Part shown: positions 1 through 64,000 of the stretch, one piece after another
How the letters are laid out: every line of letters begins with the position of its first letter
Position numbering within the stretch: position 1 is the stretch's first letter
Assembly: GCF_035084215.1 (NCBI RefSeq)
Contig: NC_090346.1
Span: forward strand, 14,322,001 to 14,386,000
Direction: 5' to 3'
DNA: 64,000 nucleotides
Source of the DNA: Heptranchias perlo
Taxonomy: Eukaryota
Program-made: the position numbers and the translations under genes
The notes under the pieces: generated by a model
Told to the model about the DNA's origin: nothing
What the model saw: only the letters and a program-made list of their open reading frames with translations
Database searches by the model: none

Positions 1-280
1 GCCCGTCTTTGATGGAGATTCGTGTGTCCAAGAAAGAAACCGATTCTGAGGAGTAGTCCATGGTGAGCTTGATGATGGGATGGAACTTGTTGATGTTATC
101 GTGTAGTCTCTTCAGAGCTGCAGAAAATGTCGTCTATGTATCTGGTGTTGGTTGGAGGTCCTGTGCAGTGAAGAAGTCATGCTCGAACTTGTGCATGAAA
201 ATGTTGGCGTATTGGGGTGCGAATTTGGACCCATGGCTGTTCCGTGTGTTTGGGTAAAGAACTGGTTGTCGAAGGTGAAG
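1..280 (-). mobile_element. Degenerate reverse-transcriptase fragment of a Penelope-like retroelement
   Basis: Minus-strand translation with frameshifts gives FTFDNQFFTQTHGTAMG...YANIFMHKFE...RYIDDIF...NKFHPIIKLT...SVSFLDTRISIKDG. This is the PLE-type RT core (GTAMG, YIDD, FLD). It runs off the window start. Confidence 0.8.
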
Positions 281-373
281 ATTATAGAGAATAGCAGAGA
301 CTGTAGGCACTTTGTGTATTATAGAGAATAGCAGAGACTGTAGGCACTTTGTGTATTATATTTTTCCGCATCG

Positions 374-412
374 TTCACCTGAGGAAGGAGGTAGCCTCCG
401 AAAGCTTGTGAA
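374..412 (+). ncRNA. Minimal type I hammerhead ribozyme motif in a Penelope-like terminal-repeat fragment (insert 361-461)
   Basis: TTCAC-CTGAGGA-A-GGAGG(TAG)CCTCC-GAAA-GCTT-GTGAA shows stem I, the CUGANGA core, stem II, GAAA and a palindromic stem III. TATTATA is duplicated on both sides of the insert. Confidence 0.8.
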
Positions 413-1032
413 TTTAAAATAAAATTGCTGGACTATAACTTGGTGTTGTAAAATTGTTTACTATTATAGAGAATAGCAGAGACTGTAGGCACTGTGTGTA
501 TTATAGAGAATAGCAGAGACTGTAGGCACTGTGTATTATAGAGAATAGCAGAGACTGTAGGCACTGTGTGTATTATAGAGAATAGCAGAGACTGTAGGCA
601 CTGTGTGTATTATAGAGAATAGCAGAGACTGTAGGCACTGTGTGTATTATAGAGAATAGCAGAGACTGTAGGCACTGTGTGTATTATAGAGAATAGCAGA
701 GACTGTAGGCACTGTGTGTATTATAGAGAATAGCAGAGACTGTAGGCACTGTGTGTATTATAGAGAATAGCAGAGACTGCAGTGCCTGCAGTCTCTGCCT
801 GCAGTCTCTGCTATTCTCTATAATACAGTGCCTGAGTTTCTGCTATTCTCTATAATACACACAGTGCCTACAGTGCAGGCACTGTGTGTATTATAGAGAA
901 TAGCAGAGACTGCAGGCACTGTGTGTATTATAGAGAATAGCAGAGACTCAGGCACTGTGTGTATTATAGAGAATAGCAGAGACTGCAGGAACTGTGTATT
1001 ATAGAGAATAGCAGAGACTGCAGGCACTGTAT

Positions 1033-1172
1033 CATTTCCACATCGTTCACCTGACGAAGGAGGTAGCCTTCGAAAGCTTGTGAATTTAAAATAAAATTGC
1101 TGGACTATAACTTGGTGTTGTAAAATTGTTTACAATTGTCAACCCCAGTCCATCACCGGCATCTCCACATCA
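1033..1172 (+). mobile_element. Penelope-like terminal repeat with hammerhead (1046-1084) and 3' tail
   Basis: TTCAC-CTGACGA-AGGAGGTAGCCTTC-GAAAGCTTGTGAA, followed by the same downstream sequence as 361-461 plus a tail of about 38 bp ending CATCTCCACATCA. Confidence 0.8.
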
Positions 1173-3810
1173 TGTATTATAGAGAATAGCAGAGACTGTA
1201 GGCACTGTGTGTATTATAGAGAATAGCAGAGACTGCAGGCACTGTATTATAGAGAATAGCAGAGACTGCAGGCACTGTATTATAGAGAATAGCAGAGACT
1301 GTAGGCACTGTGTATTATAGAGAATAGCAGAGACTCAGGCACTGTATGTATTATAGAGAATAGCAAAGACTGCAGGCACTGTATTATTGAGAATAGCAGA
1401 GACTGTAGGCACTGTGTGTATTATAGAGAATAGCAGAGACTGTAGGCACTGTGTATTATAGAGAATAGCAGAGACTCAGGCACTGTGTGTATTATGGAGA
1501 ATAGCAGAGACTGTAGGCACTGTGTGTATTATAGAGAATAGCAGAGACTGTAGGCACTGTGTATTATAGAGAATAGCAGAGACTCAGGCACTGTGTGTAT
1601 TATGGAGAATAGCAGAGGCTGCAGGCACTGTGTGTTTTATAGAGAATAGCAGAGACTGCAGGCACTGTGTGTATTATAGAGAATAGCAGAGACTGCAGGC
1701 ACTGTGTGTTTTATAGAGAATAGCAGAGACTGCAGGCACTGTATTATAGCGAATAGCAGAGACTATAGGCACTGTGTGTATTATAGAGAATAGCAAAGAC
1801 TGCAGGCACTGTATTGTAGAGAATAGCAGAGACTGTAGGCACTGTATTATAGAGAATAGCAGAGACTCAGGCACTGTGTGTATTATGGAGAATAGCAGAG
1901 GCTGCAGGCACTGTGTGTATTATAGAGAATAGCAGAGACTGCAGGCACTGTGTGTATTATAGAGAATAGCAGAGACTGCAGGCACTGTGTGTATTATAGA
2001 GAATAGCAGAGACTCAGGCACTGTGTGTATTATAGAGAATAGCAGAGACTGCAGGCACTGTGTGTATTATAGAGAATAGCAGAGACTGCAGGCACTGTGT
2101 GTATTATAGAGAATAGCAGAGACTGTAGGCACTGTGTGTATTATAGAGAATAGCAGAGACTCAGGCACTGTGTGTATTATGGAGAATAGCAGAGGCTGCA
2201 GGCACTGTGTGTATTATAGAGAATAGCAGAGACTGCAGGCACTGTGTGTATTATAGAGAATAGCAGAGACTGCAGGCACTGTGTGTTTTATAGAGAATAG
2301 CAGAGACTGCAGGCACTGTATTATAGCGAATAGCAGAGACTAGGCACTGTGTGTATTATAGAGAATAGCAAAGACTGCAGGCACTGTATTGTAGAGAATA
2401 GCAGAGACTGTAGGCACTGTATTATAGAGAATAGCAAAGACTCAGGCACTGTGTGTATTATGGAGAATAGCAGAGACTGCAGACACTGTGTGTATTATAG
2501 AGAATAGCAGAGACTGCAGGCACTGTGTGTATTATAGAGAATAGCAGAGACTCAGGCACTGTGTGTATTATAGAGAATAGCAGAGACTGCAGGCACTGTG
2601 TGTATTATAGAGAATAGCAGAGACTGCAGGCACTGTGTGTATTATAGAGAATAGCAGAGACTGCAGGCACTGTGTGTATTATAGAGAATAGCAGAGACTG
2701 CAGGCACTGTGTGTATTATAGAGAATAGCAGAGACTGCAGGCACTGTGTGTATTATAGAGAATAGCAGAGACTGTAGGCACTGTGTGTATTATAGAGAAT
2801 AGCAAAGACTGCAGGCACTGTGTGTATTATAGAGAATAGCAGAGACTGTAGGCACTGTATTATGGAGAATAGCAGAGACTCAGGCACTGTGTGTATTATG
2901 GAGAATAGCAGAGACTGTAGGCACTGTGTATTATAGAGAATAGCAGAGACTGTAGGCACTGTGTGTATTATAGAGAATAGCAGAGACTCAGGCACTGTAC
3001 TATAGAGAATAGCAGAGACTGCAGGCACTGTGTGTATTATAGAGAATAGCAGAGACTGCAGGCACTGTGTGTATTATAGAGAATAGCAGAGACTCAGGCA
3101 CTGTGTGTATTATAGAGAATAGCAGAGACTGCAGGCACTGTGTGTATTATAGAGAATAGCAGAGACTGCAGGCACTGTGTGTATTATAGAGAATAGCAGA
3201 GACTCAGGCACTGTATTATAGAGAATAGCAGAGACTGTAGGCACTGTGTGTATTATAGAGAATAGCAGAGACTGTAGGCACTGTGTATTATAGAGAATAG
3301 CAGAGACTGTAGGCACTGTGTGTATTATAGAGAATAGCAGAGACTGCAGGCACTGTATTATAGAGAATAGCAAAGACTGCAGGCACTGTATTATAGAGAA
3401 TAGCAGAGACTGTAGGCACTGTATTATGGAGAATAGCAGAGACTGCAGGCACTGTGTGTATTATAGAGAATAGCAGAGACTGCAGGCACTGTGTGTATTA
3501 TAGAGAATAGCAGAGACTCAGGCACTGTGTGTATTATAGAGAATAGCAGAGACTCAGGCACTGTGTGTATTATAGAGAATAGCAGAGACTGTAGGCACTG
3601 TTTGTATTATAGAGAACATTAAACATCAAAACTAAATCTTGGGATTAATTCGGAACCTTTTTAGTCTGTTTGGTCCAGAACCATCAGAGGAGGCTTTTGG
3701 AGTTCATTATTTTTCCTTTGATTGGCTGAAGTTGATTATTGTGTTTAACCTTCTCGTACGTTTCTTGTTTTTGTCCATTCACAGGTTAAAGTGACAGAAG
3801 CTAAGAGGCC

Positions 3811-6800
3811 ATGCAGTCCTTCCGAGACCCCGGGGGTTTCCAAGGCAACCAGCAGGACTACCAGCAGGTCAGGGCAGACTCGTCTAGACTGGAGACCTAC
3901 AGGCAGCAGAACCCAGTCGCCCAAAGCTACGAGGCTCACGGGCTTCCCTCGAAGGAATATTACAACCAGCAATCTTATCAGGGCTACGGGAACAACACTG
4001 CTAGCAATTACTTTGGTGGCGTTAAACAGGTTTCTGCCCAGCACCCACAGGGTAGACCCTCCAGCGCGCTGTCCACTTACCAAAGCGCTGCATACTCAAG
4101 ACAGTATCAGGACGAAGGGCAAGCTCCAAAATGGGGGTCTCCAGGCTCATCAGTGGGAGGTCTATCACAATACAGCCAGGACTCATTTAAGGGATCTGTC
4201 CCTTCTGCCACCAGTGCTGCCTACCAACAGCAGCACATGCAAGCCAACGCCACCAGGAATCCGCCTTCCCTGTCCGCTCAACAGGCCCATTTCATGCACC
4301 AGTCTCACCACAAGCCCATGATGCAGCAGGCTTCCCCCTACGTTGCCAGGTCAGCGCAGTTCAACCAGGCCTTTCAGTCCTCGCCCCCCTCCTACCCCAC
4401 CATCCAGGATTACAGCCATCCCTCCCGCTCGTACGAAGGCTACGCGCAAGTACCCACAAGTTCACAGTACGACAGGCAGAGCGCGGCGACTCCGGACTAT
4501 GGCACCCAGGGCGGTTACGGGTACAAATCGACTCTCGCCAAGTCTGGGGTCTACGAGCAGAACAAAGCCGCCCAGGTCAAGCAGCACAGCCTCCAGTATC
4601 ACAACCAAGCAAAGCTGCACCTCTTAAATCAGTCGCCCCAGGTGTACTTTCAGCCTGAGGCTCCTGTAAAATCTCCTGAGCAGTTCTATCAAACCTTCAG
4701 CCCTACTTCTAGTCACTCTCCTGTTTCCACCGTGGTGAGGTCCCCATCTTATAGCTCAACTCCATCTCCATTGATGGCCAACCCTGAGACTCTCCAATAT
4801 GGCCAGCAACCTGAGGGTGGCTCCATGGCATCTGATATCAAAGGTAACGTGTCTCACTTGATGCCATCGGCAGCTCCTTCCTCAACGCAGAGTTCCAGCA
4901 AGACTCAGGGAGGAACCTGCAAGGTCTTCCTCAAGGATAAAATTCCTGAGAAATTGCTGTCAGATGGAGCTTTCAGCAGCCTCATAGCTCTGAGCTCTCA
5001 GGTTGAAAACATCCCCAGAACTGTTCAACAGCTGTTGCTTTCCAACACCTTGGCTCCTCATAGGAAGACGGGCAAACGACTGCCCAAAAAATCAGAGATA
5101 TTGAAGGAGCTGAAGGGTTCTGAGGAAAACCTGTATTCTGAAGAACCCCTGGGGACACCTCAGTCTGAACCTCTTGACACACCCCAGTCAGTGCAAACTG
5201 ACCTGCAGGAAGGAGAATATTCTAGCAGCTCCGAAGATCAGCTGGAGAAAATCCACTTTCTTCAGGGCCATTGCCGGAGCTCTGCCAATCTGGACGCCTT
5301 GAGAAAAAATCTGGACACCATTCTGTCCTGCTCTGTCACCTCGCCTAACGACATGGTCGCAGAATCCAAATCGGATGACTCGATGCAGAGTGGAGAAAGC
5401 TACCCAACATCATCAGACATTGAGAGGTTGACCGCTGATAGACAACCCATCCAGTTTTCAAAGGAGGATACAAAAGCTTCCAGTGTTATCATTCTAAAGG
5501 ACTCTTTCAAGGAGAGGTTGGAAGCAGAACTTAAGTTTAATCATTTTGGGTTGGATAAGGAAAGTAAGGGGGCGCACTTAAATTTCTACAGCGCCGAGAA
5601 CCATTTTGGGCACCTAATCCGCTCGAAACGATCCGGCCAAGAAGGACAAACTTTTGCCTCGGACTGCAACCAGGGGACAATTAAGAGTGACTTTCCAATG
5701 ATGACAAAGGGTTTTGGTGATGACACTTGCAGCGAATCCCAACTTTTCCCCCACAGGATGGACTCCACAAAGCCTTTGCAACCTTTGACAGTAGGTTACA
5801 GAGATAGCTTGATGTCTAACAGTGGCCATGAGTGCTATTCCTCGCAGAGTCCAGGTCCCCCGCAGGATTTGGAAAAGCTTAAGCTTTTCGATTTCCCGGA
5901 CAAGAAAGGGAAGGAGTCCTCATTGGAATGGGACGAGCTGGAGGTCGACCTTTTGCAGTGTGATCTTCAAAAAAAGTACCTTCAGAAATTCCATGCCAAC
6001 TACAAACAAGAGCAGAGACCTTTCCAGAAGGATTTGGCTCCTGTGCGGTTGGTCCAAGAGATGGAACACATGAGAGGAGCTGATGAAGAGAGCAATCTGG
6101 GGAACGGTGTTAACAGGATACACAGCAACTCTGAACTCAGGCTTCCCACCATGGAACAGAAGGAGTCACCAAGGACCAAATTGGCAGGAGATGAGGAGGT
6201 AACAGTGGAATCAAAAGGAAGTGCAGTTCTACAAGATGCTATTGCTGCCATTACTGAAAGAAAATCAGTCATCTGTGATATCTCCCCCACACGACACTGT
6301 GTTAAGGAGGTGGTCCCCCTAAATGCAGAAGAGAACTGTGGTTGTGCAGAGGAAAAGTTCAATAGCCCCGAGAGAGGGGAGGATAAAGTGGGTTCGAGTG
6401 CTGCACCCCGCTTGCTGGGGCATTCGGTTATCCATGTGGGACCCGCAATAGTCGCAGAATCAAAGGTTGGTCAAGGGGACCTTTCCGTAGCTGAGATGAA
6501 CCCCGAAGGGGAGAGTGTGAAGCACGAAGACCATCAGAAGGAAGAATTCCCTGAACCCACAGCGGCCGCAGAGACTCAGGAATTGCCAGCACTTTCCTCC
6601 GACTTAATCAGCTCGGCGCTGAGCCAAATAGAAAACGGTCCCTCGAAGATGTCGGGGAGCAGAGCTGCAAGAGTCCGGAGACTCTCGGCCAGAGCAGCAC
6701 AAGGAGCCGGGCTCAGGTGCAAAGACCATTCGCCGCCCAAAGCAGAAGAGAGCGTCCAGCCTCTCAGGGTGGTGCCGGCCAAACTGAGATGTTTGGGGCC

Positions 6801-9354
6801 ACAGAGAGACCGAGCTAGAAGTAAGGGACCCCAGGAAGGTCTCCCTGCCTCAGAATCCATGGCAAACCTGCCCACGAGAATGTGCACCCGCTCTTCTACC
6901 GCTTTAATGGAGACTGAGCTGAGCGTCCAGTCCCGGGGTCTCTTGAGAAAGGGAATGGTCTCTCACCGGGAGGATGGTCCAAGGGAAATGAGCTGTAGTT
7001 CTAGGCACAGGTTGCATTCAGACTCTGACAAGTGCTTGATCCAAAGGCAAGGTCCCAATCCCAGTATGAGAGCTCATCTGACCAGGACCAATGCCACGAC
7101 CCAGAGTAGGCCTGTCTACACTGTCCACACGGGTCAACAGATGAAGGGCCACGCGTGCTCAACCCAAGACTCCAATTCATATAAATCTGTTGTACTGAGG
7201 GCCAGGACGAGGGCTCAGGGAATGATTTTGCAAAAAGATGTAAAACAGCGAAAGAGCTGCAATTTTGTCCCCAGTCGATATTTGACCACCAGAAATAACT
7301 CTTCGGTCTCAAGGACTCAAAGACAACTGACTGCCAGACACGAGGCGTTGGATTATGTCGAAGGGGAAACGAAGGCCGAGAGATTAAAGGCAAGAAATTC
7401 GGCTTTAAGACTGGGGGGACAGGAGGACCAAAGATTTCCCTTATCGCACCCTTTGAAAAGAAAAGGTTACTGTTCCCTTTCGCCAATTCCGGCTAAAAGG
7501 CAACATCAGATGTTGAAGGCAAGCGATACAAGGACCGAAAGACAGAAACCACTTCCCGGTTCTTCTCCTTCAGAAAGTAACCCAACAGTTCAACCTATGG
7601 CCGATGAGCCCCACCAAGGGACCAGTGGTGAAGGAATTTCAGAACGTTGCCTCAGCAAGGGAACATCAAACACTGATGGCAATACCCAGTCTGTCATCTC
7701 TCTGAAGACCCCTGCTAAGACAAAAATACTGCCCCCCCGGAAAGGCAGGGGCCTGAAACTAGAGGCCATTGTGCAAAAGATCACCTCTCCAAACTCAAAG
7801 TCATTTGCCTGCAGCAATTATTCAGATAGTAATGTAACATGTTTGACCTTGGATGAGATACTGTCTCTAAAGGAGGAGCAACTTGCTGAAAATGCCAGTG
7901 ATGAGGTGCATCAGGCATTGATTGAACAAAGCAAAGTAACGGCCAAAGATGCTCCTTCAAAGATTGCCCTGGTGGAGTTGAATAAAAAATGTCTCATTGC
8001 ATCCAAGAGACTCAAAGAGGAAAATGAACCAAAAACTCAAGAGAAGAGCAGTGTTCATGTGAAGACTGATGTGAATATAACCGTAGAGCCAGAAAGTATT
8101 GATGTGAAAGACCAACTAAGTGTGAAGCTTTCTCCGAAGGAGAGGACGACGGAAGAGAAAGAGGGACAGCTCCCAACTGCTACTGACGATATTCCTCAGC
8201 TTGCCTCCCCTTCTTCAGTTTTGTCTTCGGTTTCAGATCCAGGTCCAAATGAGGAGTTGGAGAATTCTCAGGATGTGGTGGAACCGAAGAGGCAAACTCC
8301 CCCGAAATGTTGTCTTCCTCCTGCAAAGAGACGCAGTCACCCAATGGGGAATAAGAAGGTCAAACAAACCAAGAATAATTCCAAAGTCAAGAGGCCTAGT
8401 GGAAGAGGCGGGAGAAGGAGAAGAAAACACCTCAAAGGGAGCAAGACCACAAAAGCTGCCCACAGACGTAAAAACCAGCTAAAGAGACGAAACCTCCCTC
8501 TTGTGGAAACCAAAGAACCAGTGATACGGCTAAAATACGTGTCATATAAGATGCCAAGAGCAGAGAACAAAGCCAAGACCTTTTCTCCTTACATTCGTGT
8601 TGAGAAGAGTAAGGAGGTATCGTCCATCTGTACTATCATCAACACGTTGTCAGAGGAACAGTCCAGGTTCCAAAAGATAAAGAAAAAGTCTTCATTTTCA
8701 CAGGCGCCTGTATCAGTCAGCAAAACATTGCCAACATCTTCAGCTATGTTGCCAGGGCCTGTGGTGCTAGATTCCGTTAAGCAAGGCCATCTGGTCTGCT
8801 GCTTATGTGGAAGACCTAAGAATCACAAGGAGCTCGGAGACCTTTTTGGACCATATTATCCAGAGGACTATATACCGCCAGTAACAAAGAACCAGCACGT
8901 CAAGGGGAAATTGGAGATAAAGAATGGAATCAAAGAGACACAAGATGGGCTCTTCGTTGAATCAAAAGTTACCGACTCAGACAATGAGAGTACCGTCATT
9001 ATTACAGCAGAGGTTCCGTCCAGTCTGGAGGAGGTTCCGTCCAGTCTGGAGGAGGTTCCGTCCAGTCTGGAGAAGGCAACTGAGGTAGAAGATCAGAACC
9101 TTCTCAGGACTAGTTCAAGAGAAAAGTGCAAAAAGCTCAGCTGCTACTGCTGCGAGAAAACAGCCGAAGACACTGAGCCGAAGAAGGTGAAGAAGAAGCC
9201 GGGCGTAGAGGAGGATCTGCAACCTACTGAACTGCCTCTGGACCCCCACGAGCGCTGGGTTCATGGAGCCTGTGCTGTGTGGACAAGCGGAGTCTACCTG
9301 GTCGCAGGGAAGCTTTATGGTCTACAGGAGGCCGTGGAAATGGCCAGCGAAATG
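3811..9354 (+). CDS. RAI1: Retinoic acid-induced protein 1, large first coding exon (exon starts at 3785)
   Basis: N-terminus MQSFRDPGGFQGNQQDYQQ...SSRLETYRQ is RAI1-type rather than TCF20-type. Conserved blocks: VKSPEQFYQTFSP, RSPSYSSTPSPLM, LSSQVENIP, TKILPPRKGRGLKLEAIVQKITSP, CCLCGRP...LGDLFGPYY, WVHGACAVWTSGVYLVAGKLYGL. Acceptor cag at 3782-3784; donor ATG|gtgaga. Confidence 0.95.
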
Positions 9355-10837
9355 GTGAGATATCAAACCCAGATTATCATATGGGGAAACAATGCCTTCT
9401 TGAAGCATCGCAGAAATTAACTTGCTGCAATGTTGTCGAGATTGTGTGTGTGTGTGCGCGTATATAAAATCTACCTTTCAATTCATATTTCCCAGGCATA
9501 TATTGATTCAGTTGTGATGCACCTTTTTTCAGTTTTTTTTTGAGTGCTAAAACTGGGTTAGGGCAATGTCCCTTCACCCCTTGAGATCTGGGTTTGAGTT
9601 CAGCTTAGTGTGGGGTTGAAAATCCCCTCCTTCTGCTTTGATGGGAGGGCCCCGAGGGACAGCTGAATGCAGTCTCGGCCTACTCCCTCCTGAGCGTCTG
9701 CCCACAGCAACAGAACTGAATCTAATTCTTCAATAGTTAGTGTCATCCAGAGAGAGACCACAAGATTGCTTGGAGTGGAAGAATAAAAGGAAGAGGTGAA
9801 GTGCCGTGGAGGGAGCTCATCTAACGTTTGGGGTCAATGGACATTTTTGGAATTCATCTGACTTGTGCGGTGCAGACTGAGGGGAGAGGGCTTAGTGCAG
9901 CCCCTCACTGCAGTGACTACAAAACAAAGTGTGGGAAGGAGCACCAAAACAGAGTCAAATCCTTTTAAGGTTTAGAGAGTCAAGTGCATATTTGTTTTCT
10001 CTTCCCTCTAACGCTTGTAGCAAGTTTCTTTCTCCTGCCGTGTGCCAATAACTTACCAACCTGTCCTCTATAAGTCTTGAGCTCTGATGAAATTTAAGTT
10101 AAACCATCTTACCAACAGGGTGTGCAAAGATATCTCTCTCTCTGCCAGTTCATTAAGTCCTAAGAGGGTCTCGGTTTGGGGGTGATGTATTCGCACTCTT
10201 CACCTTGCCTGGAAAAGCCACGATGGTTTCGTTCCATCTCTGCTACAAACATGATTTACGACAGATTATTCTTCACAAACCTCTCTTTTTCTCCCCCTCA
10301 CCCCCCCCAACCCCACCCCCCCCCCCCCACACCGAGATGGTGTTAATATTTCCTGCAGGGAAGATGTAGTTTTACTTGGAGCCATTTCGTTAATTTCTAG
10401 GAACATGTCCAAATATTTTCTCCAAGTCTTTTAACAAGCTGGCCCTCCATCAACACTGATTCATTAAATTGTCACGTTTAGCGGGCCCTTGGTTTGTGAT
10501 TAAGTATCTGAGGTAAGTGGAGGGGGGTGAAATTTGTGATCAAATAGGGATATAACATCAGTTCTGGCATTCGGCGCCAATAAGGCACACCAAAGAAATA
10601 TTTTTTTCTAAATATATCGGTGCTTGCGCCTGTGTTGAGGGTGTTCGATCGATGCCACTTTGGGTTATTCATCTGCTAGGTGGCAAGTGTACTTTTCTCC
10701 TTCATCACTGCTTTTGGACTGCGAGTCCTTTTGACAGTGATGATCACTGCCCATCTAACATTGTAGTCTAATCATCTCTCGGAGCACTAGCTGAGCAGCC
10801 AAAAATCACAATTCTCGCATTAAGATCCTGCGAGTTG

Positions 10838-11165
10838 GCAACAACAACAACTTGCATTCATATACCACCTTTAACATAGTAAAACGTCCCTAGGCGCTTC
10901 ACAGGAGCGATTATCAAACAAAATTTGACACTGAGCCACATAAGGAGACATTAGGACAGATGACCAAAAGCTTGGTCAAAGAGTTAGGTTTTAAGGAACG
11001 TCTTAAAGGAGGAGAAAGAGGCGGAGAGGTTTAGGGAGGGAATTCCAGAGCTTGAGGCCAAGGCAGCTGAAGGCACGGCTGCCAATGGTGGGACAAAGGA
11101 AGTGGGGGATGCAGAAGAGGCCAGAGTCAGAGGATCACAGAGTTCTCGGAGGATTGTAGGGCTGG
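10838..11165 (-). mobile_element. L2-type LINE 3' end fragment
   Basis: (CAA)n tail followed by CTTGCATT.ATA...CCTTTAAC; similar to the copies at 34725-35110 and about 15945-16132. Confidence 0.6.
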
Positions 11166-11321
11166 AGAACAAGGCTGTTAATTTGTTCATTTGTTTTTTT
11201 GGAAAGTGAGATTTAGTTCTATTCACTCCAGTTGAAAGAGGAATGATTAATTGGAGACATACCTGGAAATCATTCACGTTATGGGCCTGTATTTATTTAT
11301 TTATTATTTCTTTCTCTGCAG

Positions 11322-11415
11322 AGGTGCTCGATGTGTGAGCAGGTGGGTGCCACTCTGGGCTGCTACACCAAGGGGTGCAATCAGAAATATCATTACATCT
11401 GTGCCATTGAGTCAG
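11322..11415 (+). CDS. RAI1: RAI1 coding exon 2 (PHD finger)
   Basis: ctgcag|[31 protein letters not shown]|gtaag; 94 nt, in phase. Confidence 0.95.
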
Positions 11416-11483
11416 GTAAGGAGACCACCATCTCACAGCAACTGTCGAACCTGGTTAATCCTCATAGTGCCTGTCTGTCTAAC

Positions 11484-11852
11484 CAAATTGAGGTGTTCAA
11501 AGTTATGAAGGGTTGTGATAGAGTAGTTAGAGAGAACCCATATCCACTGGCAGGAGGGTGGGTAAGATTTAAGATAATTGGCAAAAGAAGCAGGGGGAGA
11601 TGAGGATTTTTTTTTTACGCAGCAAGCTGTTATGACCTGGAATGCACAGCATAAAAGATGGTGGAAGCAGATTCAATAGTAAGTTTCAAAAGTGAATTGG
11701 ATAAATACTTGAAAAGGAACAATTTGCAGGGCTATGAGGAAGAGCGGGTGAGTGGGACTAATTGGATAGCTCTTTCAAAGAGCCGGCACAGGCACGATGG
11801 GCCAAATGGCCTCCTCCTGTGCTGATTGATGATTCTTTTGTATGATTCTATG
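11484..11852 (+). mobile_element. CR1-type LINE 3' fragment
   Basis: IEVFKVMKG...RFKIIGKR C-terminal ORF2 remnant; 3' UTR shared with 54600-55005. Confidence 0.75.
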
Positions 11853-12399
11853 ATTGAGAAATAGTAGAAGGTTCCATTTATATTCGGTTCCATTTTATAT
11901 TAGCCCCATAATTAAAAACCTAAACCTACAAATGTATTTAAGTGTCTGTACGGAGGTCAGACCCGCCGGCTTTCTAGGCCGGGTTACACGTTGTTTACAT
12001 TTAGAAATGAATTTATCTGTAACTAACCATAATAACCTTTTTAACCCTGAACACCAATGTTTTCTGAGCAACTTCGGGACCATTCAACGTCAGAACAGAG
12101 ACAAATATTCAACAGGCCTGGAACATCTTGATAGAGACAAGTGTTTGTCCGAGAATATGTGGGTGAAAGATTATGTAATGCCGTGCCTATGGATTAGTGT
12201 AGCTAGAAACTGTATAAATGAGGTAAGGTTGTAGCCATAAGTGGGAAGAAATCGGAAGGAGTAATTTGAGCTCAACTGACTGCAACAAGCTGTTCTCTAC
12301 GATGACATCTTATGTAATCTCGGCTGTGGGTATGTTGGCTCAATTAACCCTTGATAAACCTCCGAGTGTTTTTGACTCTGTGTTTCGAACTGATTGGGC

Positions 12400-12575
12400 A
12401 TCAGACGTAGAGAAGATGTTTCCACTTGTGGGGGACACCAAAACCAGAGGCCATAAATACAAGATAGTCACCAATAAATCCAATAGAGAATTTAGGAGAA
12501 ACTTCTTTATCCAGGGAGTGGTTAGAATGTTAAACTCGCTACCACAAGGAGTAGTTGAGGCGAATAGCATAGATG
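12400..12575 (+). mobile_element. CR1-type LINE fragment
   Basis: DVEKMFPLVGDTKTRGHKYKI...RRNFFIQGVVRMLNSLP, a CR1 ORF2 C-terminus. Confidence 0.75.
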
Positions 12576-12856
12576 TTGGTTGAGTGATAAATATTGGCCA
12601 GGACACCAGGGAGAACTCTCCTGCTGTTCTTCAAAATAGTGCTGTGGGATCTTTTATGTCAACCTGAGAGGGCAAATGGAGCCTCGGGAGAATGTTTTAT
12701 CCGAAAGACAGCAACTCCAAAAGTGCAGCACCTCCCACAGTACTGCACTGGGAGTGTCAGCCTGGATTATGTGCTCAAGTCTCTGCAGTGGGACTTTAAC
12801 CCACGACCTTCTGACTCAGAGGAAAGAGTGCCGCTCACTGAGCAACAGCTGACACT
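12576..12856 (-). mobile_element. tRNA-derived SINE with Deu-like core (SacSINE1/AmnSINE1-like)
   Basis: Minus strand begins GTGTCAGCTGTTGCTCAGTG...GGGTTAAAGTCCCACT. Core is shared with 43165-43620, 50178-50440 and 20105-20360. The family name is from memory. Confidence 0.65.
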
Positions 12857-12985
12857 CTACCCTGAAAATATTACCTCATCTTTGTCTCTTTGTAAGTGCT
12901 GATGGACCTGTGCTAAGTATTGCTCTCCTTTCTGTTTTCACACATCCCTGCTTCCCTCACCGACCCTTCCCCCCCCCCCCTGCAG

Positions 12986-13035
12986 GTTGCCAATTAAGCG
13001 AGGAAAATTTTTCAATGAAGTGCTCGAAGCATAAG
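12986..13035 (+). CDS. RAI1: RAI1 coding exon 3
   Basis: tgcag|(G)CQLSEENFSMKCSKHK|gtagg; 50 nt; completes the PHD (CxxH). Confidence 0.93.
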
Positions 13036-14396
13036 GTAGGAAGAAAATCGTGTTTGGGGACTTGTGCTTGAAAAGCAGCATGATTTCCTTTCATCTTGTT
13101 TCAAAGTGAAAATGACAGTATAAACAAAAGTTGACCTTGTCGCACTGAACTGCAGGATAGTAAACTGCTACAGCGTTCAAATCGCTGTTCGGCATTTTAA
13201 TATTACCGTACGATGCCTATAAATCTATTAATGGAAAGCTGTAAAGTAAGAAGTGATTCTTATCACCAGGATACCCCCCACTTTTAAAAAAAAATAAAAC
13301 TGTTGCTCCCTCCCCCTGCCCCCCCTCCCCCCCCCCACCCCCCCACCCTGATGGATCAGTTCACTGCTTGGTGCGGTACTGAGGCACACAGGCCGGAAAG
13401 TTCCAAGTTTAATCCCTGTTCCAAGTTTAATCCCTGGTCTGTGCTGTGAACATATAAAACCTAATGGACAGGAAAAGACCAGCTGATCCATTGAACCTGT
13501 CATATTGCAATCGTGTAGCAACTAAGCATCATGACACCAGTGCTTCCCACCCGCCACCAACCATGTAATCTCCTGGGAGAGACAAAGAAAACAGATATAT
13601 AAATATACTCCTCCGATTACCTGTGAGCTGTGCCATGATATATGTAATTAATAACCTTATCTATATATAATTCAAGGTAAAAAATCTGATGGGACATATG
13701 GAGGAGCAAGCTCGTCTCCACCTGCCCCAAAACATCATGTACATGTAGAAAATGTTTTTTGATTGATTCCATTAGTTCCCTTCTTCTTTCTTTCATTGGT
13801 AGATGTTTACAGGCTGCTCGTTGTTGATTGGTCACTTTCCTGAGGCCCTTGTAGTTGTTTTTTGATTGGTACATTTCCATTTGTCCAATTGTAATTTGTT
13901 GCTGTTTTGCGAATATGAAATTTGAGCCAATAAGAAAAGAACTTGCATTTACTTAGCGCCTTCCAGGACATGCCAAAGCACACTACAGCCAATGTTGTAA
14001 TGTAGGGAAAAGTGACAGCCAATTTGTGCACAGCAAGAAACACATGACCAGATACTGTTTCAGTGATGTTGGTTGAGGGATAAGTATTAGCCAGGACACT
14101 GGGGAGAACTCCCCGGCTCTTCTTCCAATAGTGCTTTTGGATCTATTCAGTATGTTACTGGCATTCCGTCATGCATTATACAATAACACGTCCCAATATG
14201 AGATATGTGAACACGATACAATAACACACCACACTTTACTGAGGTATTACATTCCTAAATGCATTACACAATAAAGTGTGTTGTGAGGTACAATGCGCCT
14301 GTACATACATAATAGCCCACAGTGCATTAAAATGCTCCTGTATTTATTGGTCATTCATAAACGATAACTGCTTTCTTGTTCCCCTCTCCTTTTTAG

Positions 14397-14420
14397 AGCG
14401 TATTGTCTAAAACACTATAA
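14397..14420 (+). CDS. RAI1: RAI1 terminal coding exon (SVLSKTL*)
   Basis: Strong polypyrimidine tract and ttttag acceptor, then a short frame to TAA. Candidate AATAAA at 15451-15456. Confidence 0.7.
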   Translation, partial: SVLSKTL

Positions 14421-16199
14421 CAGCAGGAAAACTCCACTGTGCCAAGATAAGTGATGTTACCCCACAAGAAGGTGTTAAATACAGACTGCAAACTGAGAAT
14501 AGTCAATGCATTGTGGAATAGTGCAGTTAAAGGAATGGAAGGATTAGGCGCCCTGAAGCAGCATCACCTATCCTGAAATACCAACGGATTGACTCAGTCC
14601 CAATCAATGTACATTCTCCCCCATTGAATCCTCGCTGCATTTATTTCCTGGGGGCGGGGGGGGGGGGGGGGTAGGGGGGTGGGGGTGGGCAGGGGAATAT
14701 AAATAGGTACCCAGTTTTTCTGAACTGCAAACCGCCTGCGTAAACACCGATAATTCAAGAAGCTCCAACTCATCAATTGTCTTAATGTTGCTGTGTAGAT
14801 AATTTTACGAGGTGGGATCGAGGGTGTTTTGTAAAGGAATGTGAGGTGGGGGGGTGGGGGGAGAAATGATACGAACCTGCAGTCTTCTATTAAATGATAA
14901 AAGAAAACTTCATGGATGAGCGCACAAAGTCTAATTTGTTAAAGTTGGTAATGAAATACGTTTTGAAACAAGGACACAGCTGAATGCCTTGCCTTGGGCT
15001 TTAAAAAAGCGTTTCATTTCACTGGTTGATTTACTACTGTAGAAAAAAGGGGGGATACTTGTGTGTCTCACGGGTGAAGTACTGCGGGAGATCGACTGTA
15101 TAACTCACAGGAGGCAGTGAATGTTCCCTTTATCACACTTGCAGTGTTTGTTTATTTTGAGTTTGCAAAATTAATTTTTGTAAGTTTTTTTTAAAAAACA
15201 CACAAAGAAAAGGGGGCACTAAAGCATCGTCATGGAGACAATCCAAAATGTCAGCTTTGGAAAAGTGAGAAGGGGAGGAATTTTTTTTCCTGCAATTATC
15301 AGCACGATAACGATGGTTATTGAAAATTAATGGAACTGGAGGTGCTAGTCTGATACCTACTTGGAAGAGACCCACAACTTTAAGCTCCTTCTTTCAATGT
15401 GTAATGTAATGTACTGTACATGTACCTGTAATGCAATGCCACTTTTTAGGAATAAAAAGCTGCAGAAAGCAAATTGGCCCATTGGGATAATTGAACAGGT
15501 CTTTGTAATTAATTTTCTCCTGTACTTTTTAAGTTGCTGGATTAGGGAGGGGTACAGAGTAGGTACAGGATACAGCCTTGGGTTGTATTGCTAGTGGATC
15601 TGTTGTGGTGAGCCCATGGATATGCTGGTCTCAAACATGGGCCCAAGAACTGACATAGGAATTGCCAGACAAAAAAAGACCAAGGTCCAACAAGTTTGCC
15701 TTCTACCATCCTGGGTAGTTGCATGATACAATGATATTGGAAGTTGTTGATTAATCATAGCAATCAATCTCTATCAATTAGTCTACAACGGTCCCGGATA
15801 CGAAGCAAGGAAAACGCCAGTGGTGGAGAGCTTTGGAAACCATAGGTCTGAAGTTACCTGCTACACTTACCATGTTATGTCTCAAATTACTCAGTCAGTG
15901 AATGCCTGTGCAAAATATGCTGCAAGGAATAGCTTGCTCCTGATCCTCCAACGCCTCAAATTTAAAATGATCATCCTTGTGTTTAATTCCTTTCAGTGCC
16001 ACACCCCTCCCCCCATCTCTGTAACTCCTCCAGTCCTACAATTCTCCGAGAACTCCACGTTCCTCTGACTCTAGCCTCTTCTACATCCTCCACTCCCTTT
16101 GTTCCCTTATTGGCGGCTGTGCCTTCAGCCCTCAAAGACAGTAGGAACTCCACATTAATTCAATCTTACAGATACTAAACTTGTTAATAGTAAGTTTGA

Positions 16200-16600
16200 G
16201 AAACTTGGGTGAAGGGCTGAGAGGCTAAAATTATGAGGACAGGTTGCATAAACTTGGCTTGTAGTCCCTAGAGAGTATAGAAGATTGTGTTTAAAACGTT
16301 AAAAGGAGAAACTATTTCCTCTGGTGGGGGAAATCAAGAACAAGGGGACATAATAAAATTAGAGCCAGGCCGTTCAGGAGTGAAATCAGGAAGAACTTCT
16401 TCATACAAAGGGTAGTAGAAATTTGGAATTCTCTTCCCCCAAAAAGGGTGTGGATGCAATTGGAACTTTCCAGAGTGATTTTGATGGATTGTTGGTAGGT
16501 AAGGGTATCAAGGGATATGGAGCAAAGGCAGGTAAAAGGTGAGGTACAGATCAGCCATGATGGCACTGAATAGCCTACTCCTATTGCTAATATTCTAGGT
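16200..16600 (+). mobile_element. CR1-type LINE 3' fragment
   Basis: KLFPLVG..RTRGH...RKNFFIQRVVEIWNSLP-like remnant with the 3' tail. Confidence 0.65.
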
Positions 16601-18419
16601 TTCCTTGATCTTTATCCAGTGACTCCTGCTGGAAATGAACATATGTGGCTATTGGATGGTGGTGAGGACAGAAATGGGCTGGGCTAGCAATAGACCACTG
16701 TCACTCCCTGACCAGACACTCATGAAGAATAGCCACTTGGGTGAGGTACCAGAAGGCTGCTGATACCAATGGAACCATATCCCAGGACTGGGGGTGGGTG
16801 GGAGAAATGGAATGTAAAAATAGGCACCAAGTGTCAGTAGACAGAGAATGCTGTAAAAACTAAGCCAGCACAGAGTAGAAGCAGAAAGTTCTGTGCTGCA
16901 CTATTAGCTTTTTGGCAAACAGCATGTTAGCTTCTCAACTCTTCCATTTTGCCACTGGCCAACATTACTGTGCAAATAGTATTCCATTTCCTGACTGAAG
17001 CTAAAATCTAAAAGGCAGCACAGTAATCTCAGTCCCCTGAGCATGCAGGCCATTCTCTTGAACACTTAAGGCACTTTGTACAGCAATAACTCCCCACTGT
17101 CACATCGCCTTAAAACGATGTGTATGGAAAGATACAGAGACTGTGGAAAGGAGCCAAAAAAGAGGCAACAAAGGCAATTCTAGGGTTTTGATTATTCAGC
17201 GATGAAGAGAGGCAATGCTTAGTCTCATGGGAGAGATAAATTAAGGAGCGATGTGATCCTTTCAAAAGAACGAAGGGAATTGCTAACGTGGATATAGAGG
17301 TAATTGTACAAAACTAACAACAACTAAGAGATGATGAAGCCAGGACTCTTACCTTACAGGGCACAGAAAGTTTAGGATAGTTCATTTTGTTCAATGTACT
17401 CCCAAGTCCATGTTAAATAAAATTAATTGTTTTTTTGAAACAACAGCATGTTTTCTACTCTTGATAGAATGCCACCATGTTAGGTTGCTTTCCCTCTAGG
17501 CTGCTCCGGTTATGTAACTGACACAGGCAAGCTCCACACAATTTTGGATTGGCCCACAAGCTAATCTGCAGTGGCCTAACCCCAGACAGTATGCTAACTA
17601 TGCAGCATATCCAACACAGGTTTACATTAGGGCAGGAAATTTGACAAGAGGAGTGTCTTTTTCGAACGATATATATCCCCCACACACAGCGTATAACCTA
17701 ACTTAGGAAACCAGATCAGGTGAGAATGTCGTCGTGATGTTTTATTTAATGGCTTCCCCATTGCATCTCTAAAATCCACCCAAACAGTACCTCAGTTTAA
17801 CACCTCACCCGGAAGATTCCAGCTCTAACAGTACTGCACTCAAGTCCTGGTGCGGGGCTCGAATCTAGAATGCAACAATGCTACTGTCGAAGTCAAACTG
17901 GACTTGGTGGATGAAAATGAGTATGCTGCTTGCAAGTACTCCATCCCCCAAACTACAGAATAAGAAAAAAGAAACTCGAGTGCTCTGAAAAATTGTATGA
18001 GTGCATGCAAATATTTTAGAGTCAAAAAAAAAACAGAAGCTACATTTTGTTTTCATAATTCTTTCATTTGGGTTATTTTAATCATATAAAAGTATATTGC
18101 ACAGAATACAGCCCAGACTGGCTTTACCATTGATGCAGTATTACAAGGGAAGCTAAGCTTCTAGAGAGACCAAGTGCTTTTAATTCTACAAAAATGAATT
18201 TGCTGCATCCCAACTTGTCTTTTTAAAAAATTATAAATATTTTATATGTACAGTTTCTTTAAACTATGAAAATACGATTTTTATTTGACCAGGTCATTAT
18301 TTTAATGTGAAATAAAAAGGGCAGTTCTGCTTCACCTGGGGGTACACACACTATGTACAGTCACAGCGCTATTATTGGGGTGTGGGGTGAAGTCTTTATA
18401 TAAAAAAAATACAACCACT

Positions 18420-18640
18420 TCAGCTTGTGGTGACTGTGGTGCCGCTGCCCAGTTTCATGATCATCTGCTGGCAGTCGTGGAGAGTCCGCTTGTCGCCGAT
18501 CTTTTCCAGTGTGCGGGCCGCCTCGGCCAGCATGCCAACTCGCTGGCCCGGTGCCGACAGGAAACTCGGGGGGAGGTACCGACACGCCAGCAGGAGGGCT
18601 TCGGCATGCTCCCGACGCCCAGGATGCATCTCCACCTCGC
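18420..18640 (-). CDS. SREBF1: SREBF1 exon 19 (terminal)
   Basis: caacag|[73 protein letters not shown]. Confidence 0.96.
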
Positions 18641-19445
18641 CTGTTGAACAGAGCAGGAAATATAGAAATAAGACTTTGAATAACCCAATCGGTTGATCAA
18701 TAAATAAATAAAGCCCCCTCGATTGGATAAAATGTGCCATGCATTGTGGTACTAAGCCAGAGAGAACAGGGAAATCCCAGCTTCAATTCCTGTTATAGGC
18801 TGAATTAGCTGATCTCAGATGGGGCAGTGGTTGGATTGCTACAGTTGGTCTCAGTGCCTCTGGGCTAGGGAGCAGAAAAGAAAAAAATCAGCCAGGTTCC
18901 CCACTACTGATCACCATCCTGCAACTCCTGTTGGATCTCTGGTTAATTGGTCCTATCCTCCATGGTTCAATAGCCTACTGACACTCTTGTGTCCAAGCGC
19001 TCACATGAAAAACAGCCATTTGAGCAAGGTACAGCAGGGCTGCAAACTGCTCACACTAAGAGCTGGGAAAACAGCACTGAACAGACTGGCAAAGAGTGAG
19101 CAACATAGGAGTTCCAGGGTCTGAGCTGCTGAATCCAGGAATTATGGTGCGAGTGCTCTAAGCATCATCCTTATGACCCATTGTGCAGAAGAACTTTTCT
19201 GAACACTTGACAGCCCAGTAGCTCAAGAGGCTGAGCACTAGGCCCCAAACAAATAGTATACAAGCTTCAATCCCATACGCCTTTGTAGCAAGAAAGTCTG
19301 TTGAGCACCAACATTCATCCGTTTATGGTTTACCGATTTGAAGGGTGGAAATTAATTTTTACGCAAATTTCGTTGAAGACAGGTGGTAACAAATTGAATT
19401 AAAAGACTCCCCTAAAATTACCGCTCCCTGAATGCTGCCACTTAC

Positions 19446-19560
19446 CACCTTTGGGTAGTGGGGTTGTGACCCGCCTCCTGAGACTGCGGTCCAATAGCTG
19501 GTGAGTACGGGTTGGACTGGCTCCTGCCATTAACCTGGCTGTCGCTTCATGTAGAAACAC
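19446..19560 (-). CDS. SREBF1: SREBF1 exon 18
   Basis: [38 protein letters not shown]; ag/gtaagt; 115 nt. Confidence 0.95.
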
Positions 19561-20364
19561 CTGAAAAAATAAATAAAACTAAAATAATGTACAAGATCCG
19601 TTCTCCATTTCATCAACATTACTGTGAACATCCTCCTATGTACCTTCCGCTCTTGTTCCTCCTCAGCTCCAAATAACTCCCTCTTCCTCCTCCCCGTTTC
19701 TTCGCTGGATTGAAATTAAGACTGGTTTCATCATCTCCAATTTCAACACATTTTCCCCCAAAATCGCACAACTATGGAGCTCCTTTCCTCTCACGAACCA
19801 TAGACCTTTAAAACCTAAGCTTGTGTCATACAACTGCCACTTCTTGATTTATCTTGGCTTTTCTTCCTTGGTGGAGCCATACATTGGTCCTACACCAGGG
19901 CCTGCACAACTAGAGTTCCTGCGCTCTCTATCTATACTTCAACAATGGAGTAGATTCCTTCCAGTACACGATGCAATTAATACCCAGTTATCCCAGGTTA
20001 AGAGGCCAAACTACACAGAGTCCATGCAAATGACAGGATTAAGCAGACAAGCTACAGCATCCTAGTCCTAAAAGGATGGTCGTATACTGGGAGCTTTCAT
20101 CACTTCAGGATGTTCCAAAGTGTTTCAAATCCAAAGATGTGCAGCCATTGTTATGTAGGCAAATATGGCAGCAATTGTATGTACAGCAAGATCCAAAAAA
20201 TAGCAAATGAGATGACTGAGCAGTTAATCTGTTTTTGGTAGTGTTACTGGAGGGAAGTGTGTTGGCCAGGATACTGGGAGAACTCCCCTGTGTTTGACAT
20301 CCACCTCGGCTTAGCATCTCATCCAAAAGATGGCACCTTTAACAATGCAGCACTCCATCAGTAT

Positions 20365-21197
20365 TTTTTTATTCGTTCATGGGATATGGGATGTGGGCGT
20401 CTCTGGCAAGGCCAGCATTTATTGCCCATCCCTAATTGCCCTTGAGAAGGTGGTGGTGAGCCGCCTTCTTGAACCACTGCAGTCCGTGTGGTGAAGGTTC
20501 TCCCACAGTGCTGTTAGGTAGGGAGTTCCAGGAATTTGACCCAGCGACGATGAAGGAACGGTGATATATTTCCAAGTCGGGATGGTGAGTGACTTGGAGG
20601 GGAATGTGCAGGTGGTGTTTTTCCCATGTGCCTGCTGCCCTTGTCCTTCTAGGTGGTAGAGGTCACGGGATTGGGAGGTGCTGTCGAAGAAGCCTTGGCA
20701 AGTTGCTGCAGTGCATCCTGTGGATGGTACACACTGCAGCCACAGTGCGCCGGTGGTGAAGGGAGTGAATGTTTAGGGTAGTGGATGGAGTGCCAATCAA
20801 GCAGGCGGCTTTGCCCTGGATGGTATCAAGCTTCTTGAGCGTTGTTGGAGCTGCACTCATCCAGGCAAGTGGAGAGTATTCCATCACACTCCTGACTTGT
20901 GCCTTGTAGATGGTGGAAAGGCTTTGGGGAGTCAGGAGGTAAGTCACCTGCTGCAGAATACCCAGCCTCTGACCTGCTCTTGTAGCCACAGTATTTTGTG
21001 GCTGGTCCAGTTAAGTTTCTGGTCAATGGTGACCCCCAGGATGTTGATGGTGGGGGATTCGGCGATGGTAATGCCGTTGAATGTCATGGGGAGGTTGTTA
21101 GACTCTCTCTTGTTGGAGATGGTCATTGCCTGGCACTTGTCTGGTGCAAATATTACTTGCCACTTATCAGCCCAAGCCTGGATGATGTCCAGGTCTG
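20365..21197 (-). mobile_element. 5'-truncated LINE (CR1/L2 group; RT C-terminus and 3' UTR) inserted in a Deu-type SINE
   Basis: DLDIIQAWADKWQVIFAPDKCQAM...KAQVRSVMEYSPLAW; same family as 27470-30210. SINE halves lie at about 20105-20360 and 21198-21270. Confidence 0.85.
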
Positions 21198-21501
21198 TAC
21201 TGTAGTGTTGGCCGAGTTTATATTCTCCATTCAAGTGGGCCTTGAACCCACAACCTGTTGACTCAGAGGCTTCTTAGGATGCCTCTCCCTTTGATCTTCC
21301 TTCCCTCTCAAAGTAGCATTTGACCTCCCTTGAGAATTTTTCCCCTCAGCACCACAGCTAGGATCAGTAACAACCAATGGAAGATCAGTGATAGGAATCC
21401 ACCATTCCATTGCAGAATCCAGCTCTACTCTTTTTACTTTTGTAGTCCCTCAAAAAAGGCCTTAAAATAAATCCCTCCAATCCCCCCCGCTACCAACTTA
21501 C

Positions 21502-21687
21502 CCTACGGAGAGCAGGTCTGAAAGTCTGGGACAGCTTCCTGAGGCTGCTAAGGTCCTGTTGAAAGCCTCTTAGCTCTAACGGAGATGCCTGGTGCCCGCA
21601 GCTCATGGGCTGGCTCACGTTGATCTGTTGCTGCCATGCGCTGGTTCTGGTGACTAGCAAGAGATCACAGAGCAAGAGCTGTACTGC
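21502..21687 (-). CDS. SREBF1: SREBF1 exon 17
   Basis: [21 protein letters not shown]...[29 protein letters not shown]; 186 nt. Confidence 0.95.
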
Positions 21688-22371
21688 CTGAAAAGAGAAG
21701 AACAGACAACCTCAGACACAGAACCTCTCTGCTGCTGTGGTAGCTGAAGCGATGGGTGTATCTTAACGCTCTGTAATTATTTAGTCGTGGTTCCTATATA
21801 ATCAGCTCCATATAGTCACACAAATTTATTTTAGTTTTCAGCTGCTTTACTCAAACTTCTTTTAGTCAATTAATGTGACCATTTTTAGCATGACCCAAAG
21901 CCCCATATGTAAAAGAAGCTATTGATTTGGGGGCCCGCTACAGGGTAATGGGGACTTAAGTTTGCAGCTACATTTCTCCACATGCTAGTTGCCTATTTCA
22001 GTCAGTTGATAATCAGAGGAAACAATTCAACAAAGGAGATGAGAGAATGGTAATTAAAAAAAAAAAATCACACACACACCTCTTGCGGTTGGTTAAAGAA
22101 GGGAATTACTGAGCTGGGGCAGTGGTACAGGTAGTACAATTGGTCTTGGTGCCCCCTTGATCAGAAGGAAGAATGGCATTGAGCGATTCCTAGCATGAGT
22201 GGAGGGGGAAGAGAGAGAGAGAGACAGACAGGAGAGAGGGGAAGAAATGAATAACTGCAGAAATAAACCACTCAAAAAACAATACATCTCAATCATGATG
22301 CACTGGTCAGCTCTGATTTTAAGGTTTGCAGCTTTTCCTCAGGCGCTCTGTAGAACTGGTGTCAGGGTCTG

Positions 22372-22442
22372 GCTCTGTATTGCATTGCAGGTGCATTGCA
22401 CATCGAGGACACATGCAATGCAACTACAATGCACCACAGCTG
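22372..22442 (-). ncRNA. MIR33: miR-33 precursor hairpin in SREBF1 intron 16 (5p 22414-22434; 3p about 22378-22398)
   Basis: Minus strand reads GTGCATTGTAGTTGCATTGCA-loop-CAATGCACCTGCAATGCAATA. It is co-oriented with the host gene and sits in the canonical SREBF intron. Confidence 0.95.
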
Positions 22443-24350
22443 CAGCCATTCATCCAGTAGAGTGGGGTCGATAAGTTGAGGCAAAAAAAAAATACATTGA
22501 GCATTTTAACCATTTACCAAGTTGATTTTACTTCTTGGTGTTTTTTTCCTCTCTCTTTTTGTTCGAAAAACTTGCGGGGAAAAAAAGCTGCAATATTACC
22601 ACAGGATACGAGATACATCATTGTGACTGTACATATATTGTAGTCTTGACTACATATCTATGCCATACTTACATCAAAAGGTCAAAACTTATCCCAGCCA
22701 GTGCAGAAAGCACAGTCGACTTGCATTACACTTCAAGGGATGCCAATATACAGGGAGGTACTGAAAATAAAGTTTACTCCCCTCTCCCCCACTTCAGGCA
22801 AGCTGACAGGGACTGTGATGTGCATTAAGCCATACAGATCAGGAAGGTCCCAGGTTCACTCTCTGGTCTGTGCCAAGTTAGCTGATCTCAGCTGTGACAG
22901 CATTTGGGGCTGCTACTATTGACTTCAGTACCCCTGGGCTCCAGCTGCTGATCATGTCCAGTGACCTCTGTTGGTTATATGTATAGGAGTCATCATCATG
23001 AGGACAAGATCAGAGTGTGCTGTGATGCCTCTCTTTACTTGAGCAGCATATTGATACTTACTATCTTTGCTCGCGGACTATGCATCAAGAGGGCTAAGGT
23101 ACATGTGGAACCAAAGGTACCTTCAGCCTGTCAGCACCTTCAGCCAAAAACAAGTGTGGCACGGGGGAATTGAAGAACTTGCCTATCTGAAAAACCACCT
23201 CCCCCAACCCCCATAGAAAATATAACCCAATGCACATTATACTTCAAGGAATGCCAGTAACTGCTTAGCCCCCTCATCCCATGTACGAAATATACTGCCT
23301 TTCAAATCTCTTCCAGAATCCTTCCAGTGAATTCTGACTTGTGAGCCTAAGCATTGTATAACTGGAACAAAGATGTTAAACTGGGGACGAGAAGGAGGGA
23401 GAGAACGGCAAGGGAAGGCAGCTGCCTACAAACACTGAATTATGATCCCTCATTGTCCACTGGAGTGATCTTGTGCATTTCAGAGCATTCTGAACAGGAA
23501 CAAGACAGACCTGGCACTGCTTTAAAAAGCACAAAGCACCAGCTCCTGGTTGGCAAGGATGTACTGTATCACTATTTCCAGGCAGACACCTCCCGCTGAA
23601 TTTCGATTTCCTCCTCCTCCCCTCCAGCAATGTCCTCTTTCCATCTGTGTTCAGATAAAATATACTCTCATCATTGGCTGCAGAAATTCTCCAGAGTAAA
23701 ATGAAGGCAGATTTAAATGCAGCAAGAATAAGACATTAGGGGATAAGTACTTTATACTGCAAGTGCTTCCTCCCACACTAAACGCTCTTTAACAGTTTCC
23801 TACCTAAACTCATCAGTAGACAAGGAGCGTTCACTCCTTAATGGCAACTGCAAAATGTTTAATGACTTAAATGCAAAGGTGTTGAGCGGAGGCTGCAATG
23901 TCTCCCAGCAGGAAGGAGGGAAGATTGCAAGGCTGAGACACGCCTTGGCAATCTTTGTTACTTCTTGGCAGCCAGCCTGTACACTCAGGAAGTTAAGAAA
24001 AAGGAGTCAAAATATATACAGGGCAATTTACTCACAAATGCCCTCATATAAATAACGCTTAAAAACACAAAAATGTTAACCATTTATTGGACTGCCAAAA
24101 GAGAACACTTTATTTTTTGGCTCATGGGGTTAATTAGAGAGAAAGTTGGTAAGCGGGTCACATTGCTCGAACAGGATGCTTAGGGAGCATACTAAAAATA
24201 TACAAAGAGGTTTCCCCACTCATGATGAATCTTCTGCTCACCATAATGAAGGGTGTTAGTGCTAGAATATGAAGGCTTCCAGTATCTTCTCTGCTTTAAT
24301 TGCAATCACCTATCTCACCCGCACTAGGAGTCCAAGGCTCCCCCCCGTAC

Positions 24351-24513
24351 CTTATCAATACTGTTGCTGATGGGAGATGCCATATTGAGGCTGTCTCTCA
24401 GGTATCCACTGGCTTTTTCACAGTGCATGAGGCTCATCTGGCTGCCATCCTGTTTACCCAGCATGGCACGCACGGCCTTGAATGCGAACAGCGCTGCTTT
24501 TGGCAACTGGCTC
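24351..24513 (-). CDS. SREBF1: SREBF1 exon 16
   Basis: [18 protein letters not shown]...[13 protein letters not shown]...IDK; 163 nt. Confidence 0.95.
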
Positions 24514-25374
24514 CTGCAAGAGATTAGCATTTAAGTATCAGACAAGATTCTCCAAGGAGGCAAACGGATAATATTACAGATGGGTGCGTACAATAAACTC
24601 TGCTGGAGACGGCATATCATTTACCTGCCCAGCTGATGCGGGTAGCCTATGAAAAGTGTACAGATTAAACACTCAGTTACCCAGCTCCACACTTTTGACA
24701 AGATTCAAATGATGATTTCTAATCGAGTGGGAAATACTTTGACCAATGATTTTCCTTTCCCCGCCTGTACTTGTACCATTATGTAACTTGTGCTATATAA
24801 CTGGACAACTACCATAATCTGTTAAACAAAAATGTCCTTGTAGTTATCTCTAGTGTTCTCAAGAACGAAACAGAAGCGCATCTAAAAATCGCACAATCAT
24901 TACTACTGGTTGGCAATCAAACTATAAACAAGATGTTCATGTTTCTCTGCAGAGGGATCAGCTGCCTAGAATGTTAACCATATTCCAAATAGGTCACAAG
25001 TGAGTAACCCCTCCCACCCACCAAATTCAGGAGAATGAACAATTCCACTCAGTAGAACTGGATTTCCAACACCAGAGGAAATTTTAACAGCATCATAATG
25101 TTAGGGATCCACTTAGTGGTAGAAACCGAGTACTACAGCAATACACAAGCTTAATTTAGTGCCCTTCGTGCAGTGCAGTTTGTGCTGATTCTGACCCTTC
25201 CCCATCTCCCAAAATGAGGTCCGAGATCTTAAACTTGTGGAACTATGAAATATTTACGGTGTCAGTTTGGCTCACTCGGTAGTACTCTCCGCTAAAACAA
25301 CATGGTTCAAGATATTTTAAGTGGACGTACTATAAAAGAGGTTATGTGGAGAGAATTCAGGCCGCAACACTTAC

Positions 25375-25507
25375 TCTGTTGCATGCAGGGTCTTTGGCAT
25401 GTATTCCACCACTGGGTAGAGTCGCTCTGCTGCCTCATCATCACCTTGCAGCCAGTTGATAGCAACTACAATCATGGAAGCCCACCACTTGGCTACTGGA
25501 TCAGTGC
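25375..25507 (-). CDS. SREBF1: SREBF1 exon 15
   Basis: [43 protein letters not shown]; 133 nt. Confidence 0.94.
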
Positions 25508-26001
25508 CTGTACATACAATGAATAGACACCATTAACATAATCAGAACTAGCATAGCCTGGTGTGGCACTAAGCCATACGGACCAGATGGCACCAGGTTC
25601 AACCCTGGTCTGTGCTGAGTTAGTTAATCTCAAGCAGGGTGACAGTAGGGGTGCAACAATTGCCCTCAATGTCCTGGACTTGGGACGTGGCCACAAATAA
25701 ATAAATTCAAGCATTTCTATCTGCTGACAAGTGTATGTGTATAAACATTGGGTGAGGAGAAGATGAGGCACAGGTTTTGATGCCCTCCGACGTCAAATAG
25801 CCTGCCAACATTAACTGTCTAGAGTCACACATGAAGAATAATCTTTTGGGCAAGGTCGCAGAGCAACTATAGAGTCAGCACCATCTTGATTCATAGGGCT
25901 CAGTACCACACTGGATGAAATGGAATTGTTATCATCATGCAAGTAACACCCAAGGGCCAAGAATTGTAATACATGATTTAGAAGAACATGTGCAGGCTGA
26001 C

Positions 26002-26111
26002 CTGTGACAGTTGCCATACTGGAGCCGATCGCAAAGGTCTGCGTAGTGATTGCAGCAGCGTCAGAGCAACCATTCAGCAGCTGCAAGTACTCGAGAGCAT
26101 CCGAGAATTCA
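26002..26111 (-). CDS. SREBF1: SREBF1 exon 14
   Basis: [36 protein letters not shown]; 110 nt. Confidence 0.94.
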
Positions 26112-27035
26112 CTGCGACAGAAAGTTGGGGGGAAATAGTGAACATCTGCACAAGATCGTGCTCTATTCTGCAAGAACATTTAATTTAAATATATACACAT
26201 GATTACTAAATTACAGTACAGTATAATAGACTAGACTGCTATACTTCGGTAAATCTGAGTATATTATAAAATTCATGTAATGCTGCTATTATATATTATA
26301 TACAAGGAGTGTGATATCTCTAAAGCAGTGCATTATTCCTTTGTAAAACTCTGCCTGATAACTATTATATCCCTGATTTAGTGACAGATGAAGCAACACC
26401 CTTTCTTTGCCTTCACATGATGCAAAATCATAGTGACCATATGGTATCTGCAACAGAAGATACAAACTCTGGCAGCAGAACTCCAAAAGGGTTTATCCTA
26501 AAAACAAACTGAACATACCGATATGAAACAAACAATGTTTGGGAGGATGTACAAGTCTCCCCTGATAGCTCAGCAGGTACAGGCATGGAGTTGAGTCACA
26601 CGGAGCAGGAAGGTCCCAGGTTCGATTTCTGGTCTGTGCTGAATTCGCTAATCTCAACCAGACTGACAGTTAAGAGGGATAGATATGGCCTCTGCACCCC
26701 TGGGTCAGGGTCACTCCTGCTGGAAAGTGCACCTATGCAGTGCCCAGGTGCTCAGCCTCCGACCAGTGCTGCAAACAAAGCCTGGCTGGTGCATGAAGAC
26801 ATTGAGTCTCGCTCAGGAATGGAACCAACACTGCTAGCAGCTCTCTGCTACTTTGTCCATTCTTTATACACGCGCATGTCGACAGGCAGTTTTGCCAGAA
26901 AGCAGTGCTTACTAAATCGAAGTGTTTGATGAGATGCAAACTGGGAAAAAAAAATTCCAACTGGAACATGTAAAAATGCAACATACCAGCAGATTATGTG
27001 AGCTGTAATAATTGTTACGATAGCCAGTTACTTAC

Positions 27036-27144
27036 CCTCCCTCTCCTGTTACTGGCTTGCTGTTCTCTGGTTTGGCAATGCAATATAACGCTTTTTCAAG
27101 TAAGTGTTCACGGAAAGCCTGAGTCACCTGAGCCAAAGGATCAA
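27036..27144 (-). CDS. SREBF1: SREBF1 exon 13
   Basis: [27 protein letters not shown]...GEG; 109 nt. Confidence 0.94.
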
Positions 27145-27461
27145 CTAGAAAAGAAAAATAGTTTCCATTACACATTTAATAACACAAGCGGTGGCTGATA
27201 CTTCAGGGATAGTGGGTAGGTTAGCATGTTCTTGCTGCTGATCATTGTGGACAAAGCTTCAATCACCCCTCCTAATCTCCCCCTCCCTGCCGATCGTTCC
27301 TTTTGTATTTATATTTTCTCTATAAGGGACCTGGAGTCATTTTCTTTGTTAATGCCGCTATATAAATGCAAGTTGCTGTTGTAACTGGGACAAATCTGGC
27401 ATTTCCAGGGCTGCATATTTGTCCTTACTTCTTTCACTCAAGTCTTAATTCCGTCATTCCT

Positions 27462-30400
27462 TTTTTTTTAAATTTGTTCATGGGATTTGAACATCGCTGG
27501 CAAGGCCAGCATTTATTGCCTATGAGGAGGTGGTAGTGGGCTGCCTTCTTGAACCGCTGCAGTCCATGTGGTGAAGGTTCTTCCACAGTGCTGTTAGGTA
27601 GGGAGTTCCAGGATTTTGACCCAGCGACGAAGAAGGAACGGTGATATATTTCCAAGTCGGGATGGTGTGTGACTTGGAGGGGAACGTTCAGGTGCTGTTG
27701 TTTCCTTTTGCCCGCTGCCCTTGTCCTTCTAGGTGGTAGAGGCCGCGGGTTTGGGAGATGCTGTCGAAGAAGCCTTGGCGAGTTGCTGCAGCGCATCCTG
27801 TAGATGGTACACACTGCAGCCACGGTGCACCAGTGGTGAAGGGAGTGAATGTTTAGGGTGGTGGATGGGGTGCCAATCAAGCGGGCTGCTTTGTCCTGGA
27901 TGGTATCGAGCTTCTTGAGTGTTGTTGGAGTTGCACTCATCCAGGCAAGTGGAGAGTATTCTATCATACTCCTGACTTGTGCCTTGTAGATGGTAGAAAG
28001 GCTTTGGGGAGTTAGGAAGTGAGTCACTCGCCGCAGAATACACAGCCTCTGACCTGCTCTTATAGCCACAGTATTTATGTGGCTGGTCCAATTAAGTTTC
28101 TGGTCAATGGTGACTCCCAGGATGTTGATGGTGGGGGATTCGGTGATGGTAATGCCGTTGAATGTCATGGGGAGGTGGTTAGACTCTCTCTTGTTGGAGA
28201 TGGTTATTGCCTGGCACTTGTCTGGCGTGAATATTACTTGCCACTTACCAGCTCAAGCCTGGATGTTGTCCAGGTCTTGCTGCATGCGGGCATGGATTGC
28301 TTCCGAGGGGTTGCGAATGGAACTGAACACTGCACAATCAGCAGCGAACATCACCATTTCTGACCTTATGTTGGAGGGAAGGTCATTGATGAAGCAGCTG
28401 AAGATGGTTGGGCCTAGGATACTGCCCTGAGGAACTCCTGCAGCAATGTCCTGGGGCTGAGATGATTAGCCTCCAACAACCACGACCATCTTCCTTTGTG
28501 CTAGGTATGACTCCAGCCACTGGAGAGTTTTCCCCCCGATTCTCATTGACTTCAATTTTGCTAGGGCTCCTTGGTGCCACACTCGGTCAAATGCTGCCTT
28601 GATGTCAAGGGCAGTCACTCTCATCTCACCTCTGGAATTCAGCTCTTTTGACCATGTTTGGACCAAAGTTGTAATGAGGTCTGGAGCCGAGTGGTCCTGG
28701 CGGAACCCAAACTGAGCATCGGTGAGCAGGTTATTGGTGAATAAGTGCCGCTTGATAGCACTGGGCAATTTTCCACATTGTCGGGTAGATGCCAGTGTTG
28801 TAGCTGCACTGGAACAGTTTGGCTAGAGGCGCGGTTAGTTCTAGAGCACAAGTCTTCCGCACTACAGCGTGAGATATTGTCGGGGCCCATAGCCTTTGTT
28901 GTATCCAGTGCACTCAGCCGTTTCTTGATATCACGGGGAGTGAATCGAATTGGCTGAAGACTGGCTTCTGTGATGGTGGGGATATCGGGAGGAGGCCAAG
29001 ATGCATCATCCACTCGGCAGCACTGAAGATGGTTGCAAACGCTCCAGCCTTGTCTTTTGCACTCACATGCTGGACTCTGCCATCATTGAGGATGGGGATG
29101 TTTACAGAGCCTCCTCCTCCTGTTAGTTGTTTAACTGTCCACCACCATTCACGACTGGATGAGGCAGGGCTGCAGAGCTTTGATCTGATCCGTTGGTTGT
29201 GGAATCGCTTAGCTCGGTCTATGGCATGTTGCTTCCGCTGTTTAGCATGCAAGTCGTCCTGTGTTGTAGCTTCACCAGGTTGGCACTTCATTTTTAGGTA
29301 CACCTGGTGCTGCTCCTGGCATGCTCTTCTACACTCCTCACTGAACCAGGTTGATCCCCTGGCTTGTTGGTAATGGTAGAGTGAGGAATATGCCAGGCCA
29401 TGAGGTTACAGATTGTGCTGGAATACAATTCTGTTGCTGCTGATGGCCCACAGTGCATCATGGATGCCCAGTTTTGAGCTGCTAGATCTGTTCTGAATCT
29501 ATCCCATTTAGCACAGTGGTAGGGACTTTGTCTCCACGAGGACTGTGCGGTGGTCACTCCTACCAATACTGTCATGGACAGATTGGTGAGGACGAGGTCA
29601 AGTAGGTTTTTCCCTCATGTCGGTTCGCTTACCACCTGCCGCAGGCCTACTCTGGCAGCCATGTCCTTCAGGACTCGGCCAGCTTGGTCAGTAGTGGTGC
29701 TACCGAGCCACTCTTGGTGATAGTGACATTGAAGTCCCCCACCCAGAGTACATTCTGTGCCCTTGCTACCCTCAGTGCTTCCTCCAAGTGGTGCTCAACA
29801 TGGAGGAGGAATGATTAATCAGCTGAGGGAGGACGGTAGGTAGTAATCAGCAGGCGGTTTCCTTGTCCATGTTTGACCTGATGCCATGAGATTTCATGGG
29901 GTCCAGAGTCAATGTTGAGGACTCCCAGGGCCACTCCCTCCTGACTGTATATCACTGTACCGCCACCTCTGGTGGGTCTGTCTTGCAAGTGGGACAGGAC
30001 ATACCCAGGGATGGTGATGCAAGAGTCTGGGACGTTGGCTGAAAGGTATGATTCTGTGAGTATGGCAATGTCAGGCTGTTGCTTGACTAGTCTGTGGGAC
30101 AGCTCTCCCAATTTTGGCACAAGTCCCCAGATGTTACGGAGGAGGACTTTGCAGGGTTGACTGGGCTTGGTTTGCCTTTGTCGTGTCCGGTGCCTAGTGG
30201 TCCGATGTCAGGTGGTCCGTCCGGTTTTATTCTTAAAAAGACTTTTTGTAGCGAGGTTGTACAACTGAGTAGCTTGCTCGGCCATTTCAGAAGGCGATTA
30301 AGAATCAACCACATTACTGTGGGTCTGGAGTCACATATAGGCCAGATCAGGTAAGGATGGCAGGTTTCCTTCCTAAAGGGCATTAGTGAACCAGATGGTT

Positions 30401-30577
30401 TTTACAACAATCTGGTAGTTACTGATACTAATTTTTTTTATTCCAGATTTTTTTATTTAATGAATTGAATTTAAATTCCCCAGCTGCCATAGCGGGATTT
30501 GAACTCATGACTCCGGCTTATTAGTCCAGGCCTCTGGATTACTATTCCAGTAACATTACCACTATGCTACCATACCC
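27462..30577 (-). mobile_element. Near full-length degenerate LINE (APE endonuclease + RT, CR1/L2 group) with a tRNA-like 5' head
   Basis: APE remnants (PKLGELSHRLVKQQPDIAILTESYL, ITTYRPPS) and RT remnants (QFGFRQ, ALDIKAAFDRVWH) with frameshifts. A box TAGCATAGTGG (30559-30569) and B box GAGTTCAAATCC (30495-30506) at the 5' end. Confidence 0.88.
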
Positions 30578-30928
30578 TCTCTGTCACCAAATTGAACAAG
30601 ATGATATGGCGGAATGTTTGATTTTGTTACTTACAATCGTAAGTAAGCAGTACTTGTGAGCCACTATACAAACATCGAGAAATACAAAGCTCCCCCCTCC
30701 CCTCCCCGTGGCTCAGTTGGTAAATGTGCTGTCCAGTATGGGACTAAACCGTGCAGACCAGGATGATCACAAGTCTGCGCTAATTTAAACAGGTGCTACA
30801 GTTGGGATCAGCAGCTCTGGTCTAGGGAAGGAGATGGGGAGAAAGGAAAAACAAAAATTCAACTAGGTTTCCTGTTTCAGTGAGCTCTGCTGGTGTGTGC
30901 ATGTGTGTGTGCGCTAACATCAGGGGAG

Positions 30929-31144
30929 TCATGATGTGGAGATGCCGGTGATGGACTGGGGTTGACAATTGTAAACAATTTTACAACACCAAGTTATAGT
31001 CCAGCAATTTTATTTTAAATTCACAAGCTTTCGGAGGCTACCTCCTTCCACATCGTTCACCTGAGGAAGGAGGTAGCCTCCGAAAGCTTGTGAATTTAAA
31101 ATAAAATTGCTGGACTATAACTTGGTGTTGTAAAATTGTTTACA
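30929..31144. mobile_element. Penelope-like foldback insertion with hammerhead (31056-31094) and 13-bp TSD
   Basis: 80-bp inverted arms at 30970-31049 and 31065-31144. AACATCAGGGGAG is duplicated at 30916-30928 and 31145-31157. Confidence 0.88.
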
Positions 31145-31421
31145 AACATCAGGGGAGGCTAGGATCCTGCTCAGCTGTGATACCCTTCACACCTGAATAG
31201 CCTGCCGTCACTCATTGTTGAGGCGCACATAAGAATGGCCACTTGGAAGGTTGCTGGTGCCTGTAGCACCTCTGGACCTTCAGGAAAGGAAGGACCAGGG
31301 AGAAAAAAAAAGTAACGTACAAATAACTAAGCTCCAAGTGCCATTATGCTTACTCCTGTCCCATGACTCACGGTGTTACACTTTCAATCACACTCGGTTG
31401 TTTCGCCAACCAAATCGTTAC

Positions 31422-31590
31422 CTGGGTTTCCAGTAACACTGTAACTGCTGTCTTTTGGGGCACTTTTTACAGTCCAGTCTCCATCGACAAAGAATCTATG
31501 GCCCAGAGGGTGGCACAGCCATTTCATTGCTGGTGGTATGGTACCACTTTGAGACAGGCAGATCTGCCTGGCACTGCTCAGGAAGAAACG
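31422..31590 (-). CDS. SREBF1: SREBF1 exon 12
   Basis: [39 protein letters not shown]...YSVTGNP; 169 nt. Confidence 0.95.
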
Positions 31591-33626
31591 CTGCGATAGA
31601 ATGGTAAATACAAACTTTAAAAACAGGAAAGAATAATAACCTCCCTAAATGCCACTGAATGAGGTTTGAATAAAATACTGAATTGTCCCATCTGTACTGA
31701 GTTAGTTGATCTCAGGCAGACAGTAACAAGGGGAAATCAGTCAAGGTTCCTGCTCCTGATCGCTATCCCGCAACATGTGTGTTCAGGGTGAGGGTAAGTC
31801 AGGCCTCAGCTGTGCTGCTTTACCCCCCCACCTTGGTTGAATAGCCTCTTGGCACTCCCCCTTTAGGCTCACTCATGAAGTGCTAGTGCCCTTAGAACTG
31901 TACCCCAGTATACATCAGTGCCTTCAGCAGGGACACTAGAAGATTTAAAATGTTGAATTACACAAGAAGCTCGCATGCACTTAATGCACCTCTCCAATTT
32001 AGACTCCAACACTGTAAATTAGCAGGGAGCATTTGATGAGGAGTGGAACATTCCTATCTCTCTGAAGTTATGATCATTTCTTTAACCACTTTGCTGGAGG
32101 TCTCTACCGGGAACCATTTACTGCATTCCTCTGCCACAGAGTCACTTGTTGCAGAGCGGAGGGATGTACTATTTAATTCCCCACTTTCTGCTGAGTTCAT
32201 GAACTCAGTTACACTAACCAGGGAGGAGATAGAATTGGATCTTCACTGGGCCATTCTTGCAAGTCCCATGACATCTATCCATTGGCAGGATTGGTCAAAA
32301 TCTGGGAGCAGGTCTCCTCACCACTCAACCACAGCAGGTGGGCTTGTGAGGGGAAAATACAGGTGTGTAAGGGGGTTGAATAGCTGTACACCTAATAGAT
32401 ATACCAGAGAAAATGAGAGCTTCCATTTCTAATAGATAAATCTGTTGGGCTAGTCAGAAATATTAACCAACAGGTAAGAAAGCTCAACTATTTCCTGCAA
32501 ATAAAACAGAACCTTCACCATCACAATGTATGCCGTGAAGTGCACACTGGCTCCCTCAGCTGGATAGCAACAGTACAGCAATGACAGCTGTACCAGGAAA
32601 CAGATGTGGGCTGTGTGAGGAAGTATCATTTTCTCTCAGTCAGGCAGGTTATTCGTGCGGCCTTGCTATCATTTCGATTTACTTTCCTAATTTGCTGCAC
32701 TGTAGCTCATACCTATTTTCTCCACATTTGCTGTGTTTTTCTGTGCATGTATGGGAGCCCATGTGTTAATTAATGCATGTAATTGAGAAAAGATGTTCAT
32801 TTATTCAGTGCCTTATAATGTCTCAGAATCATCTCAAGACGCTTTACATACAATGAATTACTCAAGTGCAGTGGCTGCTCTTGTGTATGTATGTGTGGCA
32901 AGCATTAATGATGATGATTAAAGCACAGTACAGCAGTCGTGTTCAGATTTTATATTTTAAGATTACTTTGCACACTTATCTTTTGAATGCCATTTGCATG
33001 TTGTTTAGCATTTGAAAGAAAAAGACAGGTTAATGTTCGGGTGGAACCCTTCATAAGAAATGGTCAGCCATGGACTCGAGAAAGGTCACTGTCTCTTTAC
33101 CTGCAATGTCATTGAAGCAAATATGCTCAGTTCCAACCCGCTCCTCCTCCCCCATAAATCAGTACAAAAAGTCCAATATTTACTTGAAACCACTAATTAT
33201 CATTAGAAAAAAAATTAAAGGATGAAAAAAGTCTCCAGTCCCCCAACTCTATCATAGCATCCAGTTGCATTCTGAACATGCTAATATTTTTGTCTCCTTT
33301 ATCTTCCCAGGCAGATTACTTTTGAGTAAAGCAGCTCTTCCAAATAGAAGATTTAAATTTCCTTTCCAATAATTTAAAGTTTTGCCCTCTGGCCCTAATC
33401 TCCTCTTACTTTAAAGTCATATATTTTCATTTTTCCCCATCTACCATTTAAGAGTTTGCATTTTGCAGAGGTTCCCTCTTAACTGCCTTCTTCCTCTCTC
33501 AACTGCCCAGGCTGTAAAGCGTCTCCAATCTTTTGTCAAAGCTCATCCCCTTTGCACTCGAGATCAGTCCAGCTGCTCCTTTCTGGTGCCCCAGCTGAAC
33601 AGTTACTCCAAGGGGGTAAATTCATC

Positions 33627-33765
33627 AGTTCTGATGAAAGGTCATTGACTTGAAACATTAACTCAGTTTCTCTATCCACAGATGCTGCCTGACCTGCTGA
33701 TCGTTTTCCAGCATTTTCTATTTTTATTTCACATTTCCAGCAGCCGGAGTATTTTGCTTTTGATT
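33627..33765 (+). mobile_element. Second Penelope-like family remnant starting with a hammerhead-like motif (33627-33663)
   Basis: AGTT-CTGATGA-A-AGGTCA(T)TGACTT-GAAA-CATT-AACT. Confidence 0.55.
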
Positions 33766-34488
33766 TACTCCAATGGATTTACTTTGCACTGTGTGGTAGA
33801 CATAGCGCAATGAGGGAGTGCTGCTGCTAAGCTCCTTTTTCTTTCTATACATCTACTTCACTCCTTTCTCTATTTCCCCCCCCCCTTCCCCATTCTCTCA
33901 TCTTTCCCTTTCATTATCCGCTTGCTCCTATTCCTTCCAGGTGTGCTTTTCCTGATGTCCTTGCCCCTCACTTTTGACAGCACTGGTGGGGCAGGTTGTA
34001 GACTTATTTTCAAATCTGTAGTGCGAGGTGTCTGCTTTATTTCCAATTTTTTTCCCTTCCTCTCCTGAAGGCATTGATTCTATGGTTCTTTCTTGACTGT
34101 CGTTCTGTGAACCACGGCAGCCTTTCAGTCACTCGCCCATGTGGGCCACCCGTTCACGTGAGCCTAGACAGTGTCAACATGCTGACTATGGGGGGCATCA
34201 CAGGTCAAATGCAATCCCGTTCTCATCCGTCATATCCCGCGCACAAACAGGGCAGCAGGGATCATTGCTCAGCAAACAGAAGCAGGAAGCGAGAATCAGG
34301 GCTGATTTTTCTTTTTTCTAGGCCAGTGATGATGCTCTGGCTCAAGTCAGCGAACACAGTACCCACCAGGAATCAAACCAGGGGCTTTCAGTTTATTGCT
34401 TTTAAATCTTCAATATAGATTTTTTAAAAACTCCAACAAGCTTGGGTTAGAGGAAAGAAAAACGCCTGATTATCTAGCTGCTACTCAC

Positions 34489-34655
34489 GGTCATGAAGTG
34501 GAGCCTCCTGTGCAGGCTGGTTTTGATGCGGATTGCTGCCGCCACATATATCTCCGCCATGGTAGCAACAGAGACAGCATCTCCGGCACTTTCGGCAAGG
34601 TTCACCGCACTCAGCGCCATGTTAATAGCAGACAAGTGGCTGCCTCCCAGTTTGC
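34489..34655 (-). CDS. SREBF1: SREBF1 exon 11
   Basis: [55 protein letters not shown]; 167 nt. Confidence 0.95.
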
Positions 34656-34724
34656 CTAAAAGTTATGGGAAACAAGACAGCCATTAACAAATCCACGTGC
34701 ACGCTCTTCACTGAATGAGGTAAT

Positions 34725-35110
34725 ACATTTGTATTAAAACGTAGTAAAACATCCCAAGGTGCTTCACAGGAGCATTATCAATAGAATTTGACACCGAGCC
34801 ACATAAAGAGATACTAGAACAGATGACCAAAAGCTTGGTCAAAGAAGTAGGTTTTAAGGAGCGACTTAAAGGAGGTGAACGAGGTAGAGAGGTGGAGAAG
34901 TTTAGTGGAGGAATTCCAGAGCTTAGGGCCTAGGCAGCTGAAGGCATGGCCGTCAACGGTGGGGCAATGGAAATCGGAGACGCACAAGAAGCCAAAATTA
35001 GAGGAGCTCAGAGATCTCGGAGGGTTGCAGGGCTAGAGGAGGATACAGAGATAGGGAGGGGCGAGGACATTTGAAAACAAGGATGAGAATTTTTAAATCG
35101 AGGTGTTGCC
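34725..35110 (-). mobile_element. L2-type LINE 3' end fragment
   Basis: Homologous to 10838-11165. Confidence 0.6.
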
Positions 35111-35442
35111 AGAAAATACAGGGATGAAGGCTCCAGTTAATTCAAGCAGGTGGTTTGGAGTGACAGGCAGGCCCTCCAAATCAATGCTGTGCTCCGGAGG
35201 CAAGTGTACTGGCACTCAAATTATTAATCTGTTGCAGACACCTCATCGCTCACCAATAAAGCCACAGTAGCTGGCAATCAGTGGATTATCTGCTACCTTT
35301 CCAAATGTAATACTAGGGCCTTAAGAAGAGTTTAATTTCTGCTCTCCTCTCTTGAAGGCAGTGGTTCATGCTGGGGTGCAGTTCTGCAGGTGCTGATCAC
35401 CCTCTGGTACATGTCCTCACTCTCCATGTGCAAGTCTAGACA

Positions 35443-35780
35443 TGATGCGGAGGTGCCGGTGATGGACTGGGGTGGACAAATGTAAGGATTCGCACAACAC
35501 CAGGTTATAATCGAACAGCTTTATTTGAAATCACAAGCTTTCGGAGCTTTGCTCCTTCGTCAGGTGACTAAGTATATTCCATATCCAAGCCATTTGCTTT
35601 GTAAGAAAGTTTTTCCTCATGTCACCTTTGGTGCTTTTGCCAATCACCTTAAATCTATGTCCTCTGGTCCTTGACCCTTCCGACAATGGGAACTCACCTG
35701 ACGAAGGAGCAAAGCTCCGAAAGCTTGTGATTTCAAATAAAGCCGTTGGACTATAACCTGGTGTTGTGCGAATCCTTACA
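35443..35780. mobile_element. Penelope-like foldback insertion: two inverted hammerhead-bearing arms around a CR1 fragment
   Basis: 87-bp inverted arms at 35481-35567 and 35694-35780. TSD CAAGTCT[A/G]GACA at 35431-35442 and 35781-35792. Confidence 0.88.
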
Positions 35781-36451
35781 CAAGTCTGGACAGTGAGCAT
35801 TGACAGGCTATTTATCGTTGTGCGAGCCACTGGTTGCCGTGTATCCTATATTACAACAGTAAATACACTACAAAAAGTACTTCACTGGCTGTGAAGCACT
35901 TAAGGACGCCTTCAAGTCTTGAAAGGTGCTATAGAAATGCTAGTTCTTACTTTCACAACTGAACCCAAACTGGTCCTCACTTGACGGCCATACACATGTG
36001 CATTATCTAGCTGAGATCACTGGACAGCAAACACGAGTGGGAACCCTAGCCCTCCTCACTTCCACTTTACTGAGGCCAGCTGTAGCACCGCTGCTGCTAT
36101 TCTAACCGGGACCAGCGAACTCAGCACAAACCAGGGACTGAACCTGGCATCGTCCGGATATGCGCGACTCTCTAGCGCAGGAGCAGTGCCATTATCAGCT
36201 GAACCAGCTCAGTTGTGACGTTATCTAGCATCTTGTGAAAGGATGCAGCAGGCAGTGAGGCAAACCAGCTGTCAGATCAATTCTTTCCTCTCGTGTTGCT
36301 CTGAACTACTGAAGCAGTCTGGTTGTCAGAATGATTGCAGCACCAACTGAAGAGACTAATCTGGTGCAACACTGTGTTTGCTTTGGTTACTGCACACACA
36401 ATGCAAATGGCACCATTCCAAAAGGCTTTCAATTTTGCACGGAACACACAC

Positions 36452-36713
36452 CAGTCATGTGGAGCTGCTGCAGCTTGTGATAGACCAGCGCCGCATCTCT
36501 GGTGCTCTTCCACATGTCGTCCTTCAGCTCCTTGTCTCGCCTGAAGCCTCCGGCCCGTGCTGCGAACCAGCGCCCAACCCACAGCCGCTGTAGAATGTGC
36601 CGGATGACGTTCCACATCAGACTACAGGCAAAGTCCAAGTTAGATGTAGGCAGAGGGCGTCCCAATGCCTTCAAACAGGTCCAGAGATTCTGGGAAGCTT
36701 GAGCAAAATCTCC
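36452..36713 (-). CDS. SREBF1: SREBF1 exon 10
   Basis: [49 protein letters not shown]...[16 protein letters not shown]; 262 nt. Confidence 0.96.
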
Positions 36714-36877
36714 CTGACAAAAAAATAAGATCAATGATAAAAACAGAGTGTTATTTTTCCATTCAGACTTCAAAACATTACGTCCCTTTTTAAAAAAGAA
36801 ATCCCCAATTTCCTCTCCTTCGCAACTGAAACCTCTGAATTCCACTGGCGTGCCGTTCCCTCCCAGTGCACATTCTT

Positions 36878-38750
36878 CATAGAATCACAGAAAGATTACA
36901 GAATGGAAGGAGGCCATTCGGCCCAACGAGTCCGCGCCGGATCTATGCAAGAGCAATCCAGCTAGTCCCACTCCCCCGCCCTATCCCTGTAACCCTGCAA
37001 GTTTTTTCCTTTCAAGTACTCATCCAGTTCCATTTTGAAGGCCATGATTGAATCTGCCTCCGCCAACCCCGCGAGCAGTATATTCCATATCCGAGCTATT
37101 CGCTTTGTAAAAAAGTTTTTCCTCATGTCACCTTTGGTTCTTTTGCCAATCACCTTAAATCTACGTCCTCTAGTCCTTGACCCTTCCGAGAATGGGAACA
37201 GTTTCTCTCTATTTGCTCTGTCTAGGCCCTTCATGATTTTGAATACCTCTATCAAATCTCCTCGCAACGGTCTCTGTTCCAAGAACCACCCCAGCTTCTC
37301 CAGTCTATCCACATAACTAAAGCCCCTCATCACTGGAATCATTGTACTAAATCTCTTCTGCACCCTCTCTAAGGCCTTCACGTCTTTCCTAAAGGGCAGT
37401 GCCCAGAACTGGACACAATACTCCAGTTGTGGCCGAACCACTGTTTTATAAAAGGTCCATCATGACTTCCATACTTTTTTACTCTATGCCTCTATGTATA
37501 AAGCCCAGGATCCCGTATGCTTTTTTAACCACTTTCTCAACCTGCCCTGCCACCTTCAACTATTTGTGCACATATACCCCCAGATCTCTCTGATCCTGCA
37601 CCCCTTTTAGAGTTGTGCCCTCTAGCTTATACTGCCTCTCCTCGTTCTTCCAACCAAAATGTATCACTTCGCATTTTTCTGCATTAAAAATTCATCTGCC
37701 ATGTGTCCGCCCGTACCACCAGCCCGTCTATATGCTCTTGAAGTCTATCACTATCCTCCTCACTGTTCACTACCCTTCCAAGTTTGTGTCATCTGCAAAT
37801 TTTGCAATTGTGCCCTGTACACCCTAGAACCAGCAATGCCTCCTTCCTCGTTGGGCCGGAAACGTACAGGTTAAGAAAGTTATCCTGAACACATTTCAAA
37901 AATTCCTCCCCCTCTTTTCCCCTGACATTATTATTATCCCAGTCTATATTAGGATCGTTGATGTCCCCAGTTATCACTACTCTATAGCTTTTGCACCTCT
38001 CTCTAATTTCCCTGCAAATTTGCTCCTCTATATCCTTCCCACTAGTTGGTGGCCTATAGAATACACCCAGTAGTGTAATGGCACCTCTTATTTCTTAACT
38101 CTAACCAAATATATTCTGTCCTTGAACCCTCCGAGACATCCTCTCTCTCCAGTACTGCAATATTCTCCTTAATCAATACTGCCACCAACCCCCTTCCTTT
38201 CTTTCCTTCACACCTTGAATCCAGAAATGTTTATACCCAATCCTGCCCTTTTTTGAACCAGGTCTCCGTTATCGCCACTACTATTGCACCTGCAGCTCAC
38301 CAACCTTGTTTACCACGTTTCGTGCGTTTACATACATGCACTGCAAACCAGTCTTAGACTTTCTTGTACTCTCTCTTAGTCTGATCCCACCTAATACTGT
38401 ACTATTACTTGCTCTAGTTCTATCTTTCTCCTCCGATCCTTTGTGCCCCTTGTTTCTCCGTTCCAATGCTACATCCTGGATCCCATCCCCCTGCCAAATT
38501 AGATTAAACCTCTCCCCGTAGCACTCGTGAACCTCCCCGCGAGGACATTGGTTCCAGCTCCGTTGAGGTGCAACCCGTCCGGCCTGTACAGGTCGCACCT
38601 TCCCCAGAACTGGTCCCAATGCCCCTGGAATCTAAAGCCCTCCCTCCTGCACCATCTCTCCAACCACGCATTCATCTGCTCCCCTATTTCTATACTCACT
38701 AGCGTGTGACACCCAGAGTAATCCGGAGAGTACTACCTTTGAGGTCCTGC
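36878..38750 (-). mobile_element. CR1 LINE with internal deletion (ORF1 esterase remnant, APE start, RT C-terminus, 3' UTR)
   Basis: ORF1 SGNH-like GHWDQFWGRCDLYRPDGLHLNGAGT; APE remnants LQCMYVNARNVVNK and GDINDPNIDW; jump near 37820 to VRPQLEYCVQFW. Confidence 0.9.
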
Positions 38751-39741
38751 TTCTTACCCTCATGCATGACCTGAGACAGCAAGTGTCGGCAGGCTAACGG
38801 TGCATAAATGGCATTGCAGCCAACGTTCCGGCCTCGCTCTGCACCAGCACTCAACTTTTCCAGCATACGAAATTCTGGACTGAGATCAAGAGCAGAAACC
38901 CCAGCTGATTTTCTCTCTATAGACCAGGGGTGCTGAGGCCCACTGTTGTATCTTACAGACCTTTATTTCTGACTGAAACGCAAATTATTTGGCTCAGCAC
39001 TATAAGTCTTAACTGGAATTACTTTACAACGTAGGTCAAATGATTTAGAACCTAAACACCAAGAAAAAGACAGCAAAATAAAAGACTGATCACAATTAAG
39101 TTTGTAACTCTGCATGGGAGATGCCTGTAGAGTCATGGATCAATGGATAGGGAGGCCTTATAACGAAAAGAATAGCATAGTGGGTTTTCTGGATTGCAAT
39201 ACATAGAGAGAAATACATACCATCAGTTTAAGTGCAACATGTCATGCCTTTAATATGCCCACTATTAACTTGTTTTCTCAGACCTGGGTAGAACTATTCT
39301 GTAGGTAAGAGAGATACTAAGGCCATAACTGGGACACATCCAAGCAGAAAAGAACTCCACGTGCAAATCTCGTGCTTCTGGTCTGGCCCGGCCTGGGGTA
39401 AATTAGCTGCTGAAAATTTCTGAAATGGTTCAAGACAGGAATTTGTCACAGAATCAGAAAAGGAAGATACTGCTCGTAGCATTAAGCGATGATAAATTTA
39501 CACCCCAGGAGATGAACCGGGTATGGCCGGGAACTAAATGAAGTAGAGGGGATAGAGCGGATTTCCAAAAATTTCAACCTCGTTCCAGTGAAAAGAAACA
39601 AGTGGAAGGCTCAGGCTTTACATCGCGCGGTGAATGCTAAATCTGTATTTGCCTCAACCCTGTATGTTTAAGCAATTTCACCATAAAAAAGGGGCACATC
39701 AAACCTAAACCTTTTGCTTATCCAGGGTAAATCATCCTTAC

Positions 39742-39923
39742 CCTTGCCAGGTCCAGATCAGCCTGCTTGCGATGCCTCCAAAACAGGACTGATGATTCGG
39801 AGTGCAGCCTAGTGACAGGTTCACCATAAACAAAGATCTTACTAAATACGAGCAGAACAATTATTCCATTAATTAACCAGAGGATCAATGTTGGCCAGAC
39901 CCAAGCAAACCAGCTGGAAGAAT
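39742..39923 (-). CDS. SREBF1: SREBF1 exon 9 (TM2)
   Basis: [60 protein letters not shown]; 182 nt. Confidence 0.95.
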
Positions 39924-42102
39924 CTGTCAGAAAAGAAAAAGAAAAAATATTACCAAATTTTATTTGCTAGGCAGTGGGGTTATTTCCAAGAGCAATATCT
40001 TAAGGTATCACTGAACAAGGGGTCATTCGGCCCATCAGAACAACTTCTGTGACTGACCAACTGTTCTTTAACTCATCGATTTAATCCACCAAGGGAAAAT
40101 CTGCACGAATATTTCCTGATCCCTCAAAGGTTGCTTAACAAAATTCACCCATCCTCACATCTCCACCATTCAATTTGATGCCTGCTGTCCTTCACAGAAA
40201 ACATACCAGCAGCATATGAACCAATGAGTTATGGGGAGTTTAGTCTGCAAATGCAGAAAAACAGACTTTAATCCAACTCCACATAATGTGAAAAGGGAAA
40301 GCTAAAATCAAATATGTTGATTTTTTCACCTCCTTACTGTCATTTTTTAAACTGTTTACAAGGAAATAACAGTGAAGGTGCATAATTAAACACTGATGGA
40401 CATGCAGAGGGAAAGTAGGATGTAATGGAGATGGGGACTCGACTTAAACTGCTGTTGTCAATTACAACATATTGAAAGACTGCACGAAAATTAAAAAGGA
40501 CCTGTCATAGAGGAGGCACTGAGCTGGATGGTGCAAAGATTTAAATTAAAACTAGTTGCGATATAAGCTTTTTTTTCCATGTATAAAGTGGTACCAATTG
40601 CATACCTTCTCTGTTATACAGAAAACACAAATCAAGCCTTTTCTATTAACACTGCAAACAATGAGAGAAACAGTCAAGAGTTTTTAAATTGAAAAGATGA
40701 TACAGTGATGCTAAGCGTTAACGTTCAGTGCCACAGAACAGAGACAGATGCAAACTTACATTGCATCCCAATGAGAATTGAATTGAGTGGACTGTGCCAG
40801 CAGGGAGGTAAGGGAAGACTAGAGAGCAGAGTCATCCCAGGGTACTGTGGCTGAGATCAGGCTGTGTGTCCATCCTCTTAGCTCTTCGCTTCATGCCAAA
40901 CATGAGCAGGAATGTACCCATTACATAGGATTCACTGCACAGAAACAGACCATTTGGCCCAACTGGTCTATGCAGGTGTTAATGCTCCACACGAGCTTCC
41001 TCCCACCCTTCTTCATCTAACCCTATCAGCATAACCTTCTATTCCTTTCTCCCTATATAATGCCATATTAAGTTAAAACTGTTCTGTTTAGTAACTTTCC
41101 CAAGGATACATGAAGTTCTCCACTTCTTTTACTTAATGCCTCCAGGCATAAGTTCCCCTCAGTCCAAAATACCTTCTTTATATCAGTGCTGTATTCATTA
41201 CGGCGTAAGCACGCCAGATCTGGGTTTAATAATCAACCACTTTGGGATCTGGTGCTGTACTCAGATCTCCTAGATGATGCGAAGGAAATTGCCCTGTTCA
41301 CAATGCGGGGACTCAGCTAGAGGAACTCCTCTGCAAAAAACAAATAATTGTTCCTACATCACCTGCAAGATTTCCTTTTTGAAGGGGATTATTATAAAGC
41401 AGGTAAAAAGACTGCAGCTGATGCAGAGTGCACAAAATGATCACTGAGTTTGCACCACCTCCAAACTGGTCTTCAGAGAAAACGTAGTCCAGAGATGGTT
41501 TGCTCAAAGCCACAGCTGATTAATAGTACAGAGTCAGACAGTTTATACTGCCAACTGGAAGTGGGCCTGCAGTAGATATCTCTATCCTCCTATTTCTATA
41601 CTCACTAGCACGTGGCACCGGGAGAAATCCGGAGATTACTACCTTTACTGTTTTTCCGCTCACATTCCTAGCACATCTGGCCTCATATTAGGTTGTTTTC
41701 CCATTTCAATGGAATCTCAGCTGGATATACTTTCAATTCAGAAAGTTTACTTTGTAGGGTGAGGCACTCTAATCATTTTCAGCTTGAATTCCAAATAAAA
41801 CACCACACGCACACGTCACATCTACCATTGATTCAGATACTAGTGTGTTCTCTCAGATATTTGTTAATCATCACATAGAAAGAAAACACATTTGATGAAC
41901 AATGATATTACAAATCAGTGACACATTTCTGAATACAATGCTACCACCAGTTTTTATACCCTTCCCCTTTTCTGGCTGCCCTCTGATACATCATCCGAAT
42001 GGCCATTTTTCACATGCAAACCTAGTCTGGGGCGGTAAATGAACCTTTGGTCTAGATATTTGCATACATTCATTATTTGCTTTTGTTAATTCAGAGACCT
42101 AC

Positions 42103-42304
42103 CTTCAGCAGAAAGCCCTAACATGCTTCTGCCTGCTCCATGGTATTCTCCACCCTCCACAGACCTGCTGATATCCGTCCCACCCATCAATGATGCCAGA
42201 GGGTTAAAGGAGAGGCAAAGGAACACAAAGGTACATAGTACCATCCTGGATCGATCCAACATGCCAATGCTGGTTGGCAGTGTCTGCTCTTGTTTAACGG
42301 ACAC
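42103..42304 (-). CDS. SREBF1: SREBF1 exon 8 (DRSR, TM1, S1P site RSML)
   Basis: [23 protein letters not shown]...GAGRSMLG; 202 nt. Confidence 0.96.
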
Positions 42305-43164
42305 CTAGAGAGTCAACAGGACACTCTGTCAGTTTAAAATGCAAATCAGGTTCATCACTGCACTGAAGCACACTCCCAGGACAGACCATCAAAGCAAAAA
42401 CATAAAGTACAGAACAAGAAAAGGCCTTTCAGCCTATTACGTTTGCACCTTCTACAGTGTATAACCCACACTATCACAGACTCTACTACATCTATTTATA
42501 ATCTCTGGTATAAATAGTCTCCAATTCCCAAATGTTATTAAGCAAATGCCAGAATTATCATTCATCCTCATTATTCAGCCCTGGTCTGCTGGCCTCCATA
42601 GACAACATTCTAAACGCAACCCCCCCGCTACCCCCGCCACTAACCCGCAGCAGCAGAGGAGATGTCGCAAAAAATTAAGAACCATCATGTAGCCAACACC
42701 TGAATGTCGCGTTGAACAAGTCCAAGCTTGTTGGGATTATACTTTTCAGCAGTGCACATACTGTTGCTTAGCTACTAAATTTTAGATCAAAAATATAGTT
42801 TACATTTCATGGCATTTTTTTAAATGAAGCAACATAGTCAGTCTTCTGATAGCCCCTGAATAAACAAATCAAAATGGCCACACAATACAGCATAATGCTC
42901 ACACTGGTCAAATTGAGAAAGCAGAGAATGAGGTCAAATCATGCCATTAAGAAAATTCCCTACTGCAACAGTAGCTACCTATAGGATTCAAATTATTCTC
43001 TATCCACTGAGAGGGAGCAATCGACCTATTCTCAGACCTTCTGCTCTTAAACCAGACCAGGACTGTGAGCAGACACGAACTCCCTCATCCTCCAATTGTC
43101 CTTCTCTTCCCACTGAGAGCCTGGCCAATACTAAGAGTGCACCTCGTGGAGAAAGCAGAAAGGA

Positions 43165-43620
43165 CAAACTTGCATTTATATAGCACCTTTCACATCCCCA
43201 GGAGATCCCAAAGAGCTTCACAGCCAATGGACTACTTCTGAAATGTAGTCACTGTTGTGTGCAGCCAATTTGCTCACTGCAAAGTCGAGAAACATTAATG
43301 AGATAAATCACCAGTTAATTTGCTTTTGATGACTTTGGTTGAGGGATACATGTTGGCCAACACACTGGGAGAACTTCCCTGCTTTTCTCCAAGAAGTGCA
43401 GTGGGATCTTTTACATCCCACCTGAATGGGGAGACAGGGTCTTGGTTTAATATCTCATGCAAGAAAAAAATGGCACCTCCGACAACGTAGCACTCCCTCA
43501 GTACTACATTGAATTGTCAGCCCATGTCTTGGGCAGATTACATGCCCAAGCCCTGCAATGGGGTTTCAACCCATAACCTTCTGACTCAAAGTCCAGAATG
43601 TCACCACTAAGCCAAGCTAA
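43165..43620 (-). mobile_element. tRNA-derived Deu-type SINE, near full length
   Basis: Same core as 12576-12856 plus an L2-like tail (AACTTGCATTTATATAGCACCTTT). Confidence 0.65.
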
Positions 43621-44563
43621 AGCTGTTTTGGGAAACTTAGTGATATAGTGGGTTAAGTGGATGCAACTCTAGCCCCTTTCCCCTTTTCCTAATGATGTGG
43701 GATCAGTGGATTCTGACTGTAAAGACCAGTACAGTACTTAGGATTCTTCAGCAGAAGCTGGGCAAGTTTTGCTCGTGTTAGTTAAGGCACTGAATGGGCT
43801 GCCAGGCGAAGGCAGAACAAAAATACACCAGCTCATTCCAGAAAAGTGACATAAGTTGTGAAGACATCTGCGTCATAAATTCCTACTGACCTCTTGACTG
43901 GAAGAAACACAAAGGCACTGTTTGGCAGGGTAAGAAATCAGAATTTATTTTTTGAAAATAAAGATAGTAATCAATCCACAGGTAGCATTGAGCTAGCTGA
44001 TCTCAGCTGGGGCATTTACAGTAATATAATTGCCCTCTGCCTCTTCAAGCAAAGGAACAGAAAATATCTCAGCCAGATTCCTGCTCCTGATCTCTATCCA
44101 TTAACTCCAGTTGAAAAACTGCCTCATGCATAGGGTTGTGAGAATGTGAAATACACAACCCCAGGAGGTCATACATTCGGTCAAGTGAGGTCTATAAAGA
44201 GGGAGATACTTATTTGGGAAGTAACAGTATTAAGGGACATGGAGAAAAGGTAGCTGCGATGGATAACAAAGTGGTAAAGGAAGGCTCAATGTGCCGAATG
44301 GTCTTCTCCTATTGCTATGTGCTATTCTGGGGGAGGGCAAGATTGGGCTCAGCTTCGATATGCCCTAAGATCAAATATTCTGCCGACACTCACTAGCCAG
44401 GATCACATATAAACAACAACCGCTTGACCAAGGTACTAAAAGGCAATAGCCAACCATGAAATTAGAGTGTGGCAAGCAGTGGAGGAAGAAACATAGTAAA
44501 GTTAAAAAAACACAAAACTAGAAAAGCAGGGGCTAGCAGTCTCCTGACAGCAATCATAAGTAC

Positions 44564-44748
44564 CTTAGTATCACCACAAAATGGGCTGTCTGGCTCGGAA
44601 TCACTGCTGCTCACGGAGAATGGGCTGTTCTGAGGTGGTGAGCCGACATCAGACGGTGGTGGGGTAAACATGTCAGGGTCCTGCTTGAACCCATTCGTTG
44701 TTGCATCCAGACTGATTCCACTGGAAGCCACAATATCTTTCAGAGACT
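44564..44748 (-). CDS. SREBF1: SREBF1 exon 7
   Basis: SLKDIV...FTPPPSDVGSP...SDSEPDSP (Fbw7 degron-type TPPPS); 185 nt. Confidence 0.95.
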
Positions 44749-44978
44749 CTGAAATTGGATAATACTTGATGTAAATGAGATTCGTTCTAACAATAATATC
44801 TAACGCTGAAGTACACAACTACCATTTCAAAACACCATTTCTCAAAGATGTATTCAATGTCTTTTTAAGAACAGAAGGAAAACAGAGCAAAGATTGATAG
44901 TATTACAACTAAAATGTCACTAATCTATATAACATTAAAATTCTTACATCTGCACGCACTTCCTGTCAACTTTTTCTC

Positions 44979-45150
44979 CCATTATAAATTCCTATGTCCA
45001 CATTTATAATGGAAACTGCCTATGTAAACTTGTCACATTGTAATTACACCTTCCTCCCAGTGTCACCACTGGCCAGAGTGTATAATTACTGTGTGACAAG
45101 TTTACATAAACAGTTGCCATTATAAATGCAGACATAGGAATTTACAACGG
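44979..45150. repeat. Imperfect inverted repeat (arms about 70 bp), MITE-like hairpin in SREBF1 intron 6
   Basis: CCATTATAAATTCCTATGTCCACATTTATAATGG...CTTGTCACA pairs with TGTGACAAG...CCATTATAAATGCAGACATAGGAATTTACAACGG. Confidence 0.85.
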
Positions 45151-45856
45151 AAATATAAAAATAAAAGACAAAATGTGTGACTTTAAAAGGGGGACTAAAT
45201 TATGTCTACGTGTCCAGCTCCAATAATCCACCGCTGTCTAACCTTGCTTCACCTGAAGACTACACTTGGCCTTCACACCCAGTGTGCAATGCCACAGGAG
45301 ATTGATTATAATGTAATATCTGCTATGTTGGTAATCTGTAGCGAATGTATTTCAAACAATATACTCAATATGTAAGCATCAAAGTAAAACATGCATCGTT
45401 AAGAAACATTTTCCAATCAAAACCCAATTAAGATCATATTAGTTTTAGTGTCACAAACCACTGATAATTTATGTTTTTAAACCACTACTTAGGTTCCTAA
45501 AGTTTTCTCCCCCTCTTTGGTATAGTTCGGTAAATAGGCAGGCTAGGTGTTCTGAGGCCTCTGTAATTTGCCAATAGGAAGTGTGCAAAAAGAATGCAGG
45601 ATGGCTCACCTGCATATTGTCTCTCCATGCCTTGAGAGATGGGAGGGGGAAGACAACCCGAGACCTGTGAACTCATGTGAGAGGGCACCACGAACACCAA
45701 CCAGTGTGCTACCAGCACGCTCATAGCCCAACTCCCAAACCACAGCAAAATATAAACAGCTTTATATTATTCACACCCATTTGGTACAATAAATTGCTTG
45801 AAATTCCAGTGTCACCCTGTCCCAACAATAATCTGTGTGACAAGCTGAGTACTTAC

Positions 45857-45971
45857 GGTTTTTCTGAGCAGCCATTCTCAACACCATGTTCTCCTGTTTC
45901 AACTTCTGATTGGTTTGTTGTAAGAAGCGGATATAATCAACAGCCTTCTTCAGTATTGCTGACTTGTTCAA
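45857..45971 (-). CDS. SREBF1: SREBF1 exon 6 (helix 2 - zipper)
   Basis: [38 protein letters not shown]; 115 nt. Confidence 0.97.
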
Positions 45972-46902
45972 CTGCCAGGGCAAAGAAAGAAAACAAAAAA
46001 GGTTTTGAAAATATCACAAATTCACATTTACAAATTAAAATTGTGGTTAAGAAGCAGATGGTCTGCGCCTGTCCCACAGCTTCTTGGGATACAAGACTGC
46101 ACCTTCACCATTCAAATGGGGAGGGTCTGATTCCGTTACAAGGTGATGTGCTTCCCTTCAAGGAAGGAAAACTTGGAGAAAGTGTTGGCCCAGACTATTA
46201 TTGTGCACCTACTGCCTACAGATAGTTACTGAGTAGCATCAGTTGAGAAGTAGCTAGGGATTGCCTGCTTGCCTTATGCCTCCTTCAATCATGGCTGGGT
46301 GGAGAAGAGAAGGTACAAAGAGGTTAAAGAAAGGAGCTAAAGGTTTTTTTTTGTTTTTGCATTTTACTAGTTTCCCCCTCCCTTCCTAAGGTCACACTAG
46401 TGTCCAGTTCCATAAGCGTCATCAACCCCCTGGTACTTCACGCAAGTGGCCATTCTTAATACACAAGGCTCGACAGCAAAAGCCAGCAAGCTATTTGACA
46501 ACAGGGTGCTTCATAGCTGAGCCAGACCTCGTCCGCAACGGACATACAAACGTGCATTTTTCCGGCATGGATCACAGGATAGTGATTAGAAATGGGAATG
46601 CTGGCTTGTCTTTCCACTCTCTAACCCAGGGATGCCACAACTCATTGGAGCATCTCCACTGTAGCCCAGCTGCGATCAGCAAACGCCACACAGACCAGAG
46701 ATCTGAATTAGAATGTAGTGGTTGGCATGGTTCAGAGTCACCACACCAGACAATGCATTTATCCAACAAGGCATCGGGAAACTGTTTCTTAAAAAAAAAG
46801 TAGACAAAACGACCATTTAACCAACTACGAACATGTGATTAATGCATCTATTAATCCAGTTAGTTGACAGATTCTTAGCTTAGCTTAGTAAGAGTATTTT
46901 AC

Positions 46903-47121
46903 CTTGCCTTCAGTGCCAATAACAAGGTCTTTCAGCTCCACAATCTTGTCATTGATGGATGACCTGTAACGTTTCTCAATAGCGTTATGCGCCGTGCGTT
47001 TCTCTCCCTTGTTTGGTGCGTTGCAAGGTCTGCCGCTTGCTGGCATACGATTGATGGGAAGTTTGTCTGCATCTACCATCAAAGGGATTGTGGTCAAAAA
47101 TGTGTTTCCACTGACCAGCGC
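46903..47121 (-). CDS. SREBF1: SREBF1 exon 5 (basic region - helix 1)
   Basis: [29 protein letters not shown] with the SREBP-specific Tyr; 219 nt. Confidence 0.98.
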
Positions 47122-48460
47122 CTGGAGAATATAAATTTATAAAGAAACTCAGGGCAGATTCCTACAATAATGAGAACAAATTTACACTAGATATTTAATC
47201 ATTAACTTTTTAAAACAAAATAAAATCAATATAACGTCAGCTTTTATTAGACTGCAAACCACTTAATACATTACACAGTACTACAGTCATTGTTCCTCTG
47301 AACTTTCCTCACTTGTATGGATCCTAGATGACTCAGCAAGTGTATGGAATGGAGTAGCTGTGCGCAGAAACCAGGAAGGTACAGGTTTAATTCCTAGTCT
47401 CCATAAAGTTAGCCGATCTCAGCTAGGGCAGCATTAGGGGTGCTAGAATTGACCTCGGCATCCCTGGGTTGGTGGGAGGGGAAATAAGTCTGCCAAGATA
47501 TCTACTCTCGATTGCTATCTGCGACCTCTGCTGGCAATGCATGTGGGCTTAGGATAGGATCGGGCTTGGATGTGATGTACCCGAGTTGAATAGCCTGCTA
47601 AACCTGACTCGTGGATAATGACCACTTCAGAAGCGGGAAGAAATTGATCAAGAAAAAGATATATAGATTATATAAATAAAAACCCTTTGCCTCCTTGTTC
47701 CTCCTATACTCTAAATACACCATTGTGACCGTGTTGAAATCAATTTCAACTTTTGGTAGTGTGCTGCACTATGAACTATGCAGCTGGGTTACTGCTTTCC
47801 TTGACGAGAGGCCAGACTATCTCACGGTCAGAAAAACTAGCAAGAAATGACTGGCTTTCTTCTCCCCGTTGTGTACTTTTTTTTTAAAAGGAATGTTCAG
47901 TTGTGATTTGTTGGCATTTGTACAAAGTGCGACATCCGAATTACGAACACTCTCAAAACTATCACTACTGTATATACACAAATTTGTCACACTTGCATTA
48001 ATTGGCTCAAATTTTGCATGCATAAAATGGTAACAAATCAGAAATAACGCACTTTGATATGGATTTAAATGTGCAATCATGCAGGACTCCTCCCACTGCC
48101 ACTGCACCATCAAATCATAGCCTTTTGCTAAATTGTACAGCATTACTTTCATCTGCAGACAGTAGAAAATCTCCTCAACTAACAGAATGCCAGAACAGTA
48201 ATTTCAAGAACAATTATCTAGTCTCCTGCCACAAATTAGCAATGACAAATACTTGGAAGTGAATTGAAGCCAGTAATCTTATTTTAATCTTCTGAAGCAT
48301 TTAAAGTGCTTGAGATTCATTCTGTCGTTTATCATTTTGCTTGGAATAATTTGAAGGGATTAGTGGCTTTCAATTCCTCTACTTTAACAAGATCTACCAA
48401 CACCACCAGTTTCTCCCAATCAATGTAATATAATGATAATGACAACTGTAGTCTACCTAC

Positions 48461-48616
48461 CGGCATTTGCAGGGATGTGGTTTGAATGGGAGTAGTGGTA
48501 GTTGCCAGAGTTGATATCGTAGGAGACTTTACTGATGTCACAACAGTACTTCCGTCCGGCTTCAGAGCTGTCAGAAGCAACGAGTCAGCCTTAATGAACT
48601 GAGGCTGGAAAAGTAG
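48461..48616 (-). CDS. SREBF1: SREBF1 exon 4
   Basis: LLFQPQFIKADSLLLTALKPDG...QMP; 156 nt. Confidence 0.95.
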
Positions 48617-49932
48617 CTGCAGAAGAATACAGATACAAAATCAAGACCAACCACATTTTTATATTTCTGTTCGATTGGTTCACCACTTCCCTTCATCGCA
48701 ACATTTTCTCTGGGCTGTGTTCTATGATCGATGACATGTCAGGCAAGCAGTTCCAAACTTCATGAGGGAATTGTGGAAAAATGCTCCAAGGTTTTCAGGA
48801 TTTTTTTGGCACATTTTCTCCCCTCCCCGTCTCCTGAAGGCATTTGCTCTTGCTGATGTTGGATTCCATAAGCCTTGGATGTCTTCCTGTACGTTTCGAA
48901 TGGCCAGTCTTCATGTGTGAACCTAGACAGTGAGTGTCAGCAGGCTATTTGACCAGGGGGAGGGGCATGACTTGATCCAGTCTTCAATCAATCAACGTCC
49001 ACACACTGGATGGCGATCAAGAGTGAGAAATTTTGCTGATTTCTTTTCCTCCCTTGCAGGGACACGCGAGCTAATTATAATCCCCCTACTATTGCGCTGG
49101 CTGAGATGAGCTACTTCAGATCTTCCTATTCTATATGGTCCAGTTCCCCGTGACAAACCAAAGGTCCTCAGTTGCTTATAGTCAGATTTCAACTTGGCAT
49201 GACAACAGACAAACAGCTGTACAAATCATTCACTGAACATGTATTCAAAGTACTCTCAGATCTATAGCTTGTTGCAAAAAGCTTAGTTTTTCCTGAAGCT
49301 ACTGTAGTTTGATTATTGAATTATGACTGAACTGATCAAAATGTGAATTATGGCCGAACAGCTTTTACTCTTGGATTTAATACCATCAATCCACAGTTTA
49401 TTATTTCATTCACTTGCTACCTTTGTAGCTGTGACTCAATTCACAATCCAACTTTTACACAATATTCCTTTCAGCACTTCCAGCAAATTCACAAAAGATA
49501 AACTGTCAGCTACTCCTAGAACCAGGCCCTGTGCCAGTGTGTCCTTATCCCACTCTGCCGACTCCCTATCTGGAACTGAATCGTGTACTCAAATAATTAC
49601 TTACAACAAAAGTGCCAGGATAGGGGGATCATGCTCCTGAAGTACTCCCAATGTCAACTAAACTGCAGTACAGAGTGGAGGTGACATACCTCTCCAAAAA
49701 ACAGAAGGGTGGGGGAAGAGAGAAACTAGTGAAGTGGCCAACACTCAGAAATTCAGTGATAACTTGTAAGGCTTGAGTGTTCAAACAAGGCTAAACCTGC
49801 AAATGTAATTTTCAACTTTAAATTCTTTGCATTTGTTGTACAAGTCAGAAATCAGAACCTGGGTTCTGAAACATCCACCTCTTCCCCCTGCCCCCCTCAG
49901 GTTTATCTTTCCCAACAAGTGAAGTTACTTAC

Positions 49933-50102
49933 CGGTAGCTGCTGGATTTGTGCCGAGACAGACTGAGTAGAACTAGCTGTCGCAGTAGTCAAAAGGTGCT
50001 GGGCAGAAATATTCTGGACCTGGGCTTGAATGGTCATGGGCTGCATCGGCTGAGGAACTGCCAGGCTCTGGAGCTGCTGGGTAGCCACCCCCTGTGGTAG
50101 TG
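49933..50102 (-). CDS. SREBF1: SREBF1 exon 3
   Basis: LPQGVATQQLQSL...VSAQIQQLP; tag/gtaagt; 170 nt; bridges phase 1 to phase 0. Confidence 0.85.
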
Positions 50103-50177
50103 CTACACCAAGTAAAAACCAAAGGAAAATGAATAGTCAATTTAAGATACTTTACTGGAGGCAAAATGACTTAATTA

Positions 50178-50765
50178 GGTGTCAGCCATGGCTCAGTAGT
50201 AGCACTCTCGCCTGTGAGTCAGAAGATCACGGGTTCAAGCCCCACTCGCGGCTTCAGCACATAACTTCAGAACAGTAATGAGGGAGTGCTGCATTGTTAG
50301 AAGTGATGCCTTTCACAGGAGACGTTAAACCGTGGCCCTGTCTGCCCTCTCAGACGGACATGAAAAATCCCATGTTATTATTCAAAGAGATGGGGAGTTC
50401 TCCCAGTGTCCCAGCCAACATTAATCCCTCAACCACCATTAGTAGGAACATAGGAACAGGAGCAGGCCATTCAGCCCCTCGAGCCTGCTCTGCCATTTGA
50501 TAAGATCATGGCTGATCTGTGATCTAACTCCACATACCTGCCTTTGGCCCATATCCCTTAATACCTTTGGTTGCAAAAAGCTATCAATCTCAGATTGAAA
50601 ATTAGCAATTGAGCTAGCATCAATTGCCCTTTGCGGAAGAGTTCCAAACTTCTACCAACCTTTGTGGAAGTAGAAAGAGATTATCACACTGCTGTTTGTG
50701 GGACCTTGCTGTGCCCAAATTGGTTGCCGTGTTTCCCTACATTACAATGATGACTACACTTCAAA
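50178..50765 (+). mobile_element. Deu-type SINE interrupted by an antisense CR1 3' end (about 50441-50665)
   Basis: tRNA-like head GGCTCAGTAGTAG...GGGTTCAAGCCCC; the SINE resumes after the insert. Confidence 0.65.
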
Positions 50766-51364
50766 ATGGCCCACAGTTCTAGGGCGAAGGAGAGATGAAA
50801 AACATTTTTTGTAATGATTCCCCATTATTTCGGAGTTAGGGAGTGAGTTGATCCACCCAACAAACACTTGCATAGTTGGCAAGGAAGCTCTTCCTTGGTT
50901 GATCCACTAGGAGACACCCCTGTACAGTAGAAGCACCTCATTCAATCTTTATTCGGATGACTTGCGCAAGAGAAGTTAGGAGAATTCTTTTTACACAGAG
51001 GGTTGTTACAATATGGAACGCCCTACCAAAAACACTACTGCAAGCTAAATCCACAACAGCTTCTGAAGAAGAAAAGGTTAAAAAGGTAGGCGAATGGAAC
51101 TAAATGGAAAGCTCTTTCAGAGGGCTGGTACAGGCACAACGGCCTCAAGAGCCTCTTTTTGTGCTGTAAGATGCTATGATTCTATGCTGAAACTCACCTT
51201 CTCTAAGGGAAAATCAGGGTATAAGCATCAAACCATTGGGATTTGAACTTGAATTTTCCAAGTCTAATAGTACCAGAATATTTTCAAGTGGCCTGAACTC
51301 AGAAGCAAGTCCTGGAAATTGGACCAGTGGACTTTCATCACTGATATTTTTTTTTTAAAACGTC

Positions 51365-54300
51365 AAATAGGGAAGGAAAGAAAGGAGGGGGGGGGTGGCA
51401 GTATTGATCAAAGAAACTACTGTAGCACTGAAAAGGGACGATGTAGTTGAGGGGTCAAGGACAGAATCTATTTGGTTAGAATTAAAGAACAACAGAGGAG
51501 CTATTACGCTACTCAGTGTATACTATAGGCCACCAAATAATGGGCACAAGTAGTGCACAAGATAAGAGCTCATGGTGTTGGGGGGGTAACATACTGGCAT
51601 GGATAGAGGATTGGTTAATTAACAGAAAACAAAGAGTCGGGATAAGAGGGTCATTTTCAAAATGGCAATCTGTAACTAGTGGGGTGCCGCAGGGATCAGT
51701 GCTGGGGCCTCAACTATTTCCAAATAAATCAGTGACTTGGATGAAGGATCAGAGTGTCTTGTGGCCAAATTTGCTGATGATACAAAGATAGGTAGAAAAG
51801 CAAGTTACGATGAGGACACAAAGTGTCTGCAAAGGGATATTGACATGTTAAGCGAATGGGCAAAAATTTGGCAGATGGATTATAATGTGGGAAAATGTGT
51901 TGTCATCCACTTTGGGAGGAAAAATTAAAAAAGCAAAATATTATTTGAATGGAGAAATACTACAAAATGCTGCGGTACAGAGGGATCTGGGTGTCCTCGT
52001 ACATGAAACACTAAAAGTCAACATACAGGTGCAGCAGGTAATCCAGAAGGCAAACGAAATATTGGCCTTTATTTCTAGGGGGATGGAGTATAAAAGCAGA
52101 GAAGTTATGCTACAACTGTACAGGGTGCTGGTGAGACCACACCTGGAGTACTGCGTACAGTTCTGGTGCCCTTAAATACTTGCATTGGAGGCAGTTCAGA
52201 GAAGGTTCACTAGGTTGATTCCGGGTATGGAAGGGTTGTCTTATGAGGAAAGATTGAACAGGTTGGGTCAATACTCATTGGAGTTTAGAAGAATGAGAGG
52301 AGATATTGAAACATACAAAATTCTAAGGGGACTCGATTGGGTAGATGCTGAGAGGATGTTACCCCTCATGGGGGAATCTAAAACTAGGGGGCATAGTCTC
52401 AGAATAAGGAGTCGCCCGTTTACGACAGAAATGAGAAGGAATTTCTTCTCCCAGAGGGTCGTGAATCTTTGAAATTCTTTACCCCAAAAAGCTGTGGAGG
52501 CTGAGTCAATGAATACATTCAAGGCTGAGTTAGACAAATTTTTGATCAGCAAGGGAGTCAAAGGATATGGGGAAAAGGCGGGAAAGTGGAGTTGAGGTAA
52601 AAATCAGATCTGCCATGATCTCACTGAATGGCAGAGCAGGCTCGAGGGGCCGAATGGCCTACTCCTGCTCCTATCTCTTATGGTCTTATGGGAAGGAGAT
52701 GGAGGAACAAATTTGCAGAATATATATGCAAGAACTACATAGTGATAATGGGGGGACTTCAATTATCCCAATATAGACTGGGACAGTAACAGTGTAAAGG
52801 GCAAAGAGGAGGAGGAATTCCTGAAATGTGTACAAGAGAACTTTCTTGATCAGTGTGTTTCCAGCTCAACGAAAAAGGAAGCAGTGATCATAATACCATC
52901 AGGTTTAGAACAGTTATGGAAAAGGAACAATCAAGCATAAAAATACTTAACTGGAGATGGGCTAATTTCAGTTAGCTAAAAAGGGATCTTGCCCAGGCGG
53001 ATTGGAATTAAAAATTGGTAGGCGAACAGTAATTGAACAATGGGAGGCCTTCAAGAAGGAGACGGTTTGGGTACAGAGTAGACACATTCCCATGAGGGGG
53101 AAAGGAAGGGCATCCAAAGCTAGAGCTCCCTGAATAACTAATGGTATAGAGATTAAAATGAAACAGAAAAAGGAGGCTTATGACAAATGTAAGGTTCATA
53201 ATACAGTAGAGAACCAAGCTGAATACAGAAAGTTCAGAGGAGATCTAATAAAGGAAATAAGAGGGCCAAAGAGGGAGTATGAGAATAGATTAGCAGCTAA
53301 CATAAAATAGTTAAAGGGTAGTCAAAGGGTAGGGCCAATTAAGGACAAAAAAGGAGATTTTCTTGTGGAGGCAGAGGGTATGGCTAGGTACTAAATGAAT
53401 ACTTCGCATCAGTCTTCACTAGAGAAGAGGATGCTGCCATTGTAGCAGTAAAAGAGGTAGTAGCGATTCTAAAAATAGATAGAGGAGGTACTTAAAAGGT
53501 TCGCAGTACTCAAAATGTCACCTGGTCCAGGTGGGATGCATCCTAGATTACTGAGGGAAGGGTGGAAGCTGTGGCCACAATCCTCCTTAGATATGGGGGC
53601 GGTGCCAGAGGACTGGAGGATTGCAAACGTTACACCCCTGTTCAAAAAAGGGGAGAGGGATAACCCGGCAATTACAGGCTAATCAGCCTAACATCGGTGG
53701 TGGGAAAACTTTTAGAAGCAATAATCCGGGACAAAATTAATTAGTACTTGAAAAAGTATGGCCATTGAATGAAAGTCAGCACGGATTTGTTAAAGGAAAA
53801 TTGTGTTTGACTAATTTGATTGAGTTCTTTGATGAAGTAATGGGGAGGGTTGATGAGGGTAGTGCGGTTGATGTGTATATGGACTTTCAAAAGGCATGAT
53901 AAAGTACCACATAATAGACTTGTTAGCAAAATTGAAGCGTGGAAACAAAATTGGCTAAGGGACAGAAAGCAGAGAGTAGTGGTGAACGGTTGTTTTTCAG
54001 ACTGGAGGGAAGTATACAGCGGTGTTCCCCAGGGGTCGGTAATAGGACCACTGCTCTTTTTGATATATATTAATAACCTGGACTTGGGTATAATTTCAAA
54101 GTTTGCAGATGACATGAAACTCAGAAATGTAGTGAACAATGTGGAGGATAGTAACAAACTTCAGGAGGATATAGACAGACTAGTGAAATGGGCAGACACA
54201 TGACAGTTGAAATTTAAACGCAGAGAAGTGTGAAGTGATACATTTTGGTAGGAAGAATGAGGAGAGGCAATATAAACTAAATGGTATAATTTTAAAGGGA

Positions 54301-55005
54301 GTTTAGGAACAGATAGACTTGGAGGTGTATGTGCACAAATCTTTGAAGGTGACAGGACAAGTTGAGAAGGCTGTTAAAAAAGCATATGGGATCCTTGGCT
54401 TTATTAATAGGCATCGAGTACAAAAGCAAGGAAGTTGTGCTAAACCTTTATAAAACATTGATTAGGCCTCAGCTGGAGTATTGTGTTCAATTCTGGGCAC
54501 CACACTTTTGGAAGGATGTCAAGGCCTTAGAGAGGGTGCAGAGGAGATTTACTAGAATGGTACCACGGATGAGGGACTTCAATTATGAGGAGAGACTGGA
54601 GTTGTTCTCCTTAGAACAGAAAAGGTTAAGAGGAGATTTGATAGAAGTGTTCAAAATCATGAATGGTTTTGATAGATTAAATAAGGAGAAACTGTTTCCA
54701 GTGGCAGAAGGGTCGGTAACCAGAGGACACAGATTTAAGGTGACTGGCAAAAGAACCAGAGGCGGCATGAGGAAACATTTTTTTTTTTGCAGCAAGTTGT
54801 TATGATCTGCAATGCACTGCCTGAAAGGATGGTGGAAGCAGATTCAATAGTAACTTTCAAAGGGGAATTGGATAAATACTTGAAGGGAAAAAATTCAAAG
54901 GACTATGGGGAACGAGCAGGGGAATGGGACTAATTGGATAGCTCTTTCAAAGAGCCGGCAAAGGCACAATGGGCCAGATGGCCTCCTCCTGTGCTGTATC
55001 ATACT
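51365..55005 (+). mobile_element. Degenerate CR1 LINE ORF2 with a second CR1 nested at 51545-52687
   Basis: Host has APE remnants (VYYRPP, GDFNYPNIDW) and RT remnants (SGVPQGSVIGP, KFADD, RPQLEYCVQFW). The nested copy has its own GVPQGSVLGP/FADD and 3' tail. ATGGG lies at both junctions. Confidence 0.9.
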
Positions 55006-55579
55006 GTAAAAGAAAAGATTTACATTTTCTTTCAAACACCTTTCAACAACATGGTGACTTTCCTTTTCAAAAGACATAAAGAATCATGTGTGTTCTGCAA
55101 ATAAATGTGGCTTTAGGAAAGCCAATATTTATTTAACAAGGTTTTGTGGGGTGAAAAGCACAGCTATAGATTGAAATCAGCAATAGTGGGTTGGTCAATC
55201 ATGGGGAGTTACAAACACTGCAAGGTTTGTGCCAGGCAATGTAATTATGCAATAAGTTCTGACTCAAACAGGTTCTTTTTATTTGCATGCATTTGGATTT
55301 TTCAGTGGTCTCAGACAGTTTAACCTTGTCAAAAATAAATCTTTCACTGATAAATTTTTCTATTCCATTGCACTATTTACCTAGTTTAAAAAAAACTTTG
55401 TACATTCGGGCATTGGTCCTCAACCCTTAGTAGACTAGTCCCACTCTGACAAGTCTGGCCCTCAACCAAGGCCTGTTGCAAATTGTAAAGTGGTGAATTT
55501 CTCTGAATGTCTTTTACGCTGCCAGGTTCTGAAATGCTGCCGAACTATACAAGTCTGAATCTTAAAAAGCTTCAAGGCA

Positions 55580-55915
55580 TAGACAGAATCACACAACACA
55601 GAAAGTGACCATTCGGACCATCGTGCCTGTGCCGGCTCCTTGAAAGAGCTATCCAATTAGTCCCCTGCTCTTTCCCCGTAGCCCTGAAAATTTTTCCCCT
55701 TCAAGTATTTATCCAATTCTCTTTTGAAAGTTACTCTTGAATCTGCTACCACCACCTTTTCAGGCAATGCATTCCAGATCATAACTCGCTGTGTTTAAAA
55801 AAAACAATTCTCCATCTCCCCATTGGTTTTTTTGCCAATTATCTTAAATTTATGTCCTCAAGTTACAGACCCTCCTACCAGTGGAAACAGTTTCTCCTTA
55901 TTTAATCTATCAAGT
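55580..55915 (-). mobile_element. CR1-type LINE 3' fragment
   Basis: Reverse-complement homologue of 54670-55000. Confidence 0.75.
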
Positions 55916-57484
55916 AGGATAAACTTAAAGGGGAGGGAAAGCGTATGAAACAGGGCCTTTCTGCATAAATGTGCCCTGGTTGTTAATCTGGGTGCCTTTA
56001 ATCAGGAGCACTGATTGCTTCCCAGTGATAGATGGCATCATGACATCACCGAATGAAATGGGCCCTCTCCCAGCATTAAAAATTTAACTTGTACAAATTA
56101 TGTTTTTTTCCTTAAAGGAATGAAGACTAACAATAATAACGGGATACATATGTGGGAAAGTACCCATTTTCTACCCGTTCTTTCCAATTTAAGTTAGCTA
56201 GATTCTGAAAGTAGTAGCTGGTAACCATCCATAGTGCCCTCTTTTTCTCCTTCCCACTCAACCCCCTCCCCTCATGTCTAGGGAGGATTCAGATGTTACC
56301 CCCACCACCACCAACAGCACATTCCACCTCTTCCCTTCCTGCAGCTTAAAATTCACACAGCACAATAGTTTTATTCCCATTTTCAAAATAATTCTGCTCA
56401 AGTAAAATGACAAACGAAAGATTTCACTGAGCCAGTGCTATATTGAAACAAAAAAGCAGTACGTTCAATACATCAGCAACAGATCCTCCCACACCAAGAC
56501 CATTCCTAATAAGAAATTATTTTTGTTCAGCAACACTGCAACTAATAGCCTACATTACTCAACAGTCTACAATTAATGCATGCCGGTATTACTGAAACAC
56601 CGATCTTAATCTCGCTAGGATGCATCTCACTCTGAAAATTTGTAGTTAATATTTAGCCATAATTTTCTAATCTAATTTAAGCTGCTTTTACATTGTCTTT
56701 AGAAGACTGCTCCTGCTGCCGATTCTGGACACGCTGGACTTGCATATGCGGTGGCACCTGGTGTAAACCTACCAATTCAGTGAGACACAGGCTGCCAAGT
56801 AAAAAAAACAGGTCTTCCCAGCAGTCACATTTAATCAACGTGACACATTTACATTGGAATCGCTGCTGGGTGCATGAGTCCCACACATCAGGAACTGACC
56901 ACGCAAGTACCTCTCTAAAGTCAAACAGCTTTAAGGAAATACAAAACACACCAGTCAAAGCATTCAACTCAAGTAATGCTCCCATGGCTCAGTTGGTAAG
57001 CACACTTGCTCACTGTGAAGTGGAGCCCATAAGAACGGGAAGGTCTCAGATTCAATCAGCAGTCTTCAGTGATCACAGATACAGCGGAGGCAGGGGTGCT
57101 ACAGTCGGCCTCAGCAGCGCTAGGTGATGGTGCGGTTAAAAAAAACAATCCTGTAGTGGTTATGCTTCTGATGGCAACCCTGTTAGAAAGGGGGCATGTG
57201 TAAATGGAAACAAGCTCCTGCTGTGACTTCCCTCACTGTCAAACAGCCTGGCATGCACTGCCAAAGCTCATGTGTGAACAATGCAAAACTGAGTTTCTGA
57301 CACTGGAGCCCCTCAGTGAGTGTTGCAAATTGCAGTGCCTGGAGTGGCAGAATACTGGTACTGCAAAACTTATTAAAATTACATTCTGTCAGTAATAGTC
57401 CTCAGACCAATGGAATTTTCAAACTCATCCAGTTCATTAAATTATTATACCTTTTGGAGAATCCTTGATGCCTCAGTTGGGGGT

Positions 57485-57955
57485 CACAGAATTTTATAGC
57501 AGAAAACAGCGCATCGCACCTGTGCCGGCTCTCACTTGGTCCTATTCCCCAACCCTTTCCCTATACCATTTTTAATTTTTCTTCTTCAAATAATGACCCA
57601 CTTCCCTTTTAAAAGCTATACCAGATTCTGCTCCTACCATTGTTTCTGGTTGGGCAACTATTTAAGAAAAATTCTGCTATATTCTCCCTTCATTCATTAG
57701 ATAATCTTAAATTTACCAACTCACCGAGCAGTGAAAATAGTTTTCCCTGATTTATCCTCAGATCTCCTCTTAACCGTCTTTGTTCTAATGAATAGAGCCC
57801 TAGTTTCTCTAATCCCCTCATAACTAAAGCCTCTCATCCCTGGGATGACCCGAATGAATCTCTTCTGCACCCTTGTCACGACCTTGACATCCTTCCTAAA
57901 GTAAGGCGTCCAAAGCAGGACACAGTATTTTAACTGCTGCCTAACTAATGATTCA
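57485..57955 (-). mobile_element. Old CR1-type LINE 3' fragment
   Basis: Diverged match to the other CR1 3' ends (CTTCTGCACCCT...ACATCCTTCCTAAAGT). Confidence 0.6.
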
Positions 57956-57974
57956 TGTAGGTTTAACCTTAACT

Positions 57975-58335
57975 CTTTGGTAAGTGCACTGCTTACTGTG
58001 CAAGTGAACTGTACAGACCCTGATCTGTTCTGAGTTAATTGATGTCAGTAGGGGGCAGTATAACTGCTCTTGGACTAGGGAGGTGGTAAAAAGAAATAGG
58101 AAAATCAGTCTCATTTTCCACTGCTGATCACAAGTGGCCGACGCTGGAAAGCTCACATAGGGGGCATAAGGCCAGGAAAGATCAGACTCAGCTGTAATGT
58201 CCCCCATAACTGAATACCCTGCCAACAGGCACTGTCTAAGCTCAGAGATGAAGAATGACCATTTGGCCACCATACTGGAAGGTAGCATATACCCATGGAA
58301 CTGTACCCCAGAACAATTCAGTGCCTTCAGGAGAG
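57975..58335 (+). mobile_element. Dispersed old SINE-like repeat (core CTGTGCTGAGTTAGCTGATCTCAG); further copies near 18750, 22820, 25560, 26560, 30710, 31690, 47320
   Basis: The diverged motif series recurs at least 8 times in the window, with a tRNA-like head in some copies. Family not identified. Confidence 0.55.
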
Positions 58336-58762
58336 GAAGGAAGAAAATAAGAAGGAAAATATAAGTTACTATACTTTGCAATTCTGTACTGCTCTTTATT
58401 ACACCCAGTATCTAAAACAAGTAGCAGGACATCTTTACTTAACCAACACTTCTTGCCTCTTCGCACCCAAGAACCATCTATCTGAAACTGAATGCTTGCT
58501 TTTTAATTCACGCTAACTGCACATCAGATAAGAAATAGCAAATGTTAGTGAGGTCCCAGTTTATAAGTATCAAAGTACTATGTCCAAAGTTTATCATGGG
58601 TTATTGTACCTTGAAATAGGATTAGGATAGTGAGGAAAAACACACATTTATCAACATACAAAGACAATTGATCAGATTTGTATTTAACTGTCTTTACACG
58701 AAGTCCCAAACCATAAAAAAAAATAACTTTTGTTCAATACTATTCTAATGATAATCAATTAC

Positions 58763-59185
58763 CCGTAAATCCATTGGAATTCTGATAGCCCAGCAATGGC
58801 GGCTGCTGCTGTTGTTGTTGTTGTTGTTGTTGCTGCTGCACAAACTGTGGCTGTGATTGTGGGGAGGCTGTAAAACTCTGCGACATCATGAGAGGCTGCT
58901 GCTGTTGGCCCTGTTGCATCTGAGCAGTCTCTTGCTCGACATGTTGTGGAGAGGGGGCCTGAAGCTGCTGTTGTTGCTGCGGTTGAAGTAGAGGCCCCTG
59001 GTACATTTTAACAGGGGTTTGCGTCTTAACGCTAGTCCCCAAGAGGCTGTCGAGGGACAAGTTCAGCGAGCCCTGGTTAGACAGGGCACGTGAACTGCTT
59101 TCCTGAAGAGGAGTGCTAGCACCAAAATGGTTGTCAAATAACCCAGGGAACTCTCCATCCTGGTTGTTAATCAGCTGCAGCATAT
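58763..59185 (-). CDS. SREBF1: SREBF1 exon 2
   Basis: tacag|(D)MLQLINNQDGEFPGLFD... followed by a Gln/Pro-rich region; 423 nt; phase 1 at both ends. Confidence 0.95.
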
Positions 59186-59898
59186 CTGTAAATCAAGCAG
59201 AACATAAATGGTATGACTATAAAAATAAGTTTCTACCTCTACATACTGTGCATGGCAAAAAAAAAGATGCTGATGGGACAGTTATCATAAACACATGACT
59301 GCATTTACTCTGCCCTAATACAGATGTGCGCCACTAAAATAAATGAGTAAACCTAGAGTTGCCGACACAATGTTGATGATTGCAGTTCAAAAGTAATGAA
59401 TTAATTGTGATGTGTCTTGGGATACCCTGAGGCTGTGATAAGGTGCTATATAAATGCAGGTAGCTTCTGTTAATTTGAACCTATATTAGAAAAAATCAAA
59501 ATCTTTATAAATTTAGAATTAAAACAGGGCAGCTCTTCGACGCAATCAAACCCAATTACCCAAACCTAAACAGAGAATACCATCTCCATTACTCGTACTA
59601 ACTCCATGGCTCCCATGTATTTTGGATTATTGCCAATGTATTTCAGATCTTAAATAAGTATTAATTTACTATGCAACTACAAGCAAACAGCATAAATATT
59701 AAGCCTTGCATTTTCAAAATAAAGTTAATTATATTTTTGATTCCATTCAGTCCTACATACTACAACTGAAATAAAAACCATCTAAAATCAAATACAGCAC
59801 TCTTGTAAAATATGCCAAGGGAATAGAAACTAACCCAGTTTTAAAAATAACATTTTTCAAAAATATTATCCTGCATAAGTTAAAGTATAGTCATACAA

Positions 59899-59914
59899 AG
59901 GTTACTTTAGGTCA
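59899..59914 (+). promoter_or_regulatory. DR4 / LXR response element just downstream of exon 1c
   Basis: AGGTTA-CTTT-AGGTCA. Confidence 0.75.
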
Positions 59915-59968
59915 TTTGCACCAAAACACTTCAATCGTTACAGTAAAACTACAATATAACAGTATTAC

Positions 59969-59987
59969 CTTCAAATGTGCAGTCCAT
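59969..59987 (-). CDS. SREBF1: SREBF1 alternative first exon, SREBP-1c type (MDCTFE|D)
   Basis: ATG GAC TGC ACA TTT GAA G|gtaat. Phase 1 joins exon 2 to give MDCTFEDMLQLINNQD, the mammalian SREBP-1c N-terminus. Confidence 0.9.
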
Positions 59988-60211
59988 TGGCGCACCTTAT
60001 CTGTGCAAAACTTCACACAAGGTTTATGTTGCTACACTAACAGCAATATTTTCAGTCATGCACAAGAACACTTTAGGATCTTATCTGCTTAGCCTTTCGG
60101 AACAGTGCATGTACAAAACCATAGAGCAATAAGGAAACAGCACCGCTTTTCTCCTTGCCTCCTCCCACTCCCATTTTAGAAAAAAAAATCCACCGACTGT
60201 ATTCAAATTGA

Positions 60212-60279
60212 GGGGCGGATTTCGGAATCTTTTTTTTCATGAGGTGATCTGGTTGAACCAATCACTGCAGTCCCCCAAT
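60212..60279 (-). promoter_or_regulatory. 1c proximal promoter module: GC box, SRE-like site, two CCAAT boxes
   Basis: GGGGCGG 60212-60218; ATCACCTCAT (minus) 60239-60248; CCAAT 60258-60262 and 60275-60279. Confidence 0.65.
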
Positions 60280-60381
60280 CGCTCGCTATGTTTGGCTTAC
60301 CACTCAGACATGACAGAAAGGATTTGTTTAACAGTCTACACCGTCAGGGGCGCTGATTAATTCAGAAAGGTGAATAACCGG

Positions 60382-60397
60382 AGGTTACTATCGGACA
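60382..60397 (+). promoter_or_regulatory. DR4 / LXRE candidate upstream of exon 1c
   Basis: AGGTTA-CTAT-CGGACA. Confidence 0.65.
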
Positions 60398-60719
60398 TCT
60401 GATCCCAAAGCTCATTCTATCACAGCTACCAGCCTTCAAACTACACTCGAGACATTTAAAATTATAATCTAATGCTACGACATAATTTCAGTTTCGGAAA
60501 ATTAAAGATTTGTTTTATTTTTTTAAAAAGTACCATTTAAAATATTGAAACATCCGAACATTTCGTGTTTTAAAAATATCAGAAACGGCTCCACAGGGTT
60601 ATAAATTACAAAAAAGGAGCCCCTTTTACGCAGCTAAAGGTTTTCTACATATGTTGTACGTGTCTGAGAATAGATGAGTGTGCAGATGAACTTAAGAATT
60701 CCCCAGCAGCTGAAGGCAA

Positions 60720-60735
60720 TAACCGCTAGTAACCC
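60720..60735 (-). promoter_or_regulatory. DR4 / LXRE candidate upstream of exon 1c
   Basis: GGGTTA-CTAG-CGGTTA on the minus strand; resembles mammalian SREBP-1c LXREs (GGGTTACT.GCGG...). Confidence 0.7.
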
Positions 60736-61797
60736 TGGCGTGTCGTCACTGCCTGAGAGGCTGAAAGGGGTTTGGTCCAAACTGAGCACACAATTCAGCA
60801 ACTGCAACCTTGCCAGAGCTACACAGTGCCAATGCTACTGGGCACCAGGGAAAACAGCACACTCACTCTCCACTTCTAAAAAAAGATACATATAAAGTCA
60901 AAAGATTTGATATATATATTAATTAAATTTAAATATAAACAATTTTCCTGCTTTGCAATACCCCATAGCAATTAAAGATGGATTTCGGTTCTAAATATTA
61001 CATTTTGGTAAACTTTATTTTTTATGTCATTGCTTAAAAAATACATTTCATTTCAAACTGAGTACTACAAAATCATTCAAAATGTATAGAACTTTTAATA
61101 ATAAGGGTAGCCCGCCAAGCAATATCTATTTAAAAACACATCAGCAAATGGGTGAAGCTACTCTAACATGAGTACTGACGCGGGATATGCAAGAGTCATT
61201 TACAATTGTATATAAATACATGTGATTTTAAATAATGTATATTTATTTTTAAATGTACCACAACGCTGGTAAGTAAAATAAAATTATACATATATAAATA
61301 TGCACTTACACACAAATCATGTAAGTAAAAGGAATATAACATTTTAATTTATGCATATTAGCAGAATTGTACCAGCACTCTTAATTTTTAAACCAGTGAA
61401 AAGCAAATGCTTTCAATTGTTTTGCTAAGCGATTCCACACATTCCTAATTCTACCCACGAATATTCATGCCCGTCAGACTCGACTGAGGCCTGCCCATGC
61501 CCATTAGGCAATGGCCACAGATGCCAGGCTCCAGAGATGCCCATGCTAGCCAGGCACAAGCTAGCCTTGGATGCTTCGAAAAGCTCGTTAGGCAGTGCCC
61601 ATTTCTACCAGGCAATGCCCACAGGTGCCAGCCAATACCTATATACCTGCCAGACTATGCCCATAGATGCCTTGTAATGCCCATATGTGCGAGACCCTGC
61701 CCCCTCTTTCATGGCTCCTGCCCTCTCCCCCACCCCCTCTCATGGGTCCTGCCTTCTCCCCCCCCCCCCCCCTCCATGGGTCCTGCCCATCACTCAC

Positions 61798-61888
61798 CAT
61801 CAATGTCACTGAGCAGCGCGTTATCGATCTCGCTGCTCTCCGTCAGAGACGGGTCCAGATTGTCCAGGGACGACTCCTCGAATATCAT
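61798..61888 (-). CDS. SREBF1: SREBF1 exon 1a (acidic activation domain)
   Basis: gccATG-IFEESSLDNLDPSLTESSEIDNALLSDID|gtgagt; 91 nt, phase 1. In-frame upstream ATGs exist at 61930 and 61969. Confidence 0.92.
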
Positions 61889-62099
61889 GGCCGGGCCAGA
61901 GGATCGGTGCGGCTGCCCACCGTTATTCATCTTAAATGGTATCACTGTACCGAATCCAGGCGGCAGCATGAGGGGGGGGGGGGGGTATGGGGGGCAAAAT
62001 TGGCCCCCGGGGGAGGGGGGGATTCCGTGTTTACACAGAGCTCACTCGCCTCAGCACCATGTCAATAAACGGCAGCACAAGCCTAACTTGCTACCGACA

Positions 62100-62420
62100 C
62101 AGAGGGGGCGGCAGTCTTCCCGCCGCCCTCTTGATTGACAGCGAGCCAGGCCAGTGAGTGATCAGAACCCAGGGAGGTGCGGCGAACGCGGGCCGCCCGA
62201 CCCCACCAATCAGACGCCAGCTTGTCCAAGTTCGGTTGAGTGGGCACCAGCACGCGCGGGCGAGGGGGCGGGGCCGGCCCGCGTGCTGCTAGAACCAGCC
62301 GGAACCAACCAATCGCAGCGCCGACTCCGGCGTGGGGTGATCCGTCGTCATCGCTTCACCCGCCCCCCTTTTTTGTGGCGATTACATCATCCAACCAACT
62401 TACCCGCCCCACGTGGTGTC
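62100..62420 (-). promoter_or_regulatory. CpG-rich SREBF1 1a promoter
   Basis: GC box 62265-62274; CCAAT 62206-62210 and 62309-62313; perfect SRE-1 ATCACCCCAC (minus) 62332-62341; E-box CACGTG 62410-62415. Confidence 0.8.
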
Positions 62421-62700
62421 TGGGAGTCGATAGTTCCTATGGTTAACATTCGAGTGTATTTTACAAGCGTCGAGGTGGGAGGGCGCAGTTTTGTTTCACC
62501 AGCTTGACTTGGAATCGTAAAATGTTGCAGCGCAGAAAGAGACTGTTTGGCGCATCATGTCTGCACACGTGTTTTTGTGCTCATGAGCCGCCTAGTCGCA
62601 CTTTTTAAAACACCCTCTTTTATTAAACGTGCTCATTCGAAAGAATTCATGGAATCTGCTTCAACAACATTTGTGATCTAGAATTCGGATGTATTTTCTA

Positions 62701-62793
62701 TGATGTGGAGATACCGGTGATGGACCAGGTTATAGTCCAACAGTTTTATTTGAAACTGTTGGACTATAACCTGGTGTTGTAAGATTCCTTACA
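62701..62793. mobile_element. Minimal Penelope-like foldback insertion with 13-bp TSD, inside an old CR1 remnant
   Basis: GATGTATTTTCTA at 62688-62700 and 62794-62806; internal palindrome CCAGGTTATAGTCCAACAGTTT/AAACTGTTGGACTATAACCTGG. Confidence 0.85.
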
Positions 62794-62989
62794 GATGTAT
62801 TTTCTAACCGTCCCTTAATTACTTTAAATGTGCGCCCTCTCATTACTGTCTCACCGACCAGGGGAAATAATCCTTCACTTTTTATCTTAAAACCCTTCAT
62901 AGTCTTGAACATATCCATCAGGTCACTTCTTAACCTTCTCAATTCCAGGCCCTAAGCTCTGAAATTCCCTCCCTAAATCTCTCCACCTC

Positions 62990-63538
62990 TCATAGAAATC
63001 ACAGCAGGCTATTCGGCCCATTGAGTCCATGCCAGCTCTATGCAAGAGCAATCCAGCTAGTCCCACTCCCCCGCTCTATCCCTGTAGCCCTACTGTTTTT
63101 TTCCTTTCAACTACTAATCCAGTTCCCTTTTGAAGGCCATGATTGAATCATGGTGCCTCCACCACCCCCTCAGGCAGTGCATTCCAGATCATAACCACTC
63201 ACTGTAAAGAAGTTTTTCCTCATGTCACCTTTGGTTCTTTTGCCAATCACCTTAAATCTATTGCCCTCTGGTTCTTGACCCTTCTGCCAATAGGAACAGT
63301 TTCGCTCTAGCTGATTTAAATTTGTCTATCAAATCTCCTCGCAACCTTCTCTGTTCCAAGGAGAACAACCCAGCTTCTCCAGTCTATCCACATAACTAAA
63401 GTCCCTCATCCCTGGAATCATTCTAGTAAATCTTTTCTGCACCATCTCCAAGGCCTTCACATCTTTCCTAAAGTGCGGTGCCCAGAACTGGACACAATAC
63501 TCCAGTTGTAATCAAACCAGTGTTTTATAAAGGTTCAT
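62990..63538 (-). mobile_element. 5'-truncated CR1 LINE
   Basis: Colinear with 36878-37460. Confidence 0.85.
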
Positions 63539-63584
63539 TTAAGTTGTTCCTTAAAACTTTCTGGGTCTGAAATTGAGTGTGAAA

Positions 63585-63959
63585 ATGCCTGAGGACAAGA
63601 AAGCAGCTCCCAAAAAGGGCGCCAAGAAAACCCTGAATAAAGCACCAGCCAAAGGCGGCAAGAAGCGTAGAAAGTCGAGGAAGGAGAGTTACTCCATCTA
63701 CATCTACAAAGTGATGAAACAGGTTCACCCCGACACCGGCATCTCCTCCAAGGCCATGAGCATCATGAACTCCTTTGTGAACGATATTTTTGAGCGCATC
63801 ACTGGTGAGGCTTCCCGCCTGGCCCATTACAATAAACGCCACACCATCAGCTCCCGGGAGATCCAGACCGCCGTGCGCCTGCTGCTGCCCGGGGAACTGG
63901 CCAAGCACGCCGTGTCAGAAGGGACCAAGGCAGTGACCAAATACACCAGCTCCAAGTAA
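63585..63959 (+). CDS. H2B: Histone H2B, intact 124-aa ORF; probable orphon/retrocopy
   Basis: [12 protein letters not shown]...[25 protein letters not shown]...AVTKYTSSK*. No histone promoter upstream, because a LINE lies about 46 bp before the ATG. Confidence 0.9.
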
Positions 63960-64000
63960 AACTCCACAATGAACTGAAAAAAAAAACACCTACCTCTTTG

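Follow-up and report, generated by a model that had tools for sequence, protein, structure and literature searches.

How a piece of CR1 sequence came to lie between two inverted, hammerhead-bearing arms is the question raised by positions 35431-35792 of the window, that is, of the whole 64,000-nucleotide stretch of DNA analyzed here. The original prediction held that the filler had been copied from a neighboring CR1 copy during a Penelope-type insertion, with local DNA or pre-mRNA as the template, and that the product was a TIR-like cargo unit whose two strands each carry a ribozyme. The features of the locus, in window coordinates, are as follows.

35431..35442, no strand: left copy of the TSD, 12 bp, whose final 2 bases are common to the long-arm end
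35443..35567, minus strand: long arm, 125 nt, a 5'-truncated Penelope-like (PLE) pLTR end with a 38-nt tail
35531..35567, minus strand: minimal type I hammerhead motif of the long arm, with a 4-bp stem I, a 5-bp stem II and no real stem III
35568..35570, no strand: three untemplated bases that separate the donor-proximal filler end from the long arm
35571..35693, plus strand: filler, 123 bp, assigned to the CR1 copy at 37077-37199 and in the same orientation as this donor
35694..35780, plus strand: short arm, an inverted pLTR end of 87 nt without a tail, with a minimal hammerhead motif at 35694-35730
35781..35792, no strand: right copy of the TSD, 11/12 identical to the left copy
36429..36622, minus strand: probable host-gene exon, which sits between the insertion and the donor
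37077..37199, plus strand: donor stretch inside a CR1-type LINE copy, 1.3 kb from the insertion

The arms of the inverted repeat (35481-35567 and 35694-35780) are 87 nt each, are complementary at 84/87 bases (97%) and are spaced 126 nt apart, which bears out the two 87-bp inverted arms originally described. The 12-bp TSD described with them holds with one mismatch. The 126 bp of CR1 sequence said to be enclosed proved correct as to the size of the gap, but only 123 nt of it are CR1 and 3 bases are untemplated. The left arm continues for 38 nt past the inverted repeat as a PLE tail (35443-35480), so on this side the repeat stops short of the terminus. The long arm is 94–97% identical to 29 sister loci and ends at an ATG that apparently opens the element ORF in sister copies. 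Both arms had been claimed to stop exactly at the 5' stem of the ribozyme. This is true of the long arm, which stops at the first base of stem I, but the short arm stops either at that base or 2 nt beyond it, the ambiguity arising because the last 2 filler bases are common to the element's own upstream sequence.

The donor CR1 has its reading frame on the minus strand, with its 3' end near 36880. The host gene is also on the minus strand, as seen from exon-like frames and from miR-33, which Rfam placed at 22375-22439 (minus strand). From its translated frames and the miR-33 inside it, we take this gene to be SREBF1. Pfam returned no name for the host exons, Atlas likewise left the host exon unnamed, and a PDB sequence search gave no significant match. 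Elsewhere in the window, a single-exon frame of 1871 aa at 3805-9420 (plus strand) is presumably RAI1, and a histone H2B-like reading frame, recognized by its translation, is present at 63525-63959 (plus strand).

Head-to-head pairs of this kind were counted across the genome with exact-anchor patterns. Spacers of 0–59 nt were found in 3143 pairs and spacers of 60–260 nt in 624; patterns with the anchor inside the ribozyme gave 5317 pairs, and those with the anchor further 3' gave 8309. Sister loci have the same long arm with a one-sided tail, the same short arm and a TSD. The locus is an ordinary head-to-head PLE insertion, composed of a long tailed arm, a short arm and a TSD, and this is the routine form of the family. 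The same layout, an inverted 5'-truncated copy with a one-sided tail of 30–40 bp and a TSD, is described for PLEs in PMC8557442 and PMC3846280. RT is absent from the window copy itself and was found in a related copy, L341, whose ORF matched Pfam RVT_1 (E 2.5e-10) and whose locus also contains a pLTR match to the window's arm (80% over 103 nt). For a frame in the sister copy L054, a GIY-YIG-like endonuclease region is suggested by an Atlas look-alike at 0.96 with GIY-YIG on 21% of family members, and Pfam made no call.

The proposed TIR-like cargo unit does not agree with this form, as the composite is single-copy, its arms are unequal, its tail is one-sided and its TSD is of the PLE type. A TIR/MITE element was considered and rejected: the left terminus is a 38-nt tail outside the inverted repeat, and there are no further copies of the composite. 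The window insertion is a dead scar, one of many, and nothing suggests that it is functional or mobile. The window also contains two ordinary head-to-head PLE palindromes that have TSDs and lack foreign filler (30915-31155 and 62688-62806). At 300-1250, two same-orientation PLE arms (short, 375-449; long, 1047-1171) lie inside a tandem repeat, with a stretch of that repeat inverted between them, and this may be another insertion-linked rearrangement.

Each arm has a hammerhead motif of the minimal type I form, in which stems I and II are present and a real stem III is lacking; a minimal type I hammerhead of PLEs without helix III is described in PMC7761336. Rfam gave no hammerhead match at the gathering score or at E up to 10, and its matches to MIR5048 and MIR396, both below cut-offs, can be attributed to the long hairpin. 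The claim of a complete hammerhead in each arm is therefore correct in that the motif is present in both, and incorrect in that neither a real stem III nor an Rfam call accompanies it. When the motif was folded in isolation, stems I and II were predicted to form. A modeled read-through RNA, whichever strand it is read from, has the antisense arm ahead of the sense arm and the two paired (-192.7 kcal/mol); the pairing probability of stems I and II is close to 0, and each strand has one sense copy of the motif only. The single hairpin of a read-through RNA is thus predicted to mask the minimal hammerhead, and this predicted masking speaks against the functional ribozyme that had been proposed for each strand.

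Arm ends cluster at the 5' edge of the ribozyme genome-wide. A count by hand of the first 50 of the 8309 places found a pair length of 133–143 nt in 19, within a possible range of 34–434; a length of 142–144 nt is expected if each arm stops at the first base of stem I. Across subfamilies, the end of the longer arm moved with the position of a TATA motif. With TATA at -41/-42 (n = 21), the median end was 12 nt upstream of stem I, with 11 ends at 12–13 nt and none at 14–23 nt. The median was 10 nt with TATA at -38 (n = 10) and 5 nt with TATA at -32 to -34 (n = 8). The relationship between arm end and TATA offset (Mann-Whitney p = 0.004, Spearman p = 0.007) was assessed in 39 of 50 places from the 0–59-nt spacer search, grouped by hand by subfamily, with 6 places skipped by the script, 5 ungrouped, and the 30 places of the ribozyme-anchored search left out because they were selected differently. 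In the window's subfamily, TATA is at -32/-33, and the end of the short arm coincides with an initiator-like A located ~2 nt upstream of stem I. From the shift of arm ends with the TATA/initiator-like site, we infer that the cDNA runs off at the RNA 5' end. The sequences are consistent with run-off at a motif-predicted RNA start setting the arm ends. A promoter inside the pLTR is described for Drosophila Penelope (PMC2377424), and TATA and initiator motifs for rotifer elements (PMC3846280). In the subfamily with TATA at -42 (L249, L250, L251, L255 and L256), arms often end in A runs of 7–17 nt as compared to 4 A in the element, a pattern suggestive of slippage, or of terminal addition, where the RNA is predicted to begin.

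The source of the filler was sought by comparison with other CR1 copies in the genome. Filler and neighboring CR1 (35571-35693 and 37077-37199) are identical at 115/123 positions, and the neighbor was the top non-self match genome-wide, at 187 bits compared to 173 for the next, among the 40 scored of 1031 candidates. The two have 8 non-majority bases in common when compared with 31 alignment rows from 28 other CR1 loci, and two of those 8 bases occur in 0/31 of these rows. A 28-nt pattern bearing the variants had exactly 2 matches in 3.25 Gb, the filler and the neighbor, and its control had 0. A random CR1 copy as the source was rejected on this diagnostic pattern. The CR1 copies at 55768 and 63178 carry the majority motif TGCATTCCAGATC, as they had originally been read. 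The left junction of the composite was found once among 34 matches, and the composite is thus single-copy.

The variants that filler and neighbor were first said to have in common are upheld by the rare bases and the 28-nt pattern. The genome-wide search of the filler, which had been proposed as a check, returned 37077-37199 as its best non-self match. Because the neighbor is the best match, the pattern occurs in two places and the left junction occurs once, distant CR1 copies do not match the filler equally well and the composite does not exist in many copies; these were the two findings that had been named in advance as refuting the proposal. A look for an empty site in related species had been proposed as well; among the contigs listed for related organisms, compared over 34900-37500 and 35170-35445, unique flanks were covered and none extended across the insertion point. 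The filler is almost certainly a local copy inside a PLE insertion, and on this point the original prediction, of a filler copied from the neighboring CR1 within a Penelope-type insertion, is supported by the best match and the unique pattern. This filler has the lowest donor identity of the event set described below and fell under the 93% cut after trimming in the cross-locus control. Arm divergence (3/87) and filler-donor divergence (8/123) did not differ (p = 0.53), and their agreement is compatible with one event.

Local capture was found to be recurrent. Among the first 50 of the 624 places with a 60–260-nt spacer, taken in genome order, 9 had a non-PLE filler and 8 of these 9 had a donor within ~1.5 kb. 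Extrapolation from 9/50 (95% interval 9–31%) gives 55–195 filler-bearing pairs among the 624, which indicates that PLE insertions also duplicate short host segments locally. A survey of TSD-flanked inverted pLTR pairs had also been proposed as a check. Including the window, 46 of 48 foreign fillers had a donor 22–3075 bp away, in a set that was assembled with enriched searches beyond the genome-order sample and whose candidates were judged to be non-PLE by visual inspection of their first 80 listed bases, without knowledge of where the donor lay, with one foreign-looking place possibly missed. The 46 local fillers are 32–369 bp long and 93.5–100% identical to their donors. Microhomologies at the junctions are 1–7 nt long. 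Median donor distances were 499 bp and 265 bp in the two sets of events. As a control, fillers matched their own flanks (4.2 kb) at 32/37 loci, compared to 12/1739 pairings with the flanks of other loci. Donors lie on both sides and on both strands (8, 7, 7 and 5 in set 1; 4, 5, 7 and 3 in set 2), and this even use is as any DNA-repair model predicts.

Several places were set aside before the count of 48. These were L107 (a paralogue of L108 with no donor within 3.9 kb and no TSD called) and the nested or neighboring insertions L118, L123/L164, L126/L169, L134 and L137/L170; L035/L165, which is rearranged, was kept apart. From the 28 places of the fresh set used below, L247, L248, L250 and L258 were excluded as being without a TSD, and L231, L235, L241 and L244 as having an element-derived or low-complexity filler. 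Two TSD-flanked foreign fillers, in L158 and L249 (~110 and ~250 bp), had no donor within ~4.4 kb. L107 and L108 (G000:C2, 24.10 and 24.94 Mb) contain the same filler-bearing insertion 840 kb apart, with the donor beside L108 only; the pair probably reflects a later duplication of the region. In L235 (G000:C9:27636666-27636897), the filler between two short arms is ~180 bp of the element's own RT coding region, is 100% identical to a copy on another contig, and is attributed to a jump within the element RNA. A literature search that covered few subscription papers, and main texts without supplements, returned no paper on locally templated fillers in PLE insertions or on the polarity of such fillers.

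The junctions of these fillers have a polarity. The donor end near the insertion tends to untemplated bases or extra pieces, whereas the far end tends to meet the arm directly through microhomology. Among the first 27 events, the cleaner junction was at the donor end far from the insertion by 22:4, a post hoc count. A fresh set of 28 new places, examined after the idea was recorded, supplied 19 events with a TSD and a donor, and these gave 14:4 in favor of the distal end (p = 0.031). In a uniform re-analysis of the 46 events, the distal junction was cleaner in 35, the proximal in 9 (these exceptions run the opposite way) and 2 were ties; here the clean junction is read as the entry point, an assumption whose backing comes solely from the two-armed cases. 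Microhomology of at least 2 nt was present at 25 distal compared to 5 proximal junctions in the same events, and simple fillers taken separately (n = 26) gave 18:6 distal (p = 0.023). Of 12 multi-piece fillers, 9 had both arms copying towards the cut, 0 had both copying away, and 3 were same-orientation and uninformative. The two-armed captures thus stand at 9:0 (p = 0.004), or at 8:0 without L152, whose second piece is 155 nt from its arm. Palindromic fillers were seen in L157, L160, L246 and L254, where a single donor had been captured twice, once by each arm and each time from the far end of that donor. The window locus has a 2-nt microhomology at the distal junction, a length obtainable by chance on which its direction rests, and 3 untemplated bases at the proximal junction.

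Copying towards the cut implies that, on either side, the template had the sequence of the strand with its 5' end at the break. The strand that is 5'-ended at a break is removed by resection, or is remade by fill-in synthesis or break-induced transcription. The junction polarity argues against a pre-mRNA template and against fold-back on resected 3' tails; it favors a template identical in sequence to the strand that is 5'-ended at the break.

From the observed anatomy, donor identity, single copy, recurrence, junction polarity and clustering of arm ends, a chain of events can be proposed. Taken whole, we consider it somewhat likelier to be right than wrong that a PLE inserted and that its CR1 filler was copied towards the cut, during sealing, from a loose template resembling the 5'-ended strand. 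The element protein would cut both strands with a stagger, as the 12-bp TSD and the work in PMC11167929 suggest. Each 3' end would then prime RT at one of two adjacent RNA sites, giving the long tailed arm and the short arm. Both cDNAs would end by run-off where the RNA begins, a short way upstream of the hammerhead and near the TATA/initiator-like site. A plus-strand piece of the neighbor, whether a fragment released by resection, a strand made by fill-in or a break-induced RNA, may have offered its far end for a 2-nt pairing with the end of the short-arm cDNA. Either the element RT or a host polymerase would then have extended this cDNA end by 123 nt towards the cut, and the extended end would be joined to the long arm with 3 untemplated bases.

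One rearranged locus bears on the priming step. At L035/L165 (G000:C1 near 55.77 Mb; L165:3800-4540), both PLE arms are on the TSD ends and are not joined together, and there is an inversion of ~380 bp of the target CR1 together with a duplication of 138 bp. As these arms were never joined, independent priming from both cut ends is preferred over self-copying of one cDNA. The locus also suggests that small inversions are caused by PLEs. A more specific version of the chain, in which the insertion is two-ended and the telomerase-related RT switches end-to-end to strands that are set free or synthesized at the break it made, is put forward tentatively and may well be wrong. If it were true, the fillers would preserve, with a readable polarity, a fossil trace of how ends are processed as far as 3 kb from germ-line breaks, and they would steadily add short local duplications and inversions to this genome.

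Other explanations were weighed against copying from a loose, 5'-ended-strand-like template. Capture at insertion might proceed by invasion of the intact neighboring duplex, through a D-loop, synthesis-dependent strand annealing or microhomology-mediated template switching by a host polymerase. We judge this unlikely, although it agrees with microhomologies of 1–7 nt, with multi-piece fillers and with the use of both sides and strands, and although L035/L165 needs templates on both strands. Microhomologies of 1–2 bases are weak for strand invasion, which counts against it. It also offers no obvious cause for synthesis towards the cut on both sides (35:9 and 9:0), unless a loop-back geometry like that of a telomere t-loop gave the direction bias. 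Duplex invasion has been proposed for L1 templated insertions (10.1101/2024.08.27.596794). It appears very improbable that the RT instead jumped onto host pre-mRNA of the minus-strand gene, or onto CR1 RNA, with entry at the donor end near the insertion. The donor is indeed upstream of the insertion in the host transcript, host gene and CR1 are both on the minus strand, and the 3 untemplated proximal bases could be a run-off addition before the jump. However, nascent RNA predicts copying away from the cut or no bias, and the bias seen is towards the cut on both sides; the microhomology junction in the window also implies a plus-strand template, which is neither pre-mRNA nor CR1 sense RNA. The pre-mRNA named as a possible template in the original prediction is thus disfavored by the polarity of the 46 events, the window's own polarity being a 2-nt microhomology.

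The filler could also be younger than its arms, if a near-perfect palindrome was inserted first and its broken center was later mended by templated repair. Thousands of near-perfect palindromes are present in the genome, and such palindromes are fragile, which counts in favor of later repair. We nevertheless hold it to be improbable, since the arms of filler events end at the same hot spot as filler-less arms, with no extra loss, and many events combine 100% arm identity with 100% filler-donor identity. In addition, the ages of arms and filler agree at the window locus, and the arms of L035/L165 were never joined. The fold-back shape with a TSD and the abundance of CR1 (1031 candidates) might suggest that the composite is its own non-autonomous TIR-like family, or that any CR1 filler was later homogenized with its neighbor. 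This explanation is largely refuted and is extremely improbable: the diagnostic pattern has 2 matches only, the left junction was found once among 34 matches, the arms are unequal with a one-sided tail, and the other fillers are all different and local and are often unique sequence.

The preferred reading, of copying towards the cut from a loose template, can be set beside known systems. The insertion resembles those of EN+ PLEs (PMC8557442, PMC3846280) in its head-to-head arms, one-sided tail (38 nt here) and TSD, and also in its minimal type I hammerhead and in the TATA and initiator-like motif of the pLTR; the RT ORF is present here in sister copies. A few unrelated sequences captured between TSD-flanked solo pLTRs are described in PMC3846280. 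In the portions of PMC3846280 and PMC8557442 drawn on here, however, captured sequence is not traced to neighboring DNA, and neither frequency nor polarity is given. Inverted junctions are explained in PMC3846280 by self-priming on an antisense template, whereas L035/L165 and the two-armed captures fit two-end priming better.

For Anolis Poseidon (PAc), a dimer is predicted, both strands are cut and extended in vitro, and two adjacent RT start sites bound the tail (PMC11167929). The two start sites, together with extension of both strands, would explain why one arm is long and one is short. The relevant sections of that report are silent on the joining of cDNA ends and on the capture of flanking DNA. 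In vitro work on PLEs ends at priming, and the polarity rule makes the final step of insertion testable. The rules of the class are a donor at no more than ~3 kb on either side, entry at its far end, copying towards the cut, and arms that end at the predicted RNA start.

L1 insertion and break repair offer precedents for the parts of this process, which makes the class less surprising. At yeast double-strand breaks, fold-back of a 3' end on its own resected strand produces templated inversions of 5–34 bp (PMC11724301). These resemble the PLE fillers in the microhomology-primed copying of break-adjacent DNA, in capture by end joining and in paired inverted pieces, but yeast fold-back copies away from the break, whereas PLE fillers are 32–369 bp long and mostly copied towards the cut. 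L1 templated insertions are the closest known process. They numbered 22 in ~3600 insertions, where they were not specifically searched for, and are typically <250 bp and within 15 bp of the site (10.1101/2024.08.27.596794). In templated insertions and twin priming of L1 (10.1101/2024.08.27.596794, PMC11702581), as in the events described here, a near-target segment is duplicated, flanked by a TSD and joined at a microhomology, and both break ends can prime. The PLE events differ from L1 templated insertions in that their donors are 22–3075 bp away (1.3 kb in the window), their fillers lie between inverted arms, and their copying has a direction bias.

Follow-up and report, generated by a model that had tools for sequence, protein, structure and literature searches.

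A probable SREBP-1c-type first exon with upstream LXRE-like sequences in SREBF1 of the shark Heptranchias perlo

In mammals, SREBP-1c is activated by LXR/RXR through LXREs (passages of PMC11156753), SREBP feeds forward through an SRE (passages of PMC2582599), and SREBP-1c predominates in liver and adipose tissue (passages of PMC11641310). According to passages of PMC6113258 and PMC2582599, the mouse promoter carries LXRE1 (−234/−218) and LXRE2 (−184/−168), followed by NF-Y, E-box, SRE3 and Sp1 sites. In fish, a single 1a-like SREBP-1 is the only form characterised according to passages of PMC5220380; those of bioRxiv 10.1101/751032 likewise give teleosts a single Srebp1, and those of PMC3113789 state that nothing points to alternative isoforms in salmon. 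All three statements concern teleosts. The label srebp-1c has been applied to trout without isoform evidence in the passages of PMC7048274, and neither these nor the passages of PMC3305589 on chicken and of PMC11156753 settle whether a non-mammalian 1c exists.

For cartilaginous fishes, passages of PMC5381633 report that T0901317 and oxysterols elicit a response from both skate receptors, LXRa and LXRb, and make no mention of SREBP. Since both receptors are ligand-responsive, the trans-acting side of LXR control is present in this group. We found no description of a chondrichthyan or turtle 1c in the largely open-access literature searched.

The SREBF1 gene and its two first exons

We analysed a 64,000-nucleotide stretch of Heptranchias perlo DNA, referred to here as the window. 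Comparison by tblastn with ten named chondrichthyan SREBF1 proteins gave 77-85% identity over 16-19 segments, the individual proteins yielding 18-19 segments each and the truncated Heterodontus isoform 16. The bHLH exon matches Pfam HLH, and the predicted protein is nested within the elasmobranchs (100/99) in a 19-row tree that does not include SREBF2. In the same tree its nearest relative is the sawshark Pristiophorus (88%), and its position lies outside the batoid and galeomorph clades, a placement that makes the wording "apparent shark" in the preliminary description reasonable. From its similarity and placement, the window gene is an elasmobranch SREBF1 orthologue. The coordinates of the gene, of its first exons and of the neighbouring features are collected in Table 1.

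Table 1. Features located in the window (positions within the 64,000 nt).
Feature	Position	Strand	Remarks
SREBF1, whole gene	18450..61930	-	19 coding segments by tblastn
Exon 1a, coding part	61798..61930	-	133 nt, phase 1; 10 of its 45 residues up to the junction acidic
Alternative first exon 1c, coding part	59969..59987	-	19 nt, phase 1; MDCTFE and first base of an Asp codon, followed by a GT donor (59968)
Exon 2	58763..59185	-	common to both first exons; acceptor before 59185
Distal DR4, LXRE-like	60720..60735	-	GGGTTACTAGCGGTTA; 2 mismatches to mouse SREBF1c LXRE primer core
Proximal DR4, LXRE-like	60382..60397	+	AGGTTACTATCGGACA; 103 nt upstream of first CCAAT; 4 mismatches to mouse LXRE
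Two inverted CCAAT boxes, candidate NF-Y sites	60258..60279	-	60279-60275 and 60262-60258
SRE-like site	60239..60248	-	ATCACCTCAT; 2 mismatches to the SRE quoted in passages of PMC2582599
GC box, candidate Sp1 site	60213..60218	-	
Putative 5' UTR / start region of 1c	59988..60212	-	four upstream ATGs; possible acceptor before 60000
Intronic DR4	59899..59914	+	AGGTTACTTTAGGTCA; follows exon 1c; one mismatch against ideal DR4
Local CpG-retention peak	60301..60750	.	over the DR4 region
Exon 1a promoter	62409-62106	-	exact classical SRE 62341-62332; CCAAT boxes 62313 and 62210; several GC boxes; CpG-rich stretch
In-frame ATGs of exon 1a	61930 and 61888	-	
Polyglutamine run	58830-58800	-	in exon 2; CAA/CAG-encoded
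mir-33 hairpin	22375-22439	-	Rfam RF00667, 71.4 bits; SREBF1 intron 16 by tblastn segment count
Histone H2B gene	63588-63959	+	Pfam Histone
Open frame	3805-9420	+	1871 codons; convergent with SREBF1
Tandem-repeat-like tract	about 800-3500		near window start

Within intron 1, between exon 1a and exon 2, lies a second candidate first exon that starts with an ATG at 59987 and contributes 19 coding nucleotides. The preliminary description had proposed such an exon in the form MDCTFE-G followed by gt, in phase with exon 2; its coordinates hold, and the "G" is a single nucleotide, the first base of an Asp codon. Exons 1a and 1c both end in phase 1, and each joins exon 2 at 59185 without creating a stop. 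The in-frame product of exon 1c and exon 2 is MDCTFEDMLQLINNQD, which is identical to the start of named mammalian isoforms and bears out the earlier assignment of an SREBP-1c-type first exon to shark SREBF1. Up to the junction, the 1c form has 7 residues, 3 of them acidic (MDCTFED), versus 45 residues and 10 acidic ones in the 1a form.

In 2000 dinucleotide-shuffled versions of the 2612-nt intron 1, the exon pattern given in the preliminary description never arose, and a post hoc estimate from base composition puts the expectation of such a mini-exon in an intron of this length at 4e-7; together these values exclude chance as its origin. Exon 1c is almost certainly a real spliced first exon, and its peptide and junction indicate that it is the orthologue of the mammalian SREBP-1c first exon.

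Several further features were observed in and around the gene. Exon 1a contains two in-frame ATGs; the second (61888) aligns roughly with the start of the turtle and bird proteins. Starting at the first lengthens the protein by about 14 residues, which are present in other elasmobranchs too. The mir-33 hairpin occupies the same intron as in rabbitfish srebp1, where passages of PMC5027541 place it in intron 16. The histone H2B gene lies on the opposite strand, some 1.6 kb past the start codon of exon 1a, and adjoins a LINE-like fragment; it is possibly an orphan copy. The long open frame at the other end of the window, which we take to be RAI1/TCF20-like, would fit the known neighbourhood of SREBF1; the 156 residues scanned gave no Pfam match, and synteny was therefore set aside as an argument.

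Distribution of the 1c-type N-terminus

Three protein searches returned 89 distinct proteins, each the single representative of its cluster; the 88 with names entered the counts, and one without a name did not. Among the chondrichthyan proteins 4 of 11 begin with the peptide, among those of turtles 3 of 27 and among those of mammals 11 of 28; none of the 20 bird, 1 crocodile and 1 caecilian proteins does. These ratios are not comparable between groups, as a query beginning with the peptide was used to retrieve the mammalian proteins. Conservation in other chondrichthyans, a check proposed in the preliminary description, is therefore seen in the four representatives Pristiophorus japonicus X2, Hypanus sabinus X3, Rhinoraja longicauda X2 and XP_007903954.1. 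In these models the same peptide is joined to exon 2, with the variant MDCIFED in Rhinoraja. The last of them falls outside the elasmobranchs in the 19-row tree; judging by its accession range, we take it to be Callorhinchus milii, a probable chimaera. The turtle isoforms (Macrochelys, Pelodiscus and Pelusios; P0051, P0063 and P0065), which come from both major turtle lineages, begin with MECTFED, have the same length and junction, and differ in the replacement of Asp2 by Glu.

Because the same peptide and the same junction recur in cartilaginous fishes, turtles and mammals, the 1c isoform is very probably ancestral to jawed vertebrates, in agreement with the age first proposed for the exon. 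The preliminary description had added that an existing annotation of 1c in sharks would remove the novelty, and this applies in part: the exon 1c N-terminus is already present in automated models of sawshark, skate, stingray and a probable chimaera; their displayed names, some of them truncated, give only "isoform X2" or "isoform X3" and bear no 1c label.

The groups without a match do not lend themselves to a reading as losses. We considered taking the lack of teleost, amphibian and bird matches as loss of 1c and rejected it, the search being incomplete: it missed three turtle 1c-type proteins that share 10-15 query words, though it picked up matches with 11-12 words. Teleosts and frogs are absent from the 88 named proteins, the product of that incomplete retrieval. 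The counts of 0/20 in birds, 0/1 in the crocodile and 0/1 in the caecilian were likewise set aside as a sign of loss, given that each cluster is represented once and that 24 of the 27 turtle proteins are negative too.

The protein models also bear on whether the 19-nt segment serves chiefly as an internal exon that follows either exon 1a, yielding a 1a+1c hybrid, or some non-coding exon. The peptide is contained in 27 of the 28 mammalian representatives and lies internally, behind a longer N-terminus, in 16 of them, and the shark sequence has a possible acceptor before 60000; one of ten AG positions tested (first base 59995) would keep a fusion from exon 1a through to exon 2 open. Against this, the other nine, including the best-looking one at 60000, introduce a stop into the 1a fusion, and all four chondrichthyan and all three turtle models that bear the peptide begin with it. 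Use mainly as an internal exon is thus improbable next to use as a first exon.

The upstream region and its DR4 sequences

Along the direction of transcription, the elements are arranged as DR4, DR4, two CCAAT boxes, SRE-like site, GC box, the ATG at 59987 and a third DR4 in the intron. The SRE-like site, CCAAT boxes and GC box announced in the preliminary description were all located, at 60279-60213 (-). Its three DR4s around the exon are also at their positions, but the one at 59899 lies 55-70 nt inside the intron that follows exon 1c and is not part of the promoter, which leaves two upstream; these are 323 nt apart on opposite strands. No E-box (CANNTG) is present in 60200-60300.

The SRE-like site has two mismatches to the classical SRE; of the 49 window sites with no more than two, 44 likewise have two. 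Only two of these 49 have both a CCAAT box and a GC box close by; one precedes exon 1a, the other exon 1c. The CpG observed/expected ratio reaches 1.13 at 60451-60750, the highest value for any 300-nt interval of the 64 kb (median 0.33), with about 10 CpGs in AT-rich DNA; at 60301-60600 it is 1.08, and the 1a promoter ranks next after the peak interval of the 1c region. In the exon 1a promoter, the exact SRE suggests that sterol feedback may act on 1a too; the mammalian 1a promoter is mainly Sp1-driven.

The 226 nt that separate the GC box from the 1c ATG contain four upstream ATGs (60174-60059, -), which open frames of 33, 13, 9 and 11 codons that all close before the main ATG and may reflect uORF control or a spliced 5' UTR. 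As these ATGs could hinder translation, we considered whether the segment is a silent relic or a chance look-alike, no longer transcribed in this species. The perfect peptide and the intact ATG, phase, donor and motifs after long divergence speak against such decay, and we regard it as highly improbable.

To judge the DR4s, two kinds of reference were used. The first is the ideal DR4, the consensus AGGTCA-N4-AGGTCA. The intronic DR4 departs from it by one mismatch and is one of two such sites in the 64 kb. The proximal DR4 has three mismatches, a level matched by 55 sites in the window, and the distal DR4 falls outside those 55. We therefore did not retain this generic scan as support for the two upstream DR4s: it fails to single them out, and only the intronic one stands out.

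The second kind of reference consists of published LXREs: the core of a mouse SREBF1c LXRE primer, GGGTTACTGGCGGTCA, printed in the available passages of PMC13022077, and the GLUT4 LXRE from those of PMC2844827. Both were found by a text search with a heptamer that comes from the window itself, which favours a match; the label of the mouse primer as SREBF1c LXRE was given by its authors and is independent of that search. The distal DR4 is identical to the mouse core at 14 of 16 positions, is its best match in the 64 kb, and was equalled in 1 of 2000 shuffles. All three DR4s, the proximal one included, are among the eight window sites with at most four mismatches to the mouse LXRE; the intronic one has four, and three to the GLUT4 LXRE. 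Intron 1 holds three such sites versus a shuffle mean of 0.089, a number reached in 0 of 2000 shuffles, or in 9 of 2000 when either template is allowed. The two upstream DR4s thus stand out only against a real LXRE, not against the ideal consensus. All three start with GGTTACT, as do both published LXREs. Judged by their letters, there are two LXRE-type DR4 sequences upstream of exon 1c, and the intronic third one may be an additional LXRE, a site undescribed for the mouse promoter in the literature consulted.

A candidate LXR-responsive promoter and its meaning

Compared with mammalian SREBP-1c, the shark locus has the same exon position between 1a and exon 2, the same N-terminus (MDCTFEDMLQLINNQD), the same order of promoter elements and one LXRE identical at 14 of 16 positions. 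Exon 1c with a promoter of its own is probably the shark orthologue of the mammalian arrangement. It is not a copy of the mouse promoter: in the mouse, according to the passages cited above, the LXREs are about 50 nt apart, in contrast to the wide spacing and opposite strands of the shark upstream DR4s, and the mammalian promoter has an E-box inside the SRE complex that the corresponding shark interval does not. The shark region also differs in its two CCAAT boxes, the extra intronic DR4 and the 226 nt separating the GC box from the start codon, which carry four upstream ATGs and a possible acceptor at 60000.

By the mammalian precedent, transcription would start downstream of the GC box, and exon 1c would be spliced to exon 2 with exon 1a skipped. 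Replacing the 45-residue N-terminus and its 10 acidic residues by one of 7 with 3 would make the product a weaker activator; mammalian 1c is reportedly the weaker form, as the title of a 1997 paper by Shimano has it. Oxysterol-bound LXR/RXR on the DR4s would turn on the 1c promoter, and mature SREBP on the SRE, together with NF-Y and Sp1, would feed forward. From the sites found, 1c is quite probably LXR-responsive through at least one DR4. A liver-dominant lipogenic role like that in mammals is, by analogy, only slightly favoured; none of the present observations connects the exon with shark liver oil, much of which is squalene, ether lipid or dietary lipid and offers no specific pointer to 1c.

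The main alternative accepts the exon and assigns the DR4s elsewhere. Thyroid-hormone receptor and CAR both use DR4 sites, and the DR4s could serve one of these, or act as an intron-1 enhancer on the 1a promoter so that LXR would raise total SREBF1 rather than 1c in particular. The spacing and orientation unlike those of the mouse and the intronic location of the best consensus DR4 are consistent with this. In addition, passages of PMC9385821 report that srebp-1 is inducible by an LXR agonist in salmon cells, though salmon reportedly has no alternative isoform (passages of PMC3113789), so LXR control need not run through 1c. On the other side, the GGTTACT start is common to all three DR4s, and two of them lie directly upstream of the CCAAT/SRE/GC cluster, as in the mouse. 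We consider it unlikely that the DR4s serve a different receptor or the 1a promoter, and LXR control of 1c remains the preferred reading.

In mammals, LXR and insulin act on fat synthesis mainly through SREBP-1c, whose promoter is induced by insulin as well as by LXR/RXR ligands and is repressed by PUFA. With the same micro-exon in mammals, turtles and cartilaginous fishes, the split between 1a and 1c goes back to the ancestor of jawed vertebrates, and we lean toward the view that the whole LXR-to-SREBP-1c feed-forward circuit, with its cis-elements, was already wired in that ancestor. What this adds is an age and an interpretation for a known system; automated gene models already contain the exon. 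A dated split turns the teleost state into a question of loss or oversight: if the circuit is that old, the "single 1a-like SREBP-1 of fish" would mean either that teleosts lost the 1c form or that their 19-nt exon has been overlooked, and the response of teleost srebp1 to LXR would be expected to trace to the homologous module in intron 1.
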